From contig CAXXLX010000001.1 of assembly GCA_963665235.2 (NCBI GenBank), positions 4,096,001 to 4,160,000 of the forward strand: DNA of 64,000 bases, given 5' to 3'. The notes beneath the pieces are model-generated. The model was given only the letters and a program-made list of their open reading frames with translations. It made no database searches and was not told where the DNA came from. Positions within the stretch are counted from its first letter, which is position 1. Each line of letters opens with the position of its first letter. A program made the position numbers and the translations under genes. This document shows, in pieces, positions 1-64,000 of this stretch. Origin of the DNA: Candidatus Poribacteria bacterium (GTDB taxonomy: Bacteria > Poribacteria > WGA-4E > WGA-3G).

Positions 1-512
1 TGTTCACCGGTGGCACTGTCCCATAATCGAATAGTCCTATCCTCACCTGCACCTGCTAAGGATTTACCGTCTGGACTGAAAATAAGATTTCTATTCCGTT
101 TATTACTTCCAGGGAGTGTCGACTTAAGGTCGCCCGTGGCTACATCCCATAATTTAATTGCAGGGGGAGCCTCGGGGTCGTCGGGGTCGCCGGGGTAGTC
201 ATCAAAATCCGCACTGACAAGCACTTTGCTATCAGGACTGAAACCGACAAGCGCGACATAATTTGTATGTCCAGTCAGTAGATGCAGTTCTTCACAGGTT
301 TCGGTATCGTAGAGCCAGACCCCGAGTGTGCTGGCGATAGCAAGTCGAGTGCCATCGGGGGAATACGCAAAATCAAAGATATACCCTTTGCCGAAACGGG
401 CAATAGCCCCTTCAGGAAGGTAACGTCCATTAAAATTCTGGGCAAAACCGTAAGGTATCCACATCAGTGACGTAAGGATGAACGGTATGATGAATAGACA
501 GGTTGTTTTCAA
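1..512 (-). CDS. Secreted WD40-repeat protein, 5' part (runs off the window; absent from the ORF track)
   Basis: Manual translation from TTG at 512: MKTTCLFIIPFILTSLMWIPYGFAQNFNGRYLPEGAIARFGKGYIFDFAYSPDGTRLAIASTLGVWLYD... Signal peptide, the LPxGAxARxGKG leader shared with neighbouring genes, then WD repeats. Confidence 0.85.
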   Translation of the reverse strand, partial: MKTTCLFIIPFILTSLMWIPYGFAQNFNGRYLPEGAIARFGKGYIFDFAYSPDGTRLAIASTLGVWLYDTETCEELHLLTGHTNYVALVGFSPDSKVLVSADFDDYPGDPDDPEAPPAIKLWDVATGDLKSTLPGSNKRNRNLIFSPDGKSLAGAGEDRTIRLWDSATGE

Positions 513-674
513 TGTTAATTTTCCTTTGATTGGCGATTAGCAATTGGGTCATTGGCAATTAGCAGATGTTGTGATTCTAATACGCGGTCTGACGCGCGTC
601 AAGAGATATTACTCTTGCCCACGGTTTCCAATTAACACGGGAGCTTGACAATAAATGTCCGTTTGCACTAAACC

Positions 675-775
675 CTATAAATATATCGTCCTTGAAGAGC
701 GGGCTGCTTGCCCGAATACTGGGACTAAGAAAGCGGAGACATCTGCTTCTATAAATATATCGTCCCTACGGGACT
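675..775. repeat. Two copies of REP-like family A (CTATAAA.ATATCGTCCCTACGGGACT); the first carries a 29-nt cassette
   Basis: Same motif recurs near 5957, 8057, 19940 (reverse), 24320, 24373, 24525, 24577, 33384, 33434, 36236, 36286, 56472 and 56547; hairpin GTCCC-TAC-GGGAC or GCCCC-GCT-GGGGC. Confidence 0.85.
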
Positions 776-804
776 AAGAGAAATGAAACGGAGAACGGAA
801 GACC

Positions 805-1020
805 CAAACTGGAAGTTTATGATACAATAAAGCACACAAACTGGAAGTTTATGATACAATAAAGCACACAAACTGGAAGTTTATGATACAATAAAGCACA
901 CAAACTGGAAGTTTATGATACAATAAAGCACACAAACTGGAAGTTTATGATACTATAAAGCACACAAACTGGAAGTTTATGATACAATAAAGCACACAAA
1001 CTGGAAGTTTATGATACAAT
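805..1020. repeat. Tandem array of a 32-bp REP-like unit, about 7 copies
   Basis: CAAACTGGAAGTTTATGATACAATAAAGCACA starts at 805, 837, 869, 901, 933, 965 and 997; no unique spacers. Confidence 0.95.
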
Positions 1021-1084
1021 TTCAATTAGAAATGGTATAAGTTCAAGGCGTTGGCAATTCTGACCGTTCCAATACGCAGCACGT

Positions 1085-2310
1085 CTAAGGGTCAAGTTCC
1101 CAGAAAAGGATAGTGCCATCCCAACCCCCACTAACAAGCGTGCGACCATCAGGACTAAACGACACGCTAGAGATTACATCTGTATGTCCTTTGAATGTTC
1201 TGATAAGTTCTCCTGTGTTTGTGTCCCATAGCCGAATAGTCTTGTCCTTACCCCCGCTAACTATGGTATTGCCATCCGGACTAAACGATACGCTATAGAC
1301 CCCATCTGTATGTCCAGTAAATGTTCTGATAATTTTTCCTGTCCTAATGTCCCATAGCCGAATAGTTTTGTCCCCACCCGCACTAACGACGGTATTTCCA
1401 TCCGGGCTAAACGACACGGTTTCGACCCAACCCAGATGTCCTATAAGTGTTCTGATAAGTTGCCCAGTGCCTGCGTCCCATAGACGAATAGTCTCATCCA
1501 AACAGCCACTAACAACGGTGTTGCCATCCGGACTAAATGCCACGCTAACGACACGCTCCGTATGTCCTGTGAGTGTTCTGATAAGCTGTCCTGTGTCTGT
1601 GTCCCATAGACGAACAGTGCTGTCATAACTGCCACTAACGATGGTGTTTCCATCCGGACTAAAAGACACACTGTAGGGGCGTTCTGTATGTCCTTTGAGT
1701 GTTCTGATAAGTTCTCCTGTGTTTGTGTCCCATAGACAGATAGTCTTGTCCGCACTCCCACTAACTACGATATTCCCATCCGGACTAAACGACACGCTAC
1801 AGACAAACCATGTATGTCCCGTGAGTGTTCTAATAAGTTGCCTTGTGTTAATGCCCCATAGACGAATAGTATCGCCGTCACCCGCACTAACTAGGGTGTT
1901 GCCATCCGGACTAAACGACACACTACTGGCATCATCGATATGTCCTGTGAGTGTTCTGATAAGTTCTCCTGTTTTCGTATTCCACAGACGAATAGTATCG
2001 TCCCTACCCCCACTAGCTATGGTGTTGCCATCAGGACTAAATGACACGGTACGGACTAAATCGGTATGTCCCGTAAGTGTTCTGATAAGTTCTCCGGTGT
2101 TCGTATTCCCAAGGCGGATAGTCTCGTCATCACTTCCACTAACGATGGTATTGCCATCCGGACTAAACGACACACTATTGACCCCATCGATATCTCCTGT
2201 GAGTGTTCTGATAAGTTCTCCGGTGTTTGCGTCCCATAGCCGAATAGTCTCGTCCGCACTTCCACTAACGATGGTATTGCCATCCGGACTAAACGACGCA
2301 CTACGGAGAC
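1085..2310 (-). CDS. WD40-repeat C-terminal segment of the broken ECF-WD40 gene (highly similar 42-aa repeats)
   Basis: ORF 1085..2173 repeats SVSFSPDGNTIVSGSxDxTIRLWDTNTGELIRTLTGH; the WD reading frame continues to ~2310 with no proper start or signal peptide. Confidence 0.8.
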
Positions 2311-3403
2311 ATATGTCCTGTGAGTGTTCGAGTTCTCCTGTGTTCGTGTCCCATCGAATAGTATGTCCCGTGAGTGTTCTGGACTAAGTTCGGTATGTCC
2401 CGGTGTTCTAATAAGTTGCCCAGTGTTTGTGTCCCATAGACGAATTGTCTCCCACTAACCATCATCTAAATGACACACTAACGATGGTATTGCCATCCGG
2501 ACTAAATGACATCGCTAACGACCTATGGAATCCTGTAAATATCTCCGTAAATCCAAATCCCGATGAGTGTTCTGCCATAAGTTCTCCTTACAGTGTTTGT
2601 GTCCCATAGCATCTTGTGCTAACCTGTTTTCCATAGGTGCCTCTCCTCTCTGTCTTGTCCCAACTCCCACGGTTATGTAAATCAAGCAAGGACAATGCGA
2701 CCATCTGGACTGCGCAAAGACACGGCTAACGACCGTATCTCGCATGTCCTGTGAGCGTTCTGATAAGTTCTCCTGTTTGCTTCAGTGAGGCAACATTCCG
2801 CATGATGGTTTCTAATAGATTTGGCGTAACGAAATACCACCGAGGATTTCGCGAATTGTCATCCGCTCTTAGCCGTTCGCGCGCACGGCTCAGCCGACTT
2901 TTAACGGTGTTCACGGATACACCTAAGAACTTGCTAATCCGTTCGCAACTCGTTTCACCGAGATAGTGCAGTATCATTACTGTCCGTTCGCTCTCAGGCA
3001 GCTTTTCCAACAAGCTTTCAACGACTTGACGGCGACGCTCCGCAGCGGCCTCCTCTCGCTGTTCCGATACATAGTTGGCATAAGCGGTTTTCTCCAATAC
3101 CTCATCACTAACGGTTTCCATTGACTGCACCACACGTTTCTGCTTTCGCTGCCATGCAATGCAACGCCTACTCGCGATGACATATAACCACCCAGCGAAA
3201 CGCGCCGGCTCGCGTAAGGTCGGCAGTTTCTCATACACATGAAGAAAAGTGTCCTGTGTAATCTCTTCGGCAATATGAAAATCTTTGATTTTACCCCATA
3301 CAAGCGCGTGAACACTCTTTTGATATTTTTTAACTAAATCGCTGAAAGCAGACTCGTCACCTGATAATGTCCTCTGAATTAGTTCAATGTCCTCTCTTTC
3401 CAT
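1085..3403 (-). pseudogene. ECF sigma factor-WD40 fusion, disrupted or misassembled at ~2310-2870
   Basis: 2726..3403 is a clear paralog of the 13278 ECF N-terminus (GDESAFSDLVKKYQKSVHAL...VKSRLSRARERLR), then shifts frame. 2310-2760 holds scrambled linker (MENRLAQDA) and WD fragments. Confidence 0.75.
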
Positions 3404-3444
3404 CAGAAACCTCCCGTAATCAATTTTGATTTATCGTTATATAG

Positions 3445-3478
3445 TGACGCGATTCTGAGGAAGAAAGGTTGCAGGATT
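3445..3478 (-). promoter_or_regulatory. Putative ECF autoregulatory promoter TGCAACC-N17-CGTCA
   Basis: Minus strand AATCCTGCAACCTTTCTTCCTCAGAATCGCGTCA; same boxes and spacing as upstream of the 13278 gene. Confidence 0.7.
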
Positions 3479-3554
3479 CAATAAAAAATTTGAAAAAACA
3501 GCTTTTTTTTAATCAGAAATAGCCAATTTTTACCTATTTTCGCTCATGTATATA

Positions 3555-3708
3555 AACTCAAGTTGCTAGGGACAAGATTTTCGGCACACAAGAAACGGCT
3601 CCTGTTGAAAGCCATCGTGCCGCTCCGGAGTTTTGTAGCGCGAACTACTACTTTGCACCCTTATGCCACAAACTGGAAAGTTTGTGCTACTATGGGGCAA
3701 CTTGCGTT
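3555..3708. mobile_element. MITE-like element with CAAGTTGC/GCAACTTG ends, containing an inverted REP pair
   Basis: Left AACTCAAGTTGC, right GCAACTTGCGTT; internal GTAGCGCGAACT...CACAAACTGGAAAGTTTGTGCTAC; relatives at 15223-15366 and 50601-50738; an extra right end at ~3751-3766. Confidence 0.6.
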
Positions 3709-3923
3709 ATTATAGAGCAAATCCCATGGATATGAAAGTAATTTATTACTTGGCAACTTGGGTTATAATAAATACTCACGGATTTATGTCCCAAATCTAA
3801 CAGACGAACCCACTGTATAGGAAATAGTCTAGCCCTTTTGACAGATATTGTCAAGAAAAATAACCCAACTTTGCAGAGGCATTTAGTTTTTGGTTTTTTC
3901 AAGCGTTTTGCGGGGAAGATGGT

Positions 3924-3997
3924 GAGCGAAGCTCGCTCTTGAGGAGCGGGCTGCTTGCCCGAATACTAGAAGAGTCGCGAGCACAGCTCGCTCCTAC
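3924..3997. repeat. REP family B copies (minus strand GTAGGAGCGAGCTGTGCTCGCGA); the first carries the 29-nt cassette
   Basis: TCGCGAGCACAGCTCGCTCCTAC at ~3975-3997; reverse-orientation copy at ~41286. Confidence 0.75.
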
Positions 3998-4033
3998 AGA
4001 AGATTGACCCGCTTCCGATGTGACTACAAAAGA

Positions 4034-5926
4034 TTATCGATTAAGAACAGCCATTCCTGCATCCCATAAGAGTACAGTGCCGTCGCGACTACTACTGGCA
4101 AGCGTCTTGCCACGGGAGAATGCAACATCAGTGACATCCAGTGAATGTCCAACGAAGGTATGTATCCCTTTACCTGTTTGTGCGTCCCAAAGGTAAACAG
4201 CATCGCTGGTGCTACCGCTAACAATAACGTTTCCATCCGGCGAAAACGCGAGAGCGTTGACATCGCCGAAATGTCCGATTACCGGAAAACGCAATTCACC
4301 GGTTTCCAAATTCCAAACCCAGATACCGTTGTCCTCTCCACCACTAGCAAGCGTCTTGCCATCCGGAGAGAAGGCAATGTCATAAACATAGTCTGAGTGT
4401 CCAACAAAGGTTTTTAAATGGTCGCCTGTGCTGACATCCCATAACATAATAGTGTTGTCGGAGCTACCACTCGCGAGTGTGGTCCCATCTGGGGAAAATG
4501 CGATAGTCCTCACGGACCTAGTATGGCCAGTGAGGGTTTTTAGTAGGTCGCCGATAAGCAATTGTTCATCAGTGCGAACCTGCCATAACCGAATTTTACC
4601 CACTCTGTCCCCGCTGGCAAGTTTGCTGCCATCTGGAGAATAGACGATGGCGACAGCCGGAGAGAAACCATCTACGAAGCTGCCCATGAACCGCCCTGTT
4701 TGTGCATCCCATAAGCGGACCTTGCTGCCTCGGGTGCTCCGACTGGCAAGTGTTTTCCCATCCGGCGAATATGCAATTGGATCAAACAGTGTATTCGGGC
4801 CTGTGACGGTTTCGCGAATTTGATGTGTGTGTAAATCCCACAGGTGGAGTTTACGTCTACCACAGGCAAGTGTGTTGCCATCCGGCGAATATGCAATTGA
4901 AGAGACTCGATATGTATGTCCAGTGACGGTTTTCAAGAGTTTCCAATCGGCACTATTCCAAAACCGTATAGTGCCATCGTAACTTCCGCTGGCGAGTGTT
5001 TTCCCATCCGGTGAATATGCGACTGTTTTAACGAAACTTTGATGTTCTAACGTTTTAAGAAGGGCACCGGTGTTAATATCCCAAACCCGGAGCGTGCTGT
5101 CGTGACTTGTACTTGCAAGGGTCCGTCCATCGGGAGCAAAGACAACAGAATCTATGTAGCTCTCATGTCCCGTGAGGGTCTTCAAACGTTTTCCTGCGGC
5201 AACATCATAGATGTATACCGTGTCCTCGTCTCCGGCACATGCAAGGATTTTTCCATCCGGGGAGAATGCGATTGTTTGCACCCACGTATCTTCTTGTACA
5301 ATAGTCTTCAGTTGTTCACCGGTAGCTGCGTGCCACAACCTTAGTGTACTATCCCGCGCCCCACTGGCAATTATTTCACCATTCGGAGAGTATGCTACAC
5401 AATAGACCTGTCCATCATGCCCTAGGAGCGTTTTTAGGGATTCGCCGGTGTGGACGTTCCACACCTGAATTGTGTTGTCATAACTGCCACTCGCGAGGGT
5501 TTCACCTTTTGGATTAAGAGCGACTGAACTCACAGTCCCCGCATGCCCGATGAGTGTGGATTTATGTGCACCGGTATGGGCATCCCATAACATGACAGTG
5601 TAATCGCTGCTCCCTGTGGCAAATAGGGTGCCATCAGAGCTAAAGGATATGGCGTTTACACGGTCGGTATGCTCTGAGAGCAGGTCAATTTCATGTCCGG
5701 TGTGTGCATCATAAATCCAAACGCCGGCTGCGGTGGCGACGGCTAGCTTGCTGCCATCAGGAAAATACTTAATGTGATATATCCTGCCTTTCCCGAGTCG
5801 TGCTTTCGCGCCTGTCGGTAATCCCCAACGTGTGTATTCTTCGGAGAAGGCGTTTGGCACAACAAATGAATATATTATTGCAGAAAGTAGAAGGAACACA
5901 AGACGTAACAAGTTCGTTGTTTTCAT
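4034..5926 (-). CDS. Secreted WD40-repeat protein (subtype B)
   Basis: Start MKTTNLL at 5926 after AAGGAG; signal peptide ending AFS; WGLPTGAKARLGKG leader; about 14 WD repeats. Confidence 0.92.
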   Translation of the reverse strand: MKTTNLLRLVFLLLSAIIYSFVVPNAFSEEYTRWGLPTGAKARLGKGRIYHIKYFPDGSKLAVATAAGVWIYDAHTGHEIDLLSEHTDRVNAISFSSDGTLFATGSSDYTVMLWDAHTGAHKSTLIGHAGTVSSVALNPKGETLASGSYDNTIQVWNVHTGESLKTLLGHDGQVYCVAYSPNGEIIASGARDSTLRLWHAATGEQLKTIVQEDTWVQTIAFSPDGKILACAGDEDTVYIYDVAAGKRLKTLTGHESYIDSVVFAPDGRTLASTSHDSTLRVWDINTGALLKTLEHQSFVKTVAYSPDGKTLASGSYDGTIRFWNSADWKLLKTVTGHTYRVSSIAYSPDGNTLACGRRKLHLWDLHTHQIRETVTGPNTLFDPIAYSPDGKTLASRSTRGSKVRLWDAQTGRFMGSFVDGFSPAVAIVYSPDGSKLASGDRVGKIRLWQVRTDEQLLIGDLLKTLTGHTRSVRTIAFSPDGTTLASGSSDNTIMLWDVSTGDHLKTFVGHSDYVYDIAFSPDGKTLASGGEDNGIWVWNLETGELRFPVIGHFGDVNALAFSPDGNVIVSGSTSDAVYLWDAQTGKGIHTFVGHSLDVTDVAFSRGKTLASSSRDGTVLLWDAGMAVLNR

Positions 5927-6004
5927 GAAAATCAACTCCTTTGAGATAGACATCCTCTATAAACATATCGTCCATATTGGACTAAGAGGATTTTAAGGAT
6001 GCGT

Positions 6005-7888
6005 TTATGGGTTTATCTCCCAAAAAATCAACGTATCATCATACCCCATACTAACAAGCGTTTTGCTATCCGGTGCAAACACGATAGACTGAATAAATCC
6101 TATATGTCCTGTAAGCGTTTGCAAAAGTTCCCCGGTATCCACATTCCAAAGTTTAATTTCGCCTGAATGTGCACTCGCCACTGTACGTAGTGTGGGTGAA
6201 AACGCCATAGAAAGGATATTTTTCCCAGGCGTGATTGTTCTTAAACGTTCGCCTGTGGCAACATCCCAGACCCGGATTGTACCATCTCTGCTTGAACTGA
6301 CAAAAATATCACCCGATGGTGAAAATGCTATATCGTTGATAACTCCTTTATGCGCTACGATTGTTTTCACAGTTTCGCCTGTGGCAACATCCCAGACCCG
6401 AATTGTGCCAACTCTGCTTGCACTCACAAGGATATCCCCCGATGGTGAAAATGCTATATCGTAGACATTTTCTGCATGCCCAGCAAGCGTGCTTTTCAAC
6501 TTGCCTGTGTCAACACGCCACAGATGGATTAGATTATCAGGACCACAACTACCGAGTAGGCTTCCATCTGGACTGAATGCTACATCACCAATGCGTCCGG
6601 CGTTTGCATGCATGATAGTTTGATTGCGTCCTGTGTCCATATCAAGTAAAACCAAAGTCCCTTCATAATTTCCACATGCAAACGTCACATTATCCGGAGA
6701 GTAGTCAGCAACCGTTACGCGATTCAGTTCAACGTCAAGCGTTCTTATCACCGTCCCTGTCTGTGGATTCCTCAACTGAATCTCACCCGGACCTAATGGA
6801 CCGAATACACATGCAAGTGTCTGTCCATGCGAAGAGTACATCATAGCTCTTGGAAATATCATTGCATGTTCAGCGATGGTGTGCCGTAAACTGCCGGACG
6901 CACTATCCCAAATACATAAAGCATTATCAGGACTATAACTTGCCAGTGTGCTCCCATCTGGCGAAAAAACAAGGGACGTAACTCTCTCCGAATGGTCTTT
7001 GAAGTTTTTTACACGTTCACCGGTAGCGATATCCCATAATTGGAGACCGTCGACATTTTCAGTATGCCCCCCCGGAACAAATGTCTTTCCATCAGGACTG
7101 ACTGCTATTGCGTAAACGCCGGATGCATTCCCTGTCAACGTCAATTTGAGCTGTGCGGTGTTAACGTCCCACACACGAATTATGCCGGAACTATTCCCTG
7201 TGACTACCGTTTTACTGTCTGGAGACAATGCCATACAATAAATTTTTGCATCGCCAGCTGTGTCACTGAGTGGGTGAGGTTGGAGGGTTTTTATGAATTC
7301 CCCGGTATCTGCATCCCAAACATGAATTTTTTCATCGTATCCAGAACTCATAAGCATTTCTCCATCAGGAGAATATAGGACATTAGAGACACGTTCCGCA
7401 TGTCCAGCGATAGTGCGGTGTAGCTCTCCACTTTTTACATTCCAAAACCGAATAAACTCATCCCTGCCACCACTTGCAAGTATATCCCCATCAGGACTGA
7501 ATGCTACAGAATACACGCTCTGTCCTGTTAGCGTTGTTTTGAGCTCGCCGGTGTTGACATCCCACAATCGAATAGTGCCATCGTAACTGCCACTCGCGAG
7601 TGTGTTGCCATCAGGACTGAAATCCACTGAAGAAACGGGGCTTGTATGTCCTGTGAACAAATCAAGGGGTTGACCTGTGCGCGCATCATAGAGCCAGATG
7701 CCTATGGAACTCGCTACAGCAAGTCGTGTGCTGTCTGGAGAATATGCAAGGTGATGTACCTGCCCCTTTCCGATGCGGGTTCTGGCACCTTCGGGCAGGT
7801 AGTTTTTCATAAATTCTTGTGCAAAAGCGTTTGACAAACATAGCACAGAAGTAGCAAGAAACGCTAAAAACGAAAGTCTTGTTTTCAT
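6005..7888 (-). CDS. Secreted WD40-repeat protein (subtype A)
   Basis: Start MKTRLSF at 7888 after GAGG; signal peptide AFA-Q; YLPEGARTRIGKG leader; WD repeats. Confidence 0.92.
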   Translation of the reverse strand: MKTRLSFLAFLATSVLCLSNAFAQEFMKNYLPEGARTRIGKGQVHHLAYSPDSTRLAVASSIGIWLYDARTGQPLDLFTGHTSPVSSVDFSPDGNTLASGSYDGTIRLWDVNTGELKTTLTGQSVYSVAFSPDGDILASGGRDEFIRFWNVKSGELHRTIAGHAERVSNVLYSPDGEMLMSSGYDEKIHVWDADTGEFIKTLQPHPLSDTAGDAKIYCMALSPDSKTVVTGNSSGIIRVWDVNTAQLKLTLTGNASGVYAIAVSPDGKTFVPGGHTENVDGLQLWDIATGERVKNFKDHSERVTSLVFSPDGSTLASYSPDNALCIWDSASGSLRHTIAEHAMIFPRAMMYSSHGQTLACVFGPLGPGEIQLRNPQTGTVIRTLDVELNRVTVADYSPDNVTFACGNYEGTLVLLDMDTGRNQTIMHANAGRIGDVAFSPDGSLLGSCGPDNLIHLWRVDTGKLKSTLAGHAENVYDIAFSPSGDILVSASRVGTIRVWDVATGETVKTIVAHKGVINDIAFSPSGDIFVSSSRDGTIRVWDVATGERLRTITPGKNILSMAFSPTLRTVASAHSGEIKLWNVDTGELLQTLTGHIGFIQSIVFAPDSKTLVSMGYDDTLIFWEINP

Positions 7889-8085
7889 GAAAGAAACCTC
7901 AATTTTAGGGTGAAGTTTGCCGTCTAGACGCGGTGCGAAACTAAGAGCATCAATTTCGCCAGAGAAGAAAGTATACCATATTTTGTGAAAAAACAGAAGG
8001 ATTTTTTCAAAAAAGGAGCCCCCCTGCAAGGATGTGTAAAGTTTTGGTACACCATTCTATAAACATACCGCCCCGCTGGGGCTAT

Positions 8086-10041
8086 TTACCGTTCAAGATT
8101 TAGCACGGTTAAGTCCCATAACAGAATTGTGCTGTCAGAACTCACACTTGCAAGCGTTTTGCCATCCGGTGAGAATAGGACAGCATTGACGCGGTGTGTA
8201 TGTCCCATAAAGGTGTGAAGGTGTTTGCCTGTTAATGCGTCCCAAATGTTGATGTAGTTTGGGTCTTCGCTGGCACTTGCAAGTATTCTATCATCGGGAG
8301 AATACGCGAGAGACGTTACGTGTCCAGCTCCCTCTATTGGCGGAAGTAGTAGGTCGCCGGTGTGTGTATTCCACAAACGGATAGTGCCATCCTCGCTGCC
8401 GCTTGCAAGTGTACTGCCGTAAAAAGCATATACTACAGCCGTGACACCCCCTTCATGTCCGGTGAGCGTTTTGTAGTGGGTGTGTGTATTTACGTCCCAT
8501 AATTGGATTGTCTTGTCTTGACTACCACTGGCGAGCGTTTTACCATCAGGTGAGAACGTTACGGAAGAGACGCGCGCGGTATGCTCGGTAAAAGTTGCCA
8601 GACGTTCACCAATGTGATACAGCTCCCCCGTGCGAATTTCCCACAAACTGACCGTGTTGTCCCCGTCACTGTGCTTATTGGCACCCCTTCTAGGTGATTT
8701 GCTCCCACCGCCGCTTGCAAGGAGAGTTTGGTCAGGAGAAATAGCAACGGCATATATAGTATCTTTATGTCCTGTAAAACTTCCGAGGAACCGCCCGGTT
8801 CCTACGTCCCACAGACGCGCCTTTTTAGAGGTCCCGCCGGTAGCGAGTAGTTTGGCATCGGAAGAATATACCACGGAATAGACCTTACAACCGGGTTCAG
8901 TAGCTGTCTTCAGCAGCTCACCGGTCTGTGGATTCCACAATTGAATTTTCCTTTCACTGCCGCAGGTAAGGGTGCTGCCATCAGGTGAATATGTTGCGGC
9001 GTAAATTTCTGAAGATAGGTGTCCCGTAATCTCTTTTTTCAGTTCTCCTGTAGCCACATCCCAAAACCGGATTATGCCATCGTCAGCACCGGCTGCAACT
9101 GTCTTTCCATCAGGTGAATATGTCACAGAATTGAACTCTTCTCCACCTCCGAAGGTTTTCAGAAGTTTTGCCGTGCTAACCTCCCAAACACTAACGGTTT
9201 CCCAAGAACTTCCGGTAACGAGTTTGCGTCCGTCGGGTGAAAATTCCAGAGATTCGGGCCGTTCATCCGCTTTCTCTACACTTTTCAAGCGTTCACCTGT
9301 CTCCAAATCCCAAAAGTAGAGTGGACCATGACCACCACAAGCGAGAATTTTGCGCTGTGGTGAAATTGCAGCAACATCGAAATCTTCTTCAATCAGAACA
9401 TTTTTTATATTATTACCGGCTTGTGCATCCCAATACTCAATATAGGATTCGGACTTGTCGGATCTCCCGATAGTGAGAAATAACGCACCGTCCGGTGAAT
9501 ATGTTAGAGCATAAGTAGGTGTAACATCAGATTCAATAGCGGTTTTTAGCTGTTTACCTGTTTGCACATCCCAGAATCGGTTAGATTCGTCATAATCAAC
9601 ACTGGCGAGTATATCTCCGGCAGGATTAAATGTTATGAAACTAATATCATCTTCATGCCCAATACATGTGGCTTTATGTTTACCTGTGTTTGCGTCCCAT
9701 AATCGGATTGTGTTGTCTTCACTGCCCGTTGCAAACGTTCTACCGTCCGGACTGAAGACGATACACTCAATCGGTCCCGTATGCCCCGTGAGCAGGTCAA
9801 GGGGTTCGCCTGTTTGCACATCATAGATATGGATGCCGATAGAGGTGGCGACAGCGAGACGTTTGCCATCGGGAAAATATTTTAGCTGATATATCTTTCC
9901 TTTTCCGAGGCGCGCTTTGGCACCAATAGGTAAGCCTAAGTGTGTGTGATTTTGGGAGAAGGCGGTTGTTGTCAAAAAAGTTAGTAGATAAAATGTAGAG
10001 ATTATCGGTAAAAACGTCAGCAGGATGTTTGCTATTTTCAT
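8086..10041 (-). CDS. Secreted WD40-repeat protein (subtype B)
   Basis: Start MKIANIL at 10041 after AAGGAG; signal peptide AFS-Q; LGLPIGAKARLGKG leader; WD repeats. Confidence 0.92.
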   Translation of the reverse strand: MKIANILLTFLPIISTFYLLTFLTTTAFSQNHTHLGLPIGAKARLGKGKIYQLKYFPDGKRLAVATSIGIHIYDVQTGEPLDLLTGHTGPIECIVFSPDGRTFATGSEDNTIRLWDANTGKHKATCIGHEDDISFITFNPAGDILASVDYDESNRFWDVQTGKQLKTAIESDVTPTYALTYSPDGALFLTIGRSDKSESYIEYWDAQAGNNIKNVLIEEDFDVAAISPQRKILACGGHGPLYFWDLETGERLKSVEKADERPESLEFSPDGRKLVTGSSWETVSVWEVSTAKLLKTFGGGEEFNSVTYSPDGKTVAAGADDGIIRFWDVATGELKKEITGHLSSEIYAATYSPDGSTLTCGSERKIQLWNPQTGELLKTATEPGCKVYSVVYSSDAKLLATGGTSKKARLWDVGTGRFLGSFTGHKDTIYAVAISPDQTLLASGGGSKSPRRGANKHSDGDNTVSLWEIRTGELYHIGERLATFTEHTARVSSVTFSPDGKTLASGSQDKTIQLWDVNTHTHYKTLTGHEGGVTAVVYAFYGSTLASGSEDGTIRLWNTHTGDLLLPPIEGAGHVTSLAYSPDDRILASASEDPNYINIWDALTGKHLHTFMGHTHRVNAVLFSPDGKTLASVSSDSTILLWDLTVLNLER

Positions 10042-10061
10042 GCTAATTGAGCTCCTTAATA

Positions 10062-10566
10062 TCGCGTGCACAGCACGCTCCTACAGAAGAATATCGCATG
10101 CACAGCACGCTCCTACAGAATATAAGAAAGACATCGCGTGCACAGCACGCTCCTACAGAAGAGTCGCGTGCACAGCACGCTCCTACAGAAGAGTCGCGTG
10201 CACAGCACGCTCCTACAGAAGAGTCGCGTGCACAGCACGCTCCTACAGAAGAATATCGCATGCACAGCACGCTCCTACAGAAGAGTCGCGTGCACAGCAC
10301 GCTCCTACAGAAGAGTCGCGTGCACAGCACGCTCCTACAGAAGAGTCGCGTGCACAGCACGCTCCTACAGAAGAGTCGCGTGCACAGCACGCTCCTACAG
10401 AAGAGTCGCGTGCACAGCACGCTCCTACAGAAGAATATCGCATGCACAGCACGCTCCTACAGAATATAAGAAAGACATCGCGTGCACAGCACGCTCCTAC
10501 AGAAGAGTCGCGTGCACAGCACGCTCCTACAGAAGAGTCGCGTGCACAGCACGCTCCTACAGAAGA
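10062..10566. repeat. Tandem array of 16 REP family B units (30-bp basic period)
   Basis: TCGCGTGCACAGCACGCTCCTAC x16 with only three recurring linker types; minus strand reads GTAGGAGCGTGCTGTGCACGCGA (GTAG plus hairpin). Confidence 0.95.
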
Positions 10567-10581
10567 TGGGAAACGCAACCC

Positions 10582-13278
10582 CTACTGTGGGACATCCCAC
10601 AGCATGACTGTGCTATTCCATCCGGCTGTGGCGAGGGTGCGTCCATCCGGTGAAAATAACATAAACCAAGCCCCCTGGATATGCTCGTGATCGAAAGTTT
10701 GGATTACTTCACCTATAGCGGCATCCCAAAACGAAAGTTTTTTGTCTGAACCGATGCCAGCGAACGTCTGTCCATTTGGAGAGTAGGCAAGAGAATAGAG
10801 CTTCATTTCTGAAGTGATGGTTTTTAGCGGTTCATCCACATCAAATTCCCAAAGCTTGATTTCGCCATCAATACCCGTGCTTACGAACGTTTGCCAATCC
10901 GGTGAAAGTGCCACAACGGAGTCAGAAAGTGTTTTTAGGGTGTCCCCGGTGGTGATATCCCAAAAACGCACTTCCGAATCACTGGTACTTACAAGCCTCT
11001 GCCCATCAGGAGAGAACGCCAAACTCCGGACGTAATCGTCGTGCCATTCAAGTATTTTTAAAGTTTTGCCGGTAGGCACGTCCCATAAGTGGATACGGCC
11101 GTTAGAATCGCCGCTTGCAAGCGTCTGCCCATCAGGACTAAACGCTACCGATTCAGCACAATCCTTCTTATGTCCTGTGAAAATGCGTCCGCGTTCACCG
11201 GTTTCAGTATTCAAAAGCCAAACCGTATCACCACTGCCACATGCAAGCGTTACGCCGTCCGGTGAATATGCAATACTATGGATCATTTTGGAATCTGGAT
11301 AGTACGTTTTTATCAATTCCCCGGTACGGGTGTCCCATATCCGAAGACTGGGGCAAGAACTCACAGCGACAACCTTTGTCCCATCTGGTGAATACGCCAT
11401 GCACATAAACATTTGTGCATATCCGGTGAGAGTCCTTAGCGGAGCTTTGGAGTCAACATCCCAAAACCGGATTGTGCCATCACCGTGTGCATTTACCAAC
11501 GTATCGCCATCCGGGGAGAAAACAATGTGATGGGCGGTATCTGGTGGACTTTCAATAGTTTTGAGACGTTCACCTGTAGAGACATCCCAAAACTGAATCA
11601 CATCATCTCCCCAATGAGTACTAGCGAGTGTCTGTCCATCCGGACTAAACACAACTTTGTCAACACCTTCAGAATTAGTGGTGGCAGCGAAAGTCGCCTG
11701 AAGCGCGCCAGTGCGGGGCTCCCACAACCGAATTTTGCCATCACCACCCCCACTTGCTAGCAACTTAGCGTCCGGTGAGAAAGTTATAGCGGAAACGCGG
11801 CCTGTATATCCGGTGAGAGTGCGTAAGAATTCCCCGGTATGTGCATCCCACAGATGAATCAACTCGTCTCTGCCATAACTAGCAAGCATTTCGCCATCAG
11901 GCGAGTATATCACTTTGGAGACACGATCTGCATGTCCAGCATAGGTAAGAAGTAATTCACCAGTGTTCAAATCCCAAATACGAATTGTCTCATCTTCGCC
12001 GCCGCTTGCAAGTCTTTTTCCATCGGGACTAAACGCTATCGAACTGACCTCCGCATGTCCCGTGAGCGTCTTTTCAAGCTGCCCGGTACGGGGGTCCCAT
12101 AATAGGATTGTCTCATCTTTTCCCTCACACGCCAAGAGTTGATTATCCGGACTGAAAGCGAGTGCTCCAACACCCTCCGTGTGTTCTTTAAGCAGATGGA
12201 GTTCTTCACCGGTGCGTGCATCATAAATCCAAATACCGATAGTGCCTGCTGCAGCAAGAAGTGTACCGTCCGGGGAATACGCCATATTAAATACGTAGCC
12301 TTTTCCGAGCCGTGCTTTAGCTCCTTCAGGCAATTTCCATCTAGTAGAATCTTGGGTAAAGTTATTTTGCATAGATGTCTTTCCTTTTTGTAGACCGTCC
12401 GAACGGGTTTTGCCGGGGACATCATCACGTCCAGCTCGGTTTTGCAAATCGGGTTTCGCGTGAATATCCAGCACGAGCGGCACCTCCACGATGTCAATCG
12501 TCGGCTCTGACTGTGCGGCAAAACTATACGGCAGTTGAAACCGAATACGGTGCTGCTGACTTGCACCTATTAGCAATATCGCCAAAATAATCGATGCCCC
12601 CAGCGTGGCTAAAGGCAGCAACGGCTTCCCACCTGTCGGAGCGGGTTGTTTCACAGCGGTGCTCTCGCGCACAATACGCTCGGTTAGGTTGGCAGGCAAT
12701 TGCACACCACCGAGCACATCGCGAATCAGCGGCACCGCTTCCCTCAGCCGTTTTCGTGCGCGACTCAATCGACTTTTTACCGTGTTCGGGGATACACCTA
12801 AAAACTTGCTGATCGCCTCACAGCTCATTTCACCGAGATAGTGTAGGACCATCACTGTCCGTTCGTTCTCTGGCAATCTTTCCAATAGCTCCTCAACGAT
12901 TTCACGGCAACGTTCTGCGGATGCTTCCTCCTGCTGTTCTGATACATAGCAGGTGTATGCGGATTGTTCAAGGACATCTTCACTCGTGGTTTCTAACGAT
13001 TCCATCGGCAGTTTTCTCTTTCGATGCCACGCAATGCAGCGTCTATTAGCAATGACATAGAGCCACCCCGCAAACTGCTTAGGGTCTTTTAGGGTGGGCA
13101 ACTTCTGATATACACGTAGAAAGGTGTCCTGTGTAATTTCTTCGGCAATGTGGAAATCCCCGATTTTTCGCCATGCAAGTGCGTGAACGCTTTTCTGATA
13201 TTTATCAACTAAAGTCGTGAAGGCGGATTCGTCACCCGATAGGATGTCGTTAATCAGTTCAACGTCGTTTTTTTCCAT
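10582..13278 (-). CDS. ECF sigma-70 factor fused through one TM helix to WD40 beta-propellers
   Basis: Sigma region 2 (AEEITQDTFLRVY...FAGWLYVIANRRC) and region 4 (LPENERTVMVLHYL...TVKSRLSRARKRL); TM LLPLATLGASIILAILLIGA; WKLPEGAKARLGKG leader; about 14 WD repeats. Confidence 0.93.
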   Translation of the reverse strand: MEKNDVELINDILSGDESAFTTLVDKYQKSVHALAWRKIGDFHIAEEITQDTFLRVYQKLPTLKDPKQFAGWLYVIANRRCIAWHRKRKLPMESLETTSEDVLEQSAYTCYVSEQQEEASAERCREIVEELLERLPENERTVMVLHYLGEMSCEAISKFLGVSPNTVKSRLSRARKRLREAVPLIRDVLGGVQLPANLTERIVRESTAVKQPAPTGGKPLLPLATLGASIILAILLIGASQQHRIRFQLPYSFAAQSEPTIDIVEVPLVLDIHAKPDLQNRAGRDDVPGKTRSDGLQKGKTSMQNNFTQDSTRWKLPEGAKARLGKGYVFNMAYSPDGTLLAAAGTIGIWIYDARTGEELHLLKEHTEGVGALAFSPDNQLLACEGKDETILLWDPRTGQLEKTLTGHAEVSSIAFSPDGKRLASGGEDETIRIWDLNTGELLLTYAGHADRVSKVIYSPDGEMLASYGRDELIHLWDAHTGEFLRTLTGYTGRVSAITFSPDAKLLASGGGDGKIRLWEPRTGALQATFAATTNSEGVDKVVFSPDGQTLASTHWGDDVIQFWDVSTGERLKTIESPPDTAHHIVFSPDGDTLVNAHGDGTIRFWDVDSKAPLRTLTGYAQMFMCMAYSPDGTKVVAVSSCPSLRIWDTRTGELIKTYYPDSKMIHSIAYSPDGVTLACGSGDTVWLLNTETGERGRIFTGHKKDCAESVAFSPDGQTLASGDSNGRIHLWDVPTGKTLKILEWHDDYVRSLAFSPDGQRLVSTSDSEVRFWDITTGDTLKTLSDSVVALSPDWQTFVSTGIDGEIKLWEFDVDEPLKTITSEMKLYSLAYSPNGQTFAGIGSDKKLSFWDAAIGEVIQTFDHEHIQGAWFMLFSPDGRTLATAGWNSTVMLWDVPQ

Positions 13279-13315
13279 CGGAACCTCCGCGATAAAATGT
13301 ACCTACAATTATTAA

Positions 13316-13349
13316 TGACGCGATTTTGCAGCGGAAAGGTTGCAGGATT
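13316..13349 (-). promoter_or_regulatory. Putative ECF autoregulatory promoter TGCAACC-N17-CGTCA
   Basis: Minus strand AATCCTGCAACCTTTCCGCTGCAAAATCGCGTCA; AAC/-35 and CGTC/-10 boxes are typical of ECF promoters. Confidence 0.7.
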
Positions 13350-13528
13350 GACAAAAATTGATAAAAAAATTCAATTTTTGGAGAAAATCTGGAAAATACT
13401 GTTTGATGTCTGGCCGATTTCATGATGGGGCGGCACTAAAATTTGTCAAAGGACGTAAAGGTATGAAAAGGGTAAGCGACAATCAAATTAAGAATACAAG
13501 AAGGTAGCAGGACAACGCGCGTTCACGC

Positions 13529-14062
13529 TTAGACGATAAACCATAGGCCTAAGTGTCCCGAAAAAATTCCGATGAGCGCACCTGCAAGCACATCGGTCGG
13601 ATAGTGGACTCCGAGGTAGACACGGGCAACCCCAACTGTAGCTGCCCAACAAAAAGTCGGAATTTGTAAAAACGGAAAGAAGTTGGATAAAAGCATCATC
13701 ATCAGAAAAGCGGCGGAAGTATGTCCTGATGGAAAACTGAACCTATCGGGAGGACGAACCCGAAAATGCACGTCAACAATTTGGGCGAACGGACGGTCCC
13801 GTTTCAATGACTGTTTTAGCAGATGATAGAGAAATCTCTCAATCGGGAATGACATGCAGGCTGCCATTAAAAAAGGTCTACTTCTAACAGTGTCAACTGT
13901 CAGAAATACATAGAGTGCTACACACGGATAGAGATATCCGTTAGCACTCCAAGAAATCAAACGGAACGAACGGTTCAGAAACCTTCTATCTCCCCAATTA
14001 AAAATACGATGAAATAACGACTCATCCCATCGACTAAGGTTATTTGTAAATCCTCTAAGCAT
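13529..14062 (-). CDS. PAP2 family phosphatase
   Basis: Motifs KxxxxRxRP, FSFPSGH and ARVYLGVHYPTDVLAG. Confidence 0.93.
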   Translation of the reverse strand: MLRGFTNNLSRWDESLFHRIFNWGDRRFLNRSFRLISWSANGYLYPCVALYVFLTVDTVRSRPFLMAACMSFPIERFLYHLLKQSLKRDRPFAQIVDVHFRVRPPDRFSFPSGHTSAAFLMMMLLSNFFPFLQIPTFCWAATVGVARVYLGVHYPTDVLAGALIGIFSGHLGLWFIV

Positions 14063-14151
14063 CGATTACGACGTAAATAGGCACACTTGATAAAGTAAAC
14101 CTCTAAACTTCTCCATCCTCTTTTTTAAATATGAAAAACTTGCCACAATTA

Positions 14152-14180
14152 AGTATACCACAAAAAACAGCGAATTGCAA
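14152..14180 (-). promoter_or_regulatory. Sigma70-type promoter for the PAP2 gene
   Basis: TTGCAA-N17-TATACT with TG extension. Confidence 0.55.
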
Positions 14181-14220
14181 GCGAAATATTTTGGGGGACT
14201 TCATCTCTATTTTCTGCGAT

Positions 14221-14949
14221 TCATCGTACATCGACATAGGCGCGGAGAGCACGCAATGCAATGACCGTATAACCGTTTTGGGCGAGATGTTCCATGTAAC
14301 CTTCAAAGGCTTCAGGGGACGTATGCACCCAAGGGTGCTCCAAATCGGGTACACCGTGGAACGTGAGAACAGCGATGTTCCCATCCTTTGCCTGTGCAAG
14401 TGCCCAAGTGAAATCGTCAAAATCCCAGTTGGGACCAGAGGCACCGGTCGTCGGTATCAGGAGTGGATGGTGAACGGTTGGGTTGTATGCAGGCCCACGG
14501 CCGCCTTCAGAATCATATTGAAACTCCGGCGCAACGCCGCGGCGCGCAAACTGGAATCCGTGTTCAGCAAGCACGTTGACCGCCCCATCGCTATAGTTAT
14601 AACCGGGGTAGCAGAAGGTTGTTGGACGCGGGATGCGATACGCCTCACACCGTTCGTCAATGTGTTGTATATCAGCCTTGAGTTCCTCGGCAGGTTGATG
14701 CTTGACGTTACGGTGCTGTTTCGTGTGATTTCCAATTTCGAAACCTGCATCGTGTAAGCCGCGGATTTGTTCCCAGGTCATAAACGCCTCTTTATTGTGC
14801 AGAAAACCGAGCCCTTCCGTGATATAAAAGGTTGCTCCGAAGCCGTACCGCTTCAGAAGTGGGGCAACAAAGGTCGCATGTGATTCGCAGCCATCATCAA
14901 ACGTGAGAACGACCAATTTATCAGGAATTGGTTGTAAAGTCTGTTGCAT
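14221..14949 (-). CDS. Polysaccharide deacetylase (NodB/CE4) family protein
   Basis: VVLTFDDG, EIGNHTKQH, FCYPG and LTFH motifs. Confidence 0.92.
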   Translation of the reverse strand: MQQTLQPIPDKLVVLTFDDGCESHATFVAPLLKRYGFGATFYITEGLGFLHNKEAFMTWEQIRGLHDAGFEIGNHTKQHRNVKHQPAEELKADIQHIDERCEAYRIPRPTTFCYPGYNYSDGAVNVLAEHGFQFARRGVAPEFQYDSEGGRGPAYNPTVHHPLLIPTTGASGPNWDFDDFTWALAQAKDGNIAVLTFHGVPDLEHPWVHTSPEAFEGYMEHLAQNGYTVIALRALRAYVDVR

Positions 14950-14999
14950 AGATTCCCCAAATTCAGTGAAAACGGTTATGTGTTCGCGTAAGTATTAAT

Positions 15000-15028
15000 A
15001 TTATACCTGCGCAAACCGGCAATGTCAA
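15000..15028 (-). promoter_or_regulatory. Sigma70 consensus promoter for the deacetylase
   Basis: TTGACA-N17-TATAAT; a divergent TTGACA-N17-TATTAT lies on + at 15060-15088. Confidence 0.7.
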
Positions 15029-15222
15029 GGAAAAATTGTTAAAGGGTTGTAATTTTTTCTTGACAAAAATTTATGAATTGTGTATTATAATTTCAAGTTG
15101 CCACTTATAAACCTTTTTTTTCAATTTTTTCAATACATGAGGAGAGATTTTCAAACCTATAACCTATTGAAGAGAGTGGTAAAGGAGATGTGGAAAGATT
15201 CCGTTTCGGGTTCCACTATATT

Positions 15223-15366
15223 TAACCTAAGTTGCCAGCTATAAACTTTTTAGACTTGGGAACGCCGTTTTTAATGAAAAAATGATGATAATTGTAGCGT
15301 GAACTTTTAGTTTACGCCTTATGGCACAAACTAGGAAGTTTATGCTACTATGTGGCAACTTGCGTA
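15223..15366. mobile_element. MITE-like element with AAGTTGCCA/TGGCAACTT ends carrying an inverted REP pair
   Basis: TAACCTAAGTTGCCA...TGGCAACTTGCGTA; internal GTAGCGTGAACTTTTAGTTTACGC and GCACAAACTAGGAAGTTTATGCTAC. Confidence 0.65.
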
Positions 15367-15405
15367 TATTTTGATGAATACAGAGAAAAAATGGAGGGAT
15401 ACATA

Positions 15406-16398
15406 ATGCTCGATCGGCGCGGATTTTTAAAATCGTTAGCAGGTTTGACAACCGGCATTCTGCTATCGTCAGCGTGTGCGGAGGGAGTGGAAGAAACCCC
15501 CCGCAGTGACCGCCTCGGCACGCTTCTACCTATGCGGAAACTAGGTAGAACAGGTGAGGCTGTAACAATGCTTGGGGTCGGCGGATGGCATATAGGCGAA
15601 ATGAACGAAGCGGAAGCACAGAAAACAATTGAGACAGCACTCGAAGGCGGTGTCCGGTTCTTTGACAGCGCGGAATCTTATCAAGCAGGTGGAAGCGAGC
15701 GTCGCTTGGGAAAACTGCTTATTCCGAAGTACCGCGATGATGTGTTCATCATGACCAAGACAACAGCGCGGGACGCAGCGGGTGCACAGAAACACCTTGA
15801 AGCGTCACTCAAACGCCTGAATACCGAACAACTCGACCTGTGGCAGGTGCATGCAGTTCAAACTCGCGAGGATGTCGACCTACGCATTGACAACGGTGTT
15901 TTTGATGTGATGCTAAAGGCGAAGGAGACAGGAAAAACGCGTTACATCGGATTTACCGGACACACAAGTCCAGCTGCGCATCTCCGTGTGCTAGCGCAAT
16001 CCGATATTTTCGATGCATGTCAATTGCCGGTCAACCTTGTCGATGTCAGTTACGAAAGTTTCATAGAGGGTGTAGTGCCAACACTTGTCGAGCGAAATAT
16101 CGGGGTGATTGGAATGAAAGCGTTGGCAAACGGTGGCTTCTTCGGGGGTACCAAACATGGTAAACACGGCCCGAATCCAAAAGTAGTGCCGAATCGGGTG
16201 AGCATTCCAGAGGCAATCCGTTTCACTTGGTCATTTCCGGTTAGCACACTTGTCACAGGTCCGGACAACGCAGCCCAGCTACAAGAGAAAATTGACATCG
16301 CGAAATCGTTCGCTGGCATGGAAGACGCTGAACGCCAGAAGCTGATAGAAAAGGTCGCTGATATGGCCGGAACAACGGTTGAATTTTATAAAGCATAA
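15406..16398 (+). CDS. Aldo/keto reductase with twin-arginine signal
   Basis: MLDRRGFLKSL after GGAGG; RKLGRTG..LGVGG, FFDSAESY, MTKT, SLKRLNTEQLDLWQVH. Confidence 0.92.
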   Translation: MLDRRGFLKSLAGLTTGILLSSACAEGVEETPRSDRLGTLLPMRKLGRTGEAVTMLGVGGWHIGEMNEAEAQKTIETALEGGVRFFDSAESYQAGGSERRLGKLLIPKYRDDVFIMTKTTARDAAGAQKHLEASLKRLNTEQLDLWQVHAVQTREDVDLRIDNGVFDVMLKAKETGKTRYIGFTGHTSPAAHLRVLAQSDIFDACQLPVNLVDVSYESFIEGVVPTLVERNIGVIGMKALANGGFFGGTKHGKHGPNPKVVPNRVSIPEAIRFTWSFPVSTLVTGPDNAAQLQEKIDIAKSFAGMEDAERQKLIEKVADMAGTTVEFYKA

Positions 16399-16540
16399 GC
16401 TGTTGGTTATTAGCAATTAGCAAATAGTAAGAGGGGGGTTGATGTTTATAAGATTTGTGAAGTCATCACAAACCAGCCAACTGCCAACTGCCAGTAGCCA
16501 ACTGCCAATTATTATTATTATTATCCAAAGGAGGCAGAAA

Positions 16541-17368
16541 ATGCGTCAATCTTTTGTTTTTATACTACTCATAACAGTTCTTTTTTACGTACCCTTTAGC
16601 ACGAACGCAGCAAATATCGAGGATGGGCTCTGGCTTTACTTACCTTTGAACGAGGGAAAAGGTGAAAAGGTTAAGGACCACGGCCCCCACAATTTTGAAA
16701 CGGAATTTAGCGCAGATGCCCCGAAATGGGTCGAGGCGAAGCATGAAACCCTCGACAAAGCCTTGGAATTTGATGGAAAAGGAAATTACGTGAAAATCGA
16801 CATGGAGGCCCAAGGAAATGATATTGATTCCCATTTTGACGCGAAGAAGGGGCTCACGATTTGCGCATGGGTGAAAGTCTTGGCGACAGCCGTTGATGGA
16901 CATGGACAAACGCGTCAACCGATTGTTATGAAAGGTTTCCATGGCGTATGGGAATTCGCGCTCTATATCTATGACGATTTCGGAACAGGCCTGTCAGTCT
17001 GGAAGTGTGATGGCAGCGGCGTAGCTGAAACGAGCAAGCCAGGGGCTGCCCCAGTAGGAACATGGATTCATCAATGCGGTACCTTTAAAATAAAGGACGG
17101 CTCTCGGGTCTATATCAACGGCGACAAAAACCCCGTGGCACATAGAGAGGATAACGGAGTGCCTTGTGAAACAGGTAACCGACCTGTCTTTATCGGACAC
17201 CGCGAGGATGGACAATGGTTAAACGCTATCATTGCAGAAGTCTATATATGGGACAGGGTGATTGACATCGATGAAATGAACATCGCTATGAAAAGCGCGG
17301 GAGGGTTAGGAGTCGTTCACCCCGGGGATAAACTGACGACAATGTGGGGAAATATCAAACGTCGGTAA
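16541..17368 (+). CDS. Secreted LamG/concanavalin-like protein with C-terminal VHPGDKLTTMWGNIK motif
   Basis: ATG 16541 after AGGAGG; signal peptide; LPLNEGKG..VKD, ALEFDG, TICAWVK, WIH, IAEVYIWDR. Confidence 0.88.
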   Translation: MRQSFVFILLITVLFYVPFSTNAANIEDGLWLYLPLNEGKGEKVKDHGPHNFETEFSADAPKWVEAKHETLDKALEFDGKGNYVKIDMEAQGNDIDSHFDAKKGLTICAWVKVLATAVDGHGQTRQPIVMKGFHGVWEFALYIYDDFGTGLSVWKCDGSGVAETSKPGAAPVGTWIHQCGTFKIKDGSRVYINGDKNPVAHREDNGVPCETGNRPVFIGHREDGQWLNAIIAEVYIWDRVIDIDEMNIAMKSAGGLGVVHPGDKLTTMWGNIKRR

Positions 17369-17446
17369 ACATCTACCGTCTCGTCCTGTTTTGTATGCGC
17401 GCCTACACCGGCTAACCTCTGTAGGCATGCTTATCGTTTCCTCTCT

Positions 17447-18781
17447 CTATTCACCGAAATGACTTGCAACAAGTGTCAAATCCAGGATGTTTACTCTCCC
17501 ATCCCCGTTGACATCCGCAGCGGGGGGCGCGTCCGGCTTACCAAAGTAAGACGCTACAAAGGTCAGATCGAGAATATTGACCTTGCCATCGTTATTGACA
17601 TCCCACGGCCTTTCCGGCGGTTTAGTAATCTTGGCATTTTCAACTGTCACGGGCAATTCCTGCCCTTTACTCGTTGCAACAAGCACGTCAGATAAGGTTA
17701 GTGCTGACGCTTTGACAGCAACAACTTCAAATGTTATCGTCACGAGGGTGCCCGCTGCTGCGCTTGCTGTAGAACCGATAGCAATTTTGGCAAAGGTAAT
17801 CTTATTTTCCCTAACATGTGTCGGAATATCCAACACATCCCCAGGTAAATAGTCCCCATGCGTCAGTGAGACATATCGGAGGGCTGTCGTGTCAAATTGC
17901 ACTGTGCCTTGATAACCGCCTACCTCACGTCCCTTAGCAATATCAACGGTGACAACGAGCTCTTGTCCAATATTAGGCGACTCCACCGAGGCAGGTGCAA
18001 TTCTAACAATTATTGGGGCTGGCGCGAGGCTTAGTAAGACAGCGAGTTCATCAATAGCGGCAGGGGTTTGGAGCAATACATGAACATCCGCATCACTAAG
18101 CACTTTCCTGACTTCTGCATCCTCTTTGAGAAGTGTTATGAATTCATCGTCAATCTGCGGCAACACTATTTTCAGCGCGTCCGGATTATCTACCACCAGC
18201 TTTATCGTCGTGGGGTTCAAGAGCTCCTGGTTCTCAGGGACTTTTAATTCGATGAGGATTGTGGGCAGCAATTGCCGAATATCTGGACGTTGAAAAAAGG
18301 GCCTATACCTTTCAAAAATTCGTTCTGCGAGTGAGCGTTTACTCGCGTCAAGTAAGGCTGTCAATTCATCAATCGCCGCTGTATCCTGAAACAAAGCCTG
18401 AACGTCCGCATCGCCAAGCATCGTTCGAATCTCCTGATCTGTTTTTAGCAGGGTAATAAACTCATCTGCTATATCAGGCACGAACCGCTTCAAGAGGTCC
18501 GGATCATCGAGCACTAACCCGATAGTTTCCGGTGTTAAAAGGGCTTGATTGTCCGGTTTTTTGATTTCAGTGAGAACAGTGGGCAGGAGTGTTTGAACAT
18601 CATCCCGCTGCAGAAGTGTCTGATATCTTTCAAACACCCGCTCAGCGAGAGAAGGCTCCTGACCGAACACACCCGTCGTGAAAATCAAACATATCCCCAC
18701 CATATAAAGGCAAACGAGGGGTTTTGAGAAGATGCTGGGCATCTCTTTCAGAGTATAATTGCGTTTAAAACGACAAAACAT
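17447..18781 (-). CDS. Secreted protein: two helical repeats, a cohesin-like domain and a dockerin type I domain
   Basis: Repeat SLAER(V/I)FERY...AAIDEL occurs twice; cohesin-like GGYQGTVQFDTTALRY...GTLVTITFEV; dockerin WDVNNDGKVNILDL / ADVNGDGRVNILDL. Confidence 0.85.
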   Translation of the reverse strand: MFCRFKRNYTLKEMPSIFSKPLVCLYMVGICLIFTTGVFGQEPSLAERVFERYQTLLQRDDVQTLLPTVLTEIKKPDNQALLTPETIGLVLDDPDLLKRFVPDIADEFITLLKTDQEIRTMLGDADVQALFQDTAAIDELTALLDASKRSLAERIFERYRPFFQRPDIRQLLPTILIELKVPENQELLNPTTIKLVVDNPDALKIVLPQIDDEFITLLKEDAEVRKVLSDADVHVLLQTPAAIDELAVLLSLAPAPIIVRIAPASVESPNIGQELVVTVDIAKGREVGGYQGTVQFDTTALRYVSLTHGDYLPGDVLDIPTHVRENKITFAKIAIGSTASAAAGTLVTITFEVVAVKASALTLSDVLVATSKGQELPVTVENAKITKPPERPWDVNNDGKVNILDLTFVASYFGKPDAPPAADVNGDGRVNILDLTLVASHFGE

Positions 18782-18840
18782 TGACTTCCTTCCTTATTCT
18801 ATCGGCGGTCTCTTAACCAAACAAGACAGACGCAGGGATT

Positions 18841-18964
18841 TAATAGGTCCTTATGATAACGGGATTTAAGTGGGAAACATAGCGGGCGAGGTGACCTCGC
18901 CCCTACGAGCCTATTGAAAATGGGGGTTTATAGGTCGGATTTCTCTTTGTTCAACCCGACCTAC
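18841..18964. repeat. REP family C (CGGGCGAGGTGACCTCGCCCCTAC) inside a short repeated element, plus a TAGGTCGG...CCGACCTAC palindrome
   Basis: Copies at 18883-18906, 34607-34630 and 48512-48535; a related palindrome at 56678-56708; flank GATAA.GGGATTTAA shared with ~34568-34640. Confidence 0.75.
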
Positions 18965-19005
18965 AGCGGTTGCGGATAAACGCAGAAACGCGCCATCGGC
19001 TTAGA

Positions 19006-19788
19006 CTAAGCGAGTACTTCTCCCGCCTCCGGATTGACCTTGAAACCGCCAGCCATAATGCTGTTATAAGGCTCCTTCGGGTCACGTCCGACAGGCCGCA
19101 TCTCCGGTGTGTGATATCCGAATCGTACTGCTTTCCGCCACTGCTCGGTACGATTGACCTCCGACCAATGGATAAGACAGTAGCTAAAGAAGATTACATC
19201 GCCTGCCTTTGCAGGAATAGGAATGGAGTCGATGAAATCCGGATGAAATTTATCGGTAGGCAGATGCGGTGCAGTGCCTGCCCCGGTGATGTGTTCCCGC
19301 GGTCCCTCTTTATGACTCCCGGGGACAACCCGCAGTGCCCCGCTCTCAAAAGGCGCGTCGTCAAGATGAACGAGACAATCAACGAAGTCAAGTCCATCGT
19401 GTGGATAAAACGGATAATCCTGATGCATAGGGAACGGGGTGCCTTTGTCCGGCGGCTTCGCATGCAGCACCGTATGATGCCATTGGATAGTATCCCCAAT
19501 AAGCGACTGAACCGCGCCAGTCAACCGCTCATGGAAAATGACCCTGCCCCACGTAGCCGAATAAAAATGGGGGTTGTGCATAAAAACTGCCTTAGTCGTC
19601 TGCTGGTCTTCCTCTTCAAGGTACCGGGAACGCCAAGGTCCAGGCCAACCGATGGTTTCCTGCCCCCAATTGTTAATAATCTTCACCATCTCAGAGGCAA
19701 GCTGCTCCGTCTCTTCGGGTGCAAAGAGTTGCTCTACCTTGAGGTAACCGTTTTCGTTGTAAAAATCAACCTGAGCTTGTGTTAGCAT
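19006..19788 (-). CDS. Phytanoyl-CoA dioxygenase (PhyH) family Fe(II)/2OG oxygenase
   Basis: FYNENGYL, HAKPP..PMHQDYPF, LRVVPGSH, KAGDVIFF..LIHWS..N. Confidence 0.93.
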   Translation of the reverse strand: MLTQAQVDFYNENGYLKVEQLFAPEETEQLASEMVKIINNWGQETIGWPGPWRSRYLEEEDQQTTKAVFMHNPHFYSATWGRVIFHERLTGAVQSLIGDTIQWHHTVLHAKPPDKGTPFPMHQDYPFYPHDGLDFVDCLVHLDDAPFESGALRVVPGSHKEGPREHITGAGTAPHLPTDKFHPDFIDSIPIPAKAGDVIFFSYCLIHWSEVNRTEQWRKAVRFGYHTPEMRPVGRDPKEPYNSIMAGGFKVNPEAGEVLA

Positions 19789-20094
19789 GTTGAACTCCTT
19801 AATTTTAAGTGGTTATATGGGTTAAAACCGGACATTTTACTTTTTAAACCTATGCCCGACCGTAAACACTTTGGTAGTCTGAATCGCGGAAGGCGCGGAG
19901 AACGCAGAGGACGCGGAAAGAAGGGGGGTTTTGCAAAATAGCCCTAGAGGGGCGATATGTTTATAGAATATTGGAAACCATTGGCTTATGGCCAAGAAAA
20001 AGAGGTTTTTGACACACGCCATAAACCTGATTAGAATCACAAACTCTTGCCAATTGCTAATCGCTAATTGCCGACGATGGCGAGACCGGACGCT

Positions 20095-20320
20095 TAGGCC
20101 GTTGCGGTGGTTTCATTCTCGCTTCCCCTTTCTGCCTTATCTTCTCCAATTCATCAATAATTTTTCGGAGCTCTCTTAAATCTTTGGGCAATTGGTCATC
20201 ATGCAGTGCCTACTCTGTAAACCACTGATTGACTGCGTCAGGCGTGAGGAGTTCTGGTGGCATTCTCCACTAAGGTGATGTGGATAATTCGGTCCAAATT
20301 GGTTCCGATAACCGCATTTC
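20095..20320 (-). pseudogene. Fragmented remnant of a hypothetical gene
   Basis: Short protein-like pieces (MPPELLTPDAVNQWFTE; LHDDQLPKDLRELRKIIDELEKIRQKGEARMKPPQRPK) separated by stops and frameshifts. Confidence 0.35.
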
Positions 20321-21014
20321 GTGCCGTTAATAATCGCCGGATGGTCGCATCGTCTGAAGTTAGGAAACATATCACTTTAGCAACATCGGCAGTGTCCACC
20401 CAACGGCTGTGGTCTTCATCGGGCATAGATTCCCGATTAATGGGGGTGTCCATAATGCTCGGCATGATGGCATTGACGTTGATACCAACATCCATGACCT
20501 CTGCCGCTAAGGCTTCTGTTAAGGTGCGTACGCCGCCTTTGGAAACACAGTAAGCACTTAAGCCAGCCTCACCCTTCAAGCCGGCGCGTGCGGAGACGTT
20601 CACAATTTTGCCGTACCCCTGTTCTGTCATGTGTGGAATTGCTGTTTTACAACAGAGGAAAACAGATTTGAGATTGAGGTTCATCATGAAATCCCACTGC
20701 TCCTCTTCAAGCTCTGCTGTCGGAATTCCACCGACAAATCCGCCAACGATATTGACGAGTATGTCAAGCCGCCCGAATTGCGTTATAAACGTTTCGAAGG
20801 TTTTCTGAACATCAGCCGCCTCGGTGACGTTCGCAAATAGAAAGGTAACATCTTTACTGCGTTCCGGGTTGTGCTGCTTAAAACGTTCCACCTCATCTTC
20901 GAAAAGATACGTGACGGCGACAGTGTCGCCTTGGGTGAGATAGGCTTTGGTTACAGCACTTCCGAGTATACCGGTTCCGCCAGTGATAAGGACGTGTCGG
21001 TTCTGTTTTGTCAT
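20238..21014 (-). CDS. SDR family oxidoreductase with aberrant (frameshifted) C-terminus
   Basis: ITGGTGILG, YCVSK, NAIMP; the expected ending AIING lies in another frame at ~20325-20340. Confidence 0.88.
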   Translation of the reverse strand: MTKQNRHVLITGGTGILGSAVTKAYLTQGDTVAVTYLFEDEVERFKQHNPERSKDVTFLFANVTEAADVQKTFETFITQFGRLDILVNIVGGFVGGIPTAELEEEQWDFMMNLNLKSVFLCCKTAIPHMTEQGYGKIVNVSARAGLKGEAGLSAYCVSKGGVRTLTEALAAEVMDVGINVNAIMPSIMDTPINRESMPDEDHSRWVDTADVAKVICFLTSDDATIRRLLTARNAVIGTNLDRIIHITLVENATRTPHA

Positions 21015-21028
21015 TTAAAATTCTCCTT

Positions 21029-22030
21029 TTAGCGTGTTAAGGCTCCGATACCGGGCCGGTTGGGTAAAATCAACCTGCCTTTATCCAGGGTTACACCGGT
21101 GTAGGGGTCATTTGAAATTAGCAGATTACCATCTAAATCTGCGTAGTCTACCAGCGGTGTCAAGTGTGCAGCGGCAGTAATACTGAGGGATGTCTCTATC
21201 ATACAACCGAGCATGACTTTTAAACCGTGTGCTCGCGCGACATGTATCATCCGGTGCGCTTCTAGTAAACCGCCGCATTTGACCAATTTGATATTGATAC
21301 CGTCGACGCAGTCAGCAAGTGACGGGATATCGCTTGCCCGTTTAACGCTTTCATCCGCGATAATCGGTAAGGCAACGTGTTCTCGGACGAACTTGAGCCC
21401 CATCCTATCGTCCGCTTTTGTGGGTTGTTCAATCAATTCAACGCCGTATTGGGCGAGTTGATGTATTTTATCAACAGCCTCCTTCGGTGTCCATGCCGTA
21501 TTAGCATCGACGTAGATAGGTTTATCTGTGACGTTTCGGAGTGCCCGGATAATCTCAATATCGCGAGGTGTTCCTAATTTGACCTTGAGAATCGGATATT
21601 CCGTGGCCTGTCGGGCTTTTTCCGCCATTACCGCGGGTTCGTCAAGTCCGATGGTAAAAGCGGTGTTCGGTGTTTTTTGTGGATTGAGTCCCCAGAGTTG
21701 ATAGAGCGGTATCCCTAATTTTTTGCCGAGTCGGTCGTGCAGTGCCATATCAATAGCAGATTTCGCTGCGTAGTTGCCATGGAGTGCCGTTTCAATATCC
21801 GCCATGACATGGTGAATTGGGTCAAGGTCGTTATCAAGTATGGGCGCGACGGTTTCTAACGCCGCTGCTACCGTTTCAACGGTTTCACCATAAAACTTCG
21901 CTGGTGCGGCCTCGCCAATACCGCCATCGAGTTCTACAGAGATGACGTGACGGTACGCATCTGTTGCACGGCGGGCAATTTTAAACGGCTGCTTGAGTTG
22001 TAGTTTCGTGATTTTTGAGGCAAGGGGCAC
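21029..22030 (-). CDS. Dipeptide epimerase (L-Ala-D/L-Glu epimerase, enolase superfamily)
   Basis: LKVKLG, VDAN, IEQP, IADES, INIKLVKCGG, DLDG. Confidence 0.92.
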   Translation of the reverse strand: MPLASKITKLQLKQPFKIARRATDAYRHVISVELDGGIGEAAPAKFYGETVETVAAALETVAPILDNDLDPIHHVMADIETALHGNYAAKSAIDMALHDRLGKKLGIPLYQLWGLNPQKTPNTAFTIGLDEPAVMAEKARQATEYPILKVKLGTPRDIEIIRALRNVTDKPIYVDANTAWTPKEAVDKIHQLAQYGVELIEQPTKADDRMGLKFVREHVALPIIADESVKRASDIPSLADCVDGINIKLVKCGGLLEAHRMIHVARAHGLKVMLGCMIETSLSITAAAHLTPLVDYADLDGNLLISNDPYTGVTLDKGRLILPNRPGIGALTR

Positions 22031-22032
22031 CG

Positions 22033-24213
22033 TTATTCTCCTCGCGTCTCTTTTAAATATAACATGAAACGTTCCCGTTCTTCCGCATCAATTTCACCAT
22101 CAGATTTCTTCAGGAAAGTCCACGCCCCTAAGAAGATAGCGGCTGCCTCCTGCGCAGCTGAGGTGTTCGGATAATTTAAAGACCTTATTTCAACCGTCAT
22201 CGCCATTTTGTTGGTCTCTTGCAGCACAGGCGTTGTCCTATCTTGCACAGTGACGATGGGGGTTTCAAAAAGTTTTTCGTTGAATTGTTCCAATATCCGT
22301 TTCAAAAAGGTCTCTGTGCCCTGATTCCCACGGTAGTGCGCGGCAACAACGGGCTGCTTCCCTTTCTGCCACGGCGCGTGATTAATTTGTAAATAGTAGC
22401 CATCATCTGCAATGGCGTTGATTGTAGCAATCCGTTTTTTTGTAGACATCTTTTGCCCGGGGGTATAAACGTTGGACACCTTTGCTGCAGCGAGTTCCAG
22501 CATCTCATTCAACAATAGAATGAGTTGACGCGTCTTTGGCGTATCCGTTTGTGAGTCAAGCACAATAACAGTGTCGGCAAACGCACCCTCCGCAATAGGG
22601 TGGAGCTTTAGATTGGTAACGGTCGCCTTATTTGGGGCTATCTGCACCTGCCGTTTTTCGGGATAATACCCCGGTTTTGAAAAGTGAAGTGTGGTTTCAA
22701 TTGGACTTTTCAAGGGAAGCGCGGTTTTAATGAAGTAGTGTCCCTCAGCATCTGTAGTAGCCGTTAGCTTAGGATTTGCATGCAATTGAACAGCAGGAAT
22801 CGGGGTGCCAAGGTTTGCATCAGAGAGCTGGCCCTGTAAAATCCGGTCCGAAATATTAGCGAAACGGATTTTTAGCGACTTGCGAGTCTGCCCGTAGGTG
22901 GCAGTCACGGTCGCTGTCCCGGGGGTATTAGGCGCGTACAGATAAAAGTGTGCTGTGCCATCCTTTGAAAGCCGCCTATCTGCCTTGAGCGTGCCATTTG
23001 TCGTTTGTGCCCGAATCGTTTCCGCATCGGCAATTGGCAATCCATCGGCATCCTGTGCCGTTACAGTGATACCGACATAACTTTTATCATCAAACGGGAG
23101 GGTATTTGTCCACGCGTGCAACTTTAGTTCAGCCGCAGGTGGTGCAACCTTAAACCACTGTGGCGAAGGTAGGCTATGATTGCCGTAATAATTGACCAAT
23201 TCGGTTTGAACGAAATGGACACCGTTCGACAACGGTTTTTTGAGAGCGACAGTGATTATATCTGTATCCCGGTCATAGCGAAACGGGACGTTCACATTGT
23301 CGATTTTGACCTGGATAGTGTTCGTGAAGACCTGTTGCCGTTTGAGCATCCACGTTCCACGTTCGTGTAAGCCATCCTTGACACGAATTTGAAGTGAAGG
23401 CGTTTTGTTTTTTATGACAGATTCATGCTGGGGTGTTATCAGCACCCCCTTCGGAAACCCAGCTTCAACGTACCGGGCGATTCCAAGAAAATAGCCGTAC
23501 GCCTCTCTTTTGAGGTAATCATCCTGCCGCAGCCGCGCCTCCTCTTCCGGATTAGAGTAGAAAGAGGCTTCGCACACAATTGCCGGACAGTGGGTCATTC
23601 GCAAGACACCGAACCCCGATGCGGTCATCAGCTTATCGGAATAAAGGCCTGTTGCTGCAGCGGTAGGTAAGCGGAGGGCATCGGAGACACCTAGTTGAAC
23701 GTAACGCGCGAGGTCAAGACTGGGACGCGATTCATCAGCGTCCCCGTGATACCACGTAGAGGTATAGTTAGTTTTCGGGTTATCTATTTTGTTATGGTGC
23801 AACGAAATGAAAAAGTCGGCGCGGCTTTCATTGGCAATTTGACTGCGCCTCGACAGACTAACGTAGGAATCATCAACGCGTGTCATGAGGACGGTAGCAC
23901 CGACTCCTTGCAACATCTGCTGTAGATAACGTGCTACTTTTAAATTAATTTCAGCCTCGCGAAGCCCTGTCGGCCCGCGTTTGTAATCGGGAACATGCGC
24001 TTGCCCGCCGTGTCCTGGGTCGAGACAGATTTTGATGCCGTTGAGGTGACGAGCGTACGGGGGGACTTCCATCTGAATCGTCTCCAGCTGTTGTGGAACC
24101 TCAGGCGGTTGTCCACAGTCGAACAATAGCAAGGCAAGAAGAGCGATAAAAAAAATCTGACAAATGAACCGCGACATATATGAACATCTCTTTTTATGTG
24201 GTTGGTTTGGCAC
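22033..24213 (-). CDS. N-acetylmuramoyl-L-alanine amidase (Amidase_3), multidomain probable lipoprotein
   Basis: ICLDPGHGG, REAEINL, FISLHHN, IVCEASF; Cys after a hydrophobic signal; Ig-like and carboxypeptidase-regulatory-like domains; true start may be MSRFICQ. Confidence 0.9.
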   Translation of the reverse strand: MPNQPHKKRCSYMSRFICQIFFIALLALLLFDCGQPPEVPQQLETIQMEVPPYARHLNGIKICLDPGHGGQAHVPDYKRGPTGLREAEINLKVARYLQQMLQGVGATVLMTRVDDSYVSLSRRSQIANESRADFFISLHHNKIDNPKTNYTSTWYHGDADESRPSLDLARYVQLGVSDALRLPTAAATGLYSDKLMTASGFGVLRMTHCPAIVCEASFYSNPEEEARLRQDDYLKREAYGYFLGIARYVEAGFPKGVLITPQHESVIKNKTPSLQIRVKDGLHERGTWMLKRQQVFTNTIQVKIDNVNVPFRYDRDTDIITVALKKPLSNGVHFVQTELVNYYGNHSLPSPQWFKVAPPAAELKLHAWTNTLPFDDKSYVGITVTAQDADGLPIADAETIRAQTTNGTLKADRRLSKDGTAHFYLYAPNTPGTATVTATYGQTRKSLKIRFANISDRILQGQLSDANLGTPIPAVQLHANPKLTATTDAEGHYFIKTALPLKSPIETTLHFSKPGYYPEKRQVQIAPNKATVTNLKLHPIAEGAFADTVIVLDSQTDTPKTRQLILLLNEMLELAAAKVSNVYTPGQKMSTKKRIATINAIADDGYYLQINHAPWQKGKQPVVAAHYRGNQGTETFLKRILEQFNEKLFETPIVTVQDRTTPVLQETNKMAMTVEIRSLNYPNTSAAQEAAAIFLGAWTFLKKSDGEIDAEERERFMLYLKETRGE

Positions 24214-24319
24214 TAGCAGGTCGAGTTGAACGAAGAGAAACGCGACACACTATAGGTGTCGTTAACCTTATCCATCTGTACAACGCGAGCTTGATAATAA
24301 ATGTCTGTTTGTGTTAACC

Positions 24320-24660
24320 TCTATAAAGATATCGTCCCTACGGGACTAAGAGCGGTGGGGAAACGGTTGGTTCTATAAAGATATCGTCCCTACGGGACTA
24401 ATACCAAATTTATCTGATTCATCGTGTTCACGGATCGCTCCGATGGAGCGGAAGAATGAAAAGAACAAGCCGGATTGTGTTAATTTGGTATAAGAGGTCA
24501 AAACTTTTTTTCAAACTCACGTTTCTATAAAGATATCGTCCCTACGGGACTAAGAGTTTTGGTTTTAACGGCTGCTCTATAAAGATATCGTCCTTGAAGA
24601 GCGGGCTGCTTGCCCGAATACTGGGACTAAGAGGTCAAAACTTTTTTTTCAAACTCACGT
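24320..24660. repeat. Cluster of four family A REPs with a nested MITE and a 29-nt cassette
   Basis: CTATAAAGATATCGTCC at 24320, 24373, 24525 and 24577; TAAGAGGTCAAAACTTTTTTTCAAACTCACGTTT occurs twice. Confidence 0.9.
24402..24490. mobile_element. 89-bp MITE, TIR TACCAAATT/AATTTGGTA, TAA target duplication
   Basis: GGGAC-TAA-[TACCAAATT...AATTTGGTA]-TAA-GAGG, versus the empty site GGGACTAAGAGG at ~24623; second copy at 56576-56660. Confidence 0.8.
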
Positions 24661-24664
24661 TTGG

Positions 24665-25123
24665 CTACCGTCGTCTGCTACGGAGGGTTTTGGGACGACC
24701 GAGGATTTCTTTGAGAATAATACCTTGCCGAAACGTTTCAGGCGATAAGTTTAGCAGAGATGTCGCCGGGAGCGGTTTCGTTGGCAGCGGTGTAGGCGAA
24801 TCTACAGGAACAGGCGGCGGTTCAATCTGTTTTTCCGCTTGAACTGTTTCAGGTGCAGATTGCCCTGACGTGCCTGATCTATCCTCTGCCCTCCCCACAG
24901 TTTCCTGTGCAGCTGTGGTTTCAGCGGGCAATTCCTCAAAATTCTCCATAAAGGGCGGAAAATCGGTTTTACTATTGACAGACGCATCGACCCCACCACT
25001 ATTTCCTTCTGCCTTCTTTTTCGCTATTGCCTTATATGACCTATTGGCAGAGATGATGACGTAAATTACGAAAATCAGCACCGCCAGGGGCGTGATAATC
25101 CGTGTCCAGACGAAGTAATCCAT
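24665..25123 (-). CDS. YqfB-like single-TM protein, paralog 2
   Basis: N-terminal TM; C-terminal FRQGIILKEILGRPK; lies after floA. Confidence 0.7.
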   Translation of the reverse strand: MDYFVWTRIITPLAVLIFVIYVIISANRSYKAIAKKKAEGNSGGVDASVNSKTDFPPFMENFEELPAETTAAQETVGRAEDRSGTSGQSAPETVQAEKQIEPPPVPVDSPTPLPTKPLPATSLLNLSPETFRQGIILKEILGRPKTLRSRRR

Positions 25124-25158
25124 GAAGCGAGTCTCCTAATCCGAAATGTCCAACCATT

Positions 25159-25185
25159 GTAGGCGCGGTTACAAACCGTGCCTAC
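25159..25185. repeat. GTAG...CTAC palindromic REP
   Basis: GTAGGCGCGGTTACAAACCGTGCCTAC. Confidence 0.7.
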
Positions 25186-25199
25186 CAATAGCGGTCCGT

Positions 25200-25646
25200 T
25201 TACCGCCTCCGAGACCGGAGGGTTTTAGGACGTCCGAGGATTTCCGCGAGAATAATACCTTGCCGAAACGTTTCGGGCGACAGGTCTGGCAAAGCGGTTA
25301 CCGGGAGCGGTTTCGCTGGCAGTGCTGTAGGCGAATCTACAGGCACAGGCGGCGGTTTTTGCTCCTCATTTTTCGGTTCAGGCTCTTTAGGCGGTTCCGG
25401 TTCGGACTGTTCAACAACAAGCGGGACAGCCGCCTCCTGGGCTTGCTCGACTGGCTGTGTTTCTCCTACCTCGAACGGAAAATTCTCCATGAAGGGAGGT
25501 AAGGCTTCCTGCCCATCAGGTGTTCCCTCAACCTCACCTTCTGTTCGTGTTCGCTGCTGTCTCGCTTTCCGTTGGCGTGACCCGCCGAGGACAATCGTCA
25601 AAATGATAACAACGAACATTATAATCATCTGTACGAATTCATCCAT
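25200..25646 (-). CDS. YqfB-like single-TM protein, paralog 1
   Basis: N-terminal TM, Pro/Glu linker, FRQGIILAEILGRPK. Confidence 0.72.
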   Translation of the reverse strand: MDEFVQMIIMFVVIILTIVLGGSRQRKARQQRTRTEGEVEGTPDGQEALPPFMENFPFEVGETQPVEQAQEAAVPLVVEQSEPEPPKEPEPKNEEQKPPPVPVDSPTALPAKPLPVTALPDLSPETFRQGIILAEILGRPKTLRSRRR

Positions 25647-25671
25647 CAGTTTTTCCTCCGTTAGTTATGGC

Positions 25672-26709
25672 TTAGGAAAGTCCGAGGGAATGTGCTGACC
25701 GGGTTGTGTCCATGTCTTGTGTGCCGCCCGGTGAAGCGATAGACTGGCGCATCTCGGTATCCGCGAGGATATTTCGGAGTGTATAGTAATCCATAACACT
25801 CATCTTTTCGGAATCAAACGAGTCCGATATAGAGAGCGGGATTTCCGCTTCCGCTTCAATCAATTTAATCGTCATTTCCTCGACGAGTGCTTTATTTTCT
25901 TCCTCTTCGGCTTCAGCGCGTGCACGTTGTTCTTCCGCTTTTGCCCGTGCTATCTTGAGTTCCGCTTCAGCCTGATCGGTTTGTAATTTCGCGCCGACGT
26001 TCTCACCGACGTTAATGTCGGCTATATCAATAGAGAGGATTTCAAAAGCGGTGCCTGCCTCAAGCCCACGGTCAAGGACAGTTTCAGAGATTCGCACCGG
26101 ATTTTCCAAAACCTGTTTATGATTTGCGGAGGAGCCGATGGTTGTGATAATCCCTTCGCCGACCCGTGCGCGTATCGTATCCTCAGTTGCCCCCCCGACG
26201 AGTCGGTCTATGTTTGCCCTGACAGTGACGCGTGCCTTCACAATGAGTTGGATACCATCGCGTGCGACAGCAGTGATACCGTTGCTAGGGTCCTCTTTAC
26301 TTGGAATATCAATAATTTCTGGGGTGACACTGACTTGGACAGCTTGTAAAACATCTCTGCCCGCGAGGTCAATAGCGGCGGCTTGTGCAAAATCGAGGTC
26401 GATTTTGGCTTTATCTGCGGCGATGAGCGCAGAGACAACGCTTGGGACACGTCCCCCTGCAAGGAAATGCGCCTCAAGGTCATCAAGGGAGAGGCTCAAG
26501 CCGGCTTTTGTTGCGTTAATTTGTGGTTCGACAATTCCTGATGGCGGCACGCGTCGGAGACGCATCGCAACCAGATCGAAAATTCCTACTTTCACGCCTG
26601 CTGCAATGGCTGTAATCCATAAACCGAGTGGCACTAGCCAAGCGATAATAATTAAAAATAGGACGATACAGACAGCAACAATCGCAAGTATAGCAGATGA
26701 TTCAAGCAT
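25672..26709 (-). CDS. floA: Flotillin-like protein FloA (YqfA/UPF0365)
   Basis: [50 protein letters not shown]. Confidence 0.93.
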
Positions 26710-26711
26710 GT

Positions 26712-27623
26712 TTATTCTCCATCAGTTAGGGGTGAAATATTTAAATTTCCTTCACGAAAAGCGGTTGCAAGGGCCCGCGGAACAGTCGCTTCAGCCTCAA
26801 CGACTCGCGCACGCATCTCCTGCACGTTTGCGGTCATCTGCTGCTTTTTAGCAACGGCAAGGGCGCGGCGTTCCTCCGCTTTCGCCTGGGCAACAACAAG
26901 GTCAGCCTCAGCCTGTTCAGCCTGAAGCTCCGCACCGATGTTTTTACCGACGTTCACATCCGCTATATCAATAGATAGAATTTCAAAAGCGGTACCCGCA
27001 TCAAGCCCACGGTCAAGCACCGTCTTGGAGATGATGTCGGGATTTTCGAGTACATCCTCATAGGTTTCGGAGGCACCGATTGCGCTGATGATTCCCTCTC
27101 CGACCCGTGCGATGATTGTATCTTCACCAGCACCACCAACGAGACGGTTGATATTGGTTCGGACAGTGATTCTGACGGTGGTAATAAGTTCTACCCCATC
27201 GAGGGCAAGTGCGGTAATCTTTTGTGTCGTAATGACGCGGGGATTTACACTGACCTGAACAGCTTCAAACACATCTCTGCCCGCCAAATCAATGGCAGCC
27301 GCTTGTGTGAAATCAAGATTGATGTTTCGCGCTTTATCAGCGGCAATTAGCGCGCTAACAACGTTAAGAACATTCCCTCCAGCGAGGTAATGCGCCTCTA
27401 ATTCTGAAGTCGCCACAGTCAATCCAGCTTTGTGGCTACTGATAAGTGCTCTGACAATGACGTTCGGATTGACTCGTCTCAAACGCATGCCGATTAGCTC
27501 TGAAATGCGAAGCGGTGCTCCAGCTGCGACGGCAGCAATCCAGAGCCCGACGGGGACAAACCAAAAGAATACAATGATAAAAATCAGAACAATGACAGCA
27601 ATTATCGGTATAATTGGTTCCAT
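26712..27623 (-). CDS. floA: Flotillin-like protein FloA paralog with shorter C-terminus
   Basis: [34 protein letters not shown]. Confidence 0.92.
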
Positions 27624-27661
27624 ATCTTATCTCCTTTCTTAGAACTACGGTTTCTAGGTTT

Positions 27662-28156
27662 CTATAAACTACGGACGACGACACGACTTCCCTCAACATG
27701 AATGACTTCAATCTCTGTCTCTGGTTCAACAAACTCCCCCTGCGTAACGATATCGACACGTTGGCCGTTTATAAGTGCGACCCCTGCTGGTCGTAAGGGG
27801 CTTAATGTTTTTCCCGATTTTCCGACGAGGGCGGTTAACTCTTGAGGTGCTGCATGAAAACCTTCTTCACTTTTCTCAGAAGCAGTTAGGATAAAGTTTT
27901 TGCCGAAAGGTGTGTCCCGAAGAATGGACAAACCGACAATGGCAATCGGTATTACGAAAATCAACGCGACACTGGCATAGATGAGTGCCGTTGTAGCCCC
28001 TGCTCTTACCCAAATCATGCCGATTCCGACAAAGAGCAGGATTAGTCCAGGAATGCCTGCTGCACCGAACCCTGGAAGAATCAAAATCTCAATAAATATC
28101 AAGAGTATACCGAGTGCTATAAGAACCGTTGGTACCCACATGGTTTTTTCCTCCAA
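27662..28156 (-). CDS. Short NfeD family protein (TM helices plus OB fold)
   Basis: EILILPGFG; LVGKSGKTLSPLRPAG...VDIVTQGEFV. Confidence 0.9.
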   Translation of the reverse strand: MEEKTMWVPTVLIALGILLIFIEILILPGFGAAGIPGLILLFVGIGMIWVRAGATTALIYASVALIFVIPIAIVGLSILRDTPFGKNFILTASEKSEEGFHAAPQELTALVGKSGKTLSPLRPAGVALINGQRVDIVTQGEFVEPETEIEVIHVEGSRVVVRSL

Positions 28157-28176
28157 ACATTTTGTGTAAAAACGCC

Positions 28177-29763
28177 TTACTCCTCAAGAGCCTCAACCGA
28201 AATTTTTGAGCCTGAGACCTCTAGTACTTTGATAGGCGTATTCTCTGGAATGAAGTTGCCGACTGTGACAACGTCCAATCGTTTATTATCGATTTTCGCG
28301 GTGCCCGCAGGCCGCAACGGTGTCAACGCAACCCCTGTTTTACCTATAAAACTCTCAAAATCCTGAGTACCTGCAGCGTGATACCCCTCGTCAGTACTCA
28401 TCACAGTGGAAAGCGCGAACCGCTGAAATGGAGTCGATTTCGGGAGAAAAATCGTCGCAATAATGCCTAACACAGAGGTTAAAATTATTGAAATAGAGAG
28501 CCACAGCAGCGCAGTACTGACATTATCGGTCGTATCAAAAAAGACAAAAAAGGCACTCCCCACCATCAAGATAATACCAAGTATGCCCGCAATGCCGAAA
28601 CCGGGGATAACGAAGACCTCTACCACAATCAACGCTAAACCGATGACAAACGCGAGAAACGCATACCCTACCTCAATTTGGTTCAACATGTGCCCCCCAA
28701 AGAAGAGTCCTATGAAAAGCAATCCGAGGAATCCAGGGATACCGAAACCCGGGGTGCGAATCTCTATAAGGAGACCGAGACCCCCTAGCGATAAGAGCAA
28801 CGCGCTGATATACGGACTCGTAATAAAGAAGACAACCCTATCCGCAAGTGTCGCAGCAATTTTACGGACCTGTGCATTTGCCAAAGATTTCAGACGTTTG
28901 ACCCGCGTAGCACCCAGCTCCTCCTGTTTGTCCAAAATAGCATTTTCTGTGAGTGCCAACGTTGCAATGCCCGCCTCAGCTTGTGCTTCAATATCCGCAG
29001 TGTTCTCTGTTGGAGGTGGCAACGCGACGTTCCCTTTGTCATCTCCTTCAATCGTAACGATGTAGTACCGTGAAAGGAGCTGCTGTAACGTTTCCGCTTG
29101 CGCCTCCACGAATTTATAGGCAAGTGCCTGGCGCGTCGTTAAGGTAAGCAGTTCGCCCTCGGCACAGAGCACTTCCATCCTCGTGCCAGCTGTCTGTTCC
29201 TCCATATATTCTTCGGGGCGTAACCTAATAATATCACCACTTTCGAAGCGTACAAGGACATATTTTTTATCCACCATAGCTTCGGCAATATCGGCGTTTC
29301 TGTTTTGCTCTGCTGCGGCGCGAATTGCTCCGCGGATAGAGGACACATATTTCTCCTCCGCTTCCTGCCCTTGTGCATCAACGGGTGCCGAAGCACCTAT
29401 GATTGCTCCCGATGTCATCACAATTTGTGAGCACGTGGAAGAAATCATGGCACCCGCAGAGAGAGCTTGCCGGTTGACGAAGGCGATAGTTGGCAATCGG
29501 GTATTCCGAATTGCATTCATGATTTTAAAAGCAGCGTCAACTCGACCGCCCGGGGTGTTCACATCAAAAACAATCGCATCAGCCCCCGCCTGCTCCGCTT
29601 TTTCAATGCCCTTGCTGATGTAGCTGGCGACTCCACTGCCGATTTCGGTACGAATGTCTATAACGTAAACTAAGGCGGTGTCCTCAGCAGACACGCCACC
29701 CCCGATAAAAAGACACCCGATTAAGGGGAGCAGATAACGCAGCAGGTCTTTTTTGCCTTTCAT
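28177..29763 (-). CDS. nfeD: Long NfeD (YqeZ-like) membrane-bound ClpP-class protease
   Basis: VNTPGGRV, ALSAGA, EKY, LLTLT, TPGFG; C-terminal TPLRPAG OB fold. Confidence 0.9.
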   Translation of the reverse strand: MKGKKDLLRYLLPLIGCLFIGGGVSAEDTALVYVIDIRTEIGSGVASYISKGIEKAEQAGADAIVFDVNTPGGRVDAAFKIMNAIRNTRLPTIAFVNRQALSAGAMISSTCSQIVMTSGAIIGASAPVDAQGQEAEEKYVSSIRGAIRAAAEQNRNADIAEAMVDKKYVLVRFESGDIIRLRPEEYMEEQTAGTRMEVLCAEGELLTLTTRQALAYKFVEAQAETLQQLLSRYYIVTIEGDDKGNVALPPPTENTADIEAQAEAGIATLALTENAILDKQEELGATRVKRLKSLANAQVRKIAATLADRVVFFITSPYISALLLSLGGLGLLIEIRTPGFGIPGFLGLLFIGLFFGGHMLNQIEVGYAFLAFVIGLALIVVEVFVIPGFGIAGILGIILMVGSAFFVFFDTTDNVSTALLWLSISIILTSVLGIIATIFLPKSTPFQRFALSTVMSTDEGYHAAGTQDFESFIGKTGVALTPLRPAGTAKIDNKRLDVVTVGNFIPENTPIKVLEVSGSKISVEALEE

Positions 29764-29882
29764 GTCAATTACTCCTCATCACTTCTGAAATGCACCTTAA
29801 AATACTTTTGGCGAATTGTTGAAAAATAGAACGCCTATTATTAATATAACCTAAGTTTGGGGTGTATGTCAAGGAAAAAGTT

Positions 29883-30461
29883 TTAACAGAAATTAGATTC
29901 GTTTTCAGCCAATTCCTCTTGAATCCATGCATGGAGGATATGGTTTAGCACAAGATGGACATCTTCAACGGGACCATAAAGGTTGCTATCCACTACGACG
30001 TTGACATCGCAAATTGTTGCCAATTTGCCGCCGCCAAATCCGCTCCATCCGATAGTTTTACATCCAATATCGGCTGCGTATTGCATCGCCCGAAGGACGT
30101 TCTCCGAGTTGCCACTTGCACTGATACCGAGCACAACGTCGCCCGGGTTGACAAAATTTTTGAGTTGTTCCACGAAAACATCTTCGTAGGAGACATCGTT
30201 CGACCACGCTGTCATTGTTGCGACGTTGTCCGTTAAACTCATAACGCGGAACCGGGGTTTTCCGGGAACACTCGTGCCTTTCCCCAAATCACAGGCGAGA
30301 TGGGATGCGGTAGATGCACTGCCGCCGTTGCCGATGACAAAAATCTGTTTTTCAGCGCGATACGCCTCCATAATGGTATCTATGGTGTCCCGTACATCTG
30401 TCAACGTTAAACGTTCTAACACGTCTTGCAGATGGGATATGTATTTTTGAATTCTCTCCAT
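29883..30461 (-). CDS. SIS-domain sugar-phosphate isomerase (GmhA-like)
   Basis: GNGGSAS.ASH, TAWSND, ISASGNSENV, VEDVH. Confidence 0.9.
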   Translation of the reverse strand: MERIQKYISHLQDVLERLTLTDVRDTIDTIMEAYRAEKQIFVIGNGGSASTASHLACDLGKGTSVPGKPRFRVMSLTDNVATMTAWSNDVSYEDVFVEQLKNFVNPGDVVLGISASGNSENVLRAMQYAADIGCKTIGWSGFGGGKLATICDVNVVVDSNLYGPVEDVHLVLNHILHAWIQEELAENESNFC

Positions 30462-30504
30462 TACGTTTTTTTCCTAATTTTTATTGCTTTGACAGGATTC
30501 GGAA

Positions 30505-31470
30505 TTAAACTACGAGGGCAATGGCAGCAAGATCTCCCAGTGCCTCACCGAGCTGTGCTGGCATAATTTTGACAGCTTCGACTGGACGCGTCATTGCAAA
30601 CGCGGAAACAGTTCGACGGATTGGCACAAGTAAAAGGTCACCTGCAGCAATAGCAATAGTTCCGAGTAAAACGATATCAGGGTTCAAGATGTTAACCACG
30701 TTTGCGATTCCCCACCCCATGTAGTAAGCCGTTTCGTCAACCAATTTTAGTGCTAATGCATCCCCCTGACGCGCCGCCTCAATCACATGTTCCGATTTTA
30801 TATTATCAATACACTCTTCGGCAAGCGTTAAAATAGCGGTCGTCGATTGCTTCTGAACTGCTGCTTTGGCACGACGTGCTATTGCTGGACCGGAACAGAG
30901 TGCCTCAAGACATCCCCGTTTGCCGCATCCACAGCGAGGCCCATCGGGCAGGAGTATTTGGTGCCCGACCTCACCTGCACTGTCGTTGGCACCGTGATAA
31001 ATCTGCCCATTTAGAACAAGTCCACCTCCGATGCCGGTGCTCATCGTGATATAGAGTACTGCCTTGTATCCTCTGCCCCCGCCGAACCTGAATTCGGCAA
31101 GCGCGCTGGCATTTGCATCGTTCTCAATCGTTACCGGAAGCTGAAACGTTGATTCAAGCTCTGCTTTGAGCGGCAGTGCGTCCCAACCGGGCAAATTCGG
31201 CGGTGAATAGACAACCCCGGTTTTTGTGTCCAATGGGCCGCCACAGCTCACGCCTATCGCTGAAATCGCGTGCTGTTCCAACCCTGCCTGTGTGATAGTC
31301 TCTCGAACCATCTCGAAAAGCAGTTGAAGGGCATAGTCGGGGCCCTTTTCTGCAAGCGTGGGTTTGCGTACCTTGCTGATAATTTGCCCTGTGCTATCGG
31401 CAACAACGGTTGCAAGTTTCGTACCCCCGATGTCAATACCTACGACGTGCTTTTTCATGGGAGTCTCCAA
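30505..31470 (-). CDS. ROK family sugar kinase
   Basis: GIDIGGTK, ENDANA, STGIGGG, GEVGH, CGCGKRGCLE. Confidence 0.93.
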   Translation of the reverse strand: METPMKKHVVGIDIGGTKLATVVADSTGQIISKVRKPTLAEKGPDYALQLLFEMVRETITQAGLEQHAISAIGVSCGGPLDTKTGVVYSPPNLPGWDALPLKAELESTFQLPVTIENDANASALAEFRFGGGRGYKAVLYITMSTGIGGGLVLNGQIYHGANDSAGEVGHQILLPDGPRCGCGKRGCLEALCSGPAIARRAKAAVQKQSTTAILTLAEECIDNIKSEHVIEAARQGDALALKLVDETAYYMGWGIANVVNILNPDIVLLGTIAIAAGDLLLVPIRRTVSAFAMTRPVEAVKIMPAQLGEALGDLAAIALVV

Positions 31471-31488
31471 TTGTGCGTTGCAAATCCG

Positions 31489-32994
31489 CTACAACTGGTC
31501 GTTCAGGTCACAGAGTGCAGGATAAATCTGTTGATACGTTTTCAACTTCTCATCGTAAAGTTGGGCGAGCGCGTCGCGAGGATAATAGATTTCGCGCGGT
31601 GTGACTAGCTGCTCAACTGCTGCTTCAATAGACCTGTATTTGCCTATTGCTGTGCCAGATAAGATAGCGGTTCCGAGGCAGACCCCCTCCGATATATCAA
31701 GCGCAATGACCTTCTTACCGAACATATCGGCTTTGAGCTGCAGCCATTTTGCCGATTTCGCACCGCCCCCGATGGCACGTACCTCATTTATTATAACTCC
31801 CGCTTTTTGCAACATAGCGAGATTCTGTTTAATCTCGTAACTGATGCCTTCAAGGATTGCCTTGACCAATTCGGCTTTGGTGGTTGAAAGTGTCAACCCT
31901 ACAATTGCACCTTTTGATGATAGGTCTAGGTGCGGGGTGCCAGAACCGGTGAAGTGGGGTAGCAGCATAGCAGTCCCAGGTGAATCAGGCATCTCTTCAA
32001 GCAGTATGTCGTAAACATCGCGTCCCTCTGCTTCCGCTTGTGCAATTTCCGCTTGGGCAAAGGTGTCCCTATACCATCGCAGGACTACACCGCCACTGGA
32101 GACAAATCCTAACGTAACGTAAAGCCCCTCGACAACGTGCGGATAGCAAGCGAAGTTCCCATCTATCATCTGTTGATTGATGACAGGCTCTGTGAAGGCG
32201 GGGGCAATACATTCAACAGTGCCTGTAGCGTCCATCACTTCGCCGCTGCGAATGATGCCTGCCCCTAACGCACCACACGGCTGGTCGTGCCCGCCGGTGA
32301 CGCATACTACGCCTCGCGGAAGCCCAAGTTCATCAGCAACGGCTGTGCTCACTTCGCCTATAACAGTCCCAGAGCTTGCGGTGTCGGGTAAATGTGAGGC
32401 ATCCAGATTTGCTAAACCGAGCATCTTTTCTGACCAAGATTTGTCGATAATGTCGAACGCCATGGTGCGCGCTGCGAGCGAATAGTCAACTACAGGCGAA
32501 ATGCCGAGTTTGAAATAGACGAAATCCTCAAAACCGAGAAATTTCCACACCTGCCGATAGATATCCGGTTGATTCCGTTGTATCCATACCAGCTTGGGAA
32601 GCGTGTGAATATCACTGGGGGGCATGCCTGTGATTTGCATTACCTCCAATGGACTTATATCTTGCAGTAGCTCATCACAGATTCCGGAGGTACGGGAATC
32701 AAATGTAGTAATTGCGTTTGCTAAGATGTCGCCGTTTGCCGAAATCGGTGTAACCGCTTCACCTTGTGAGGCAACGCTAATGGCTTCAATCGGCTCTGTT
32801 TTTGTTTGTGCAGCAACCTGCCGGATGCCGGACGCTATATTGTCCCAGACAACACGTGAATCCAATTCTGACCAGCCGGGTTGCGGGTGCACTAACGGAT
32901 ACTCGCCGTATGCCTGTGCAAGAATTTCGCCATCCTCACGAAAAGCGATAACTTTACATCCCGTTGTGCCGACATCAATACCCAAAAGACTCAT
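31489..32994 (-). CDS. FGGY family carbohydrate kinase (xylulokinase-like)
   Basis: LGIDVGTTGCK, GGHDQ, ATGT, IGGGAKS..WLQ.KAD. Confidence 0.92.
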   Translation of the reverse strand: MSLLGIDVGTTGCKVIAFREDGEILAQAYGEYPLVHPQPGWSELDSRVVWDNIASGIRQVAAQTKTEPIEAISVASQGEAVTPISANGDILANAITTFDSRTSGICDELLQDISPLEVMQITGMPPSDIHTLPKLVWIQRNQPDIYRQVWKFLGFEDFVYFKLGISPVVDYSLAARTMAFDIIDKSWSEKMLGLANLDASHLPDTASSGTVIGEVSTAVADELGLPRGVVCVTGGHDQPCGALGAGIIRSGEVMDATGTVECIAPAFTEPVINQQMIDGNFACYPHVVEGLYVTLGFVSSGGVVLRWYRDTFAQAEIAQAEAEGRDVYDILLEEMPDSPGTAMLLPHFTGSGTPHLDLSSKGAIVGLTLSTTKAELVKAILEGISYEIKQNLAMLQKAGVIINEVRAIGGGAKSAKWLQLKADMFGKKVIALDISEGVCLGTAILSGTAIGKYRSIEAAVEQLVTPREIYYPRDALAQLYDEKLKTYQQIYPALCDLNDQL

Positions 32995-33102
32995 AACGTT
33001 TTTTTCTCCTTGATACGGTATGTGTATATCGTATCATAAATTGTTTTTTAATGCAAAGATTTGTTTTTAAGGGGGGAGGTGTAAAGTTTTTGTACTATGA
33101 TA

Positions 33103-33236
33103 GAGGGAAGGGGGGAAGAATGGAAGGGGGGAAGAATGGAAGATTGGAAGGGTGGAAGGAGGGAAGGGTGGAAGATTGGAAGATTGGAAGGAGGGAAGGG
33201 TGGAAGATTGGAAGGGTGGAAGATTGGAAGATTGGA
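33103..33236. repeat. Purine-rich degenerate 8-mer tandem repeat (GGAAGATT / GGAAGGGT / GGAAGGAG)
   Basis: Over a dozen GGAAG-based units; no C on the + strand across the tract. Confidence 0.9.
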
Positions 33237-33252
33237 TTTCGCAGGTGTGTTG

Positions 33253-33460
33253 TCTGAATCGCAGAGGACACGGAAGACGCGGAAAAAGAGGTTTGTTGCT
33301 AACATCTACGGATTTTTTTGTCTGAATCGCGGATGACACAGAGGACACGGAGAACGCGGAATTAAGACGGGGTTGGGTAAAATCTATAAACATATCGCCC
33401 CGCTGGGGCTAGTTTGTGAGATGGTTGGGTTTTCTATAAAGATACCGCCCCGCTGGGGCT
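33253..33460. repeat. CTGAATCGC(A/G)GA...GACACGGA 9-mer repeat elements followed by two family A REPs
   Basis: Relatives at ~19879-19920 and ~36650-36680. Confidence 0.65.
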
Positions 33461-33493
33461 GCGCTTTCGCACATCGGTGTCTATTTTTCTACT

Positions 33494-34180
33494 TTATTTC
33501 TGCCTCAGCCTATCTGCTTTCCAATAGGCCCAAAATTTGAAGGCACTTGCGCGAACACGGATGCTGCCAGGAGGGTCAGGGAGTTTGAAGTTAGAAAACT
33601 TCTCCCTCACATCATCAATGTCGATGTCGTCAGTGTGTGCTATATCTATGAACGCCCATCTGTACCTGAATGGACTATTTATGACATCAACTTCTGAGTG
33701 CCCATCTTTGATGAGTTCGAAGTTCAACATCCTAGTTTTTCCATCCTCAACGTAGAACAAATAGGTCAGGTAACGACCATACTTGCCTTGCTGTATGAAT
33801 GGAAAGTGATTATCATTGTCAAAAAGCAGGAATATATCCTTGTCCTCTAACTTGTCGGCCACATATTTCTTGGCCTGTTCGGCCGCTTCTTTTTCTTTTT
33901 CATCTCTGCTGCTCAGTTCCGGCGTGTTCACGCCATACAGCCTCACTTCAATGACACCTCGGTCATGAAACTGAAACGATAACGTGTCACCATCCGTGAC
34001 CTTGACTAACGGATAATATCCGGCGTGGTTCGAGCTGAAGTCGATGGATGTATCAGCACCATGGCAGTGGTAACTTTCACCTTCTCGGTGGCAGTTGTCT
34101 GCCGCCAGCTGTCGATTGTGGGCATCTGCATGAGCTAAGACTAACGCCAGAACTAAAACAACTACTAATTTTCTACCCAT
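33494..34180 (-). CDS. Secreted thermonuclease (SNase) with N-terminal YHYH-like His/Cys motif
   Basis: Signal peptide; HNRQLAADNCH...YHCH; VTDGDTL, VRLYGVNTPE, KYGRYLTY, NFELIKDG. Confidence 0.88.
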   Translation of the reverse strand: MGRKLVVVLVLALVLAHADAHNRQLAADNCHREGESYHCHGADTSIDFSSNHAGYYPLVKVTDGDTLSFQFHDRGVIEVRLYGVNTPELSSRDEKEKEAAEQAKKYVADKLEDKDIFLLFDNDNHFPFIQQGKYGRYLTYLFYVEDGKTRMLNFELIKDGHSEVDVINSPFRYRWAFIDIAHTDDIDIDDVREKFSNFKLPDPPGSIRVRASAFKFWAYWKADRLRQK

Positions 34181-34256
34181 GTTTTATTCCTTGCAATCGT
34201 CTGTTATTGGCTATTGGCTCTTAGCATTTAGCATTTGGCAAGAGGAGATGTTCTAA

Positions 34257-34524
34257 TACCATTTTTATTAATTATCCTATCATTACCGGTCGTTAGAAAT
34301 GAAACGGAGAACGGAAGACACAAACTGGAAGTTTATGCTACAAGAACGCACAAACTGGAAGTTTATGCTACAAGAACGCACAAACTGGAAGTTTATGCTA
34401 CAAGAACGCACAAACTACAAGAACGCACAAAAGTTTATGCTACAAGAACGCACAAACTGGAACAAGAACGCACAAACTGGAAGTTTATGCTACAATAAAG
34501 AGACATTTCCAATTAGAAATGGTA
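34257..34524. mobile_element. MITE (TIR TACCATTT/AAATGGTA, TAA duplication) carrying a 30-bp REP tandem array
   Basis: TAA-[TACCATTT...AAATGGTA]-TAA; internal CAAACTGGAAGTTTATGCTACAAGAACGCA units, some internally deleted. Confidence 0.75.
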
Positions 34525-34672
34525 TAACAATCTAACCGTTCTTATCCAGAACGGACGCAGCGCGTTGATAAGGTCCATAGATAATGGGATTTAAAGGGAG
34601 ACCTGGCGGGCGAGGAAACCTCGCCCCTACGACGTTATGTCCTAAATTTGCGTCCGTCCCATCACATTATTA

Positions 34673-34701
34673 AGTATACCACAGAGTTGCACATAAGTCA
34701 A
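34673..34701 (-). promoter_or_regulatory. Sigma70-type promoter facing the nuclease gene
   Basis: TTGACT-N17-TATACT with TG extension. Confidence 0.45.
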
Positions 34702-34809
34702 TTTTTTTACAATTTTTCATTTTTGGACGATTCAACTTACATCACACAACATACATGCAAACAGGAAATGTTTGATGCATTTCAGATATCTGACTAACAT
34801 CACAACGTC

Positions 34810-34885
34810 TTGCCAATTGCCAATCGCCATTCGCTAATCGCCAATGAGCTAATTGCTAATTGCCAACAGCCAATCGCTAATTATG
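34810..34885. repeat. Degenerate heptamer tandem repeat ((T/C)GC(C/T)AAT type)
   Basis: Similar tracts at ~530-562, 16400-16510, 20048-20072, 34203-34240 and 44920-44965. Confidence 0.7.
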
Positions 34886-34929
34886 CTATAATAGGTTACA
34901 GAAAACTACGTTAGGGGAGAAAGTACAGA

Positions 34930-35703
34930 ATGCGTTTTGAAAATCGGGTGGCGTTTGTAACAGGTGGTGGCGGGCCGCTAGGTATTGGACGCGCAGCATG
35001 TTTGGCATTTGCGCGTGAGGGAGCAGCTGTAGTTGTCGCTGGGGGTAGAAGCGCGGAGGCTGTCGCTGCGGAAGTTCGCGCCGAAGGCGGTCAAGCAATT
35101 GCGGTGCCGCTGGATGTGACCGTACCAGCACAAGTGCAAGCAGCCGTGGATACGACAGTGGAAAGGTTCAAACGAATTGATATTTTATTCAACAATGCTG
35201 GCATTCTCGGTCGGCAAACGTTGTTTGAACTCACCCCGGACGAATTCGATCGGGTGATGGCAGTGAATGTCAAAGGGTGTCTGCTGTGCGCGCAGGCAGT
35301 CGCAAAGGTGATGATAGCACACGGAATAAAAGGGAGGATTATCAATAACTCCTCTATCTTCGCGGAGGAGTCGCATGTCGGGGTCTTAAGCTACTGTGTG
35401 AGCAAGGCAGCAGTGAATAGACTCACACGTAGCCTCGCGTTGGAACTCCGACCGCACGGCATTACTGTGAACGCGGTGGCACCGGGCGGCGGCGCGCCGA
35501 CAGGCATGAATGCCGCACAAAAACTCCCTGAAGACGACAGTTTACCTGAATTACCCCCCGCTTCACCGGATGTACCGCCGCTTGAACGCGGCGCGACAGT
35601 ATGGGATTACATCGGGGCGGTGCTGTTCCTCGCCTCTGATGAAGCTGCTTATATCAGTGGAGATATTATGACGATTGATGGCGGAGCCGTGGCACGCCGA
35701 TAA
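34930..35703 (+). CDS. SDR family oxidoreductase
   Basis: VTGGGGPLGIG, NNAG, YCVSK, VNAVAPG, IDGG. Confidence 0.93.
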   Translation: MRFENRVAFVTGGGGPLGIGRAACLAFAREGAAVVVAGGRSAEAVAAEVRAEGGQAIAVPLDVTVPAQVQAAVDTTVERFKRIDILFNNAGILGRQTLFELTPDEFDRVMAVNVKGCLLCAQAVAKVMIAHGIKGRIINNSSIFAEESHVGVLSYCVSKAAVNRLTRSLALELRPHGITVNAVAPGGGAPTGMNAAQKLPEDDSLPELPPASPDVPPLERGATVWDYIGAVLFLASDEAAYISGDIMTIDGGAVARR

Positions 35704-35728
35704 AAAGTTAGGAGAAAATTGCTTATTT

Positions 35729-36172
35729 ATGATTAATACCCTTAAAACCCACTTGCAAGTTCTGATTGACTGGTCTAAAGCTCACCCGGTTTTGCTTGTC
35801 GTTTTTTTTGTAGCAAGCATTATCGCAAGCCTGATTGTGTGTGCCGTGTTGATTACACTGCTGCCACCAGACTATTTCACCGAGAAAAGACAGGTGCACC
35901 GTGTCAAAAATCCGGTGCTGCGTATCTTTCTCTCTATTGTCAAAAACCTCATAGGTGCCATTTTAATCGTTATGGGAATTCTGCTGTCGCTGCCGGGGGT
36001 ACCGGGGCAGGGTATTTTAACGATTTTAGTGGGGTTGATTATTAGCGATTTTCCGGGGAAGCGCCGGTTGGAGATGCGCATTATTAACATTAAAGCGGTC
36101 TTCTCAGGTGCGAATAAGATTCGTACCCGTTTCAATCGCGAGCCGCTTGTGTTGGAGGAAAAAGAGGAATAA
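35729..36172 (+). CDS. PGPGW-like transmembrane protein
   Basis: TM segments, LPPDYF, KNLIG, LPGVPGQGILTIL, DFPGKRRLE. Confidence 0.75.
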   Translation: MINTLKTHLQVLIDWSKAHPVLLVVFFVASIIASLIVCAVLITLLPPDYFTEKRQVHRVKNPVLRIFLSIVKNLIGAILIVMGILLSLPGVPGQGILTILVGLIISDFPGKRRLEMRIINIKAVFSGANKIRTRFNREPLVLEEKEE

Positions 36173-36348
36173 AAATTTGCTCATTATTTTTACTAAATTT
36201 TGGACAATTTTATGAATTTGCATTTGCGGTGTTTTCTATAAACATATCGCCCCGCTGGGGCTAGTTTGTGTCTAAGTTGGGTTTTCTATAAACATATCGT
36301 CCCTACAGGACTGAGAAGCGGGGGCAGAAACCCTCGCGCTTTGCGTTG

Positions 36349-36642
36349 CTACTGTCCGTTTTCTACCAAGGTTTGCAGGAATGCGGCGAAACTATCTGTT
36401 TGGACAGCTGTCTCATACAGCACGTTGAGGCGTTGTATGTCTTCTATCTGCTCGAGTGCTATCTGCAAGGTTTCATCCGTGCCGATGCCGAATCGAGCGT
36501 CAAGGAAACTCAAGATGTTTTCAACAGCAATTTCTTGTTGCCTTGTTCGAAGATATATCGATAAGTTGATGATTCAAACATGGGAACCTCCATAAGATGT
36601 TTGATTTCTTCGGGGTCAACGATTAACTCGCTTCAGAATCCA
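36349..36642 (-). pseudogene. Duplicated 3' cassette of the Rpn gene with an alternative C-terminal tail and a 1-bp deletion
   Basis: Near-identical to 36820-37035, then diverges (RLNVLYETAVQTDSFAAFLQTLVENGQ*). Confidence 0.8.
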
Positions 36643-36742
36643 TTTTTTTGTCAGAATTGCGGATTACGGAGATTGCGCGGGTTTTAAGCTATCGTCTGAT
36701 ACCTATAACCCGCGCGAAATCGATTTGCGGAGCTGACCCCGG

Positions 36743-37669
36743 CTATTTTCCGTTTTCAGTCAATTTTTGCCTGAATGCCTCGAGGGTGTCTACCTGTGCG
36801 GCTGTTCGGACGAGTGCTTTGAGGCGTTGTATGTCTTCTATCTGCTCGAGTGCTATCTGCAAGGTTTCATCTGTGCCGATGCCGAATCGAGCGTCAAGGA
36901 AACTCAAGATGTTTTCAACAGCAATTTCTTGTTGTCCTTGTTCGAAGATATATCGATAAGTTGATGATTCAAACATGGGAACCTCCATAAGATGTTTGAT
37001 TTCTTCGGGGTCAACGATTAACCCGCTCAGGATCCATTGCCAAAGTAGTAGGTTATTTTGAACATCAGGGTCAAGGTCCAGCGTGCGTACCTGTTCGTGG
37101 CACCGTTCGACCCATTCCACTGCGGATACATCGTCCGGTCGCTTCATTAGGGGCGTGAATGCTATGAGGCTGGGTTCACGCGTTTCCAAAACGGCTTGTC
37201 CATCAAATTTGCTGAGATGGATAACCTGATATTCGATGTCTATATTGTAGCCATTAAACTCTTGCGTATACTTTCCGGGGTCGTTATCGCCGGCCCCTTC
37301 AATCATGTAAACGGTGTGGGATAAAATGGGCAGTCCGTATTTTTCGTAACATCGCCCGATGTATCCAACTTTTCGTTTGACTATTTCTGTTTCGGGTTGG
37401 CTGCTGACTTGGAACTCTATATGCACTAAGACCTCTTTACCATTAATTCGGACCTTCGCCAAAATATCCATGCGTCGGATTTCGACGGTTGGTAGTTCTG
37501 TATCGAGGTGTTCAATGAACTCGAGGTTTCGGATGTTTGTAAAATGTCTCAACAATGCTTCGGCGAACACTGCGAATATGCCTTTGCTGACAATATCGTA
37601 TCGTTGATACGGTAAGGCTTCAAGTAGCTGTTTAAAAAATTCTTCTATCCTATCTGTCCTATCTTTCAT
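36743..37669 (-). CDS. Rpn family recombination-promoting nuclease / PD-(D/E)XK putative transposase
   Basis: DTELP..RRMDIL...VHIEFQ core; C-terminal ESSTY..IFEQG...L.ARFG...LEQIED..RL. Confidence 0.8.
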   Translation of the reverse strand: MKDRTDRIEEFFKQLLEALPYQRYDIVSKGIFAVFAEALLRHFTNIRNLEFIEHLDTELPTVEIRRMDILAKVRINGKEVLVHIEFQVSSQPETEIVKRKVGYIGRCYEKYGLPILSHTVYMIEGAGDNDPGKYTQEFNGYNIDIEYQVIHLSKFDGQAVLETREPSLIAFTPLMKRPDDVSAVEWVERCHEQVRTLDLDPDVQNNLLLWQWILSGLIVDPEEIKHLMEVPMFESSTYRYIFEQGQQEIAVENILSFLDARFGIGTDETLQIALEQIEDIQRLKALVRTAAQVDTLEAFRQKLTENGK

Positions 37670-37718
37670 GATGGGATGTTATCCTTCAAAACTGGGATAA
37701 TTACAAATGCATGTTAAT

Positions 37719-37747
37719 ATTATACACTTACTTGTGACGTTTGTCAA
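37719..37747 (-). promoter_or_regulatory. Sigma70 consensus promoter for the Rpn gene
   Basis: TTGACA-N17-TATAAT. Confidence 0.7.
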
Positions 37748-37798
37748 TCGTTATTAGCGATTGAAACGGTTGGGGCCGGACTAAAATAGGGTATACGC

Positions 37799-38440
37799 CT
37801 ACCGGGGAAAGAATTTCTTGTGGATTTGCAGGAGACGTTGTAGTTCTTCAATTGGCTCCTCCGCGTCGTCGACGCGCAGGTCTATGTAGCGGTCATTGAA
37901 ACCGCTATACCCGCCGTTTTTCCGGACGACGAGCAGTGCAGCAGACTGCTGTCCGCGTGTATCTCCGCCCTTTTCCTGTCCTGCGAAAAGGGCTGCCACT
38001 AACTTATCAGCTAACTCGCCCTCCGTTGTCTCAAATGCTTTTCCCATTGCTTTAACAACAGCTTCTCCAGCGAGGATGTTGCCTTGTGCTGTGTAATTTT
38101 TCCCTGAGACCGCCCCTGCCCACTCGTGGCAGTCCTCGCCTGTATAGTTGGCAGCGTTGCCACTTGCATCTATAATGCCGACCTGTCGTGTTTTCCTTCC
38201 GTTATCATCTCTGATGAGGTGGTCCAAGGTTTGTTGTACGGAAAGCCCGACTTTAAGCAGTTCTAATCCTCTGGGCCCGTATGTTGTATTTGCCCAGGAT
38301 TGGGTTGCAATTGCGCCAACCCCCGCTTCTGCCCAAGGCACGACAGCCCCAACAGCAAAAAACTTTGATTGCACGGCAATCCCTAAATCGCCGTTGTTTG
38401 GGTCGTATCCAACAATTGAAAATGTGTTGACTGGTAACAT
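37799..38440 (-). CDS. DUF1028 family Ntn-hydrolase-like protein
   Basis: TFSIVG, GAIATQS, AQGNILAG, GGDTRGQQSAAL, DLRVDD. Confidence 0.9.
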   Translation of the reverse strand: MLPVNTFSIVGYDPNNGDLGIAVQSKFFAVGAVVPWAEAGVGAIATQSWANTTYGPRGLELLKVGLSVQQTLDHLIRDDNGRKTRQVGIIDASGNAANYTGEDCHEWAGAVSGKNYTAQGNILAGEAVVKAMGKAFETTEGELADKLVAALFAGQEKGGDTRGQQSAALLVVRKNGGYSGFNDRYIDLRVDDAEEPIEELQRLLQIHKKFFPR

Positions 38441-38458
38441 ATACGTTTACCCTCTCTG

Positions 38459-39766
38459 TTAAATTGGCAGTTTATCTTCAAATCGGATTTTCATGGCTGC
38501 GGCATGGCCCTCTAATCCCTCCACCTCGGCGAGCTTAACAGCAGCAGGCGTGACCTTCTCCAAAGCGGTTTTGGTGTAGGAGATGAGGCTTGTCTTTTTC
38601 AGGAAATCGTCAACGCTGAGCGGTGAAGCGTAACGTGCTGCTGTGCCTGTCGGGAGGATATGGTTCGGTCCAGCGATATAATCCCCGACAGGTTCGGGGG
38701 AATAAGGTCCGATGAGGATAGCCCCCGCATTTCGGATGTCTCCGATGTAGTCAAACGGGTTTTCGATGTGCAATTCAACGTGTTCCGGTGCGATTTCGTT
38801 TGTCAAGGCAATCGCTTCTGTCAAATCGTTGACAACAAGAGCAGCCCCATAGTTTTCAAAAGCCTGTACAATTTCAGCACTGCGCGGCAGCTGTTCCGCT
38901 TGAACCTCAATAGCAGCTTTAACCTGTTCCGCCAAACCGCGTGAGGGTGTTACAAGAATTGCGGAGCAATCAGGACTATGCTCGGCTTGTGAAATCAGAT
39001 CGGCGGCGACATAATCTGGGTCTGCTGTAACATCAGCGATAACCAGAATTTCGCTTGGCCCTGCCAACTTATCAATGTCCACATGACCGTAGACCTCTTT
39101 CTTGGCAAGTTGGACATATAGGTTGCCAGGACCGATAATTTTATCAACAGGGTTAACGGTTTCCGTACCGTAAGCCAGCGCAGCGACGGCTTGTGCCCCG
39201 CCAAATTTGCAAATTTCATTCACGCCGCATTCGGCAGCTGCGACTAACATGTACGGGTTAATCTGCCGATTTCGCATTGGGCCCATACAAACGACGAGCT
39301 CTTCCACACCGGCGACTTTGGCTGGTATCACATTCATCAACAACGATGAGACGAGGAGCTGACTAACAGAGGGTACACAGACCCCGACACGTTTTAAGGG
39401 ACGTATAAGGTGTCCCAGCAGCACGCCATCAGGCTCGGTTGTCATCCAAGAGGTCCGCAGCTGCTGTTGGTGAAACCGTTCTATGTTCGTGTAGGCGTGT
39501 TTAATAGCCTCAACAAACTCAGATTCCACTTCTTGGTAAGCACTTTCAAAATCGTCAGGTGTGGTTTTCAGCTCTTTGGCAGTTATGCGCGGTGCATCGA
39601 GTTTACGCGTATATCGGACAACAGCTTTATCGCCCTCGGTTCGCACATCGTGCAGGGTACGTTTGACCGTTTTTAAGATGTTTTCATCTGTCAACCCCCC
39701 TCGCGTCTTAAGTTTTGCAAGGAAAGCGTCCGCCTCAGAGGTATGCAGGTCAATAATTTGCAACAT
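38459..39766 (-). CDS. hisD: Histidinol dehydrogenase
   Basis: GGAQAVAALAYGT, GPGNLYV, AGPSE, SQAEH, APEH, GDYIAGPNHILPT. Confidence 0.96.
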   Translation of the reverse strand: MLQIIDLHTSEADAFLAKLKTRGGLTDENILKTVKRTLHDVRTEGDKAVVRYTRKLDAPRITAKELKTTPDDFESAYQEVESEFVEAIKHAYTNIERFHQQQLRTSWMTTEPDGVLLGHLIRPLKRVGVCVPSVSQLLVSSLLMNVIPAKVAGVEELVVCMGPMRNRQINPYMLVAAAECGVNEICKFGGAQAVAALAYGTETVNPVDKIIGPGNLYVQLAKKEVYGHVDIDKLAGPSEILVIADVTADPDYVAADLISQAEHSPDCSAILVTPSRGLAEQVKAAIEVQAEQLPRSAEIVQAFENYGAALVVNDLTEAIALTNEIAPEHVELHIENPFDYIGDIRNAGAILIGPYSPEPVGDYIAGPNHILPTGTAARYASPLSVDDFLKKTSLISYTKTALEKVTPAAVKLAEVEGLEGHAAAMKIRFEDKLPI

Positions 39767-39804
39767 CGTTGGAAAACAGCTCCTTTGTGTATGGGGGGTT
39801 GTGC

Positions 39805-41091
39805 TTATGCGGAGACAGGTTCGTCGTTTTCGTTAACTCTAATAATATCTGCGCCGAGGTTGTTCAGTTTTTTCTCCAGTGATTCGTAGCCTCGGTCAAT
39901 ATGATAGACCCGTGAGACGACGGTTTCGCCTGCGGCTGCCATGCCCGCTGCGACGAGTACGGCACCGGCGCGTAAATCGGAAGCCATGACAGGGGCCCCG
40001 CTTAATCCTGAAACGCCATTAATAATAGCCCGTCGACCGTCCAGTCTGATATCCGCGCCCATTCGGTTGAGTTCCGCGGCGTGAATAAACCGGTCGGTGT
40101 GGACATTTTCGGTGATAATGCTTGTTCCGGTGGCAAAGCAGAGCAATCCCATCATTTGTGCCTGCATATCTGTCGGGAACCCTGGAAACGGCACAGTTGT
40201 GACATCGACCGGTTTAAGTTCGTCCGGCACTGTGACGTGGACCCCTTTGTCATCCCAATCCAATTCCACGCCAGCCTCCAGGAGCTTCTCAGAAACGGCG
40301 GGGAGTTGCTGCGGCGTGATACCCTCAACGTAAACATCACCTTTCGTGATAGCACCCGCTACCATGAAGGTGCCCGCCTCAATATCATCGGAAATGACGA
40401 CGTGTTCGGTTCCACGTAATTGTTTGACCCCGTGAATCGTCAAAATAGATGTGCCGATTCCCTCTATATCCGCGCCCATGGCGTTGAGAAAGCGCGCGAG
40501 GTCAATGATATGCGGTTCACGGGCAGCACCACGGATAACGGTTGTGCCTTCCGCCAAAGTCGCCGCCATCATGACGTTCGCTGTTGCACCAACGCTCGGA
40601 CCGTGGTTCCCTATTAAATCCATTTCCGCACCAATCAAACGTTCTGCTTGCGCGAAGATATAACCCTTTTGAACCTTTACCTGCGCCCCTAAACGTTCTA
40701 ACCCTCGGATGTGCAAGTCAACAGGACGCGGGCCGATAGCACACCCGCCCGGGAAGGAGACCTTCGCTCGTCCTAACTTTGCAACAAGCGGGCCCAAAAC
40801 ATAAATAGATGCTCGCATCTTTCGTACTAATTCATAAGGGGCTTCATACTCCATGTGGTTTATTGGTTCAATATAAAGCGTGGAATTTTTTATTTTTGTC
40901 GACGCACCAAGTCCCTCTAATACGGCGCGTAATGTCGTGACATCTGTTAAGTTCGGAACGTTGTGGAGTGCACTTGCACTATCACTAAGGATTGCTGCAG
41001 CAACTGCAATAGGAAGTACCGCATTTTTTGACCCACTTACCGGCACCGTGCCTTCAAGTCTCGTCCCCCCGTTAACAATTAATTTCTCCAT
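39805..41091 (-). CDS. murA: UDP-N-acetylglucosamine 1-carboxyvinyltransferase
   Basis: GSKNAVLP, MRAS, PGGCAIGPRPVDLH, SVGAT, FPTDMQAQ, SDLRAG, HIDRGYE. Confidence 0.97.
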   Translation of the reverse strand: MEKLIVNGGTRLEGTVPVSGSKNAVLPIAVAAAILSDSASALHNVPNLTDVTTLRAVLEGLGASTKIKNSTLYIEPINHMEYEAPYELVRKMRASIYVLGPLVAKLGRAKVSFPGGCAIGPRPVDLHIRGLERLGAQVKVQKGYIFAQAERLIGAEMDLIGNHGPSVGATANVMMAATLAEGTTVIRGAAREPHIIDLARFLNAMGADIEGIGTSILTIHGVKQLRGTEHVVISDDIEAGTFMVAGAITKGDVYVEGITPQQLPAVSEKLLEAGVELDWDDKGVHVTVPDELKPVDVTTVPFPGFPTDMQAQMMGLLCFATGTSIITENVHTDRFIHAAELNRMGADIRLDGRRAIINGVSGLSGAPVMASDLRAGAVLVAAGMAAAGETVVSRVYHIDRGYESLEKKLNNLGADIIRVNENDEPVSA

Positions 41092-41135
41092 TTCTATGCT
41101 CCTTTATTAAGAAATTTAAGGTTTTACGTCTCTCT

Positions 41136-41151
41136 TGCATAAACGATGCCA
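41136..41151 (-). promoter_or_regulatory. Putative sigma54 (-24/-12) promoter upstream of murA
   Basis: TGGCATCGTTTATGCA: GG-N10-GC spacing, about 45 bp before the start codon. Confidence 0.5.
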
Positions 41152-41367
41152 ACAGGTTACGTGTTACAAAAATAGTTGTACAGCGGATGTCTGCCTCAGG
41201 TCAATTGTGTAAAAAAAGACACATGTAGGTTGTAAAGTTCTTTTAGGTTGTAAAGTTCTTTTGTAGGTAACAAGCTCCCTCTTATGTAGGAGCGAGCTGT
41301 GCTCGCGACTATATTCCGAATTTGCGTCCGTCCTATGTACGATATTCCTATTTTGTGAAATTGTTTC

Positions 41368-41465
41368 TTGCATTCCTAACGAAAATGTGGTATAATTTAA
41401 AAATGCAAATGCCCCTTTGCGAAACCCACAATTTTTCTTGCACGCTCAACAGATTGTGCTACAAT
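41368..41465 (+). promoter_or_regulatory. Tandem sigma70-type promoters for the MNT-HEPN cluster
   Basis: TTGCAT-N17-TATAAT (41368-41396) and TTGCAC-N16-TACAAT (41438-41465), both with TG extension. Confidence 0.55.
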
Positions 41466-41512
41466 TAACACCACGTAAGAACAGTGAGCGACTGGACAAA
41501 AGGAGAGACAGC

Positions 41513-42262
41513 ATGGTTAGCCGTCAAGACATTCAAGCAACATGTGATGACATCGTGCGCGAATTCGCACCGTTGCAGGTTATCCTATTCGGCTCCTATG
41601 CCTATGGCACCCCTACCGAACACTCCGATGTCGACCTGTTAGTTGTCATGCAGGTGCCGAAGGCGGAAACAAGAAACCAAGCCTCGGAAATAGAACAACG
41701 GATACCGCACCGGTTCAAAATTGACCTGCTCGTCCGTTCACCGGAAGAACTCGCCTATCGTATCTCATACAACGATTGGTTTCTACGAGAAATTACGGAG
41801 AGAGGTGAAGTCCTTTATGAAGCGGATGGATTTTATCCGAAACCCTATAAGAAAGAGAATACGCACATGAACCCACTAACACTGGAATGGATACAAAAAG
41901 CTGAGGCTGATTATGCTACAGCCCGATTAATTCAACGAGAAGGAGAACCCTCAATGCATGATGCTATATGCTTTCATGCACAGCAGTGTGTTGAAAAATA
42001 CCTAAAGGCGTGGCTTCAAGAGGAAAACACTTCTTTTTCCAGAACGCACAACTTGGCGGAACTCCTGAAGCTTATATTGCCATCAATACCTTTATGGGCA
42101 TCGTGGACAGCTGACCTCTCAACATTATCAAAACATGCAGTCGATACCCGGTATCCAGGCACTTCAGCAACTGATAGCGATGTAGAAGACGCAATGAAAA
42201 CCTGCGAAAAGGTCCGACAAGCTGTCCGAAAACAACTAAAACTTGCAGATAACAAACCCTGA
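41513..42262 (+). CDS. Minimal nucleotidyltransferase (MNT)-HEPN fusion protein
   Basis: ATG 41513 after AGGAG; LFGSYAYG...SDVDLLV; HEPN FHAQQCVEKYLKA, RTHNL, TRYP. Confidence 0.9.
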   Translation: MVSRQDIQATCDDIVREFAPLQVILFGSYAYGTPTEHSDVDLLVVMQVPKAETRNQASEIEQRIPHRFKIDLLVRSPEELAYRISYNDWFLREITERGEVLYEADGFYPKPYKKENTHMNPLTLEWIQKAEADYATARLIQREGEPSMHDAICFHAQQCVEKYLKAWLQEENTSFSRTHNLAELLKLILPSIPLWASWTADLSTLSKHAVDTRYPGTSATDSDVEDAMKTCEKVRQAVRKQLKLADNKP

Positions 42263-42283
42263 CGCTGCTGAAGGAGAGACAGC

Positions 42284-42640
42284 ATGGTTAGCCGTCAAGA
42301 CATTCAAGCCACATGTGATGATATTGTGCGCGAGTTCGCACCGCTACAGGTTATCCTATTCGGCTCCTACGCCTATGGCACCCCTACGGAACATTCCGAT
42401 GTCGACCTGTTAGTTGTCATGCAGGTGCCGAAAGCGGAAACAAGAAATCAAGCCTCGGAAATACAAGAACGGATACCGCACCGGTTCAAAATTGACCTGC
42501 TCGTCCGTTCACCAGAAGAACTCGCCTATCGTATCTCATACAACGATTGGTTTCTACGAGAAATTACGGAGAGAGGTGAAGTCCTTTACGAAGCGGATGG
42601 ATTTTATCCGAAACCCATAAAAAAGAGAATACGCACATGA
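42284..42640 (+). CDS. Minimal nucleotidyltransferase (MNT, antitoxin-type)
   Basis: Near-identical to 41513-41866; GS...DVD motif; stop overlaps the next ATG (ATGA). Confidence 0.92.
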   Translation: MVSRQDIQATCDDIVREFAPLQVILFGSYAYGTPTEHSDVDLLVVMQVPKAETRNQASEIQERIPHRFKIDLLVRSPEELAYRISYNDWFLREITERGEVLYEADGFYPKPIKKRIRT

Positions 42641-43023
42641 ACCCACTAACACTGGAATGGATACAAAAAGCTGAAGGCGATTACGATTCAGCACAGCAAC
42701 TGCTACACGGGCAAAATCCGGTGCCTCATGTTATCTGCTTCCTTGCACAGCAGTGTGTTGAAAAATATCTAAAGGCGTGGCTTCAAGAGGCAAAAATCCT
42801 CTTTTTGAGAACGCACAACCTACAGCAACTCCTAAGTCTGATACTGCCATCAATACCTTCATGGGCATCGTGGACAGCTGACCTCTCAACATTATCAAAA
42901 CATGCAGTCGATACCCGGTATCCAGGAGCTGCGGCAACTGTCAGCGATATGGAACATGCAATGAAAACCTGTGAAAAGGTCCGACAAGCGGTTCGAAAAC
43001 AACTAAAACTCCCCGCTAAATAG
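42637..43023 (+). CDS. HEPN domain protein
   Basis: W..KAE.D, AQQCVEKYLKA, RTHNL, TRYP. Confidence 0.92.
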   Translation: MNPLTLEWIQKAEGDYDSAQQLLHGQNPVPHVICFLAQQCVEKYLKAWLQEAKILFLRTHNLQQLLSLILPSIPSWASWTADLSTLSKHAVDTRYPGAAATVSDMEHAMKTCEKVRQAVRKQLKLPAK

Positions 43024-43035
43024 GAGGAAACGATT

Positions 43036-44919
43036 ATGAAATCTCAAGACATCGTCGAAAAACAGTACTATGAAGCTGTCGATGCACTTGTTGAAAAGGT
43101 AAAGAAAGACCCGTATATCCTCGCTGCTATCGTTGCGGGGAGCTTTTCTTATGCACAAGTGTGGGAACGCTCGGATTTGGACGTTGAACTTATCGGTAGA
43201 GATGACATTCGCCCGACAAAATCGTTTTTCTCACTTGTGGAAAATGGCGTGAATATACATGCCTGTTTGTCCCCACGTAATTCCTTTAAGAAGGAAATAG
43301 AGAGCGCGCAACAGGGCTCCTTCATGCATTCATATTTCTCTCATAGCACGCTTCTATTTTCACGCGACGCATCTATCGAAGAGTGGTACGATAAAAACGC
43401 AAGTCGCGACAGCATCGGCGAACGAGATAAGCAGCTGCAACTGCTGAATGTCATTGCCGAGACCTTGCCCAACCTTATCTACGCAGAAAAGCAGTTCTAC
43501 GTTAACGGCGATGTGATAACCTGTTTCTTGTCACTCCTGAATGTTGTGCAAGGATTAGCACAGATAGAGCTGCTGCTGAACAATCAAATTCCAGCACGCG
43601 AAGTTATCCAACCGGCACTTAAGTTCAACCCCGAATTCTTTGAGCATGTCTATACCGACCTGATTAATTGTGAGAAAAACGAGTCGGTCATCCAAGACAC
43701 GCTTGATGCTGTTAATTCATACATCGACGAGCGTCAATTTATCTTCCAACCGATTATAGATTATCTCGCTGAGCAAAAAGGGGCACGGACAAACTCTGAG
43801 CTGAACATTCATTTTCGGACAAAATTTCGCGATGCCTCCGTAGATGTGATATGTCAATGGTTAACTTGGAAAGGGATTATCGAGCAGGTATCCACGCCAA
43901 TGAAAATCAGTGTCAAAAGTCAAATTGCGGTAGAAGAACCGGCGTACTATTACGATGATAGTACAGAACAAAAAGTGCTAACACCGCGTCTGAAAGCGGA
44001 CATCTCACCACAGATTCACGACGCGCTGGACAGCTTTATCGGGACAATTGAACAGGACCGCTACATCCTCGCCGCAGTTCTCACTAGCAACCTCGCGGAA
44101 GACAACGTGTGGGAGAAAACAATCGTTCAGATTACGCTTATTATGAGAGATGGCACAAAGTTGTCACAAAAAGCGTGTCAATTAATCGAAGCGGGGGTAC
44201 CGATTCGAGTGAGACTCTACACCCGTGGCGAGTATAGAAAGATGATAGAAAAGGCACTACAGGGGAGCCGCATCCATAGCATCCTTGCCGACAGTGAAAT
44301 CCTCTATTCCAAAGACCCAACGCTTGCCGAGCTACATAAAGACCTCAATGCCATCGGAGAACGCGATAAACAATCGCAACTCTTTAGTGCTGCAGGCGGT
44401 TTAACAGCAATACTCGACAAAACAGAAAAGTGGTTTCACGTCAAACAGGATTATGACTATACGTTTTACTATTTAATGTTTGCGGTCCGAGAATTAGCAC
44501 GGATTGAAACCCTCATGCAGGGGGAAGTCCCGAAACGGAAGGTCATCTATCAAGGTATTAAGCATAATCCGAAGCTGTTTAATGCCCTTTTCACCGATAT
44601 TATTGATGTACCGAAAGATGAGATGCTCCTCCGAAACGTTTTAAAGCAGATTGACGTATACCTACTAGACAACGTCCAGACACTTTTCAAACCGTTACTC
44701 GATTTTTTAGAGCACACGGGGGGCGAATCCGCACTGTCCGATATATATGACCACTTCGGAAATCGAGACTTGTGGTCCGCAATCGTCATGGCGTGTGAGT
44801 GGCTTTCCCATAAGGGTATCCTTGAGCAGTTTTCTGCCCCACTCCGTTTAACCATGGACAGTAAGGTCTCGGTTGAAGAGCCTGCCTACTATTACGACGC
44901 TGACAATCCGTTTCTGTAG
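43036..44919 (+). CDS. Protein with two tandem nucleotidyltransferase-like modules (first with intact motif, second degenerate)
   Basis: AGSFSYAQVWERSDLD versus TSNLAEDNVWEKTIVQ; both halves have IGERDKQ, CxWL..KGI.EQ.S.P and VEEPAYYYD. Confidence 0.8.
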   Translation: MKSQDIVEKQYYEAVDALVEKVKKDPYILAAIVAGSFSYAQVWERSDLDVELIGRDDIRPTKSFFSLVENGVNIHACLSPRNSFKKEIESAQQGSFMHSYFSHSTLLFSRDASIEEWYDKNASRDSIGERDKQLQLLNVIAETLPNLIYAEKQFYVNGDVITCFLSLLNVVQGLAQIELLLNNQIPAREVIQPALKFNPEFFEHVYTDLINCEKNESVIQDTLDAVNSYIDERQFIFQPIIDYLAEQKGARTNSELNIHFRTKFRDASVDVICQWLTWKGIIEQVSTPMKISVKSQIAVEEPAYYYDDSTEQKVLTPRLKADISPQIHDALDSFIGTIEQDRYILAAVLTSNLAEDNVWEKTIVQITLIMRDGTKLSQKACQLIEAGVPIRVRLYTRGEYRKMIEKALQGSRIHSILADSEILYSKDPTLAELHKDLNAIGERDKQSQLFSAAGGLTAILDKTEKWFHVKQDYDYTFYYLMFAVRELARIETLMQGEVPKRKVIYQGIKHNPKLFNALFTDIIDVPKDEMLLRNVLKQIDVYLLDNVQTLFKPLLDFLEHTGGESALSDIYDHFGNRDLWSAIVMACEWLSHKGILEQFSAPLRLTMDSKVSVEEPAYYYDADNPFL

Positions 44920-44985
44920 TTTGGCAATTGCCATAAGCCATAAGCCAGCGAAGCCAATTAATCAATAGCTAGAAAGGAGAATTTT

Positions 44986-47856
44986 ATGAGACAATCTATC
45001 GCTGTCAAAGGGGCACGAGAAAATAATCTACAAAACATAGAACTTGAAATTCCACGCGACCAGCTCGTCGTCGTTACAGGCATCAGCGGGTCCGGCAAAT
45101 CTTCATTGGCATTTGACACCGTCTATGCTGAAGGACAACGCCGATTCCTTGAATCCATGTCCACGTATGCCAAACGGTTCATCACACAGTTGAAAAAACC
45201 GGATGTGGATTTTATTGATGGGTTATCGCCGGTGGTTTCCATTGAACAGAAAACGGTGACGATGAATCCACGTTCCACTGTCGGCACGATGACCGATTTG
45301 CAAGACTATCTACGCATGCTCTTTGCAACTATCGGCGTTTCGCACTGCCCTTACTGTGAAAAGGAAATCCCAATACGGTCTCACCATCAGATTTTGGAAC
45401 GGCTGCTCTCGTTTCCAGAGGATACCGAAGTAGAAATTCATGCACCTGTCTTCAAAATCTACGGCGAAGATTACGAATACCTCTTTGACGATGTCCGAAC
45501 CAAAGGATGCCGACACGTCCGAATTGATGGCGTTGAACACGACATAAGCGAAGAAATTGAATTGGATGAGGATAAGGTATACGACATTCAGGTCATCGTT
45601 GATAAATTCTTTGTCGCCAAGGATATTGACAAACAGGTTTTAGCCTCACTTGAACACGCAATGCTGGTCGGAGAAGGCTTCATGCGGTTTGACGCAGTTG
45701 TTCCTGACGATGAAGACACCGACCCGAACGAATTCCTCGCTGATTTCGGATGCCATGAACACGGGGTGTTGATGTGCGACTTAGGGCCACACCACTTTAC
45801 CTTTAATGAACCGACTGGGGCTTGTGTAACCTGCTCCGGGCTCGGCACCTATCTCCAGGTCCATCCAAATCTACTCGTCCCCGACAAAACACGGAGCATT
45901 GCAGAAGGAGCCTTCGTCCACCAAGCCTTTAACTACGACCCCGATAGATGGGATGGACGCATGATGTACAGCCTTGCCCAACATTATAAATTCGACCTGG
46001 ATATGCCTTTTTGTGACCTTTCTGACGAAGTTGTGGATATTGTGTTCTACGGCACACGCGGCGAGGAATTTCCGCTCTGCCAAGCGGAAGGCGCAAAACC
46101 GATGCAGGAACGACATATCGGCATGCCGGTCCGATTTGATGGTATCATCACACGCATTGATAGGCGGTACCGAAACTACCGAAAACAGGGGGAAGCACAC
46201 TCTGGGATGGAGGAATATCTCCGAAAAGTGATGGTAGAACATACATGTCCCGATTGCCACGGTGCCAAACTTAAAAGGCAACGCCTTCTCGTTACCGTTG
46301 ACGATAAGACTATCCACGAAGTAGGCGAATTGCACTTTGAGCAGTTACGGGATTTCTTATCCGCAATTCAGCACATTCCCGAAAAACAGCGCGAAGCCGG
46401 CGAACGGGTTATCAAAGAACTCGTCGGTCGAATTACCCTACTACTCGGCATCGGACTGGATTACCTGAACCTTAATCGACGCTCCGCAACGCTTTCCGGT
46501 GGGGAATCCCAGCGGATTCGGCTCTCCACCCAAATCGGCTCGGGGTTAATGGGAATGCTCTACGTCCTTGACGAACCAAGCATCGGTTTGCACCCGAAAG
46601 ACAACGTCAAGATGATTGAAACCCTACACAAACTGCGCGACATCGGGAACACTGTCATTGTTGTCGAACACGACGAAAGCACTATTCGCGCAGCAGACCA
46701 TATCATTGAGATGGGGCCAGGCCCAGGTGTCCACGGCGGGCATGTTGTCATCCAGGGGACGTTCGAAAAGATTATTAAAAGCGATGATTCCTTAACGGGG
46801 CTCTATATGAGCGGAAAACGGGAGATTCCCATGCCTGAAGCGCGGCGGACCTCCAACGGCAACCTCCTGAAAATTACAGGGGCAAGAGAGAACAATCTGA
46901 AGGATATCAATGTCGAACTTCCGTTAGGTATGTTTATCTGCATTACCGGCGCGTCCGGCTCCGGCAAAAGCACGCTTGTCAACGAGATTATCTACAAACG
47001 GCTCTATTCTCTCTATCATGACAGCCGTACGCTTTACGGGGACCACGATTCCCTTGAAGGACACGAAAATATCAGCGATGTGATTAACATAGACCAATCC
47101 CCGATTGGACGTTCCCCGCGTTCTAACCCCGCCACGTATATCGGTTTTTACGATAACATTCGTAAACTCTTTGCAAGCACTCGCCTAGCAGTCGCCCGAG
47201 AGTATACCGCCTCGCGATTCAGTTTTAACGTCAAAGGCGGACGCTGCGAAGAGTGTCACGGTGAAGGCACAATTACGACACAACTCCATTTCATGCCGGA
47301 CGTTGAGGTGGTCTGTCCAACCTGTAAAAGTGCACGTTACAATCAGGACACGCTGGATGTAACCTACAACGACAAGAATATCTCCGAAATTTTGGATATG
47401 TCTATTGAGGAAGGGGTTGAATTTTTTGCCGACCAGCGGTTAATTCATCACAAATTGAACGTTCTCAACCAGCTCGGTCTGGGATACCTCCAAATAGGGC
47501 ATCCCGCTCCTATTCTTTCGGGCGGCGAAGCGCAGCGGATTAAACTCGCAAGCGAACTCGGCAAAATTAAACGGGGCAAACACAACCTCTATATCCTTGA
47601 TGAACCGACGACCGGATTGCATCTTGCGGATATCCAGAAACTCTTAGATAGCCTCAGCCGCCTCGTAGATAGTGGACACACGGTTATCGTGATTGAACAC
47701 CATCTGGACGTAATTAAGACTGCCGATTATGTGATTGACCTCGGACCAGAGGGGGGGCATAAAGGCGGTGAGGTATTGGCACGAGGTGCCCCCGAGGAAA
47801 TAGCGAAGGTGCGGAAATCATTCACAGGACAATTTTTAAAGGAGCATCTTGTTTAG
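44986..47856 (+). CDS. uvrA: UvrA family excinuclease ABC subunit A, probably a divergent paralog
   Basis: GARENNL x2, two Walker A GSGKS motifs, LSGGESQR and [11 protein letters not shown] motifs, zinc fingers. Confidence 0.9.
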
Positions 47857-47917
47857 ACCAATACCTACAACGGGTGATAAATCACCGGACTACGAACGCC
47901 CAGTTTATGGCTCTTTG

Positions 47918-48472
47918 TCATTTTGAGAAGGGAAATTGCTCTGCAACCACAAACCGGTTATCTGTTTCAGGGGCTCTGTAGATGAGACTAAGTGCTGTGA
48001 TTTCACACTGTATCGGCTGCCATTCGGTTTGAAGACGTTGCTGCTCAGCACGGAGCGAACGATGCTGGAATTGCCCGACTGAAAGGTGCGGGTGGAATCC
48101 ACCAGCATATCGTCCAGTGTCGTCGTAGTCCGGCAGATGTTGGACGAGAACGGTGTGGAGCTGCACAATCTCGTTCATCGGTTCGGGAACAAGGAAAAGG
48201 GTCGCCGATTTTCGGTGTCGGAAAGCGTTAAAACGTGCTAGTTCAATAGAAAAGGCGGTCTTTTGTTGCGCCGTTTTCGCAAGTGCGGGAATTACGTCTG
48301 CGAAATGCTCTCGCGCGGCGAATGGATAGAGCAACGTTATGTGCGGCATCCAACGTTCAAAGTTCCGGTCGTGGATTCGGCGGACCGCTTGAATGGATGG
48401 TTGTACGGACATCGGCGGAATGAGCACAACAGCCGTAGTGTGCGTTTTGCTAAGCATATCATCAAGTGGCAC
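47918..48472 (-). CDS. 2H phosphoesterase (2'-5' RNA ligase family)
   Basis: PHITL and PHLSV motifs. Confidence 0.88.
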   Translation of the reverse strand: MPLDDMLSKTHTTAVVLIPPMSVQPSIQAVRRIHDRNFERWMPHITLLYPFAAREHFADVIPALAKTAQQKTAFSIELARFNAFRHRKSATLFLVPEPMNEIVQLHTVLVQHLPDYDDTGRYAGGFHPHLSVGQFQHRSLRAEQQRLQTEWQPIQCEITALSLIYRAPETDNRFVVAEQFPFSK

Positions 48473-48549
48473 AAACTAACAGTTTATGAGAATCGGATTT
48501 AGATGGGCTAACGGGCGAGGTGACCTCGCCCCTACGATGTTATCGTTAG

Positions 48550-49725
48550 TTAGGGTTTAAAAATTTTGTAGAGTTCTATCTGTCCATCCCGAATTATGTG
48601 GATTGCACTGCTTTTGAGAGGGTGGCGCTCAGCGTCATAACCCGCGATAGCAGAGGCACCTTGGTAGTCGGTGATATTTGCTAACGCGTCTCGGACCGCA
48701 GTGGGTTCTAACGTTCCAGCATTCTCCATAGCAGTCGCTAATAAAGACATGGCATCGTAGCCCCAGGCTGCGGTGCCATCTGGCGGTACCCCAAACATTG
48801 CAGTGTAGGCTTGGACAAAGGGTGCGGCGTTGGGAGCTTCCGCGCTGAAATCTCTGAAAAAGTAAGCACCCTCTAGAGGGGCATTGTCGGTTAGGGTGCC
48901 GAGAAGTCTTTCCGCTTCATCCCAACCGTTGCCTCCGATGAAGGTTGCTTCGATGTCCATGCTTCTCGCTTGCGCTATCAATAGGGGAACTTCTGGGTTA
49001 AAACTGGCTGCGAAGATGACTTCTGCGTCCGCCGCTTTAATTTTCATCAGCTGGGTGTCAAAGGTTTTATCACCGAGTTGATAGACTTCGGTAGCGACAA
49101 TTTTGCCGCCGAGTTTCTGAAAATTCTCCGCAAAAGCGGTAGCAACACTCTCGGAGTATGCGTCGTTGGTTTGACGAATAGTTGCTGCAGTTTTTGCCCC
49201 AACCTCAGTCTCATCGAATGCCAAACGTGCAAGCACCCGCCCTTGGACAGAAGAGGGTGTTGCGACAAGGAAAACAAACTCCCCCCCAACGCTAGTCACG
49301 GTGTGTCCGGATGAACAGGGAATCATCGGGCGTTGCAGCTGCGTGACGACGGGCCCAACCTTGAGAGAATTAGAGGAGAAAATAGGACCGAGCATTGCAA
49401 CAACCCCCTCCTGCTCAATGAGTTCCCTTGCAAGCCGGACACTCTCCGCCGCATCTGGACGCGGGAGGTCGCCTTGGTTATCCCGAACGAGAAATTCAAC
49501 TTTCATCCCAAGTATGCCGCTGCTCTCGTTGCGTTGCGCTTTCGCGAGTTGGGCACCCTTGCTAAAACTGATAGCGACTCCCGATGGCTGAATTACACCA
49601 ATTTTCACAGTAGATGGACCATCTGGTGGGGTTACGGTCTGCTTAACGCGTTCACACCCTGAAAAGGGGATAACTAATATTGAGATTAAGATGAGCAAAG
49701 TTAGTGGAAAAATTTTTGTGTTCAC
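48550..49725 (-). CDS. Branched-chain amino acid ABC transporter substrate-binding lipoprotein (LivJ-like)
   Basis: GTG 49725 after AAGGAG; lipobox FSGC; VKIGVI, LGPIFSS, GGNGWD, GYDA. Confidence 0.88.
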   Translation of the reverse strand: MNTKIFPLTLLILISILVIPFSGCERVKQTVTPPDGPSTVKIGVIQPSGVAISFSKGAQLAKAQRNESSGILGMKVEFLVRDNQGDLPRPDAAESVRLARELIEQEGVVAMLGPIFSSNSLKVGPVVTQLQRPMIPCSSGHTVTSVGGEFVFLVATPSSVQGRVLARLAFDETEVGAKTAATIRQTNDAYSESVATAFAENFQKLGGKIVATEVYQLGDKTFDTQLMKIKAADAEVIFAASFNPEVPLLIAQARSMDIEATFIGGNGWDEAERLLGTLTDNAPLEGAYFFRDFSAEAPNAAPFVQAYTAMFGVPPDGTAAWGYDAMSLLATAMENAGTLEPTAVRDALANITDYQGASAIAGYDAERHPLKSSAIHIIRDGQIELYKIFKP

Positions 49726-49774
49726 TATTGACTCCTTACTAAGATAAACGGTACACGGCGTGTACCTACTACCA

Positions 49775-50551
49775 TTAAGCCTTTGCGGCGGTCCCGCCAT
49801 CGACTATGAGGGCGGTACCGGTAATCCATTCGGCATCATCGGATGCAAAGAAGACGGCTGCGCGGCCGATGTCTCTTGGTAATCCTAAACGGGCAAGTGG
49901 GGTCTTTTCCAACGCTTGTTCAACCTGTTCCGGTGTGAGGTAGTCTTGAATAGCTGTCTCAATATAACCGGGGCAGATAGCGTTGACAGTTATGCCGAAT
50001 TGACCGACCTCTAATGCGGTGTCTCTGGTCATATTGACGACCGCGGCTTTTGCTGGCGCGTAAGCGGGCCCCGCACCGCCACCGTAGGCATGAACAGAGG
50101 CAATTTGAATAATCCGACCAAATTTTGAGTGTTTCAGGTACGGAATGGCGAGTTTCGTTGCGACAAAAACGCCACGCAGATTAACACTAACAACCTTGTC
50201 CCAATCAGCGATAGAGATGTCTTGTGAGCTGCCGGGAATATGGATGCCAGCGTTGTTGACTATAACATCCAGCCCGCCAAAATGTTCGACGGTTTGCAGA
50301 ATTAACCGTTGGATTTGCGCTTCGTCGGACACGTCGGTTTGGCAAAATATTCCGGTCGCTCCTAATTTCTCAATTTCTGCGACAGTTGAGATTGTGACAT
50401 TCCGCTGGTGATATTTGCCGCGAAGGGGTGTTTCCTGCTTATCTGCAATAACGATGTGTGCTCCCTCGCGCGCGAACTCAAGTGCGATGCCGCGGCCGAT
50501 GCCCGAGCTTCCGCCGGTTACGATGCAGATACGCCCTTTAAGTACCATCAA
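49775..50551 (-). CDS. SDR family oxidoreductase
   Basis: VTGGSSGIG, NNAG, YAPAK, NAICPG, VDGG. Confidence 0.93.
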   Translation of the reverse strand: MMVLKGRICIVTGGSSGIGRGIALEFAREGAHIVIADKQETPLRGKYHQRNVTISTVAEIEKLGATGIFCQTDVSDEAQIQRLILQTVEHFGGLDVIVNNAGIHIPGSSQDISIADWDKVVSVNLRGVFVATKLAIPYLKHSKFGRIIQIASVHAYGGGAGPAYAPAKAAVVNMTRDTALEVGQFGITVNAICPGYIETAIQDYLTPEQVEQALEKTPLARLGLPRDIGRAAVFFASDDAEWITGTALIVDGGTAAKA

Positions 50552-50600
50552 AGTTCTCCTTAGTTCTGGTGGATTACCGGTAGTGTTATTTGCCTACGTA

Positions 50601-50738
50601 TACCCAAGTTGCTACTTATAAGTTTTTAGACCTGGAAACACCGTCTTTAATGAAAATATGCTGAGAATTAGCTAATATTTGTCCCGTTCACTTCCAATTT
50701 GCACACAAATATGCACAATCTGGAAGATTATGCTACTA
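50601..50738. mobile_element. Partial copy of the CAAGTTGC-ended MITE
   Basis: TACCCAAGTTGCTACTTATAAGTTTTTAGACCTGGAAACACCGTCTTTAATGAAAA resembles 15223-15280; REP remnant at ~50714; no right end seen. Confidence 0.55.
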
Positions 50739-51048
50739 AATATTATATCCTATTTTCCAAAATTTCTGCAACACTCTCCGCGATACGGAGGGGTGTGTCC
50801 ACTTTTCGGAGGATCAAAGGATAGGGGCAGGAATGGAGGCGTGGAAACACAAAATGACGTGTATGTTTTTTGGAGATATGCCACCGTTATAGGCCCCGCC
50901 TACGCTCAGCCCCCAAATAACCCATCGTCATTTACAAACGGTGGAGGACTACACGGGAGATTGATACATAAGTACAAAATATTTACCACCCGCGATACGC
51001 TCCTCTATTAGCAGCGTGCCACAGTTTTTAAGGTTTGGCCGCATTGCG

Positions 51049-54000
51049 TTAGAAGAAAGAGCGTCCAAGTGAACTGCCTGCCCCGAATGCATTGTAAGGA
51101 ACACCGGCCGGTAAGGTTTGGAAACCCCATGTTTCGGTAGTTGCGTCATAACCGAGTCCCATAGAAACAGCTGACTCGTCGATGAGTGTGACTTGGAAGG
51201 TAAAATCTTGTCGGACGTTATCAAATGGCGGTTCGCGTTTAATGCCAACCCGTCTCCAGGAAAGGCGAAGATTCCAGTCGTGCAAATTCCTGTTGATACT
51301 GACGCTTTGCGAATAAAATTGTCCATCAATTGGATAGTAGATAAGACTGGCATCAAATTCGAGGTTTTTACTGTGGCGGTAGCGTCCATTTGCCGTGATA
51401 GAACGCGATGCCTGAATTGAGGTGTGCCTTTTACTGAAAGAGCTTCCGAGGCTCACGTTCCACCTTTCGCGGGTGTATCGGAGGTTCGAGCGGAGCCCGA
51501 CGACTTTGAATTGTTTGCCATCGACTGGGTGTGGGTTTGGGTCATGTGTGAAGCGCACGGTCATATTTAGGTTTCGGCTTGGGAACGGGATGAGTGTGAA
51601 ATCACTCTCAATCGGTTCGTATTTGCGTCTATATAACGGATCGAATTCGGTGAAATCGGCGGTAAGGCGGGTATCAAAATAGAAGATGCGATGTGCTTCT
51701 TGACTCCGCCGCGTCTTAATCTCAAAACTTGTGCTAAAATCGTAGCTCAACCTTTTCCGTTCATAGAAATATGTACTCGGTCCAAAGGGATAGAGCGTGT
51801 CCTCTGAGTCAACAGCGGGTTGATAATTAAAGGTAAGGGTAGATTGTATTTCGTGTCGGAGCTTTCGTGCCCCGGGGATATAACTAATATTGTAGATACG
51901 GAAAAGCGTATTGGTAGCAGAGGCTCTGATACCGTACGCCCCCCCTAAAATGTTTCTATTTTTTTCTTGGTCTTTACTGTGCCAGATAAGGTTTGTATTC
52001 AAATTCAGGTTAAGTTTCAGTTCCCGCAAAGAGGTGATAAGGAGCGTTGACTGTTTACGTAGGTCGAAACCGAGGTCAAGCGTTTGGAGGAGTACATCTC
52101 TTTCCTCACGATAAACCTGCCTAAAGAAATTTCCGAATTCAATATCCATGTCAAAGCTTGTGTCTTCAAGTGTAGGGACCCTGAGCAGTGAGAGAAAAGG
52201 TTTATCGGATTTGAGTTTTTCGGAGGCGGTTAACATTCCGGTATTAATAGTTTTAAAGAGGGGGAGTGCGCTAAAACGCATCCGTGAGAAGTTGACTGTC
52301 AATTGCGGGAGTTTTTGTAGCGAAGTCGTTCCTTCGCCGGTGAAATCGTAAACGTGTCGGATTTCCAATCTGCTGGTAATATCTCCGATAGTCTGTTGAG
52401 AATAGCGCAAGTTATCATTTTCATCAACATCTTCTATGTCAAGTGCGGAGAGTGCAGAGCCGTAGGTGAGGATACCAAAGGAGTTGAGGGTAGAGTCGCC
52501 TGGGATTTGAAGGTCTTCCTTGTAATTAAGAGCCCGCCATTCTACGCGTCCGAGAAAACTGAGCGGTTTTCTTCCCGCGCCGGGTTTACTACTGTCCCAA
52601 GGCGTATAGAAAGATTGTCCGTGTCCCCAGCGTGCATTCCACCGTCTACCGATACGGGTTGCATCTCGTCTGCTAAAGGAATATTCATCTTTAGCGTAAA
52701 AGTAGAAATCACCGGTATAGGTCCGCTTTCTATCGACTTTGATGAGGTGAAACGCCTCTTTTGTTGAAATGACTCTTCGACTCATTTCGCCGCCATATAA
52801 ACTTTGTGCTTCCGATGCAACTGGTCTCGGGTCTTCCCACTGTCCACGGAACCCGTGTTTTCGGTAGACTTCAAGCTCTTCTTCTGCTGCTTCCTCACCG
52901 TTATCTTCGCCCGGTTCAGCCGTCTCGGTGCCGTTTGTGGCAGCCGTTTCCCCTTTATCAGGTTCAGAAGGCATCGGCGTAGGCTTTGCCTCTTCAGTAG
53001 GCGGTATTACTGGCTCCGCTGGCGTTGTCGGCTTCGGCTTTTCTGGCGGCGTTGGTTTAGAGTCAGGTAGGGTGTCGGTTTCCGGCTTTTCTGTTTTTTC
53101 TTCATCAGATGCAGCCATAGCCTCTGTTGAAAAAGTTTCCCATTCCGCTTCAAATTCTTCAGCGATAGCCTCAAAAGTCGGCGTTTCCTCTTTCTTAATT
53201 AATTGAAAAATGTAAAGCCCTTCAGGGGCATAGACGGGTCGGCCTTGGGTTATGTCATTAGGTTTTTCTAGGCGTCGGACCGAATACTGCCATCCGCTCT
53301 CCATTTCATTTAGGGGTAAACCTTTGCCTTCATTGATTTCAGAGAGCGTAGCTTCAGGAAATTCAGCGGCAAGTTGTTCAAAGGTTTCCTCAGCGAGAGC
53401 GCGTTCGTGAATTTTTTCTGCTACCTCGCGTAGTGTCTCTTGTGTTTCAGTGCTTGGACTAATCGCTATATCGATGCGTCGCAGTTTAATTTCGCGTTCT
53501 CCGTAAACATCAAGGGTCCGTTCAACTTTGAGGATGTGAAAAGCGGATTCGGTTTTTAAGACGGTACTAATTTCGTCTTCTTGTAGTGCAAACGCTGTTT
53601 CTTCCAAAATGGTGTCAAGTTTCGGATTGCCCTGCTGGTCCTGTTCCCCGCGTACAAGGAATCCCATATCTCCGCCCTCGTATCGGGTGTCAGAGTGGTT
53701 AGATTCGCGCTGTGCAAGACTTGCGAAGTCAGCATTTTCTTCCGTGAGTTGTTTGAGGAGCTCATCTGCTTTCTCTTTTGCCCGGTTGACATCTTCATCA
53801 TTAATCTGATATTTTAGGAAGAGTTGCTTTAGCCAGTACCGGTCGTAATCTCCTTCAAGACGTGCTTGTAATTCTTTCGCCTTGTCCTCGAATTTTGTGC
53901 GCTGGGCGGGGGTCGCTCCTGTCGGGATGGGTATGTAGATTTCTTGAAATTGTGTATCCCTGAACCGATATTTTCCTTCAAATCCGAAGCCTTGTCCGCG

Positions 54001-54987
54001 CCGGGCACTTCTGTCGTAGAGCAGCGCGCCATCATATCTCATTTTGCGTGCTAACGGTTGGATGATGCTGAAATAGGGCCCCTGGTAGCTATCCGTTCCG
54101 ACTCTAACGATAATTTTAGCCACTTTATCTTTGCGAAGGTCCCGGCGGATAGCGGGAAAATAGAAGAGCGGAAACCCGCCAATCCGTAAGACGATGTTTT
54201 TTGCAATCATCTCCTCTTTGATTCGAACAATAACCTCGGAAACGCTAAAATGGTAATGCGGATATTTTAGCGAACAGGTAGTTAGGGAAGCCCCTCGGAC
54301 ATAAGATTTCTTATCCTCTATTTTGAAGAGTTCACTTCCCCCGAAATACCACGGGTCACTGTATGTGAATCCGTTGCGTGCGATTCCTTTTTTGGTTTCC
54401 AGGTTGAAGATAAGTTCATCAGAGTATGTCTCTTCGTCCCCGACTTTGAGGTGTACGTTGCCGGATGCGCGCATCAAATTATCGTCGAAGTCAGCCCAGA
54501 CGTGGTCGGCACGCAAAATGACATTCTCGTATTTGATAAGGGCATTTCCGTGAATTTGTACCAAATTATCCACCAAAATCACCTTGTCTCCATCCCCGAT
54601 GACCGTACCTTCGGCAGGTGTCATCTTTTCAGGGTCGAGCTGTTTTTTAGCAGGTTTCTCAGGTTTGGTATCGGGAGATTCTTCTGTCTCCTCCGAAGGT
54701 GTAGGTACCGTTTGCTCTTCAGCAGGTGCCTGCTCCTCTTGGGGCACCTGAGCACTGAGGGATACTAGTGGTAAAAACAGACAGACAATCGCTATAATTG
54801 CGAGGTGCCCAACACGATTCAACCCTATAGTATGGGATGAACACGTCACGGACGGTCCACTTGTGAACTCGCCCCGTTGCATAAACCTTATCGGGTGTGT
54901 CATTTTAGAACTAGAAAGGATATCTCCGTTTTTTTGCAAAGGTTTCTCTCTTTTGTAGACGTGCTCTCGCGAGCACAACTTGCACAA
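51049..54987 (-). CDS. lptD: LPS-assembly protein LptD-like with inserted parvulin PPIase domains
   Basis: OstA-like jellyroll (GNALIKY..LRAD..ASGNV), TTC...PHY, IGGFPLFYFP, beta-barrel strands ending in RNLHDWNL; internal FASLAQRES...GGDMG...FHILKV; true start probably later (~54902). Confidence 0.8.
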   Translation of the reverse strand: MCKLCSREHVYKREKPLQKNGDILSSSKMTHPIRFMQRGEFTSGPSVTCSSHTIGLNRVGHLAIIAIVCLFLPLVSLSAQVPQEEQAPAEEQTVPTPSEETEESPDTKPEKPAKKQLDPEKMTPAEGTVIGDGDKVILVDNLVQIHGNALIKYENVILRADHVWADFDDNLMRASGNVHLKVGDEETYSDELIFNLETKKGIARNGFTYSDPWYFGGSELFKIEDKKSYVRGASLTTCSLKYPHYHFSVSEVIVRIKEEMIAKNIVLRIGGFPLFYFPAIRRDLRKDKVAKIIVRVGTDSYQGPYFSIIQPLARKMRYDGALLYDRSARRGQGFGFEGKYRFRDTQFQEIYIPIPTGATPAQRTKFEDKAKELQARLEGDYDRYWLKQLFLKYQINDEDVNRAKEKADELLKQLTEENADFASLAQRESNHSDTRYEGGDMGFLVRGEQDQQGNPKLDTILEETAFALQEDEISTVLKTESAFHILKVERTLDVYGEREIKLRRIDIAISPSTETQETLREVAEKIHERALAEETFEQLAAEFPEATLSEINEGKGLPLNEMESGWQYSVRRLEKPNDITQGRPVYAPEGLYIFQLIKKEETPTFEAIAEEFEAEWETFSTEAMAASDEEKTEKPETDTLPDSKPTPPEKPKPTTPAEPVIPPTEEAKPTPMPSEPDKGETAATNGTETAEPGEDNGEEAAEEELEVYRKHGFRGQWEDPRPVASEAQSLYGGEMSRRVISTKEAFHLIKVDRKRTYTGDFYFYAKDEYSFSRRDATRIGRRWNARWGHGQSFYTPWDSSKPGAGRKPLSFLGRVEWRALNYKEDLQIPGDSTLNSFGILTYGSALSALDIEDVDENDNLRYSQQTIGDITSRLEIRHVYDFTGEGTTSLQKLPQLTVNFSRMRFSALPLFKTINTGMLTASEKLKSDKPFLSLLRVPTLEDTSFDMDIEFGNFFRQVYREERDVLLQTLDLGFDLRKQSTLLITSLRELKLNLNLNTNLIWHSKDQEKNRNILGGAYGIRASATNTLFRIYNISYIPGARKLRHEIQSTLTFNYQPAVDSEDTLYPFGPSTYFYERKRLSYDFSTSFEIKTRRSQEAHRIFYFDTRLTADFTEFDPLYRRKYEPIESDFTLIPFPSRNLNMTVRFTHDPNPHPVDGKQFKVVGLRSNLRYTRERWNVSLGSSFSKRHTSIQASRSITANGRYRHSKNLEFDASLIYYPIDGQFYSQSVSINRNLHDWNLRLSWRRVGIKREPPFDNVRQDFTFQVTLIDESAVSMGLGYDATTETWGFQTLPAGVPYNAFGAGSSLGRSFF

Positions 54988-55037
54988 CGCGTCATAACTG
55001 CGCGGTAATGGCTAAGCGTTTTTGAAATTACAAATAA

Positions 55038-56360
55038 TCACTCCGGTGGTTTCTGTGATGGCACCGGTTTGATTTTGATGTATGCATTTTCAAGTAGTGA
55101 ATCTGTGTAGGCAGTCCATTCCTTTTCAAAGCGTCGTTGGCGCAAAATAGTGACAATTTGCTGTTTCTCTAGTTCGGTCAATTCCGGTATATTTCGTTCT
55201 TCAAGTTTGAAGATGTGAAGTCCGGTATCAGTTTCAACGGGTTCACTGTGCTTCCCAACTGCAAGCCCCTGGATGACTTTCCTAATTTTCGGTGGGAAGT
55301 CGGTTAGTGCGCGTACGCCGAGGTTTCCGCCTTTGGCTGCGGTTTCTTTATCATCGGAATGTTCAGTAGCCAGGGTATTGAATTCTTCACCGGCTTCCAA
55401 CTTTTTGAAGAGGTCAACGATGCGTTTTCGTGCCGCCTCTATCGCCTCCTCGCTTGGAGTGAGCGGGACAGTAAGATATCGGAACGCAAGGGTTTTATCT
55501 GTTCGGGTTTCCATCATAAAAACATAGAACCCTTCAGGAGTTTCAACCGGTTCACTGATTTCGGCTGTTTTGAGTTCAGCAAGGACAGCTTGGAACGTTT
55601 TCGGAAATTTATGCATCTCTGTGAGGGAGGCTTCTATGAGTTTTCCTGCTTGCGAATTCGGATTTCGCGTTGCCTTGATATTCTGTGCAACCGTCTCAAA
55701 CTGTGTTTTATCTGTGTGAATTTGCGCCAAAGCCTTGTCGATTTTAACACGTCCAGCTTTCCGGTCAGCCTCACTCGGTTTGAATCCGACGACGATATGG
55801 CGTAAGCGGACTTTGTCGGTTTTTGTCGGAAGTTGGTCGCGGTTTTCTTCAAAAAACTTCTGGACTTCGCTGTCTCGTACCTGGAGGCGCGGCATAATAC
55901 GTCCCATGACCAATTTTTCGGTCATGAGGTTCCGTTGGCACTGCTCCCGAAATCCGATGAGGGTTGTCCCTTCCCGGTTGAGCAGCTTCTTGAATTCATC
56001 ATCGGTCTCAATTTGATACTGCTTCTTAACGTCCTGGATGTACTGTTCCACCTCTGAATCGGTGACCTCAATTTTCAGCGTCAAGGCGGCTTCAACGAGA
56101 AGCATTTGACGAATGTGCTTATCTAGTAGGGCAGCCCGTTGCTCCGCTGCCGCTTTAAGGGCTTCATCCTTGCTAAAACGGTAAGCATGTTGCAGTTCAA
56201 GGGCGCGTTGGTTGACGATAGTGTCAAGCTGCCGCTGGGTTATGATATCATCGTTGACATACGCGATGATTTTGTCAAAAATACGTGCAACCCCAGGGGT
56301 TACAAGGCTGCCGATGAGCAGTCCAATTAGTCCTATATATACAATTATTTTGGGTATCAT
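55038..56360 (-). CDS. surA: SurA-like chaperone / peptidylprolyl isomerase
   Basis: DKIIAYVNDDIIT; two parvulin domains (VRLRHIV; FNTLATEHSDD..AAKGGNLG...GLHIFKL). Confidence 0.85.
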   Translation of the reverse strand: MIPKIIVYIGLIGLLIGSLVTPGVARIFDKIIAYVNDDIITQRQLDTIVNQRALELQHAYRFSKDEALKAAAEQRAALLDKHIRQMLLVEAALTLKIEVTDSEVEQYIQDVKKQYQIETDDEFKKLLNREGTTLIGFREQCQRNLMTEKLVMGRIMPRLQVRDSEVQKFFEENRDQLPTKTDKVRLRHIVVGFKPSEADRKAGRVKIDKALAQIHTDKTQFETVAQNIKATRNPNSQAGKLIEASLTEMHKFPKTFQAVLAELKTAEISEPVETPEGFYVFMMETRTDKTLAFRYLTVPLTPSEEAIEAARKRIVDLFKKLEAGEEFNTLATEHSDDKETAAKGGNLGVRALTDFPPKIRKVIQGLAVGKHSEPVETDTGLHIFKLEERNIPELTELEKQQIVTILRQRRFEKEWTAYTDSLLENAYIKIKPVPSQKPPE

Positions 56361-56419
56361 GAGAATGCTTTCTCCACTATTCGTTTGCCTTGCCTATTTT
56401 CAGGCTAATAGATTGTCTT

Positions 56420-56708
56420 ATACCAAATTTATTTGGTTCATCGTCTTCACATACCGCCATAAACCAATATGCTATAAACATATCGTCCTTAAGAGCAGGC
56501 TGCTTGCCTGAATACTGGGACTAGCTTGTGGGGTCGTTGGGGGCTGCTATAAATATAACGCCCCTACTGGGCTAATACCAAACTTATTTGGTTCATCGTC
56601 TTCACATACCGCTCCGCTGGAGCGGAAGAGTGGAACAAGACGAATTGTGTTAATTTGGTATTAGACGATAAAGTGGGGTAGGGCTGAGGTGGGACACCTT
56701 CGCCCTAC
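56420..56708. mobile_element. MITE/REP cluster: partial MITE (56420-56458), family A REP with cassette, family A REP, full MITE (56576-56660), GTAG palindrome
   Basis: TACCAAA..TATTTGGTTCATCGTCTTCACATACCGC occurs twice and is homologous to 24402-24490. Confidence 0.78.
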
Positions 56709-56746
56709 GTCTCGGTTAATCGTGCGAAAACACTTTGGCTATAAAT

Positions 56747-57718
56747 CTATTCGGCCGGTTGTGTTTGCTCAGGCGGTGTTTCCTCTTCCGTTTCGGTGGG
56801 TTCATCCTCCGGAATGCGGTCAATGTATGTTTTGACTTCTGCCCGCTCGCGAAGGCGCGAGACCCACTCCTTCATGAGGGTATCGCGTGTTTGCCGTTTC
56901 ACCCGTTTCTCAACGTCCTTGCGGACATCCGCCTCATCAAAGGGTTGCTGATATTCCGCTCTGGCCTCCTCTTTACGAAAGATCATGTAGTATTTTTGTC
57001 CTTGGACTTCAACTGCAATGACACCATCATGGATAGTGTTAATTTCCGCGCTGAAAGCAGCTTCCATAAAGGGTTCAGTGCCGGGTGGATAGGAATTCCG
57101 GCTGATGTAATCGGTATCGCCTGGTGCGGCAGGATTCGCGCCGGGTCCGACCAATTCTCCTCTATCAGAGAGTTCCTGCACTGCGACTGCGATATCTTTT
57201 CCCGCTTTAATTTCAGCGAAGATTTCATCAGCTCGTTCCTTATTCTGTAGGGTGATACACAACAATCTGACCTGCTCAGGGCGGACGTAATCGGCTTTGT
57301 TTTCCTCATAGTAGCCTTTATAATCCGCTTCAGTCAAGACGAGTTTTGCGTCAACCTCCTGCGCGGTGAGTTTTTCAATCATAAGGTCGTGGAGGTAATT
57401 CTTAACCTTTTTGAGGATTTCGGTATCTTCATTCAACGCCATATCTTTTGCAAGACAGAGGATTAATCGGCTTTCGGCCATAAGCAGCATGTATTCTTCG
57501 AGCCCCGCCTTGTCTTGGTACTGACGTTGCTTATATTTGGGGAGTTCGCTAATCTCCTGCATCATCTCTTCAAGGGTGATTTGATGTTTGCCATCCCATT
57601 CGAATTCGGCAATGATAGTTTTGTCGGCACCGATTGCCTTTTCTCCACAACTGTAGAATAGGGGGTGTATGGCAAGAATCGCGATTAAAATTAGGGGTAT
57701 GCAGCTAAATTTTTTCAT
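56747..57718 (-). CDS. Parvulin-type peptidylprolyl isomerase lipoprotein (PrsA-like)
   Basis: Lipobox YSC; YYEENK..Y..PEQVRL; ADEIFAEIKAGKD; AAFS. Confidence 0.8.
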   Translation of the reverse strand: MKKFSCIPLILIAILAIHPLFYSCGEKAIGADKTIIAEFEWDGKHQITLEEMMQEISELPKYKQRQYQDKAGLEEYMLLMAESRLILCLAKDMALNEDTEILKKVKNYLHDLMIEKLTAQEVDAKLVLTEADYKGYYEENKADYVRPEQVRLLCITLQNKERADEIFAEIKAGKDIAVAVQELSDRGELVGPGANPAAPGDTDYISRNSYPPGTEPFMEAAFSAEINTIHDGVIAVEVQGQKYYMIFRKEEARAEYQQPFDEADVRKDVEKRVKRQTRDTLMKEWVSRLRERAEVKTYIDRIPEDEPTETEEETPPEQTQPAE

Positions 57719-57753
57719 GAGTGCTATCTCCTTTCTATTAGAAGTTGCGTGAA

Positions 57754-58728
57754 CTACTTATCAGGCGTATCAGGTGCCTTCTCTGGTTCTTCTGGTTGTG
57801 CCGGGGCTGGAATGTTTTCAGGATAAGTTTTCAGTTTTCCTGCTTCAGAAATTTCGGCAATCCATGCGAGGATACGTTCGCGCTTTTTGGTGCGTTTCAC
57901 TTTTCGTTCAACCTCGGATTTGACTTCGTCAAACGCTTTCTGTCGTTCCGGTTGGTGTTCCTCCTTCCGGAAGATGAGGTAATAGGTTTCGTCTCGGACA
58001 TCCGTTTCGAAGACGACTTCGGTCATTTCGCCAATTTCTTGGGCGAAAACAGCCTCAATGAATTCGCTCCAATCAGGCGATGCGTTTATGTAAAAGAAAA
58101 ACGTGTTTCCGGGGTCGTCCTGGTTGGTGCCAGGTCCGTTTGCCAATTTGTTTTCGGCAGCGAGTGCTTTTGCGACCTCGATGATGTCTTTCCCGGCTTT
58201 AATCTCGTCCAAGGTTTGATTAGCGAAGTCCTCATCATCAAGCGTAATACAGGTTGCCCGTGCCTTTTCCGCCTCGACGTAGGTACTTTTGTGCTCCTCA
58301 TAATATGCAATAAGGTCCTCGTCTGTGTAAACGGTTTTTGCATCAACCTCCACTTCGGTGAGTTTCTCGACCATCAGTTGATAGGTGTAGTCTTCCATTT
58401 TTTCTAGATGGTCCGGCAGGGTGTCAAATTCTGCATCTTTGGCTTGAAGGAGTTTAAGTTTTTTGTCAATGAACTCCTCTAAAAATTCAGCCTTATCCGC
58501 TTTGGTAGCGAGGTTTCTCTGTCGGTACGGTGGCAATTCGGCAATGGCTGCGTTCAGGTTAGCGAGTGAAATCTGATGAGGCTCACCGTTCCAACTGAAC
58601 TCCGCTAAAATAATCGCGTTCTCATCAACTGTTTCCACAGCAGGTTCGTGGTTATCGGAACGTCCAAGAGACCAGGTGAGAAAACAGGCTGCGACAACTG
58701 CTACAACAACAATAATCGTTTTTTTCAC
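57754..58728 (-). CDS. Parvulin-type peptidylprolyl isomerase (PrsA-like), tandem paralog
   Basis: Paralog of 56747..57718 (AEF.W.G.HQI, CITL, EIKAGKDI, PG.T, YY.IFRKEE). Confidence 0.8.
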   Translation of the reverse strand: MKKTIIVVVAVVAACFLTWSLGRSDNHEPAVETVDENAIILAEFSWNGEPHQISLANLNAAIAELPPYRQRNLATKADKAEFLEEFIDKKLKLLQAKDAEFDTLPDHLEKMEDYTYQLMVEKLTEVEVDAKTVYTDEDLIAYYEEHKSTYVEAEKARATCITLDDEDFANQTLDEIKAGKDIIEVAKALAAENKLANGPGTNQDDPGNTFFFYINASPDWSEFIEAVFAQEIGEMTEVVFETDVRDETYYLIFRKEEHQPERQKAFDEVKSEVERKVKRTKKRERILAWIAEISEAGKLKTYPENIPAPAQPEEPEKAPDTPDK

Positions 58729-58790
58729 TGGAGTATTCTCCTTTTAGGTATACGAGGCAACCGCTTTCGTGCTGCCCCTACGAAATATAA

Positions 58791-61700
58791 TCAGTCAGTT
58801 GCAACAAAAGGGGTTAGAATCTGTTGCAGTGCAATTAACAGGTTTTTTCCATCCAAACCTTCTATATCAATCATAAGCTGTGCGGGTGGGCGTAACTGGA
58901 GTTTTGGATTGTTATGAACCGTTTCGATAAATTGTGTCACATCAATTTTCGGTTTGCGTTCGTCAAAGGTTGCTTTGAGCTGCTTGCTTCCAGCAACGAG
59001 ACTGGTGATACCGAGCTGCTGGCTGAGTTGCTTGATGCTTGAGATTTCGAGTAGCATTTCAACCGGCTCTGGCATATCACCGTATCGGTCTTTTAGTTCG
59101 TTCTCCAATTCGCGCCTATCTGTCTCTGTCTTTAGAGCGGAGATTTTCTTGTAGATAGAAATTTTTTGTCGGCTGTCAGGGATATATGTATCCGGCAGAT
59201 ACGCTTCAATTGGCAAATTAATTCGGGTCTCAATTGCCTCCTCAACCTTTTCCCCTTTCAAACCGCGTACCGTTTCTTCAAGCAGTCTACAGTAGAGTTC
59301 GTACCCGATGGTGGCGATATGCCCGTGCTGTTCAGCGCCGAGTATGTTGCCTGCTCCGCGAATTTCTAAGTCACGAAGTGCAATTTTAAACCCGGAACCG
59401 AGGTCGGTAAATTCCTCAATGACGCGAAGTCGTTTTTCTGCGCCCTCGGTTATCGGCATATTTTCCGGATAGAAAAGGTACCCATACGCCTGCTCGTCAG
59501 CGCGCCCCACGCGTCCCCGGAGCTGGTAAAGCTGCGCTAAACCGAACGCATCCGCGCGATTAATCATGATAGTATTGACGTTCGGAATGTCGAGTCCGGA
59601 TTCAATAATCATGGTACAAACGAGAATATCGTGTTTGTGTCGGACAAATTCTAGCATGACCTGTTCCAATTCTCGTTCCGGCATCTGGCCATGGGCGATA
59701 GCGATGCGTGCTTGTGGGACCAGGTTCCGAAGAATCTCGGCAATACTTGCGATGCTCTGCACACGATTATGAACAAAGAAAACTTGCCCATCTCGTGCCA
59801 ATTCGGTGATAATCGCATTTCGTATAACCTCCGGATTATACGGCATGACATAGGTCTGAATAGGCAGCCGATTCGCTGGCGGCGTGTTGATAACGCTGAA
59901 ATCCCGAATGCCGACAAGCGACATGTGCAGGGTACGGGGAATCGGTGTTGCTGTCAACGTAAGCACGTCCACCGTCTCCTTGAACTGTTTAATCTTCTCC
60001 TTATGTTTAACACCGAATCGGTGTTCCTCGTCAACCACGAGGAGCCCGAGGTTGTCAAAGTTGACAGTGCTTGAGAGCAAACTATGCGTGCCGATGACGA
60101 TATCAACGGTCCCCTCAGCAAGCCCGCTCTTGACCGTTTGTATCTCCTTCCGGGTGCGAAACCGATTCAGCATTTCAACGTGTATCGGAAAAGGTTTGAA
60201 ACGTTTTTCAAAGGTGTCATAATGTTGGAGTGCCAGTATAGTTGTTGGTACAAGAACAGCTACCTGTCTTTCTGCCATAACGGCTTTAAAGGCAGCTCGC
60301 AAGGCGACCTCCGTTTTGCCATAACCGACATCACCGCAGATAAGCCTATCCATCGGCACCTCTGCCTCCATGTCCGCCTTAACGTCTTCGATTGCTTGAC
60401 GTTGGTCATCGGTTTCCTGATAAGGGAAAAGAGCTTCAAATTCAGTTTGCCATGGGATATCCACTGGAAAACTGTAACCTTTGCGTGCCTGCCGGGTTGC
60501 ATAGAGTTTTAGGAGGTCATCCGCCATTTCCTCTATTGCTGCCTTGGCACGTCCTTTTTTACGCTGCCAGGCTGTTCCGCCGAGCTGGTCAAGCCGTGGC
60601 GCGTAAGCCTCATCTTTGTTTCCTAAATACTTTTGCACTAACTCAACCTGATAGGTTGGCACATAGAGCCGGTCATCGTCTCTATATTTGAGGACAAGAA
60701 AGTCCTGCGCCTGTCCATCAATATCCATTCGACGGATGCCTTCATATAGTGCTATACCGTTGGAAACGTGCACAACATAGTCCCCAACCTTCAGGTCTAT
60801 CAGGCTGAGAATCGGTGCCCCGTTGTTATAACGTCTTTTCGGTCTTCCCCTGCGTTGCTGGCTTCCGAAGAGCTCGTTTTCTGAAATAACAGCAAATCGT
60901 AGTGATTCATTGAGAAATCCTTCAGAGATAAGCCCGACGCTAACTGAAACACTTTCCGGGGAAAGGTCCCGCTCCATTAACATCTCCAACACGCGCTTTG
61001 CCTGTTGTGGGGTTTCACAGTAAACTTTGATGAGATACGCCTCGGTTGTCCACGTTTTAATATGGTCAATCACCATTTGGTAATTGCCACGACCGAGCCC
61101 GAGCGGTTTCATGCCAAAGTAGAGTTCTGAAACAGATGGCGGCTGCTGGTTATCAGGTACCGGCTCATTATTTACATCGGAAACCAAGGAGATGCGGACA
61201 TTCGGATACCTCCCTAATTCGGTCTGCAGTGTGTTTGCGGGGACTAATAATGTTTCAGGTGCGGGCATCAATTTACCTTCGGTCAGTCTCCGTGAGTATA
61301 TTGTCTGCAGCTGTTCGTGCATCTGTTCAGCCTCCCTTGCCTGCCATCGGGGTTCTACGAGAACCAGAATTGTGTCATCAGGGAGATAATCCATGAGCGT
61401 CTCTGTCTCTGGGAACAGGAGCGGTAGGAAGGCTTCAATGCCATCAATTTCCGTGGGATGTTCCTCAGCTTCGGCCGTTGCCTTCACTAACCAATTTTCC
61501 AAGGATTGTGTCATATCGCGGACAGCATTTATGAGTTCAGGCGTGTTTTCGGACCCATGCATCAATCGCTTAGTTTGTGATTGCCAATGCGTGAGCGAAG
61601 CTTCTGCAAGACACACCTCGGACATTGGCGTGAGCACGACCGATGTATCGTGTTCCACAGAACGTTGCGATGTCGGTTCGAAGAGTCGAATGTCGTCAAG

Positions 61701-62405
61701 CTCATCGCCAAAAAAGTCAAGCCGGACAGGCATATCAGAGGTGAGCGGGTAGACATCTAGGATATCGCCTCGTAAGGCGAATTCTCCCTTCACTTCAACT
61801 AATTCAACCTGTCGGTATCCACCACGGATGAGAAAGGCTGTGAGTTCATCAAGTTCAATCTCATCGCCGATGCGAAGGGTTCGACACATTTTCGTTAAGG
61901 TCACGCGTAGCGGCAGTTTGTAGTATAAGGCCCGAACTGTGGTAAACACAATCTGCTGCTGATTAGGCGGTGAAGCGGTCCCTGCCTTCTCTTGATTTTT
62001 CAAGGTAAGCAGACTATGGAGGCAACACATGCGTGCAACAGTCGTGTTTTTCGCTGGCGAGATGCCATCGAAAAGGGTGTCTTGCCATGCTGGGAACAGC
62101 TGCAGTTCGGGCAGCAAGTCCCCCGGTTTGTTATTGTCCGGTTCAGCCCTCTCTCCCCCTGCCTGCGAGAGGGTTAGGGAGGAATTGTCACAGAATGCAT
62201 GGACCTCATCCAACGCCTGTTCGGCTTCACGTAGTGAAGGGTACACAATGAGAAAAGATTTATCCGGAAAATCAGATAGCAGCGTTGCCAAAAAATAATT
62301 TGTTGAGGCACCAGGTAACCCTCTAAGCCACGGCGGGTTCTCTGAATTCTCAAGGCATTTGAGGACTTTTTGATAATTTTCTGTTTTTCGTAAAATCTCT
62401 AACAC
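58791..62405 (-). CDS. mfd: Transcription-repair coupling factor
   Basis: GEFALRGDILD, GDYVVH, CGDVGYGKTEVA, VDEEHRFG, TATPIPRT, QLRGRVGR, RDLEIRGAGNILG. Confidence 0.97.
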   Translation of the reverse strand: MLEILRKTENYQKVLKCLENSENPPWLRGLPGASTNYFLATLLSDFPDKSFLIVYPSLREAEQALDEVHAFCDNSSLTLSQAGGERAEPDNNKPGDLLPELQLFPAWQDTLFDGISPAKNTTVARMCCLHSLLTLKNQEKAGTASPPNQQQIVFTTVRALYYKLPLRVTLTKMCRTLRIGDEIELDELTAFLIRGGYRQVELVEVKGEFALRGDILDVYPLTSDMPVRLDFFGDELDDIRLFEPTSQRSVEHDTSVVLTPMSEVCLAEASLTHWQSQTKRLMHGSENTPELINAVRDMTQSLENWLVKATAEAEEHPTEIDGIEAFLPLLFPETETLMDYLPDDTILVLVEPRWQAREAEQMHEQLQTIYSRRLTEGKLMPAPETLLVPANTLQTELGRYPNVRISLVSDVNNEPVPDNQQPPSVSELYFGMKPLGLGRGNYQMVIDHIKTWTTEAYLIKVYCETPQQAKRVLEMLMERDLSPESVSVSVGLISEGFLNESLRFAVISENELFGSQQRRGRPKRRYNNGAPILSLIDLKVGDYVVHVSNGIALYEGIRRMDIDGQAQDFLVLKYRDDDRLYVPTYQVELVQKYLGNKDEAYAPRLDQLGGTAWQRKKGRAKAAIEEMADDLLKLYATRQARKGYSFPVDIPWQTEFEALFPYQETDDQRQAIEDVKADMEAEVPMDRLICGDVGYGKTEVALRAAFKAVMAERQVAVLVPTTILALQHYDTFEKRFKPFPIHVEMLNRFRTRKEIQTVKSGLAEGTVDIVIGTHSLLSSTVNFDNLGLLVVDEEHRFGVKHKEKIKQFKETVDVLTLTATPIPRTLHMSLVGIRDFSVINTPPANRLPIQTYVMPYNPEVIRNAIITELARDGQVFFVHNRVQSIASIAEILRNLVPQARIAIAHGQMPERELEQVMLEFVRHKHDILVCTMIIESGLDIPNVNTIMINRADAFGLAQLYQLRGRVGRADEQAYGYLFYPENMPITEGAEKRLRVIEEFTDLGSGFKIALRDLEIRGAGNILGAEQHGHIATIGYELYCRLLEETVRGLKGEKVEEAIETRINLPIEAYLPDTYIPDSRQKISIYKKISALKTETDRRELENELKDRYGDMPEPVEMLLEISSIKQLSQQLGITSLVAGSKQLKATFDERKPKIDVTQFIETVHNNPKLQLRPPAQLMIDIEGLDGKNLLIALQQILTPFVATD

Positions 62406-62408
62406 GAA

Positions 62409-63257
62409 TTATTCCTTGCTATTTACGATTTCAATTTTTTCTAACGTTGCTGTCGTTTTTCCAATTTTGGTTTCCGCCTCAATTTTGATAGGGAGATGAC
62501 GCGCGTCATCGGTTAACCAGAGCTTACCCCCATCTGAGGTTCGGACCAAGAGTGTTTTGACTCTCATTTTGTTTTTACCTAAGGCTTTAGTTTCTAACAT
62601 CTCTCCTCGTTCAACCGTGAGTTCCATCTTGCGCAATTCACCTTTTATAATTAGCGGAAAGAGGTAGGTATTCCCGGGGGCTATCTGCTTAGTGCGCAAG
62701 AAGTATACCATAGATAGTTCGTCTTGCGTGCCAATTGGAATCTCTATGTCCTTTTTATCACGTTTTTCTGGCGATTTTGGATTGTTCTGCGACCGTTTCT
62801 CATATTCCGCCAGCCCTTCCCGAAAATTAATTTCAACGAAAGCTCTATACTTTTTATCTTGCACCTGATTTCTAAAACGGAGTGGATGGAATCCTACAAC
62901 GTTGAGAAAGGTAGACTGATGACTTCGAAAATGATACCATCTCGCCCACGCTCCGGTTTTTGCATCAGAACTGATGTGGTAAACTCGCTGCCCATTCCAC
63001 AACATCGTTTTCCGGATATAGTCCACCCGTTTGCCGGCTGAAATCCGTCTGACCTTGACATTGTAAGTCAACTTCTCACCCACTCGGAGGGGCTGTTCGG
63101 CAACGTTTTCAACATTAACAAGTGAAATCGCTTCCCCTTGCTGATTGCTGGATAATCCGTTTTTAGCGGCTAGGTCTGCCCGGATAACTTCGGAAATTAA
63201 CAGACTCATCCCTATTAACAGAATCAGCGTTAAGTACTTGGGATATTTCACATTCAT
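62409..63257 (-). CDS. DUF3108-like exported protein
   Basis: Signal peptide; GEKLTYNV, QDELSMVYFLR, WLTDDARHLPIKI. Confidence 0.75.
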   Translation of the reverse strand: MNVKYPKYLTLILLIGMSLLISEVIRADLAAKNGLSSNQQGEAISLVNVENVAEQPLRVGEKLTYNVKVRRISAGKRVDYIRKTMLWNGQRVYHISSDAKTGAWARWYHFRSHQSTFLNVVGFHPLRFRNQVQDKKYRAFVEINFREGLAEYEKRSQNNPKSPEKRDKKDIEIPIGTQDELSMVYFLRTKQIAPGNTYLFPLIIKGELRKMELTVERGEMLETKALGKNKMRVKTLLVRTSDGGKLWLTDDARHLPIKIEAETKIGKTTATLEKIEIVNSKE

Positions 63258-63301
63258 CCCTCCAGAAGATTACTCACTAATTTCAGGTTTCTGATTCGAT
63301 T

Positions 63302-63904
63302 TTAAAACCGGTGTGTAAACATCAGTGCATGTGTTCCGTTCAGAGTTTGTTGCATCTGGACAGAAATTCTTCGATGGTTATAGGCTTTAACCGTATGTGA
63401 GGCATCCAGAATATTCCAGACATGCAGTCCAATGCCCGTGATTAGAAAAAGCGCGCCCCGGAGACTACGATCCCTCATTCTCGCTTGAACCTGATTACTG
63501 TCTAAGAAGCTGTCTGTCCGTTCATCATAGAAGCCTGTTTGAAAAGCGTCGTGGTTTCTGTAGTGTAATGCACGTGCGATGTTGTATCCCGCCAGTGCAA
63601 AAACACCCAATTCAGCTGTGAGAAAAAGCGTGGCTTTCGTGTAATTGTCCGCATAAGCTTGCCCTAAACCGGGCATAGCTGCGGATAAAAGTGCCGCTTT
63701 TCGGGGACTCCGTTCCGGATAATATCGGGCTGCGTGTGCCCGAAAAAGTGGATACACCGTTGTTTCTGGCTCGGCGCGGGACATCTCCTGACGCGACACC
63801 GGTTTCTGCCCCTGCGGCGATGGCTCCTCAAGCGAGAATACCACGGTTGGTGTGTAAACTACGGTCAGTAGGACAATTAAGAAAAGCATGCGGTAATTTT
63901 TCAT
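63302..63904 (-). CDS. DUF5683-like membrane protein
   Basis: SPRKAALLSAAMPGLGQAY...WNILDA. Confidence 0.7.
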   Translation of the reverse strand: MKNYRMLFLIVLLTVVYTPTVVFSLEEPSPQGQKPVSRQEMSRAEPETTVYPLFRAHAARYYPERSPRKAALLSAAMPGLGQAYADNYTKATLFLTAELGVFALAGYNIARALHYRNHDAFQTGFYDERTDSFLDSNQVQARMRDRSLRGALFLITGIGLHVWNILDASHTVKAYNHRRISVQMQQTLNGTHALMFTHRF

Positions 63905-64000
63905 AAGCTCTCTTTTGAGTTGCACATTTTTAGGGCACCGCTCACTTGAATTTACAAGGTTATTTGACAGATAACGGGCCTCTGTTTTTTCAACGGGGCA

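Follow-up and report, generated by a model that had tools for sequence, protein, structure and literature searches.

A nucleotidyltransferase–UvrA gene pair as a candidate accessory DNA-damage module

In the literature consulted, UvrA acts together with UvrB (and Mfd), except in class II proteins such as Ecm16, which do so without a Uvr partner. In the window analysed here, 64,000 nucleotides of a Candidatus Poribacteria contig, a full-length uvrA gene (44986–47856, forward strand, 956 residues) stands beside neither uvrB nor uvrC and is preceded by the gene of a 627-residue nucleotidyltransferase (43036–44919, forward strand). Does the transferase occupy the place of UvrB at this UvrA, and if so, for what chemistry? 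An earlier note, made from the sequence alone, had read the two genes as a repair or defence module. A literature search returned no published description of such a pair.

A two-gene core in a variable neighbourhood

The positions of both genes given in the earlier note hold, as does their spacing, with the transferase gene starting 12 bp after the HEPN gene ends (43023) and uvrA following 66 bp downstream. The note was also right that the window lacks uvrB, since tblastn with canonical UvrB matches only mfd (58791–62405), and no uvrC family match was obtained among the main window ORFs scanned. Neither mfd, 11 kb away, nor murA could be retained as a partner. The former was rejected along with the finding of no UvrB-like match in 80 transferase loci, and the latter is not conserved with the pair. 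Rfam gave no matches within positions 40000–50000.

These 80 loci, the best 80 of 343 genome relatives of the transferase, were collected with a narrower alignment (A3), the broad alignment (A1) having offered no usable conserved stretch. The proposed linkage proved to be conserved across nine phylum labels. In 71 of the 80 loci a uvrA gene lies downstream of the transferase gene on the same strand; four end with the contig and five are unlinked (L002, L004, L035, L047 and L056), giving 71/76 when the contig ends are set aside. The gap has a median of 28.5 nt and is ≤ 200 nt in 63/68 cases, with many stop/start overlaps, and a linked locus is present in every one of 27 single-linkage clusters (70% identity). 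Gene trees of transferase and UvrA are congruent (r = 0.92, 30 representatives), which is evidence of co-inheritance and says nothing of binding. The order of the pair is kept while every other neighbour varies, and no gene besides uvrA is common across phyla in the 80 loci, all of which lack uvrB.

Two further genes had been drawn into the module by the earlier note. The HEPN gene belongs to a direct repeat of ~770 bp that comprises a single-frame MNT-HEPN fusion (41513–42262, forward strand; 249 residues from the ATG at 41513; Pfam NTP_transf_2 and HEPN) and a second copy split into two genes (42284–43023, forward strand; MNT 42284–42640, HEPN 42637–43023). With no tblastn match to MNT-HEPN across the 80 loci, the HEPN gene drops out of the module, and the repeat is a passenger outside it. 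The 2H phosphoesterase gene (47918–48472, reverse strand; Pfam 2_5_RNA_ligase2) does converge on the cluster, as described, though it too recurs in 0/80 loci and is not a member.

These observations bear on an anti-phage system, in which UvrA would detect DNA that is foreign or modified, while a signal or a toxic modification would come from the transferase. The toxin-antitoxin-type MNT-HEPN pair ahead of the module in the window, and the likeness of the transferase fold to HalB, speak for such a system. Against it stand the absence of MNT-HEPN and of any effector gene from the conserved loci, a best PADLOC E-value for the transferase of only 0.024, and neighbours that are mostly housekeeping or metabolic (40 loci), with no recurrent defence genes at the loci examined. 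Likewise, 72,556 plasmids and 50,697 phages contained no transferase match. We thus regard the anti-phage reading as very improbable, and the defence role raised in the earlier note is not borne out. UvrA itself matches MADS mad3 in PADLOC 2.0 over its C-terminal part only. VOC/glyoxalase genes occur in 5/40 loci among scattered detoxification neighbours, a count made without a background control.

A tandem transferase with one intact site

The 627-residue protein is an internal duplication of a ~305-residue unit, as first noted, its two halves being 36% identical in an alignment of 303 residues (E = 5e-70). Unit 1 (43036–43962, forward strand; Polbeta E = 2.7e-5; AF2 pLDDT 96.3) comprises a Pol-beta nucleotidyltransferase domain, a helical bundle and a winged helix, and has G35, S36, S46, D47, D49 and H75 intact. 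Its GS and D-x-D motifs are thus both present on the Pol-beta fold, albeit with the spacing GS-x10-DLD and not the x9 first reported. Unit 2 (43990–44919, forward strand) has indeed lost the metal-binding motif (codons at about 44086–44130), with SN and T-I-V-Q at the GS and DLD positions. It retains W, D, G-x-x-D, K462 (equivalent to K149), K465 and R, whereas the helical bundle of unit 1 has Y in place of K149. The AF2 model of the full-length tandem is a compact unit (pTM 0.89).

This reciprocal pattern recurs. Exactly one intact site is kept in all 127 full-length fusions, which have about six origins; Lys149 is always kept in the dead unit and is usually missing from the live one. In KNTase the active sites are composite, with Lys149 supplied by the other subunit (PMC4631478, in the part of that paper available to us), so the reciprocal loss of Lys149 fits a single KNTase-type composite active site. 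On their sequences, the two units make better sense as complementary parts of one such site than as an active and an inactive copy, with Lys149 of unit 2 expected to form part of it. This supports the pseudo-heterodimer proposed at the outset. A second position divides the units in another way, as K294 of the wing is kept in 118/127 live units and is mostly D or E in dead ones. The repeated tandem fusions thereby offer a natural record of which residues of a KNTase-type dimer work in cis and which in trans.

Elsewhere in the family the unit is usually single and catalytically intact, GS..DxD being kept in 95 of 99 single-unit relatives, which suggests that the tandem has been derived from what is probably a homodimer. 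Catalytic conservation was counted from unselected protein searches, the pattern used for the 80 loci already demanding D-x-D. A search for longer relatives was dominated by tandems: the 120 of 551 matches listed were all tandems of 572–664 residues, and no transferase–UvrA fusion was among them.

The fold is that of the YgxA-like proteins, namely an NTase-like domain, a substrate-binding bundle and a C-terminal winged helix, although sequence methods recover it poorly. Homologue searches in the Atlas gave unnamed Pol-beta/YgxA clusters for the transferase (and UvrA interaction domains for UvrA). PF22339 scored 22.4 bits, below its gathering cut-off of 27, PF14540 and PF18576 were not listed in the Pfam scan, and NCBIfam gave no family at E = 0.1 for the 627-residue protein. 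The PDB sequence search with the single protein found nothing below E = 0.27, and PDB 3C18 was found by profile search only (E = 9.8e-14). By structure, unit 1 matches 3C18 with Z = 20.1 over 278 residues, followed by ANT(4') (Z = 14.9) and LinB (Z = 13.9); HalB is also among the fold matches (E = 2e-6).

The transferase thus shares the three-domain fold of the YgxA-like protein 3C18 (PF14540/PF22339/PF18576), from which it differs in being only 17% identical and in its W-x-x-S-D-x-D and K-x-x-K motifs, which hardly vary in the family and are missing from 3C18 in the profile alignment. The latter likewise carries no stated function, and the module offers a testable one for this orphan fold. 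With ANT(4')-Ia/KNTase and LinB, the transferase has in common the NTase domain and four-helix bundle, and the residue losses in the tandems would fit a composite dimer site such as these enzymes have. Unlike them, it has no NCBIfam match, is linked to uvrA, carries an extra winged helix with a conserved basic wing, and has His or Asn (81/100 rows) at the inferred third acidic position.

UvrA of the linked clade and its UvrB-binding domain

Equivalog scores, trees and motif counts identify the product of 44986–47856 as a full-length UvrA of a distinct, transferase-linked clade. It passes both UvrA equivalog cut-offs (NF001503, 1240.6 against 1147; TIGR00630, 1199.1 against 729.8), which is why the linked genes are annotated as ordinary uvrA, and it contains the Pfam UvrA_inter and UvrA_DNA-bind domains. 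Both Walker A lysines, R712 and the cysteines of zinc fingers 2 and 3 are present in 69/69 linked UvrAs. Zinc finger 1 had been described as atypical in the window protein, which does not stand: the protein has all four ligands (C121, C124, C256 and H259), and across the clade C121 and H259 are found in 69/69 and C124 and C256 in 61/69 sequences. H259 is variable among 13 canonical UvrAs.

In the phylogeny (FastTree, 82 rows; IQ-TREE quick, 19 rows), a branch with support of 100 sets the linked UvrAs apart, the canonical set being 13 rows with none from Poribacteria, Chloroflexota or Acidobacteriota. A tree uniting the linked Paenibacillus UvrA with the canonical one (L081) is rejected (p-AU = 2.3e-5); the canonical Paenibacillus gene adjoins uvrB and falls outside the linked clade. 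Identity to the best canonical records is 47–49%.

The UvrB-binding domain is atypical, as the earlier note had suspected; together with zinc finger 1 it spans residues 118–262 (45337–45771, forward strand). Identity in the UvrB-binding region is 0.45 among linked and 0.41 among canonical sequences, as against 0.26 between the two sets, and the mean net charge is −9.4 in linked UvrAs versus about −2 in canonical ones. The linked clade has invariants of its own here (E161, R171, R176 and G229); further clade-specific changes occur in the zinc-finger-3 hairpin and the insertion domain.

Equivalents of E. coli K159, G160, R216 and E219 have been lost. The residue at 216 is arginine in 13/13 canonical and 0/69 linked UvrAs, and K159, G160 and an acidic 219 are missing from 69/69. 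We take R176, R206 and D219 to be UvrA positions that contact UvrB; in the linked set R176 is kept in 40/69 sequences, R or K at 206 in 69/69, and E222 in 42/69. As several contact positions are kept, UvrB binding by linked UvrAs may persist. According to the available part of PMC3025350, R216 and E222 belong to the surface through which E. coli UvrA interacts with UvrB.

One may ask, then, whether this is a divergent UvrA that still loads UvrB in ordinary nucleotide excision repair, with the transferase a co-regulated damage gene. The equivalog scores, the complete set of domains and the invariant Walker A lysines and R712 would suit such a protein, as would its abundance in Poribacteria-like sequences (at least 120 matches at ≥ 79% identity). 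It would fit less well with a clade that spans nine phylum labels and excludes a canonical uvrA beside uvrB, with the uniform loss of R216, K159, G160 and acidic 219, and with a pair whose order persists among changing neighbours. We consider ordinary excision repair improbable. Residues 118–262 are instead proposed, from sequence comparison, as a candidate docking site for the transferase.

Possible action of the pair at damaged DNA

The reading that we favour, at a probability of about one in two, is that the pair works alongside UvrABC as an accessory DNA-damage module, in which the transferase stands in UvrB's place. The operon would be induced by DNA damage, via LexA at least in Paenibacillus, where a LexA-type box (consensus from PMC4551915) is found in 7 of 15 Paenibacillaceae promoters and not in the other eight, against a mean of 0.17 and a maximum of 2 in 500 shuffles. 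The box lies between −35 and −10 in six of the seven. In the 65 loci outside Paenibacillaceae, none of four LexA patterns matched consistently.

In the window, the probable original operon promoter (41368–41396, forward strand; −35, 17 nt, −10) was predicted by its match to the promoter upstream of the orthologous transferase gene in the Poribacteria locus L003 (23/29 bases; second-best window match, 18), in a region aligned with loci L002, L003 and L004. The MNT-HEPN repeat now probably separates it from the transferase–uvrA operon. This promoter does not match the LexA pattern, which may not be that of Poribacteria, and promoter and terminator scans gave matches at chance level.

Once expressed, the UvrA paralog would scan DNA using its intact ATPases and stall at distortions as UvrA does, and its rebuilt, more acidic UvrB-binding domain would recruit the transferase dimer, encoded in the window genome as a single chain. 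The single site needed, made of the NTase domain of one unit and the helical-bundle lysine of the other, would transfer an NMP onto a target bound at the lesion. As that substrate we favour a genotoxic small molecule bound to DNA over a DNA end; it would be displaced in the manner of DrrC or Ecm16 and then inactivated in the manner of ANT(4') or LinB. Against a drug substrate, the acidic drug-binding residues of KNTase have no evident counterpart in the transferase.

The same module could act on DNA itself, extending a DNA end by an NMP or, in reverse, removing a nucleotidyl adduct or a blocked 3' nucleotide. The basic wing, the K294 pattern of live and dead units, a single active site per dimer, which suits an asymmetric substrate, and the fold match to HalB, a DNA-oligomer synthase, all point this way. 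We nevertheless judge DNA an unlikely substrate, as the best folds after 3C18 are small-molecule O-adenylyltransferases rather than polymerases, nor is any nuclease, ligase or polymerase conserved with the pair.

Somewhat less probable still is that the transferase is a protein modifier or regulator, whether by AMPylating the UvrA paralog or some other protein of repair or transcription, or by sensing nucleotides. MNT and GlnE, both of the Pol-beta family, are protein-modifying enzymes, relatives of the transferase are fused behind an ECF sigma factor (P0051, P0106, P0110, L008 and L018) or an AraC domain (P0136), and the stop/start overlaps suggest a stoichiometric pair. Yet no target or effector gene beyond uvrA is conserved, and UvrA, with its rebuilt surface and altered hairpin, would seem to have a changed role on DNA and not just an added control.

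Stated more broadly, and with slightly less assurance than the accessory module as such, the pair may represent a UvrB-independent branch of the damage response that extends across at least nine bacterial phyla. Here a half-of-sites transferase would have replaced the helicase as partner of a UvrA sensor, and lesions or DNA-bound toxins would be nucleotidylated rather than excised. Such a UvrA resembles class I proteins of UvrABC in the order of its domains, its two ABC ATPase and three zinc modules, its insertion domain and R712, and differs from them in its separate clade, its rebuilt UvrB-binding domain and its transferase neighbour in place of uvrB. It resembles class IIa (DrrC, Ecm16, UvrA2; classes of Marszalkowska 2013, as cited in PMC9328131) as a paralog likely working outside UvrABC. 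In the text of PMC9328131 available to us, class IIa UvrAs have neither zinc finger 1 nor a UvrB-binding domain, and Ecm16 makes cells drug-resistant with no help from UvrB, UvrC or UvrD, ecm16 alone sufficing in E. coli. The linked UvrA, by contrast, conserves both of these regions and has a dedicated partner gene.

If true, this would be a third conserved arrangement of UvrA and would mean that the sensor can be coupled to a different chemistry. Many soil and sponge bacteria have the pair, which suggests that they deal with damaged or drug-bound DNA in a manner not yet described. It occurs in closed genomes (for example NZ_CP031168, NZ_CP034235 and OZ240244) and in cultured soil Paenibacillus strains such as P. 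terrigena DSM 21567, so that direct testing is possible. The transferase is also present in one Asgard-labelled record.

Conserved pairing of the transferase gene with uvrA

The transferase gene (43036–44919, +) lies directly upstream of a uvrA encoding 956 aa (44986–47856, +). What the earlier note describes of both genes, of the gaps around them and of the duplication inside the transferase was borne out, and the halves of the 627-aa transferase (43036–43962 and 43990–44919) are identical at 108 of 303 residues. In family-profile scans the protein fell below every curated family cut-off; among the matches listed, the nearest named relatives of both transferase and uvrA are from Candidatus Poribacteria, the probable source of the window. 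At an E-value cut-off of 0.001 the transferase family has 585 representatives, mostly single units of ~305 aa. The model of unit 1 is of high confidence (pLDDT 96.3) and has three parts (NTase domain, helical bundle, winged helix), with the uncharacterised YgxA-like protein 3C18 as its top fold match (Z 20.1 over 278 residues), followed by ANT(4') (Z 14.9) and LinB (Z 13.9).

One genome scan gave 343 transferase relatives, from which the best 80 were retained as loci. The linkage to uvrA is conserved across phyla, in that 71 of these best 80 of 343 have a same-strand uvrA downstream of the transferase (68 of them complete and 3 truncated where the contig stops). By submitter label, the linked loci belong to Latescibacterota (18), Bacillota (16), Armatimonadota (11), Gemmatimonadota (7), Acidobacteriota (7), Chloroflexota (5), Poribacteria (1), Abditibacteriota (1) and Planctomycetota (1), with 4 unlabelled. 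The loci include many near-copies and form 27 clusters at 70% identity, every one with a linked member. In the remaining nine loci, four contigs end too early and five have no nearby uvrA (L035, L047, L056, L002 and L004); L047 has upstream genes in common with L043, a locus that has its uvrA 1.6 kb downstream. Clustering of ORFs of at least 100 aa revealed no third gene common to loci across phyla, and MNT, HEPN, 2H and murA had no match in any of the 80 loci. Transferase and UvrA trees of 30 representatives are congruent (r 0.92), evidence of co-inheritance and no more. In L008:7053–8894, L018:7368–8894, P0051, P0106, P0110 and P0136 the transferase forms the rear part of a fusion with an ECF sigma factor or AraC domain; in L008 and L018 the fused gene still sits upstream of uvrA.

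The two-gene module is real and conserved, combining known folds in an arrangement for which the literature searched gave no description. Among the titles listed in that search, whose coverage of subscription journals is too thin to establish absence from print, none was on the uvrA–transferase pair, and in the same scope there was no paper on YgxA as a nucleotidyltransferase.

A divergent UvrA clade and its putative partner

The window UvrA scores above the UvrA equivalog cut-offs, so annotation labels it an ordinary uvrA. When the 69 UvrAs encoded beside a transferase were compared with 13 canonical UvrAs from named records, the phylogeny proposed as a check split the linked from the canonical proteins at a branch whose support is 100 both in FastTree and in IQ-TREE on 19 rows. 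Paenibacillus is the informative case: the canonical P. cellulosilyticus uvrA adjoins uvrB and groups with Bacillus. A tree forcing its product together with three linked Paenibacillus copies was rejected (p-AU 2.3e-5), this group having been picked by taxonomy after the FastTree result was known. As the canonical and linked copies come from different species, we only infer that both occur together in one genome.

Two regions of the window UvrA had been described as atypical. This held for the UvrB-binding region, where identity is 0.45 within the linked clade, 0.41 among canonical proteins and 0.26 between the two, but not for the first zinc finger, as the zinc ligands are retained in linked UvrAs, along with the ATPase lysines and R712. 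The position of the wedge tyrosine described in PMC12796330 is Y in 43, F in 23 and W in 3 of 69. The UvrB-binding region is more acidic in the linked proteins. R216, K159 and G160 (E. coli numbering) and the acidic residue at 219 are absent from 69/69, E222 (same numbering), R176 and R/K206 survive in some or all of them, and E161, R171, R176 and G229 (window numbering) are clade-specific invariants. Conservation of this new surface suggests that the linked UvrA has a new partner.

A joint role of transferase and UvrA in handling DNA damage is, by our estimate, probable, and much safer than any single substrate. We propose, with a probability of about 0.5, that the rebuilt domain would recruit the transferase at distorted DNA, where its likeliest chemistry would be transfer of an NMP onto a DNA-bound toxin. 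Such a target is favoured because the nearest characterised folds are drug adenylyltransferases, because UvrA paralogs give protection from intercalators without UvrB, according to PMC9328131, and because detoxification genes are scattered among 139 neighbours of 40 loci, an uncontrolled count. Less probably, the transferase may act on DNA ends or, at slightly lower probability still, on proteins. The module may constitute a new repair or detoxification pathway, a tentative reading at a little under even odds.

Tandem units and a proposed composite active site

Unit 1 holds G35-S36 and D47-x-D49 and unit 2 has neither, in agreement with the motif loss claimed earlier. We split every stored protein of 570–700 aa with two family domains; exactly one intact motif was found in 127/127 (unit 1 in 124, unit 2 in 3), although these tandems are not independent, the majority being one Poribacteria-type lineage. 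A tree of 16 tandems and 93 single units calls for about six tandem origins, a number that is five or more when only starred branches are counted. K/R149 is retained by the dead unit in 127/127 tandems and gone from the live unit in 123/127. Among 99 single-unit relatives, chosen by length from the protein searches, GS and D-x-D are kept in 95, as is K/R149 in 95. Loss of K149 from the live unit is present in three origins (Poribacteria type, P0099/P0100 and P0168, the last with reversed unit order) and absent from three (P0096, P0097 and P0101), while H75, E189 and wing K294 track the live unit. P0097, whose units are 72% identical, is labelled Candidatus Hermodarchaeota archaeon.

In KNTase/LinB, PMC4631478 places the site where one subunit's N-terminal domain meets its partner's C-terminal domain, with Lys149 supplied by the second subunit. 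We infer that transferase K149 corresponds to KNTase Lys149. By analogy with this inter-subunit site, the reciprocal residue loss in tandems reads as retention of a single composite site, the second having been lost on both sides. The data show that one active site suffices per tandem; they speak to sufficiency, not to selection for loss of the second site.

Promoters and other genes

The spacer of B. subtilis-type LexA boxes follows a purine/pyrimidine rule. A scan within 215 nt of the start, allowing at most one mismatch to the B. subtilis-type box (consensus from PMC4551915), located a LexA-type box in 7/15 Paenibacillaceae loci, the seven being related and three of them close kin; shuffled sequences gave a mean of 0.17 and a maximum of 2 in 500 shuffles. 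Six of the seven boxes lie between -35 and -10, and the same scan placed a site upstream of uvrB in 3/5 canonical loci. A two-mismatch box in the same register occurs in one Latescibacterota lineage, and the pattern scan gave no consistent match in other groups' loci.

Upstream of the window's transferase gene, a 29-base stretch at 41368 shares 23 matches with the L003 transferase promoter (next best in the window, 18), and a ~770-bp MNT-HEPN repeat lies between it and the transferase gene. Given this match, the repeat is apparently an insertion that came to separate the gene from its promoter. The element has the position of the LexA box and half of the box, yet fails the LexA pattern. The tandem repeat (41500–43023) has copies 85–95% identical, copy 1 being one fused reading frame and copy 2 two overlapping genes; the murA–MNT intergenic region carries a perfect 18-nt tandem repeat at 41226–41261.

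Elsewhere, mfd (58791–62405, -) is followed by three PPIase-domain genes and then by a gene whose 1312-aa product contains a PPIase domain internally (51049–54987). An ECF sigma factor gene sits amid five WD40-repeat genes in 1085–13278 (-), and in 25672–29763 (-) a pair of nfeD-type genes comes before two floA flotillin-like ones. A 308-aa ORF (36743–37669, -) has a weak Pfam match only; by eye, we take it to resemble an Rpn-type PD-(D/E)XK protein. Among the comparison records, a divergent uvrB–uvrA pair (L086:1127–5829) lies amid biosynthetic-looking genes on a conjugative plasmid of Bacillus mycoides.

Follow-up and report, generated by a model that had tools for sequence, protein, structure and literature searches.

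LptD, an essential protein and an antibiotic target, is among the outer-membrane proteins that are most difficult to fold, and the way in which chaperones, BAM and accessory lipoproteins work together on it is still being studied. A gene in a 64,000-nt stretch of DNA from Candidatus Poribacteria bacterium (assembly GCA_963665235.2, contig CAXXLX010000001.1, positions 4,096,001-4,160,000 of the forward strand; hereafter the window) raises the question of whether an LptD barrel can carry parvulin domains within its own chain and, if so, what they might do there. A sequence-only reading of this locus had proposed an LptD-like barrel interrupted after its first strands by nested parvulins, which it interpreted as a built-in chaperone module. 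The coordinates that it gave for the interruption (52723-53955, minus strand) are exact, corresponding to residues 345-755, and every sequence string that it quoted is present.

The Poribacteria LptD orthologue

The lptD::parvulin open frame (51049-54987) lies on the minus strand, as do all other features described below, and encodes 1312 aa when counted from a TTG codon at 54987. The coding sequence from the ATG of M36 occupies 51049..54882, with the stop codon at 51049-51051. A start at M36 fits the homologue P0002, which is 98% identical and 1277 aa long; an alternative possible in-frame start is the TTG of L56 (54820-54822). Residues 56-79 (54751..54822) form a likely signal peptide, read from the sequence as a hydrophobic core followed by SLSA/Q; directly after it comes an N-terminal linker (residues 80-124; 54616-54750) that is acidic and rich in Pro. 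RNA-library contigs overlap portions of the gene. A promoter and terminator scan of 50400-55200 yielded counts equal to the shuffle expectation, and an Rfam scan of the whole window gave no match.

The order of elements in the protein is signal peptide, LptA-like beta-taco, 4 barrel strands, an insert of 413 aa (residues 344-756) and 22 further strands, giving a barrel of 26 strands in total (DSSP on the AlphaFold2 model). The predicted periplasmic beta-taco, an LptA/OstA-like jellyroll, comprises residues 129-283 (54139..54603; DSSP strands, model 17-171). It aligned with LptH 4uu4 (VIA; Z 13.3, rmsd 2.7 over 117 residues) and with LptA 2r1a_H (VIA; Z 13.1, rmsd 1.9 over 112 residues), and the A1 profile matched LptA chains at 1e-8. 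Single-sequence Pfam recognised this region as OstA_2 at 0.052 only, and a six-frame search for PF03968 found no match on the gene. Barrel strands b1-b4 were assigned to residues 293-343 (53959..54111) from DSSP, VIA and alignment to E. coli LptD. Strands b5-b26 and the C-terminal tail correspond to residues 756-1312 (51052..52722; 22 DSSP strands).

The best Foldseek matches were all LptD (4q35_A at 1.6e-19). Among LptD chains in the PDB, the A1 profile matched 8h1r_A at 4e-35 and 7omm_A at 4.5e-34, the latter over profile positions 19-707 of 744. Alignment of the barrel with LptD structures (VIA) gave Z values of 15-22, and 9kn3_A aligned with the model at Z 19.4 and rmsd 5.4 over 616 residues. 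The barrel does resume after the insert and is LptD-like, as had been proposed. Pfam LptD_2 scored 19.7 bits by hmmscan against a cut-off of 22.5, and 21.9 bits in a six-frame search, or 23.3 bits with neighbouring pieces in frame; PF19838 was found on 9/120 homologues among the matches listed. This gene is the sole LptD or LptD_2 match in the genome, which also encodes LptA-like, LptF/G, LptE (C1:1970836-1971225) and LpxC proteins. At a genome completeness of 92.6%, a second copy is still conceivable. We conclude that it is the LptD orthologue of this Poribacteria genome.

Parvulin domains of the insert

Pfam Rotamase matched the whole protein at 1.9e-24, a score well outside what chance would give, and domains B and C of the insert aligned with parvulin structures at Z 12-17 (VIA), in agreement with the earlier claim that the insert is parvulin-like. 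Parvulin A is split. Its first part, residues 345-379 (53851..53955), contains b1 and helix a1 (DSSP strand at model 219-241, helix at 248-266), and the model of the orthologue P0124 shows the same elements. Parvulin B, residues 380-494 (53506..53850), is complete (Rotamase 6.6e-18, 65.9 bits) and has its nearest sequence matches in PrsA parvulins (PDB 2jzv_A at 8e-9; 5tvl_C by VIA, Z 12.4, rmsd 1.3). Parvulin C, residues 495-602 (53182..53505), is complete and degenerate (Rotamase 1.1e-4, 23.6 bits versus a cut-off of 21.7). The B and C pair together aligned with the two-parvulin PPIase 8hm4_A (VIA; Z 16.8, rmsd 4.3 over 208 residues).

After domain C the chain returns to parvulin A with a middle helix (TPTFEAIAEEF...), residues 603-629 (53101..53181; helix at model 493-519), which aligns with the canonical 'TPxFxxLAxxYS' motif present in divergent homologues. 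It is followed by a disordered, acidic and Pro-rich linker, residues 630-703 (52879..53100; pLDDT <50, model 518-591), whose 74 aa include 16 E, 16 P and 12 T and carry a net charge of -13. This linker occupies the parvulin A loop in which canonical parvulins carry 'S..GGD.G'; it is missing in P0124 and P0126-P0129, and its sequence is not conserved. The last part of parvulin A (b2, a4, b3 and b4), residues 706-755 (52723..52872; DSSP, model 596-657), matched Rotamase positions 63-96 of 97 (E 0.015, 16.7 bits).

The corresponding piece of P0124 matched Rotamase positions 35-97 of 97 (1.9e-11, 45.2 bits). As the closing piece of this orthologue spans these positions, it represents the C-terminal two thirds of a parvulin, of which the first third lies before domain B. 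AlphaFold2 models of the window protein and of P0124, which are 47% identical, agree in the order of elements: b4 continues directly into A-b1, followed by A-a1, B, C, the A helices, A-b2, a4, b3 and A-b4, which leads directly into b5. Of the two modelled proteins, the window protein alone has the disordered linker after the A helices. The DSSP element order of the parvulin fold (b-a3-b-a-b2) is present in both models. We conclude that the insert consists of three parvulin domains, in which a discontinuous A hosts the complete B and C. This is the nesting that the sequence-only reading had described.

That a chimeric assembly or wrongly joined gene produced the architecture, or that the insert is exposed at the cell surface, is scarcely credible, and nothing was found in favour of either. 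The same frame with the insert was found in 101/101 sampled Poribacteria genomes from 18 genera. Contigs of independent studies bridge both junctions without indels: record 12 of X5 covers 53149-53988, and record 25 of the RNA-library run X8 covers 52625-52919. The sequence-only reading had named read support at the junctions and distribution across the phylum as checks of the architecture. In run X2, one low-depth contig joint omits 53346-53522 and has only 20 letters on one side; this joint was attributed to a piece of some other parvulin gene.

At least 369 proteins in sequence databases have the same architecture, under the labels peptidylprolyl isomerase, PpiC domain-containing or hypothetical. 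All named records with the insert are Candidatus Poribacteria. Divergent insert-bearing proteins came from 9 loci, which by record title are 7 Candidatus Poribacteria and 2 'uncultured bacterium'. The closest relatives beyond the insert-bearing group are ordinary LptDs of 630-830 aa. In the ESM Atlas, the name 'PpiC domain-containing protein' was carried by two clusters, of 106 and 61 members, and the remaining matches were ordinary LptD at 0.82. The possibility that such an architecture is already common in databases, raised with the original proposal, was thus borne out for sequences of this phylum-wide form and not for the literature, where we found no paper describing an LptD with nested parvulins.

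Topology and conserved residues

The insert follows four strands, i.e. it comes after b4 (DSSP). Residue 293 of the protein (model 181) aligned with E. coli LptD residue 230 in the barrel-only structures 4rhb_A and 4n4r_A (VIA). In the available text of PMC6164715 and PMC12644819, E. coli LptD has P231 in b1 and P246 in b2, two prolines described as a functional motif of proteobacterial LptD, and its b24-b25 connection is a periplasmic turn. In the Poribacteria barrel, the position equivalent to E. coli C724/C725 is likewise in the b24-b25 turn. Judged from the alignment to E. coli LptD and the published topology, the predicted location of the insert is periplasmic turn T2, between b4 and b5. 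Structure prediction and the E. coli alignment therefore put the insert on the side that the proposed chaperone role requires, and strand parity together with the structural alignment argues against surface exposure. An extracellular insert had been suggested by the long turns T3-T5; this candidate was dropped because b1 anchors to E. coli 230/231 and the Cys-pair column lies in b24-b25.

Turns T3, T4 and T5 are enlarged to 15, 18 and 38 residues, versus only 2-6 residues in T6-T12. The enlarged periplasmic turn T5 (b10-b11), residues 905-942 (52162..52275; model and alignment), contains two helices, and in one divergent lineage a fourth parvulin is located at this site. In the models the b4-b5 hairpin is continuous with A-b1 and A-b4, so that the module hangs into the periplasm at the barrel's N-terminal side, by the taco and the b1/b26 seam. 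Complex prediction with the beta-taco (model 10-180) and the parvulin module (233-645) scored 0.00 against a mark of 0.32, a result that speaks neither for nor against docking.

A pair of histidines marks the active site of parvulins. Parvulin A has E349 and H747 at the two positions, B has Q388 and H484, and C has R504 and Y592; the complete pair is present in none of them. Among 25 homologues, the first position is conserved as E349 in 25/25, Q388 in 22/25 and R504 in 21/25; at the second, Y592 of C is found in 23/25 and H484 of B in 20/25, while A has Arg in 20/25. Parvulin B retains the GGD.G loop and is substituted at the first His only, an H-to-Q change that was also seen in the alignment to 8hm4. 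The parvulin domains are as conserved as the barrel; in comparison with P0127, identity is 41% for B and 31% for the remainder of the barrel. Conserved domains lacking the histidine pair suggest, at the level of sequence, binding rather than catalysis, although catalytic activity of parvulin B, in which just one His is missing, is possible. An insert that works as an active array of prolyl isomerases, serving prolines of LptD or of its clients, would be in keeping with the 65.9-bit match of parvulin B and its retained H484 and GGD.G loop. We consider this explanation highly unlikely, as E, Q and R take the place of the first His in A, B and C, respectively, the second His is absent from C, and Arg predominates at that position of A.

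The mature protein contains one Cys, C238, which corresponds to E. coli C173, so interdomain disulfides cannot form. The E. coli C725 column is Asp, and Asp is found there in 20/25 insert-bearing homologues. P0127, from the divergent lineage, has both cysteines as well as the module, indicating that the module did not originate as a disulfide substitute. The E. coli P231 and P246 columns are V294 and I309, with P311 two residues further on in b2; both positions are variable in the canonical relatives too.

Loss of the disulfide partner Cys in the main clade is one of several observations that would fit a purely structural module, one that braces or regulates the beta-taco and lateral gate in an LptY- or LptM-like role and has no chaperone function. 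T2 lies four strands from the gate, and the adjoining T3-T5 are enlarged as well. There is also precedent in E. coli, where, according to the available text of PMC12644819, LptY is bound to the taco, which it stabilises, and LptM is located at the gate. Three parvulin folds are nevertheless hard to account for in a simple brace, and we regard this explanation as unlikely.

Candidate roles and known systems

A surA-like gene (SurA_N and two Rotamase domains; 55038..56360) lies directly upstream of lptD::parvulin, and the order mfd-surA-lptD was also found in locus L018. Between mfd and surA lies a pair of PPIC (Rotamase_2) paralogues (56747-57718 and 57754-58728; span 56747..58728), which share 44% identity over 151 aa. 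The link to SurA drawn by the sequence-only reading is upheld in two respects, by this adjacency and by the strong SurA dependence of LptD stated in the available text of PMC3747590. In a whole-insert alignment to the neighbouring SurA, B and C were colinear with P1 and P2 (23% identity over 298 aa, E 5e-7), whereas domain-by-domain BLAST gave 22-27% identity with B nearest P2 and C nearest P1. Derivation of the module from the adjacent surA gene was rejected on this level of identity and on the inconsistent pairing of domains. SurA_N, SurA_N_2 and SurA_N_3 had no match on the LptD protein, and all three matched the neighbouring gene in the same scan. The core domain of SurA carries most of its chaperone activity.

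The explanation that we favour, with about even confidence, is an LptD orthologue whose three-parvulin T2 module serves as a chaperone or scaffold that binds proteins, not as an isomerase. Its most likely target would be the translocon of which it is part. While LptD is assembled at BAM, the module could retain the taco and the N-terminal strands, which fold last; alternatively, it could brace the taco-barrel junction after assembly. Counting against a chaperone that acts in cis are the absence of a SurA core domain, the separate SurA next door and the lack of specific kinship with that SurA. Such a chaperone is also not obviously needed, because free SurA and two PPIC genes are immediately upstream. 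Of the original interpretation, the architecture is established, and the built-in chaperone is a conjectured function against which these results weigh. Rather doubtful, in our view, is a cis-acting parvulin clamp that replaces SurA delivery, disulfide staples and LptM/LptY, which are separate factors in Proteobacteria, and that makes the largest outer-membrane barrel in part its own chaperone and brace. On this view, the T5 parvulin of the sister lineage, as a second and independent insertion, would reflect strong selection for placing parvulins around the periplasmic rim of the barrel.

The module might instead act in trans, as an outer-membrane-tethered chaperone or docking platform for other unfolded OMPs, SurA or BAM that couples protein and LPS insertion. 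SurA parvulins bind client peptides (2pv1, by its title SurA P1 with peptide, a chain of which aligns at Z 12.7), and the module offers three domains plus a long flexible linker. Clustering of the gene with surA and the two PPIC genes points the same way, as does the divergent lineage, in which another turn of this face carries a fourth parvulin. However, continuous strands join the module to the barrel, restricting its reach, and LptD is low-copy in E. coli according to the available text of PMC3747590, making it a poor anchor for a general chaperone. We think a role of this kind improbable.

Parvulins that are fused into the barrel and kept phylum-wide offer a compact system for studying the role of parvulins in LptD. 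The same system suits asking whether a periplasmic turn can carry folded domains through assembly by BAM, and what stabilises the taco-barrel junction when disulfides are lacking. The database labels are in addition an annotation error, by which Poribacteria genomes seem to be without LptD.

The beta-taco, 26-strand barrel and strand order are shared with the known LptD structures from E. coli, Shigella, Klebsiella, Pseudomonas and Neisseria (4q35, 4rhb, 5iv9, 8h1r, 7omm and 9kn3), to which the Poribacteria protein adds the 413-aa three-parvulin module in T2 and the enlarged T3-T5. Known LptDs belong to the Pfam families LptD_N, LptD and LptD_2, whereas the Poribacteria protein is below the LptD_2 cut-off by hmmscan. 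Compared with E. coli LptD, it lacks the P231/P246 prolines and the disulfides from the taco to b24-b25.

SurA (1m5y) resembles the insert in that tandem parvulins are nested in another domain (1m5y_D by VIA, Z 13.4), and its gene is linked to lptD in this genome as in E. coli. The host in SurA is the N/C core, whereas that of the module is a parvulin, held covalently within an outer-membrane barrel. Anchored parvulins of the PrsA/PpiD type and the Bacteroides PPIase 8hm4 are, like the module, membrane-held and often catalytically degenerate. Proteins of this group are attached to the cytoplasmic membrane through a lipid or a helix; the module, in contrast, is anchored by a periplasmic turn in an outer-membrane barrel. 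The plug of the PapC/FimD ushers, a single small folded domain between two barrel strands that gates the lumen, is likewise a folded domain within an outer-membrane barrel connection, whereas the Poribacteria module consists of three periplasmic parvulins.

Identity of the interrupted frame and of its inserted domains

The minus-strand open frame (51049-54987; 1312 aa) contains a parvulin insert (52723-53955, minus strand; residues 345-755), and all of the strings that the sequence-only reading quoted were found in this frame. Translation probably starts at the ATG of M36 (54882), because P0002, a homologous protein with 98% identity, is 1277 aa long. An in-frame TTG (L56) situated immediately ahead of a hydrophobic signal-like stretch is a possible alternative start.

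A profile of A1, the alignment of homologues, matched LptD chains in the PDB (8h1r_A, 4e-35; 7omm_A, 4.5e-34 over profile positions 19-707 of 744), and its N-terminal domain matched LptA chains at about 1e-8. Structures were predicted with AlphaFold2 for residues 113-1312 of the window protein (mean pLDDT 79.1, pTM 0.60) and for P0124, a 47% identical homologue (mean pLDDT 79.6). LptD structures ranked top in Foldseek (4q35_A, 1.6e-19) and aligned at Z 15-22 in VIA-align, e.g. 9kn3_A at Z 19.4 with an rmsd of 5.4 A over 616 residues; the N-terminal beta-jellyroll (taco) aligned with LptH and LptA at Z 13. DSSP assigned four barrel strands ahead of the insert and 22 behind it, giving 26, and a short C-terminal tail ends the chain. 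The genome (5.31 Mb, four contigs, 92.6% complete) contains no match to PF04453, the window gene is its sole meaningful match to PF19838, and it also encodes an LptA-like protein, LptF/G, LpxC and LptE. We conclude that the protein frame is LptD and that, as first read from the sequence, its barrel is interrupted after the first strands.

A Pfam scan of the entire protein identified Rotamase in two stretches (1.9e-24); LptD_2 reached 3.8e-4 (19.7 bits versus a cut-off of 22.5) and OstA_2 only 0.052. When scanned alone, domain B (residues 380-494) matched Rotamase at 6.6e-18 and domain C (residues 495-602) at 1.1e-4 (23.6 bits versus a cut-off of 21.7), in keeping with the parvulin-like character ascribed to the insert. 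For the closing piece of the insert the match was limited to the final third of the profile (positions 63-96 of 97, E 0.015), and no Pfam match was obtained with the opening piece (residues 338-400).

The sequence-only reading had also proposed that one discontinuous domain, here termed A, hosts the other two. This arrangement is confirmed by alignment with distant homologues and by the order of elements in both models. In P0124 and P0126-P0129, domain C is followed by textbook motifs of a parvulin C-terminal part (TPxFxxLAxxYS, GGDxGY, GEVS and a G/x-Y/F-x-I/V-hydrophobic-K-V strand), and in P0124 this piece matches Rotamase positions 35-97 of 97 (1.9e-11, 45.2 bits). The absent first third of A (b1 and a1) is the piece ahead of domain B. 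In both models barrel strand b4 forms one strand with A-b1 and leads into A-a1, after which come the whole of B, the whole of C and the A helices; A-b2, a4 and b3 follow, and A-b4 forms one strand with barrel strand b5. Domain A differs in the window protein and in homologues close to it: an acidic, Pro-rich stretch of 74 residues (16 E, 16 P and 12 T; net charge -13), which P0124 lacks, takes the place of the 'S..GGD.G' loop. This linker is modelled as disordered, with pLDDT below 50 at model residues 518-591 (model numbering begins at protein residue 113), and is not conserved. The mature N-terminus (residues 80-124; 54616-54750, minus strand) is likewise acidic and Pro/Thr/Glu-rich, with a composition akin to that of the linker.

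Junction support and distribution across the phylum

Contigs from sequencing runs of other studies bridge both junctions of the insert: record 12 of X5 extends over 53149-53988 and record 25 of X8 over 52625-52919, and no indels were reported at the insert junctions in these contigs. As X8 is a metatranscriptome library, there is also a hint that the gene is transcribed. The gene was found in all 101 genomes searched across the phylum (18 genera, 8 families), and in each the matched piece spans query residue 233, ahead of the b4/parvulin junction, to at least residue 497 in domain C. The feature is real and not an artefact. In one Poribacteria MAG, lptD::parvulin is divided between two ORFs, of 865 and 450 aa, that overlap (locus L019, 5656-9316); a frameshift or an assembly error could explain this, or the split may be real.

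Homologous proteins numbered at least 369 at E <= 1e-3. The 120 of them that were listed are 1229-1417 aa long and 62-98% identical, all with Rotamase in Pfam; eight of the 120 are named, six of these as a 'peptidylprolyl isomerase' or 'hypothetical protein' of Candidatus Poribacteria. An exhaustive search of 1.84 billion representatives yielded 21 matches at <= 1e-30, of which the near-complete ones have the insert and the remainder are shorter fragments. Matches in the following tier, at 1e-27 or weaker, are proteins of 630-830 aa that align over residues 137-347 alone. Of 22 proteins from this search that were scanned with Pfam, 15 matched LptD_N, LptD, LptD_2 or OstA_2 without Rotamase, six matched Rotamase only and one had no match. 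When the divergent members were used as queries against single genomes of each GTDB species, nine loci were identified, seven titled Candidatus Poribacteria and two 'uncultured bacterium'. No instance of the architecture was found outside Poribacteria by the protein and GTDB-species searches, and no description of a parvulin- or PPIase-bearing LptD was found in titles and the beginnings of abstracts. From these data we conclude that the architecture is conserved across the phylum and unrecognised in annotation.

Membrane side of the insert and changes in the barrel

The side of the membrane was argued from topology rather than from 3D coordinates. In the sections of PMC6164715 and PMC12644819 that treat E. 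coli LptD, P231 lies in b1, P246 in b2 and Cys724/725 in the periplasmic turn between b24 and b25; therefore, even-to-odd strand connections are periplasmic. E. coli LptD was taken from NC_000913 and added to A1. There the insert maps to RYLS|QAGAG of the E. coli protein, behind the fourth strand when the P231 strand is counted as the first. Independently, VIA paired model residue 181, where b1 begins, with residue 230 in two structures of the barrel alone, 4rhb_A and 4n4r_A, and as a cross-check the C725 column lands in the b24-b25 turn of the window protein. These results place the insert in periplasmic turn T2.

The three turns that come after it on this side are enlarged as well: T3 (52564-52608) has 15 residues, T4 (52393-52446) has 18, and T5 (52162-52275) has 38 with two helices, whereas T6-T12 have only 2-6. 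Canonical LptD relatives have gaps at the T3-T5 positions, and these turns may serve as a platform for the module. T5 is short in 66 of the 68 proteins in which it was measurable and about 155 residues long in the other two, P0127 and P0128. This lineage, which probably represents the genomes of the same phylum but another class in the phylum search, carries a fourth parvulin in T5 (b10-b11; Rotamase 1.3e-18 in Pfam). As a b1-a1-like piece comes after this domain, its sequence suggests that it may be circularly permuted.

The mature window protein contains a single cysteine, C238 (54274-54276), which matches E. coli C173. This taco cysteine is retained in 23 of 25 insert-bearing homologues. 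The column of its barrel partner is Asp in 20 of the 25, and Cys in P0127 and the canonical relatives shown; in the window protein the site is the 'HDW' of NLHDW (residues 1235-1237; 51277-51285). Because of the Asp column, the main clade has lost the interdomain disulfide.

Genomic context and possible role of the module

At the locus, mfd is followed by two paralogous PPIC genes, surA and lptD, in that order, so that four adjacent genes (two PPIC, surA and lptD) encode parvulin domains. The PPIC (Rotamase_2) genes between mfd and surA (56747-57718 and 57754-58728, both minus strand) encode proteins of 323 and 324 aa that are 44% identical over 151 aa and have a hydrophobic N-terminus. Upstream of mfd there are genes for DUF3108 and DUF5683 proteins (62409-63925, minus strand). 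The order at homologous locus L018 is mfd-surA-lptD, and two genomes from the most distant families have an ORF with a parvulin (about 440 aa) directly upstream. Linkage of lptD and surA is likewise found in E. coli, with the order reversed, and a passage of PMC3747590 describes LptD as a notable strongly SurA-dependent protein. Other parvulin genes in the window's genome are at C1:1343184-1343510 and C1:2195792-2196055, in ORFs of 659 and 332 aa that may be PpiD-like and PrsA-like.

B and C are colinear with P1 and P2 of the neighbouring SurA (23% over 298 aa, E 5e-7). Domain-by-domain comparison gave no specific kinship with this SurA, and the SurA core domain is absent from the module. The histidine-pair positions are occupied by E349/H747 in A, Q388/H484 in B and R504/Y592 in C; the H-to-Q change in B is also visible in the HMMER alignment to 8hm4. 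Among the 25 homologues E is present in 25, Q in 22, R in 21 and Y in 23, and Arg occupies the second position of A in 20. Compared with P0127, B is 41% identical, C 30%, the closing part of A 33% and the remainder of the barrel 31%. Since no domain keeps the full histidine pair yet all are conserved like the barrel, the pattern fits a module that binds rather than one that catalyses, although B may still be active.

Together, the data show a periplasmic module of three parvulins, joined to b4 and b5 by continuous strands and located at the barrel's N-terminal side, close to the taco and the b1/b26 seam. The module would bind polypeptide rather than catalyse isomerisation, and its likeliest client, in our reading, would be the translocon itself, during assembly or later; a platform acting in trans is the main rival explanation. 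The N-terminal strands of LptD join last at BAM, and 9p1u, a late LptD-on-BAM state, matched the model. After assembly, the module bound to its own translocon could act as a brace, much as the E. coli lipoprotein LptY, in the account of it in PMC12644819, braces the taco.
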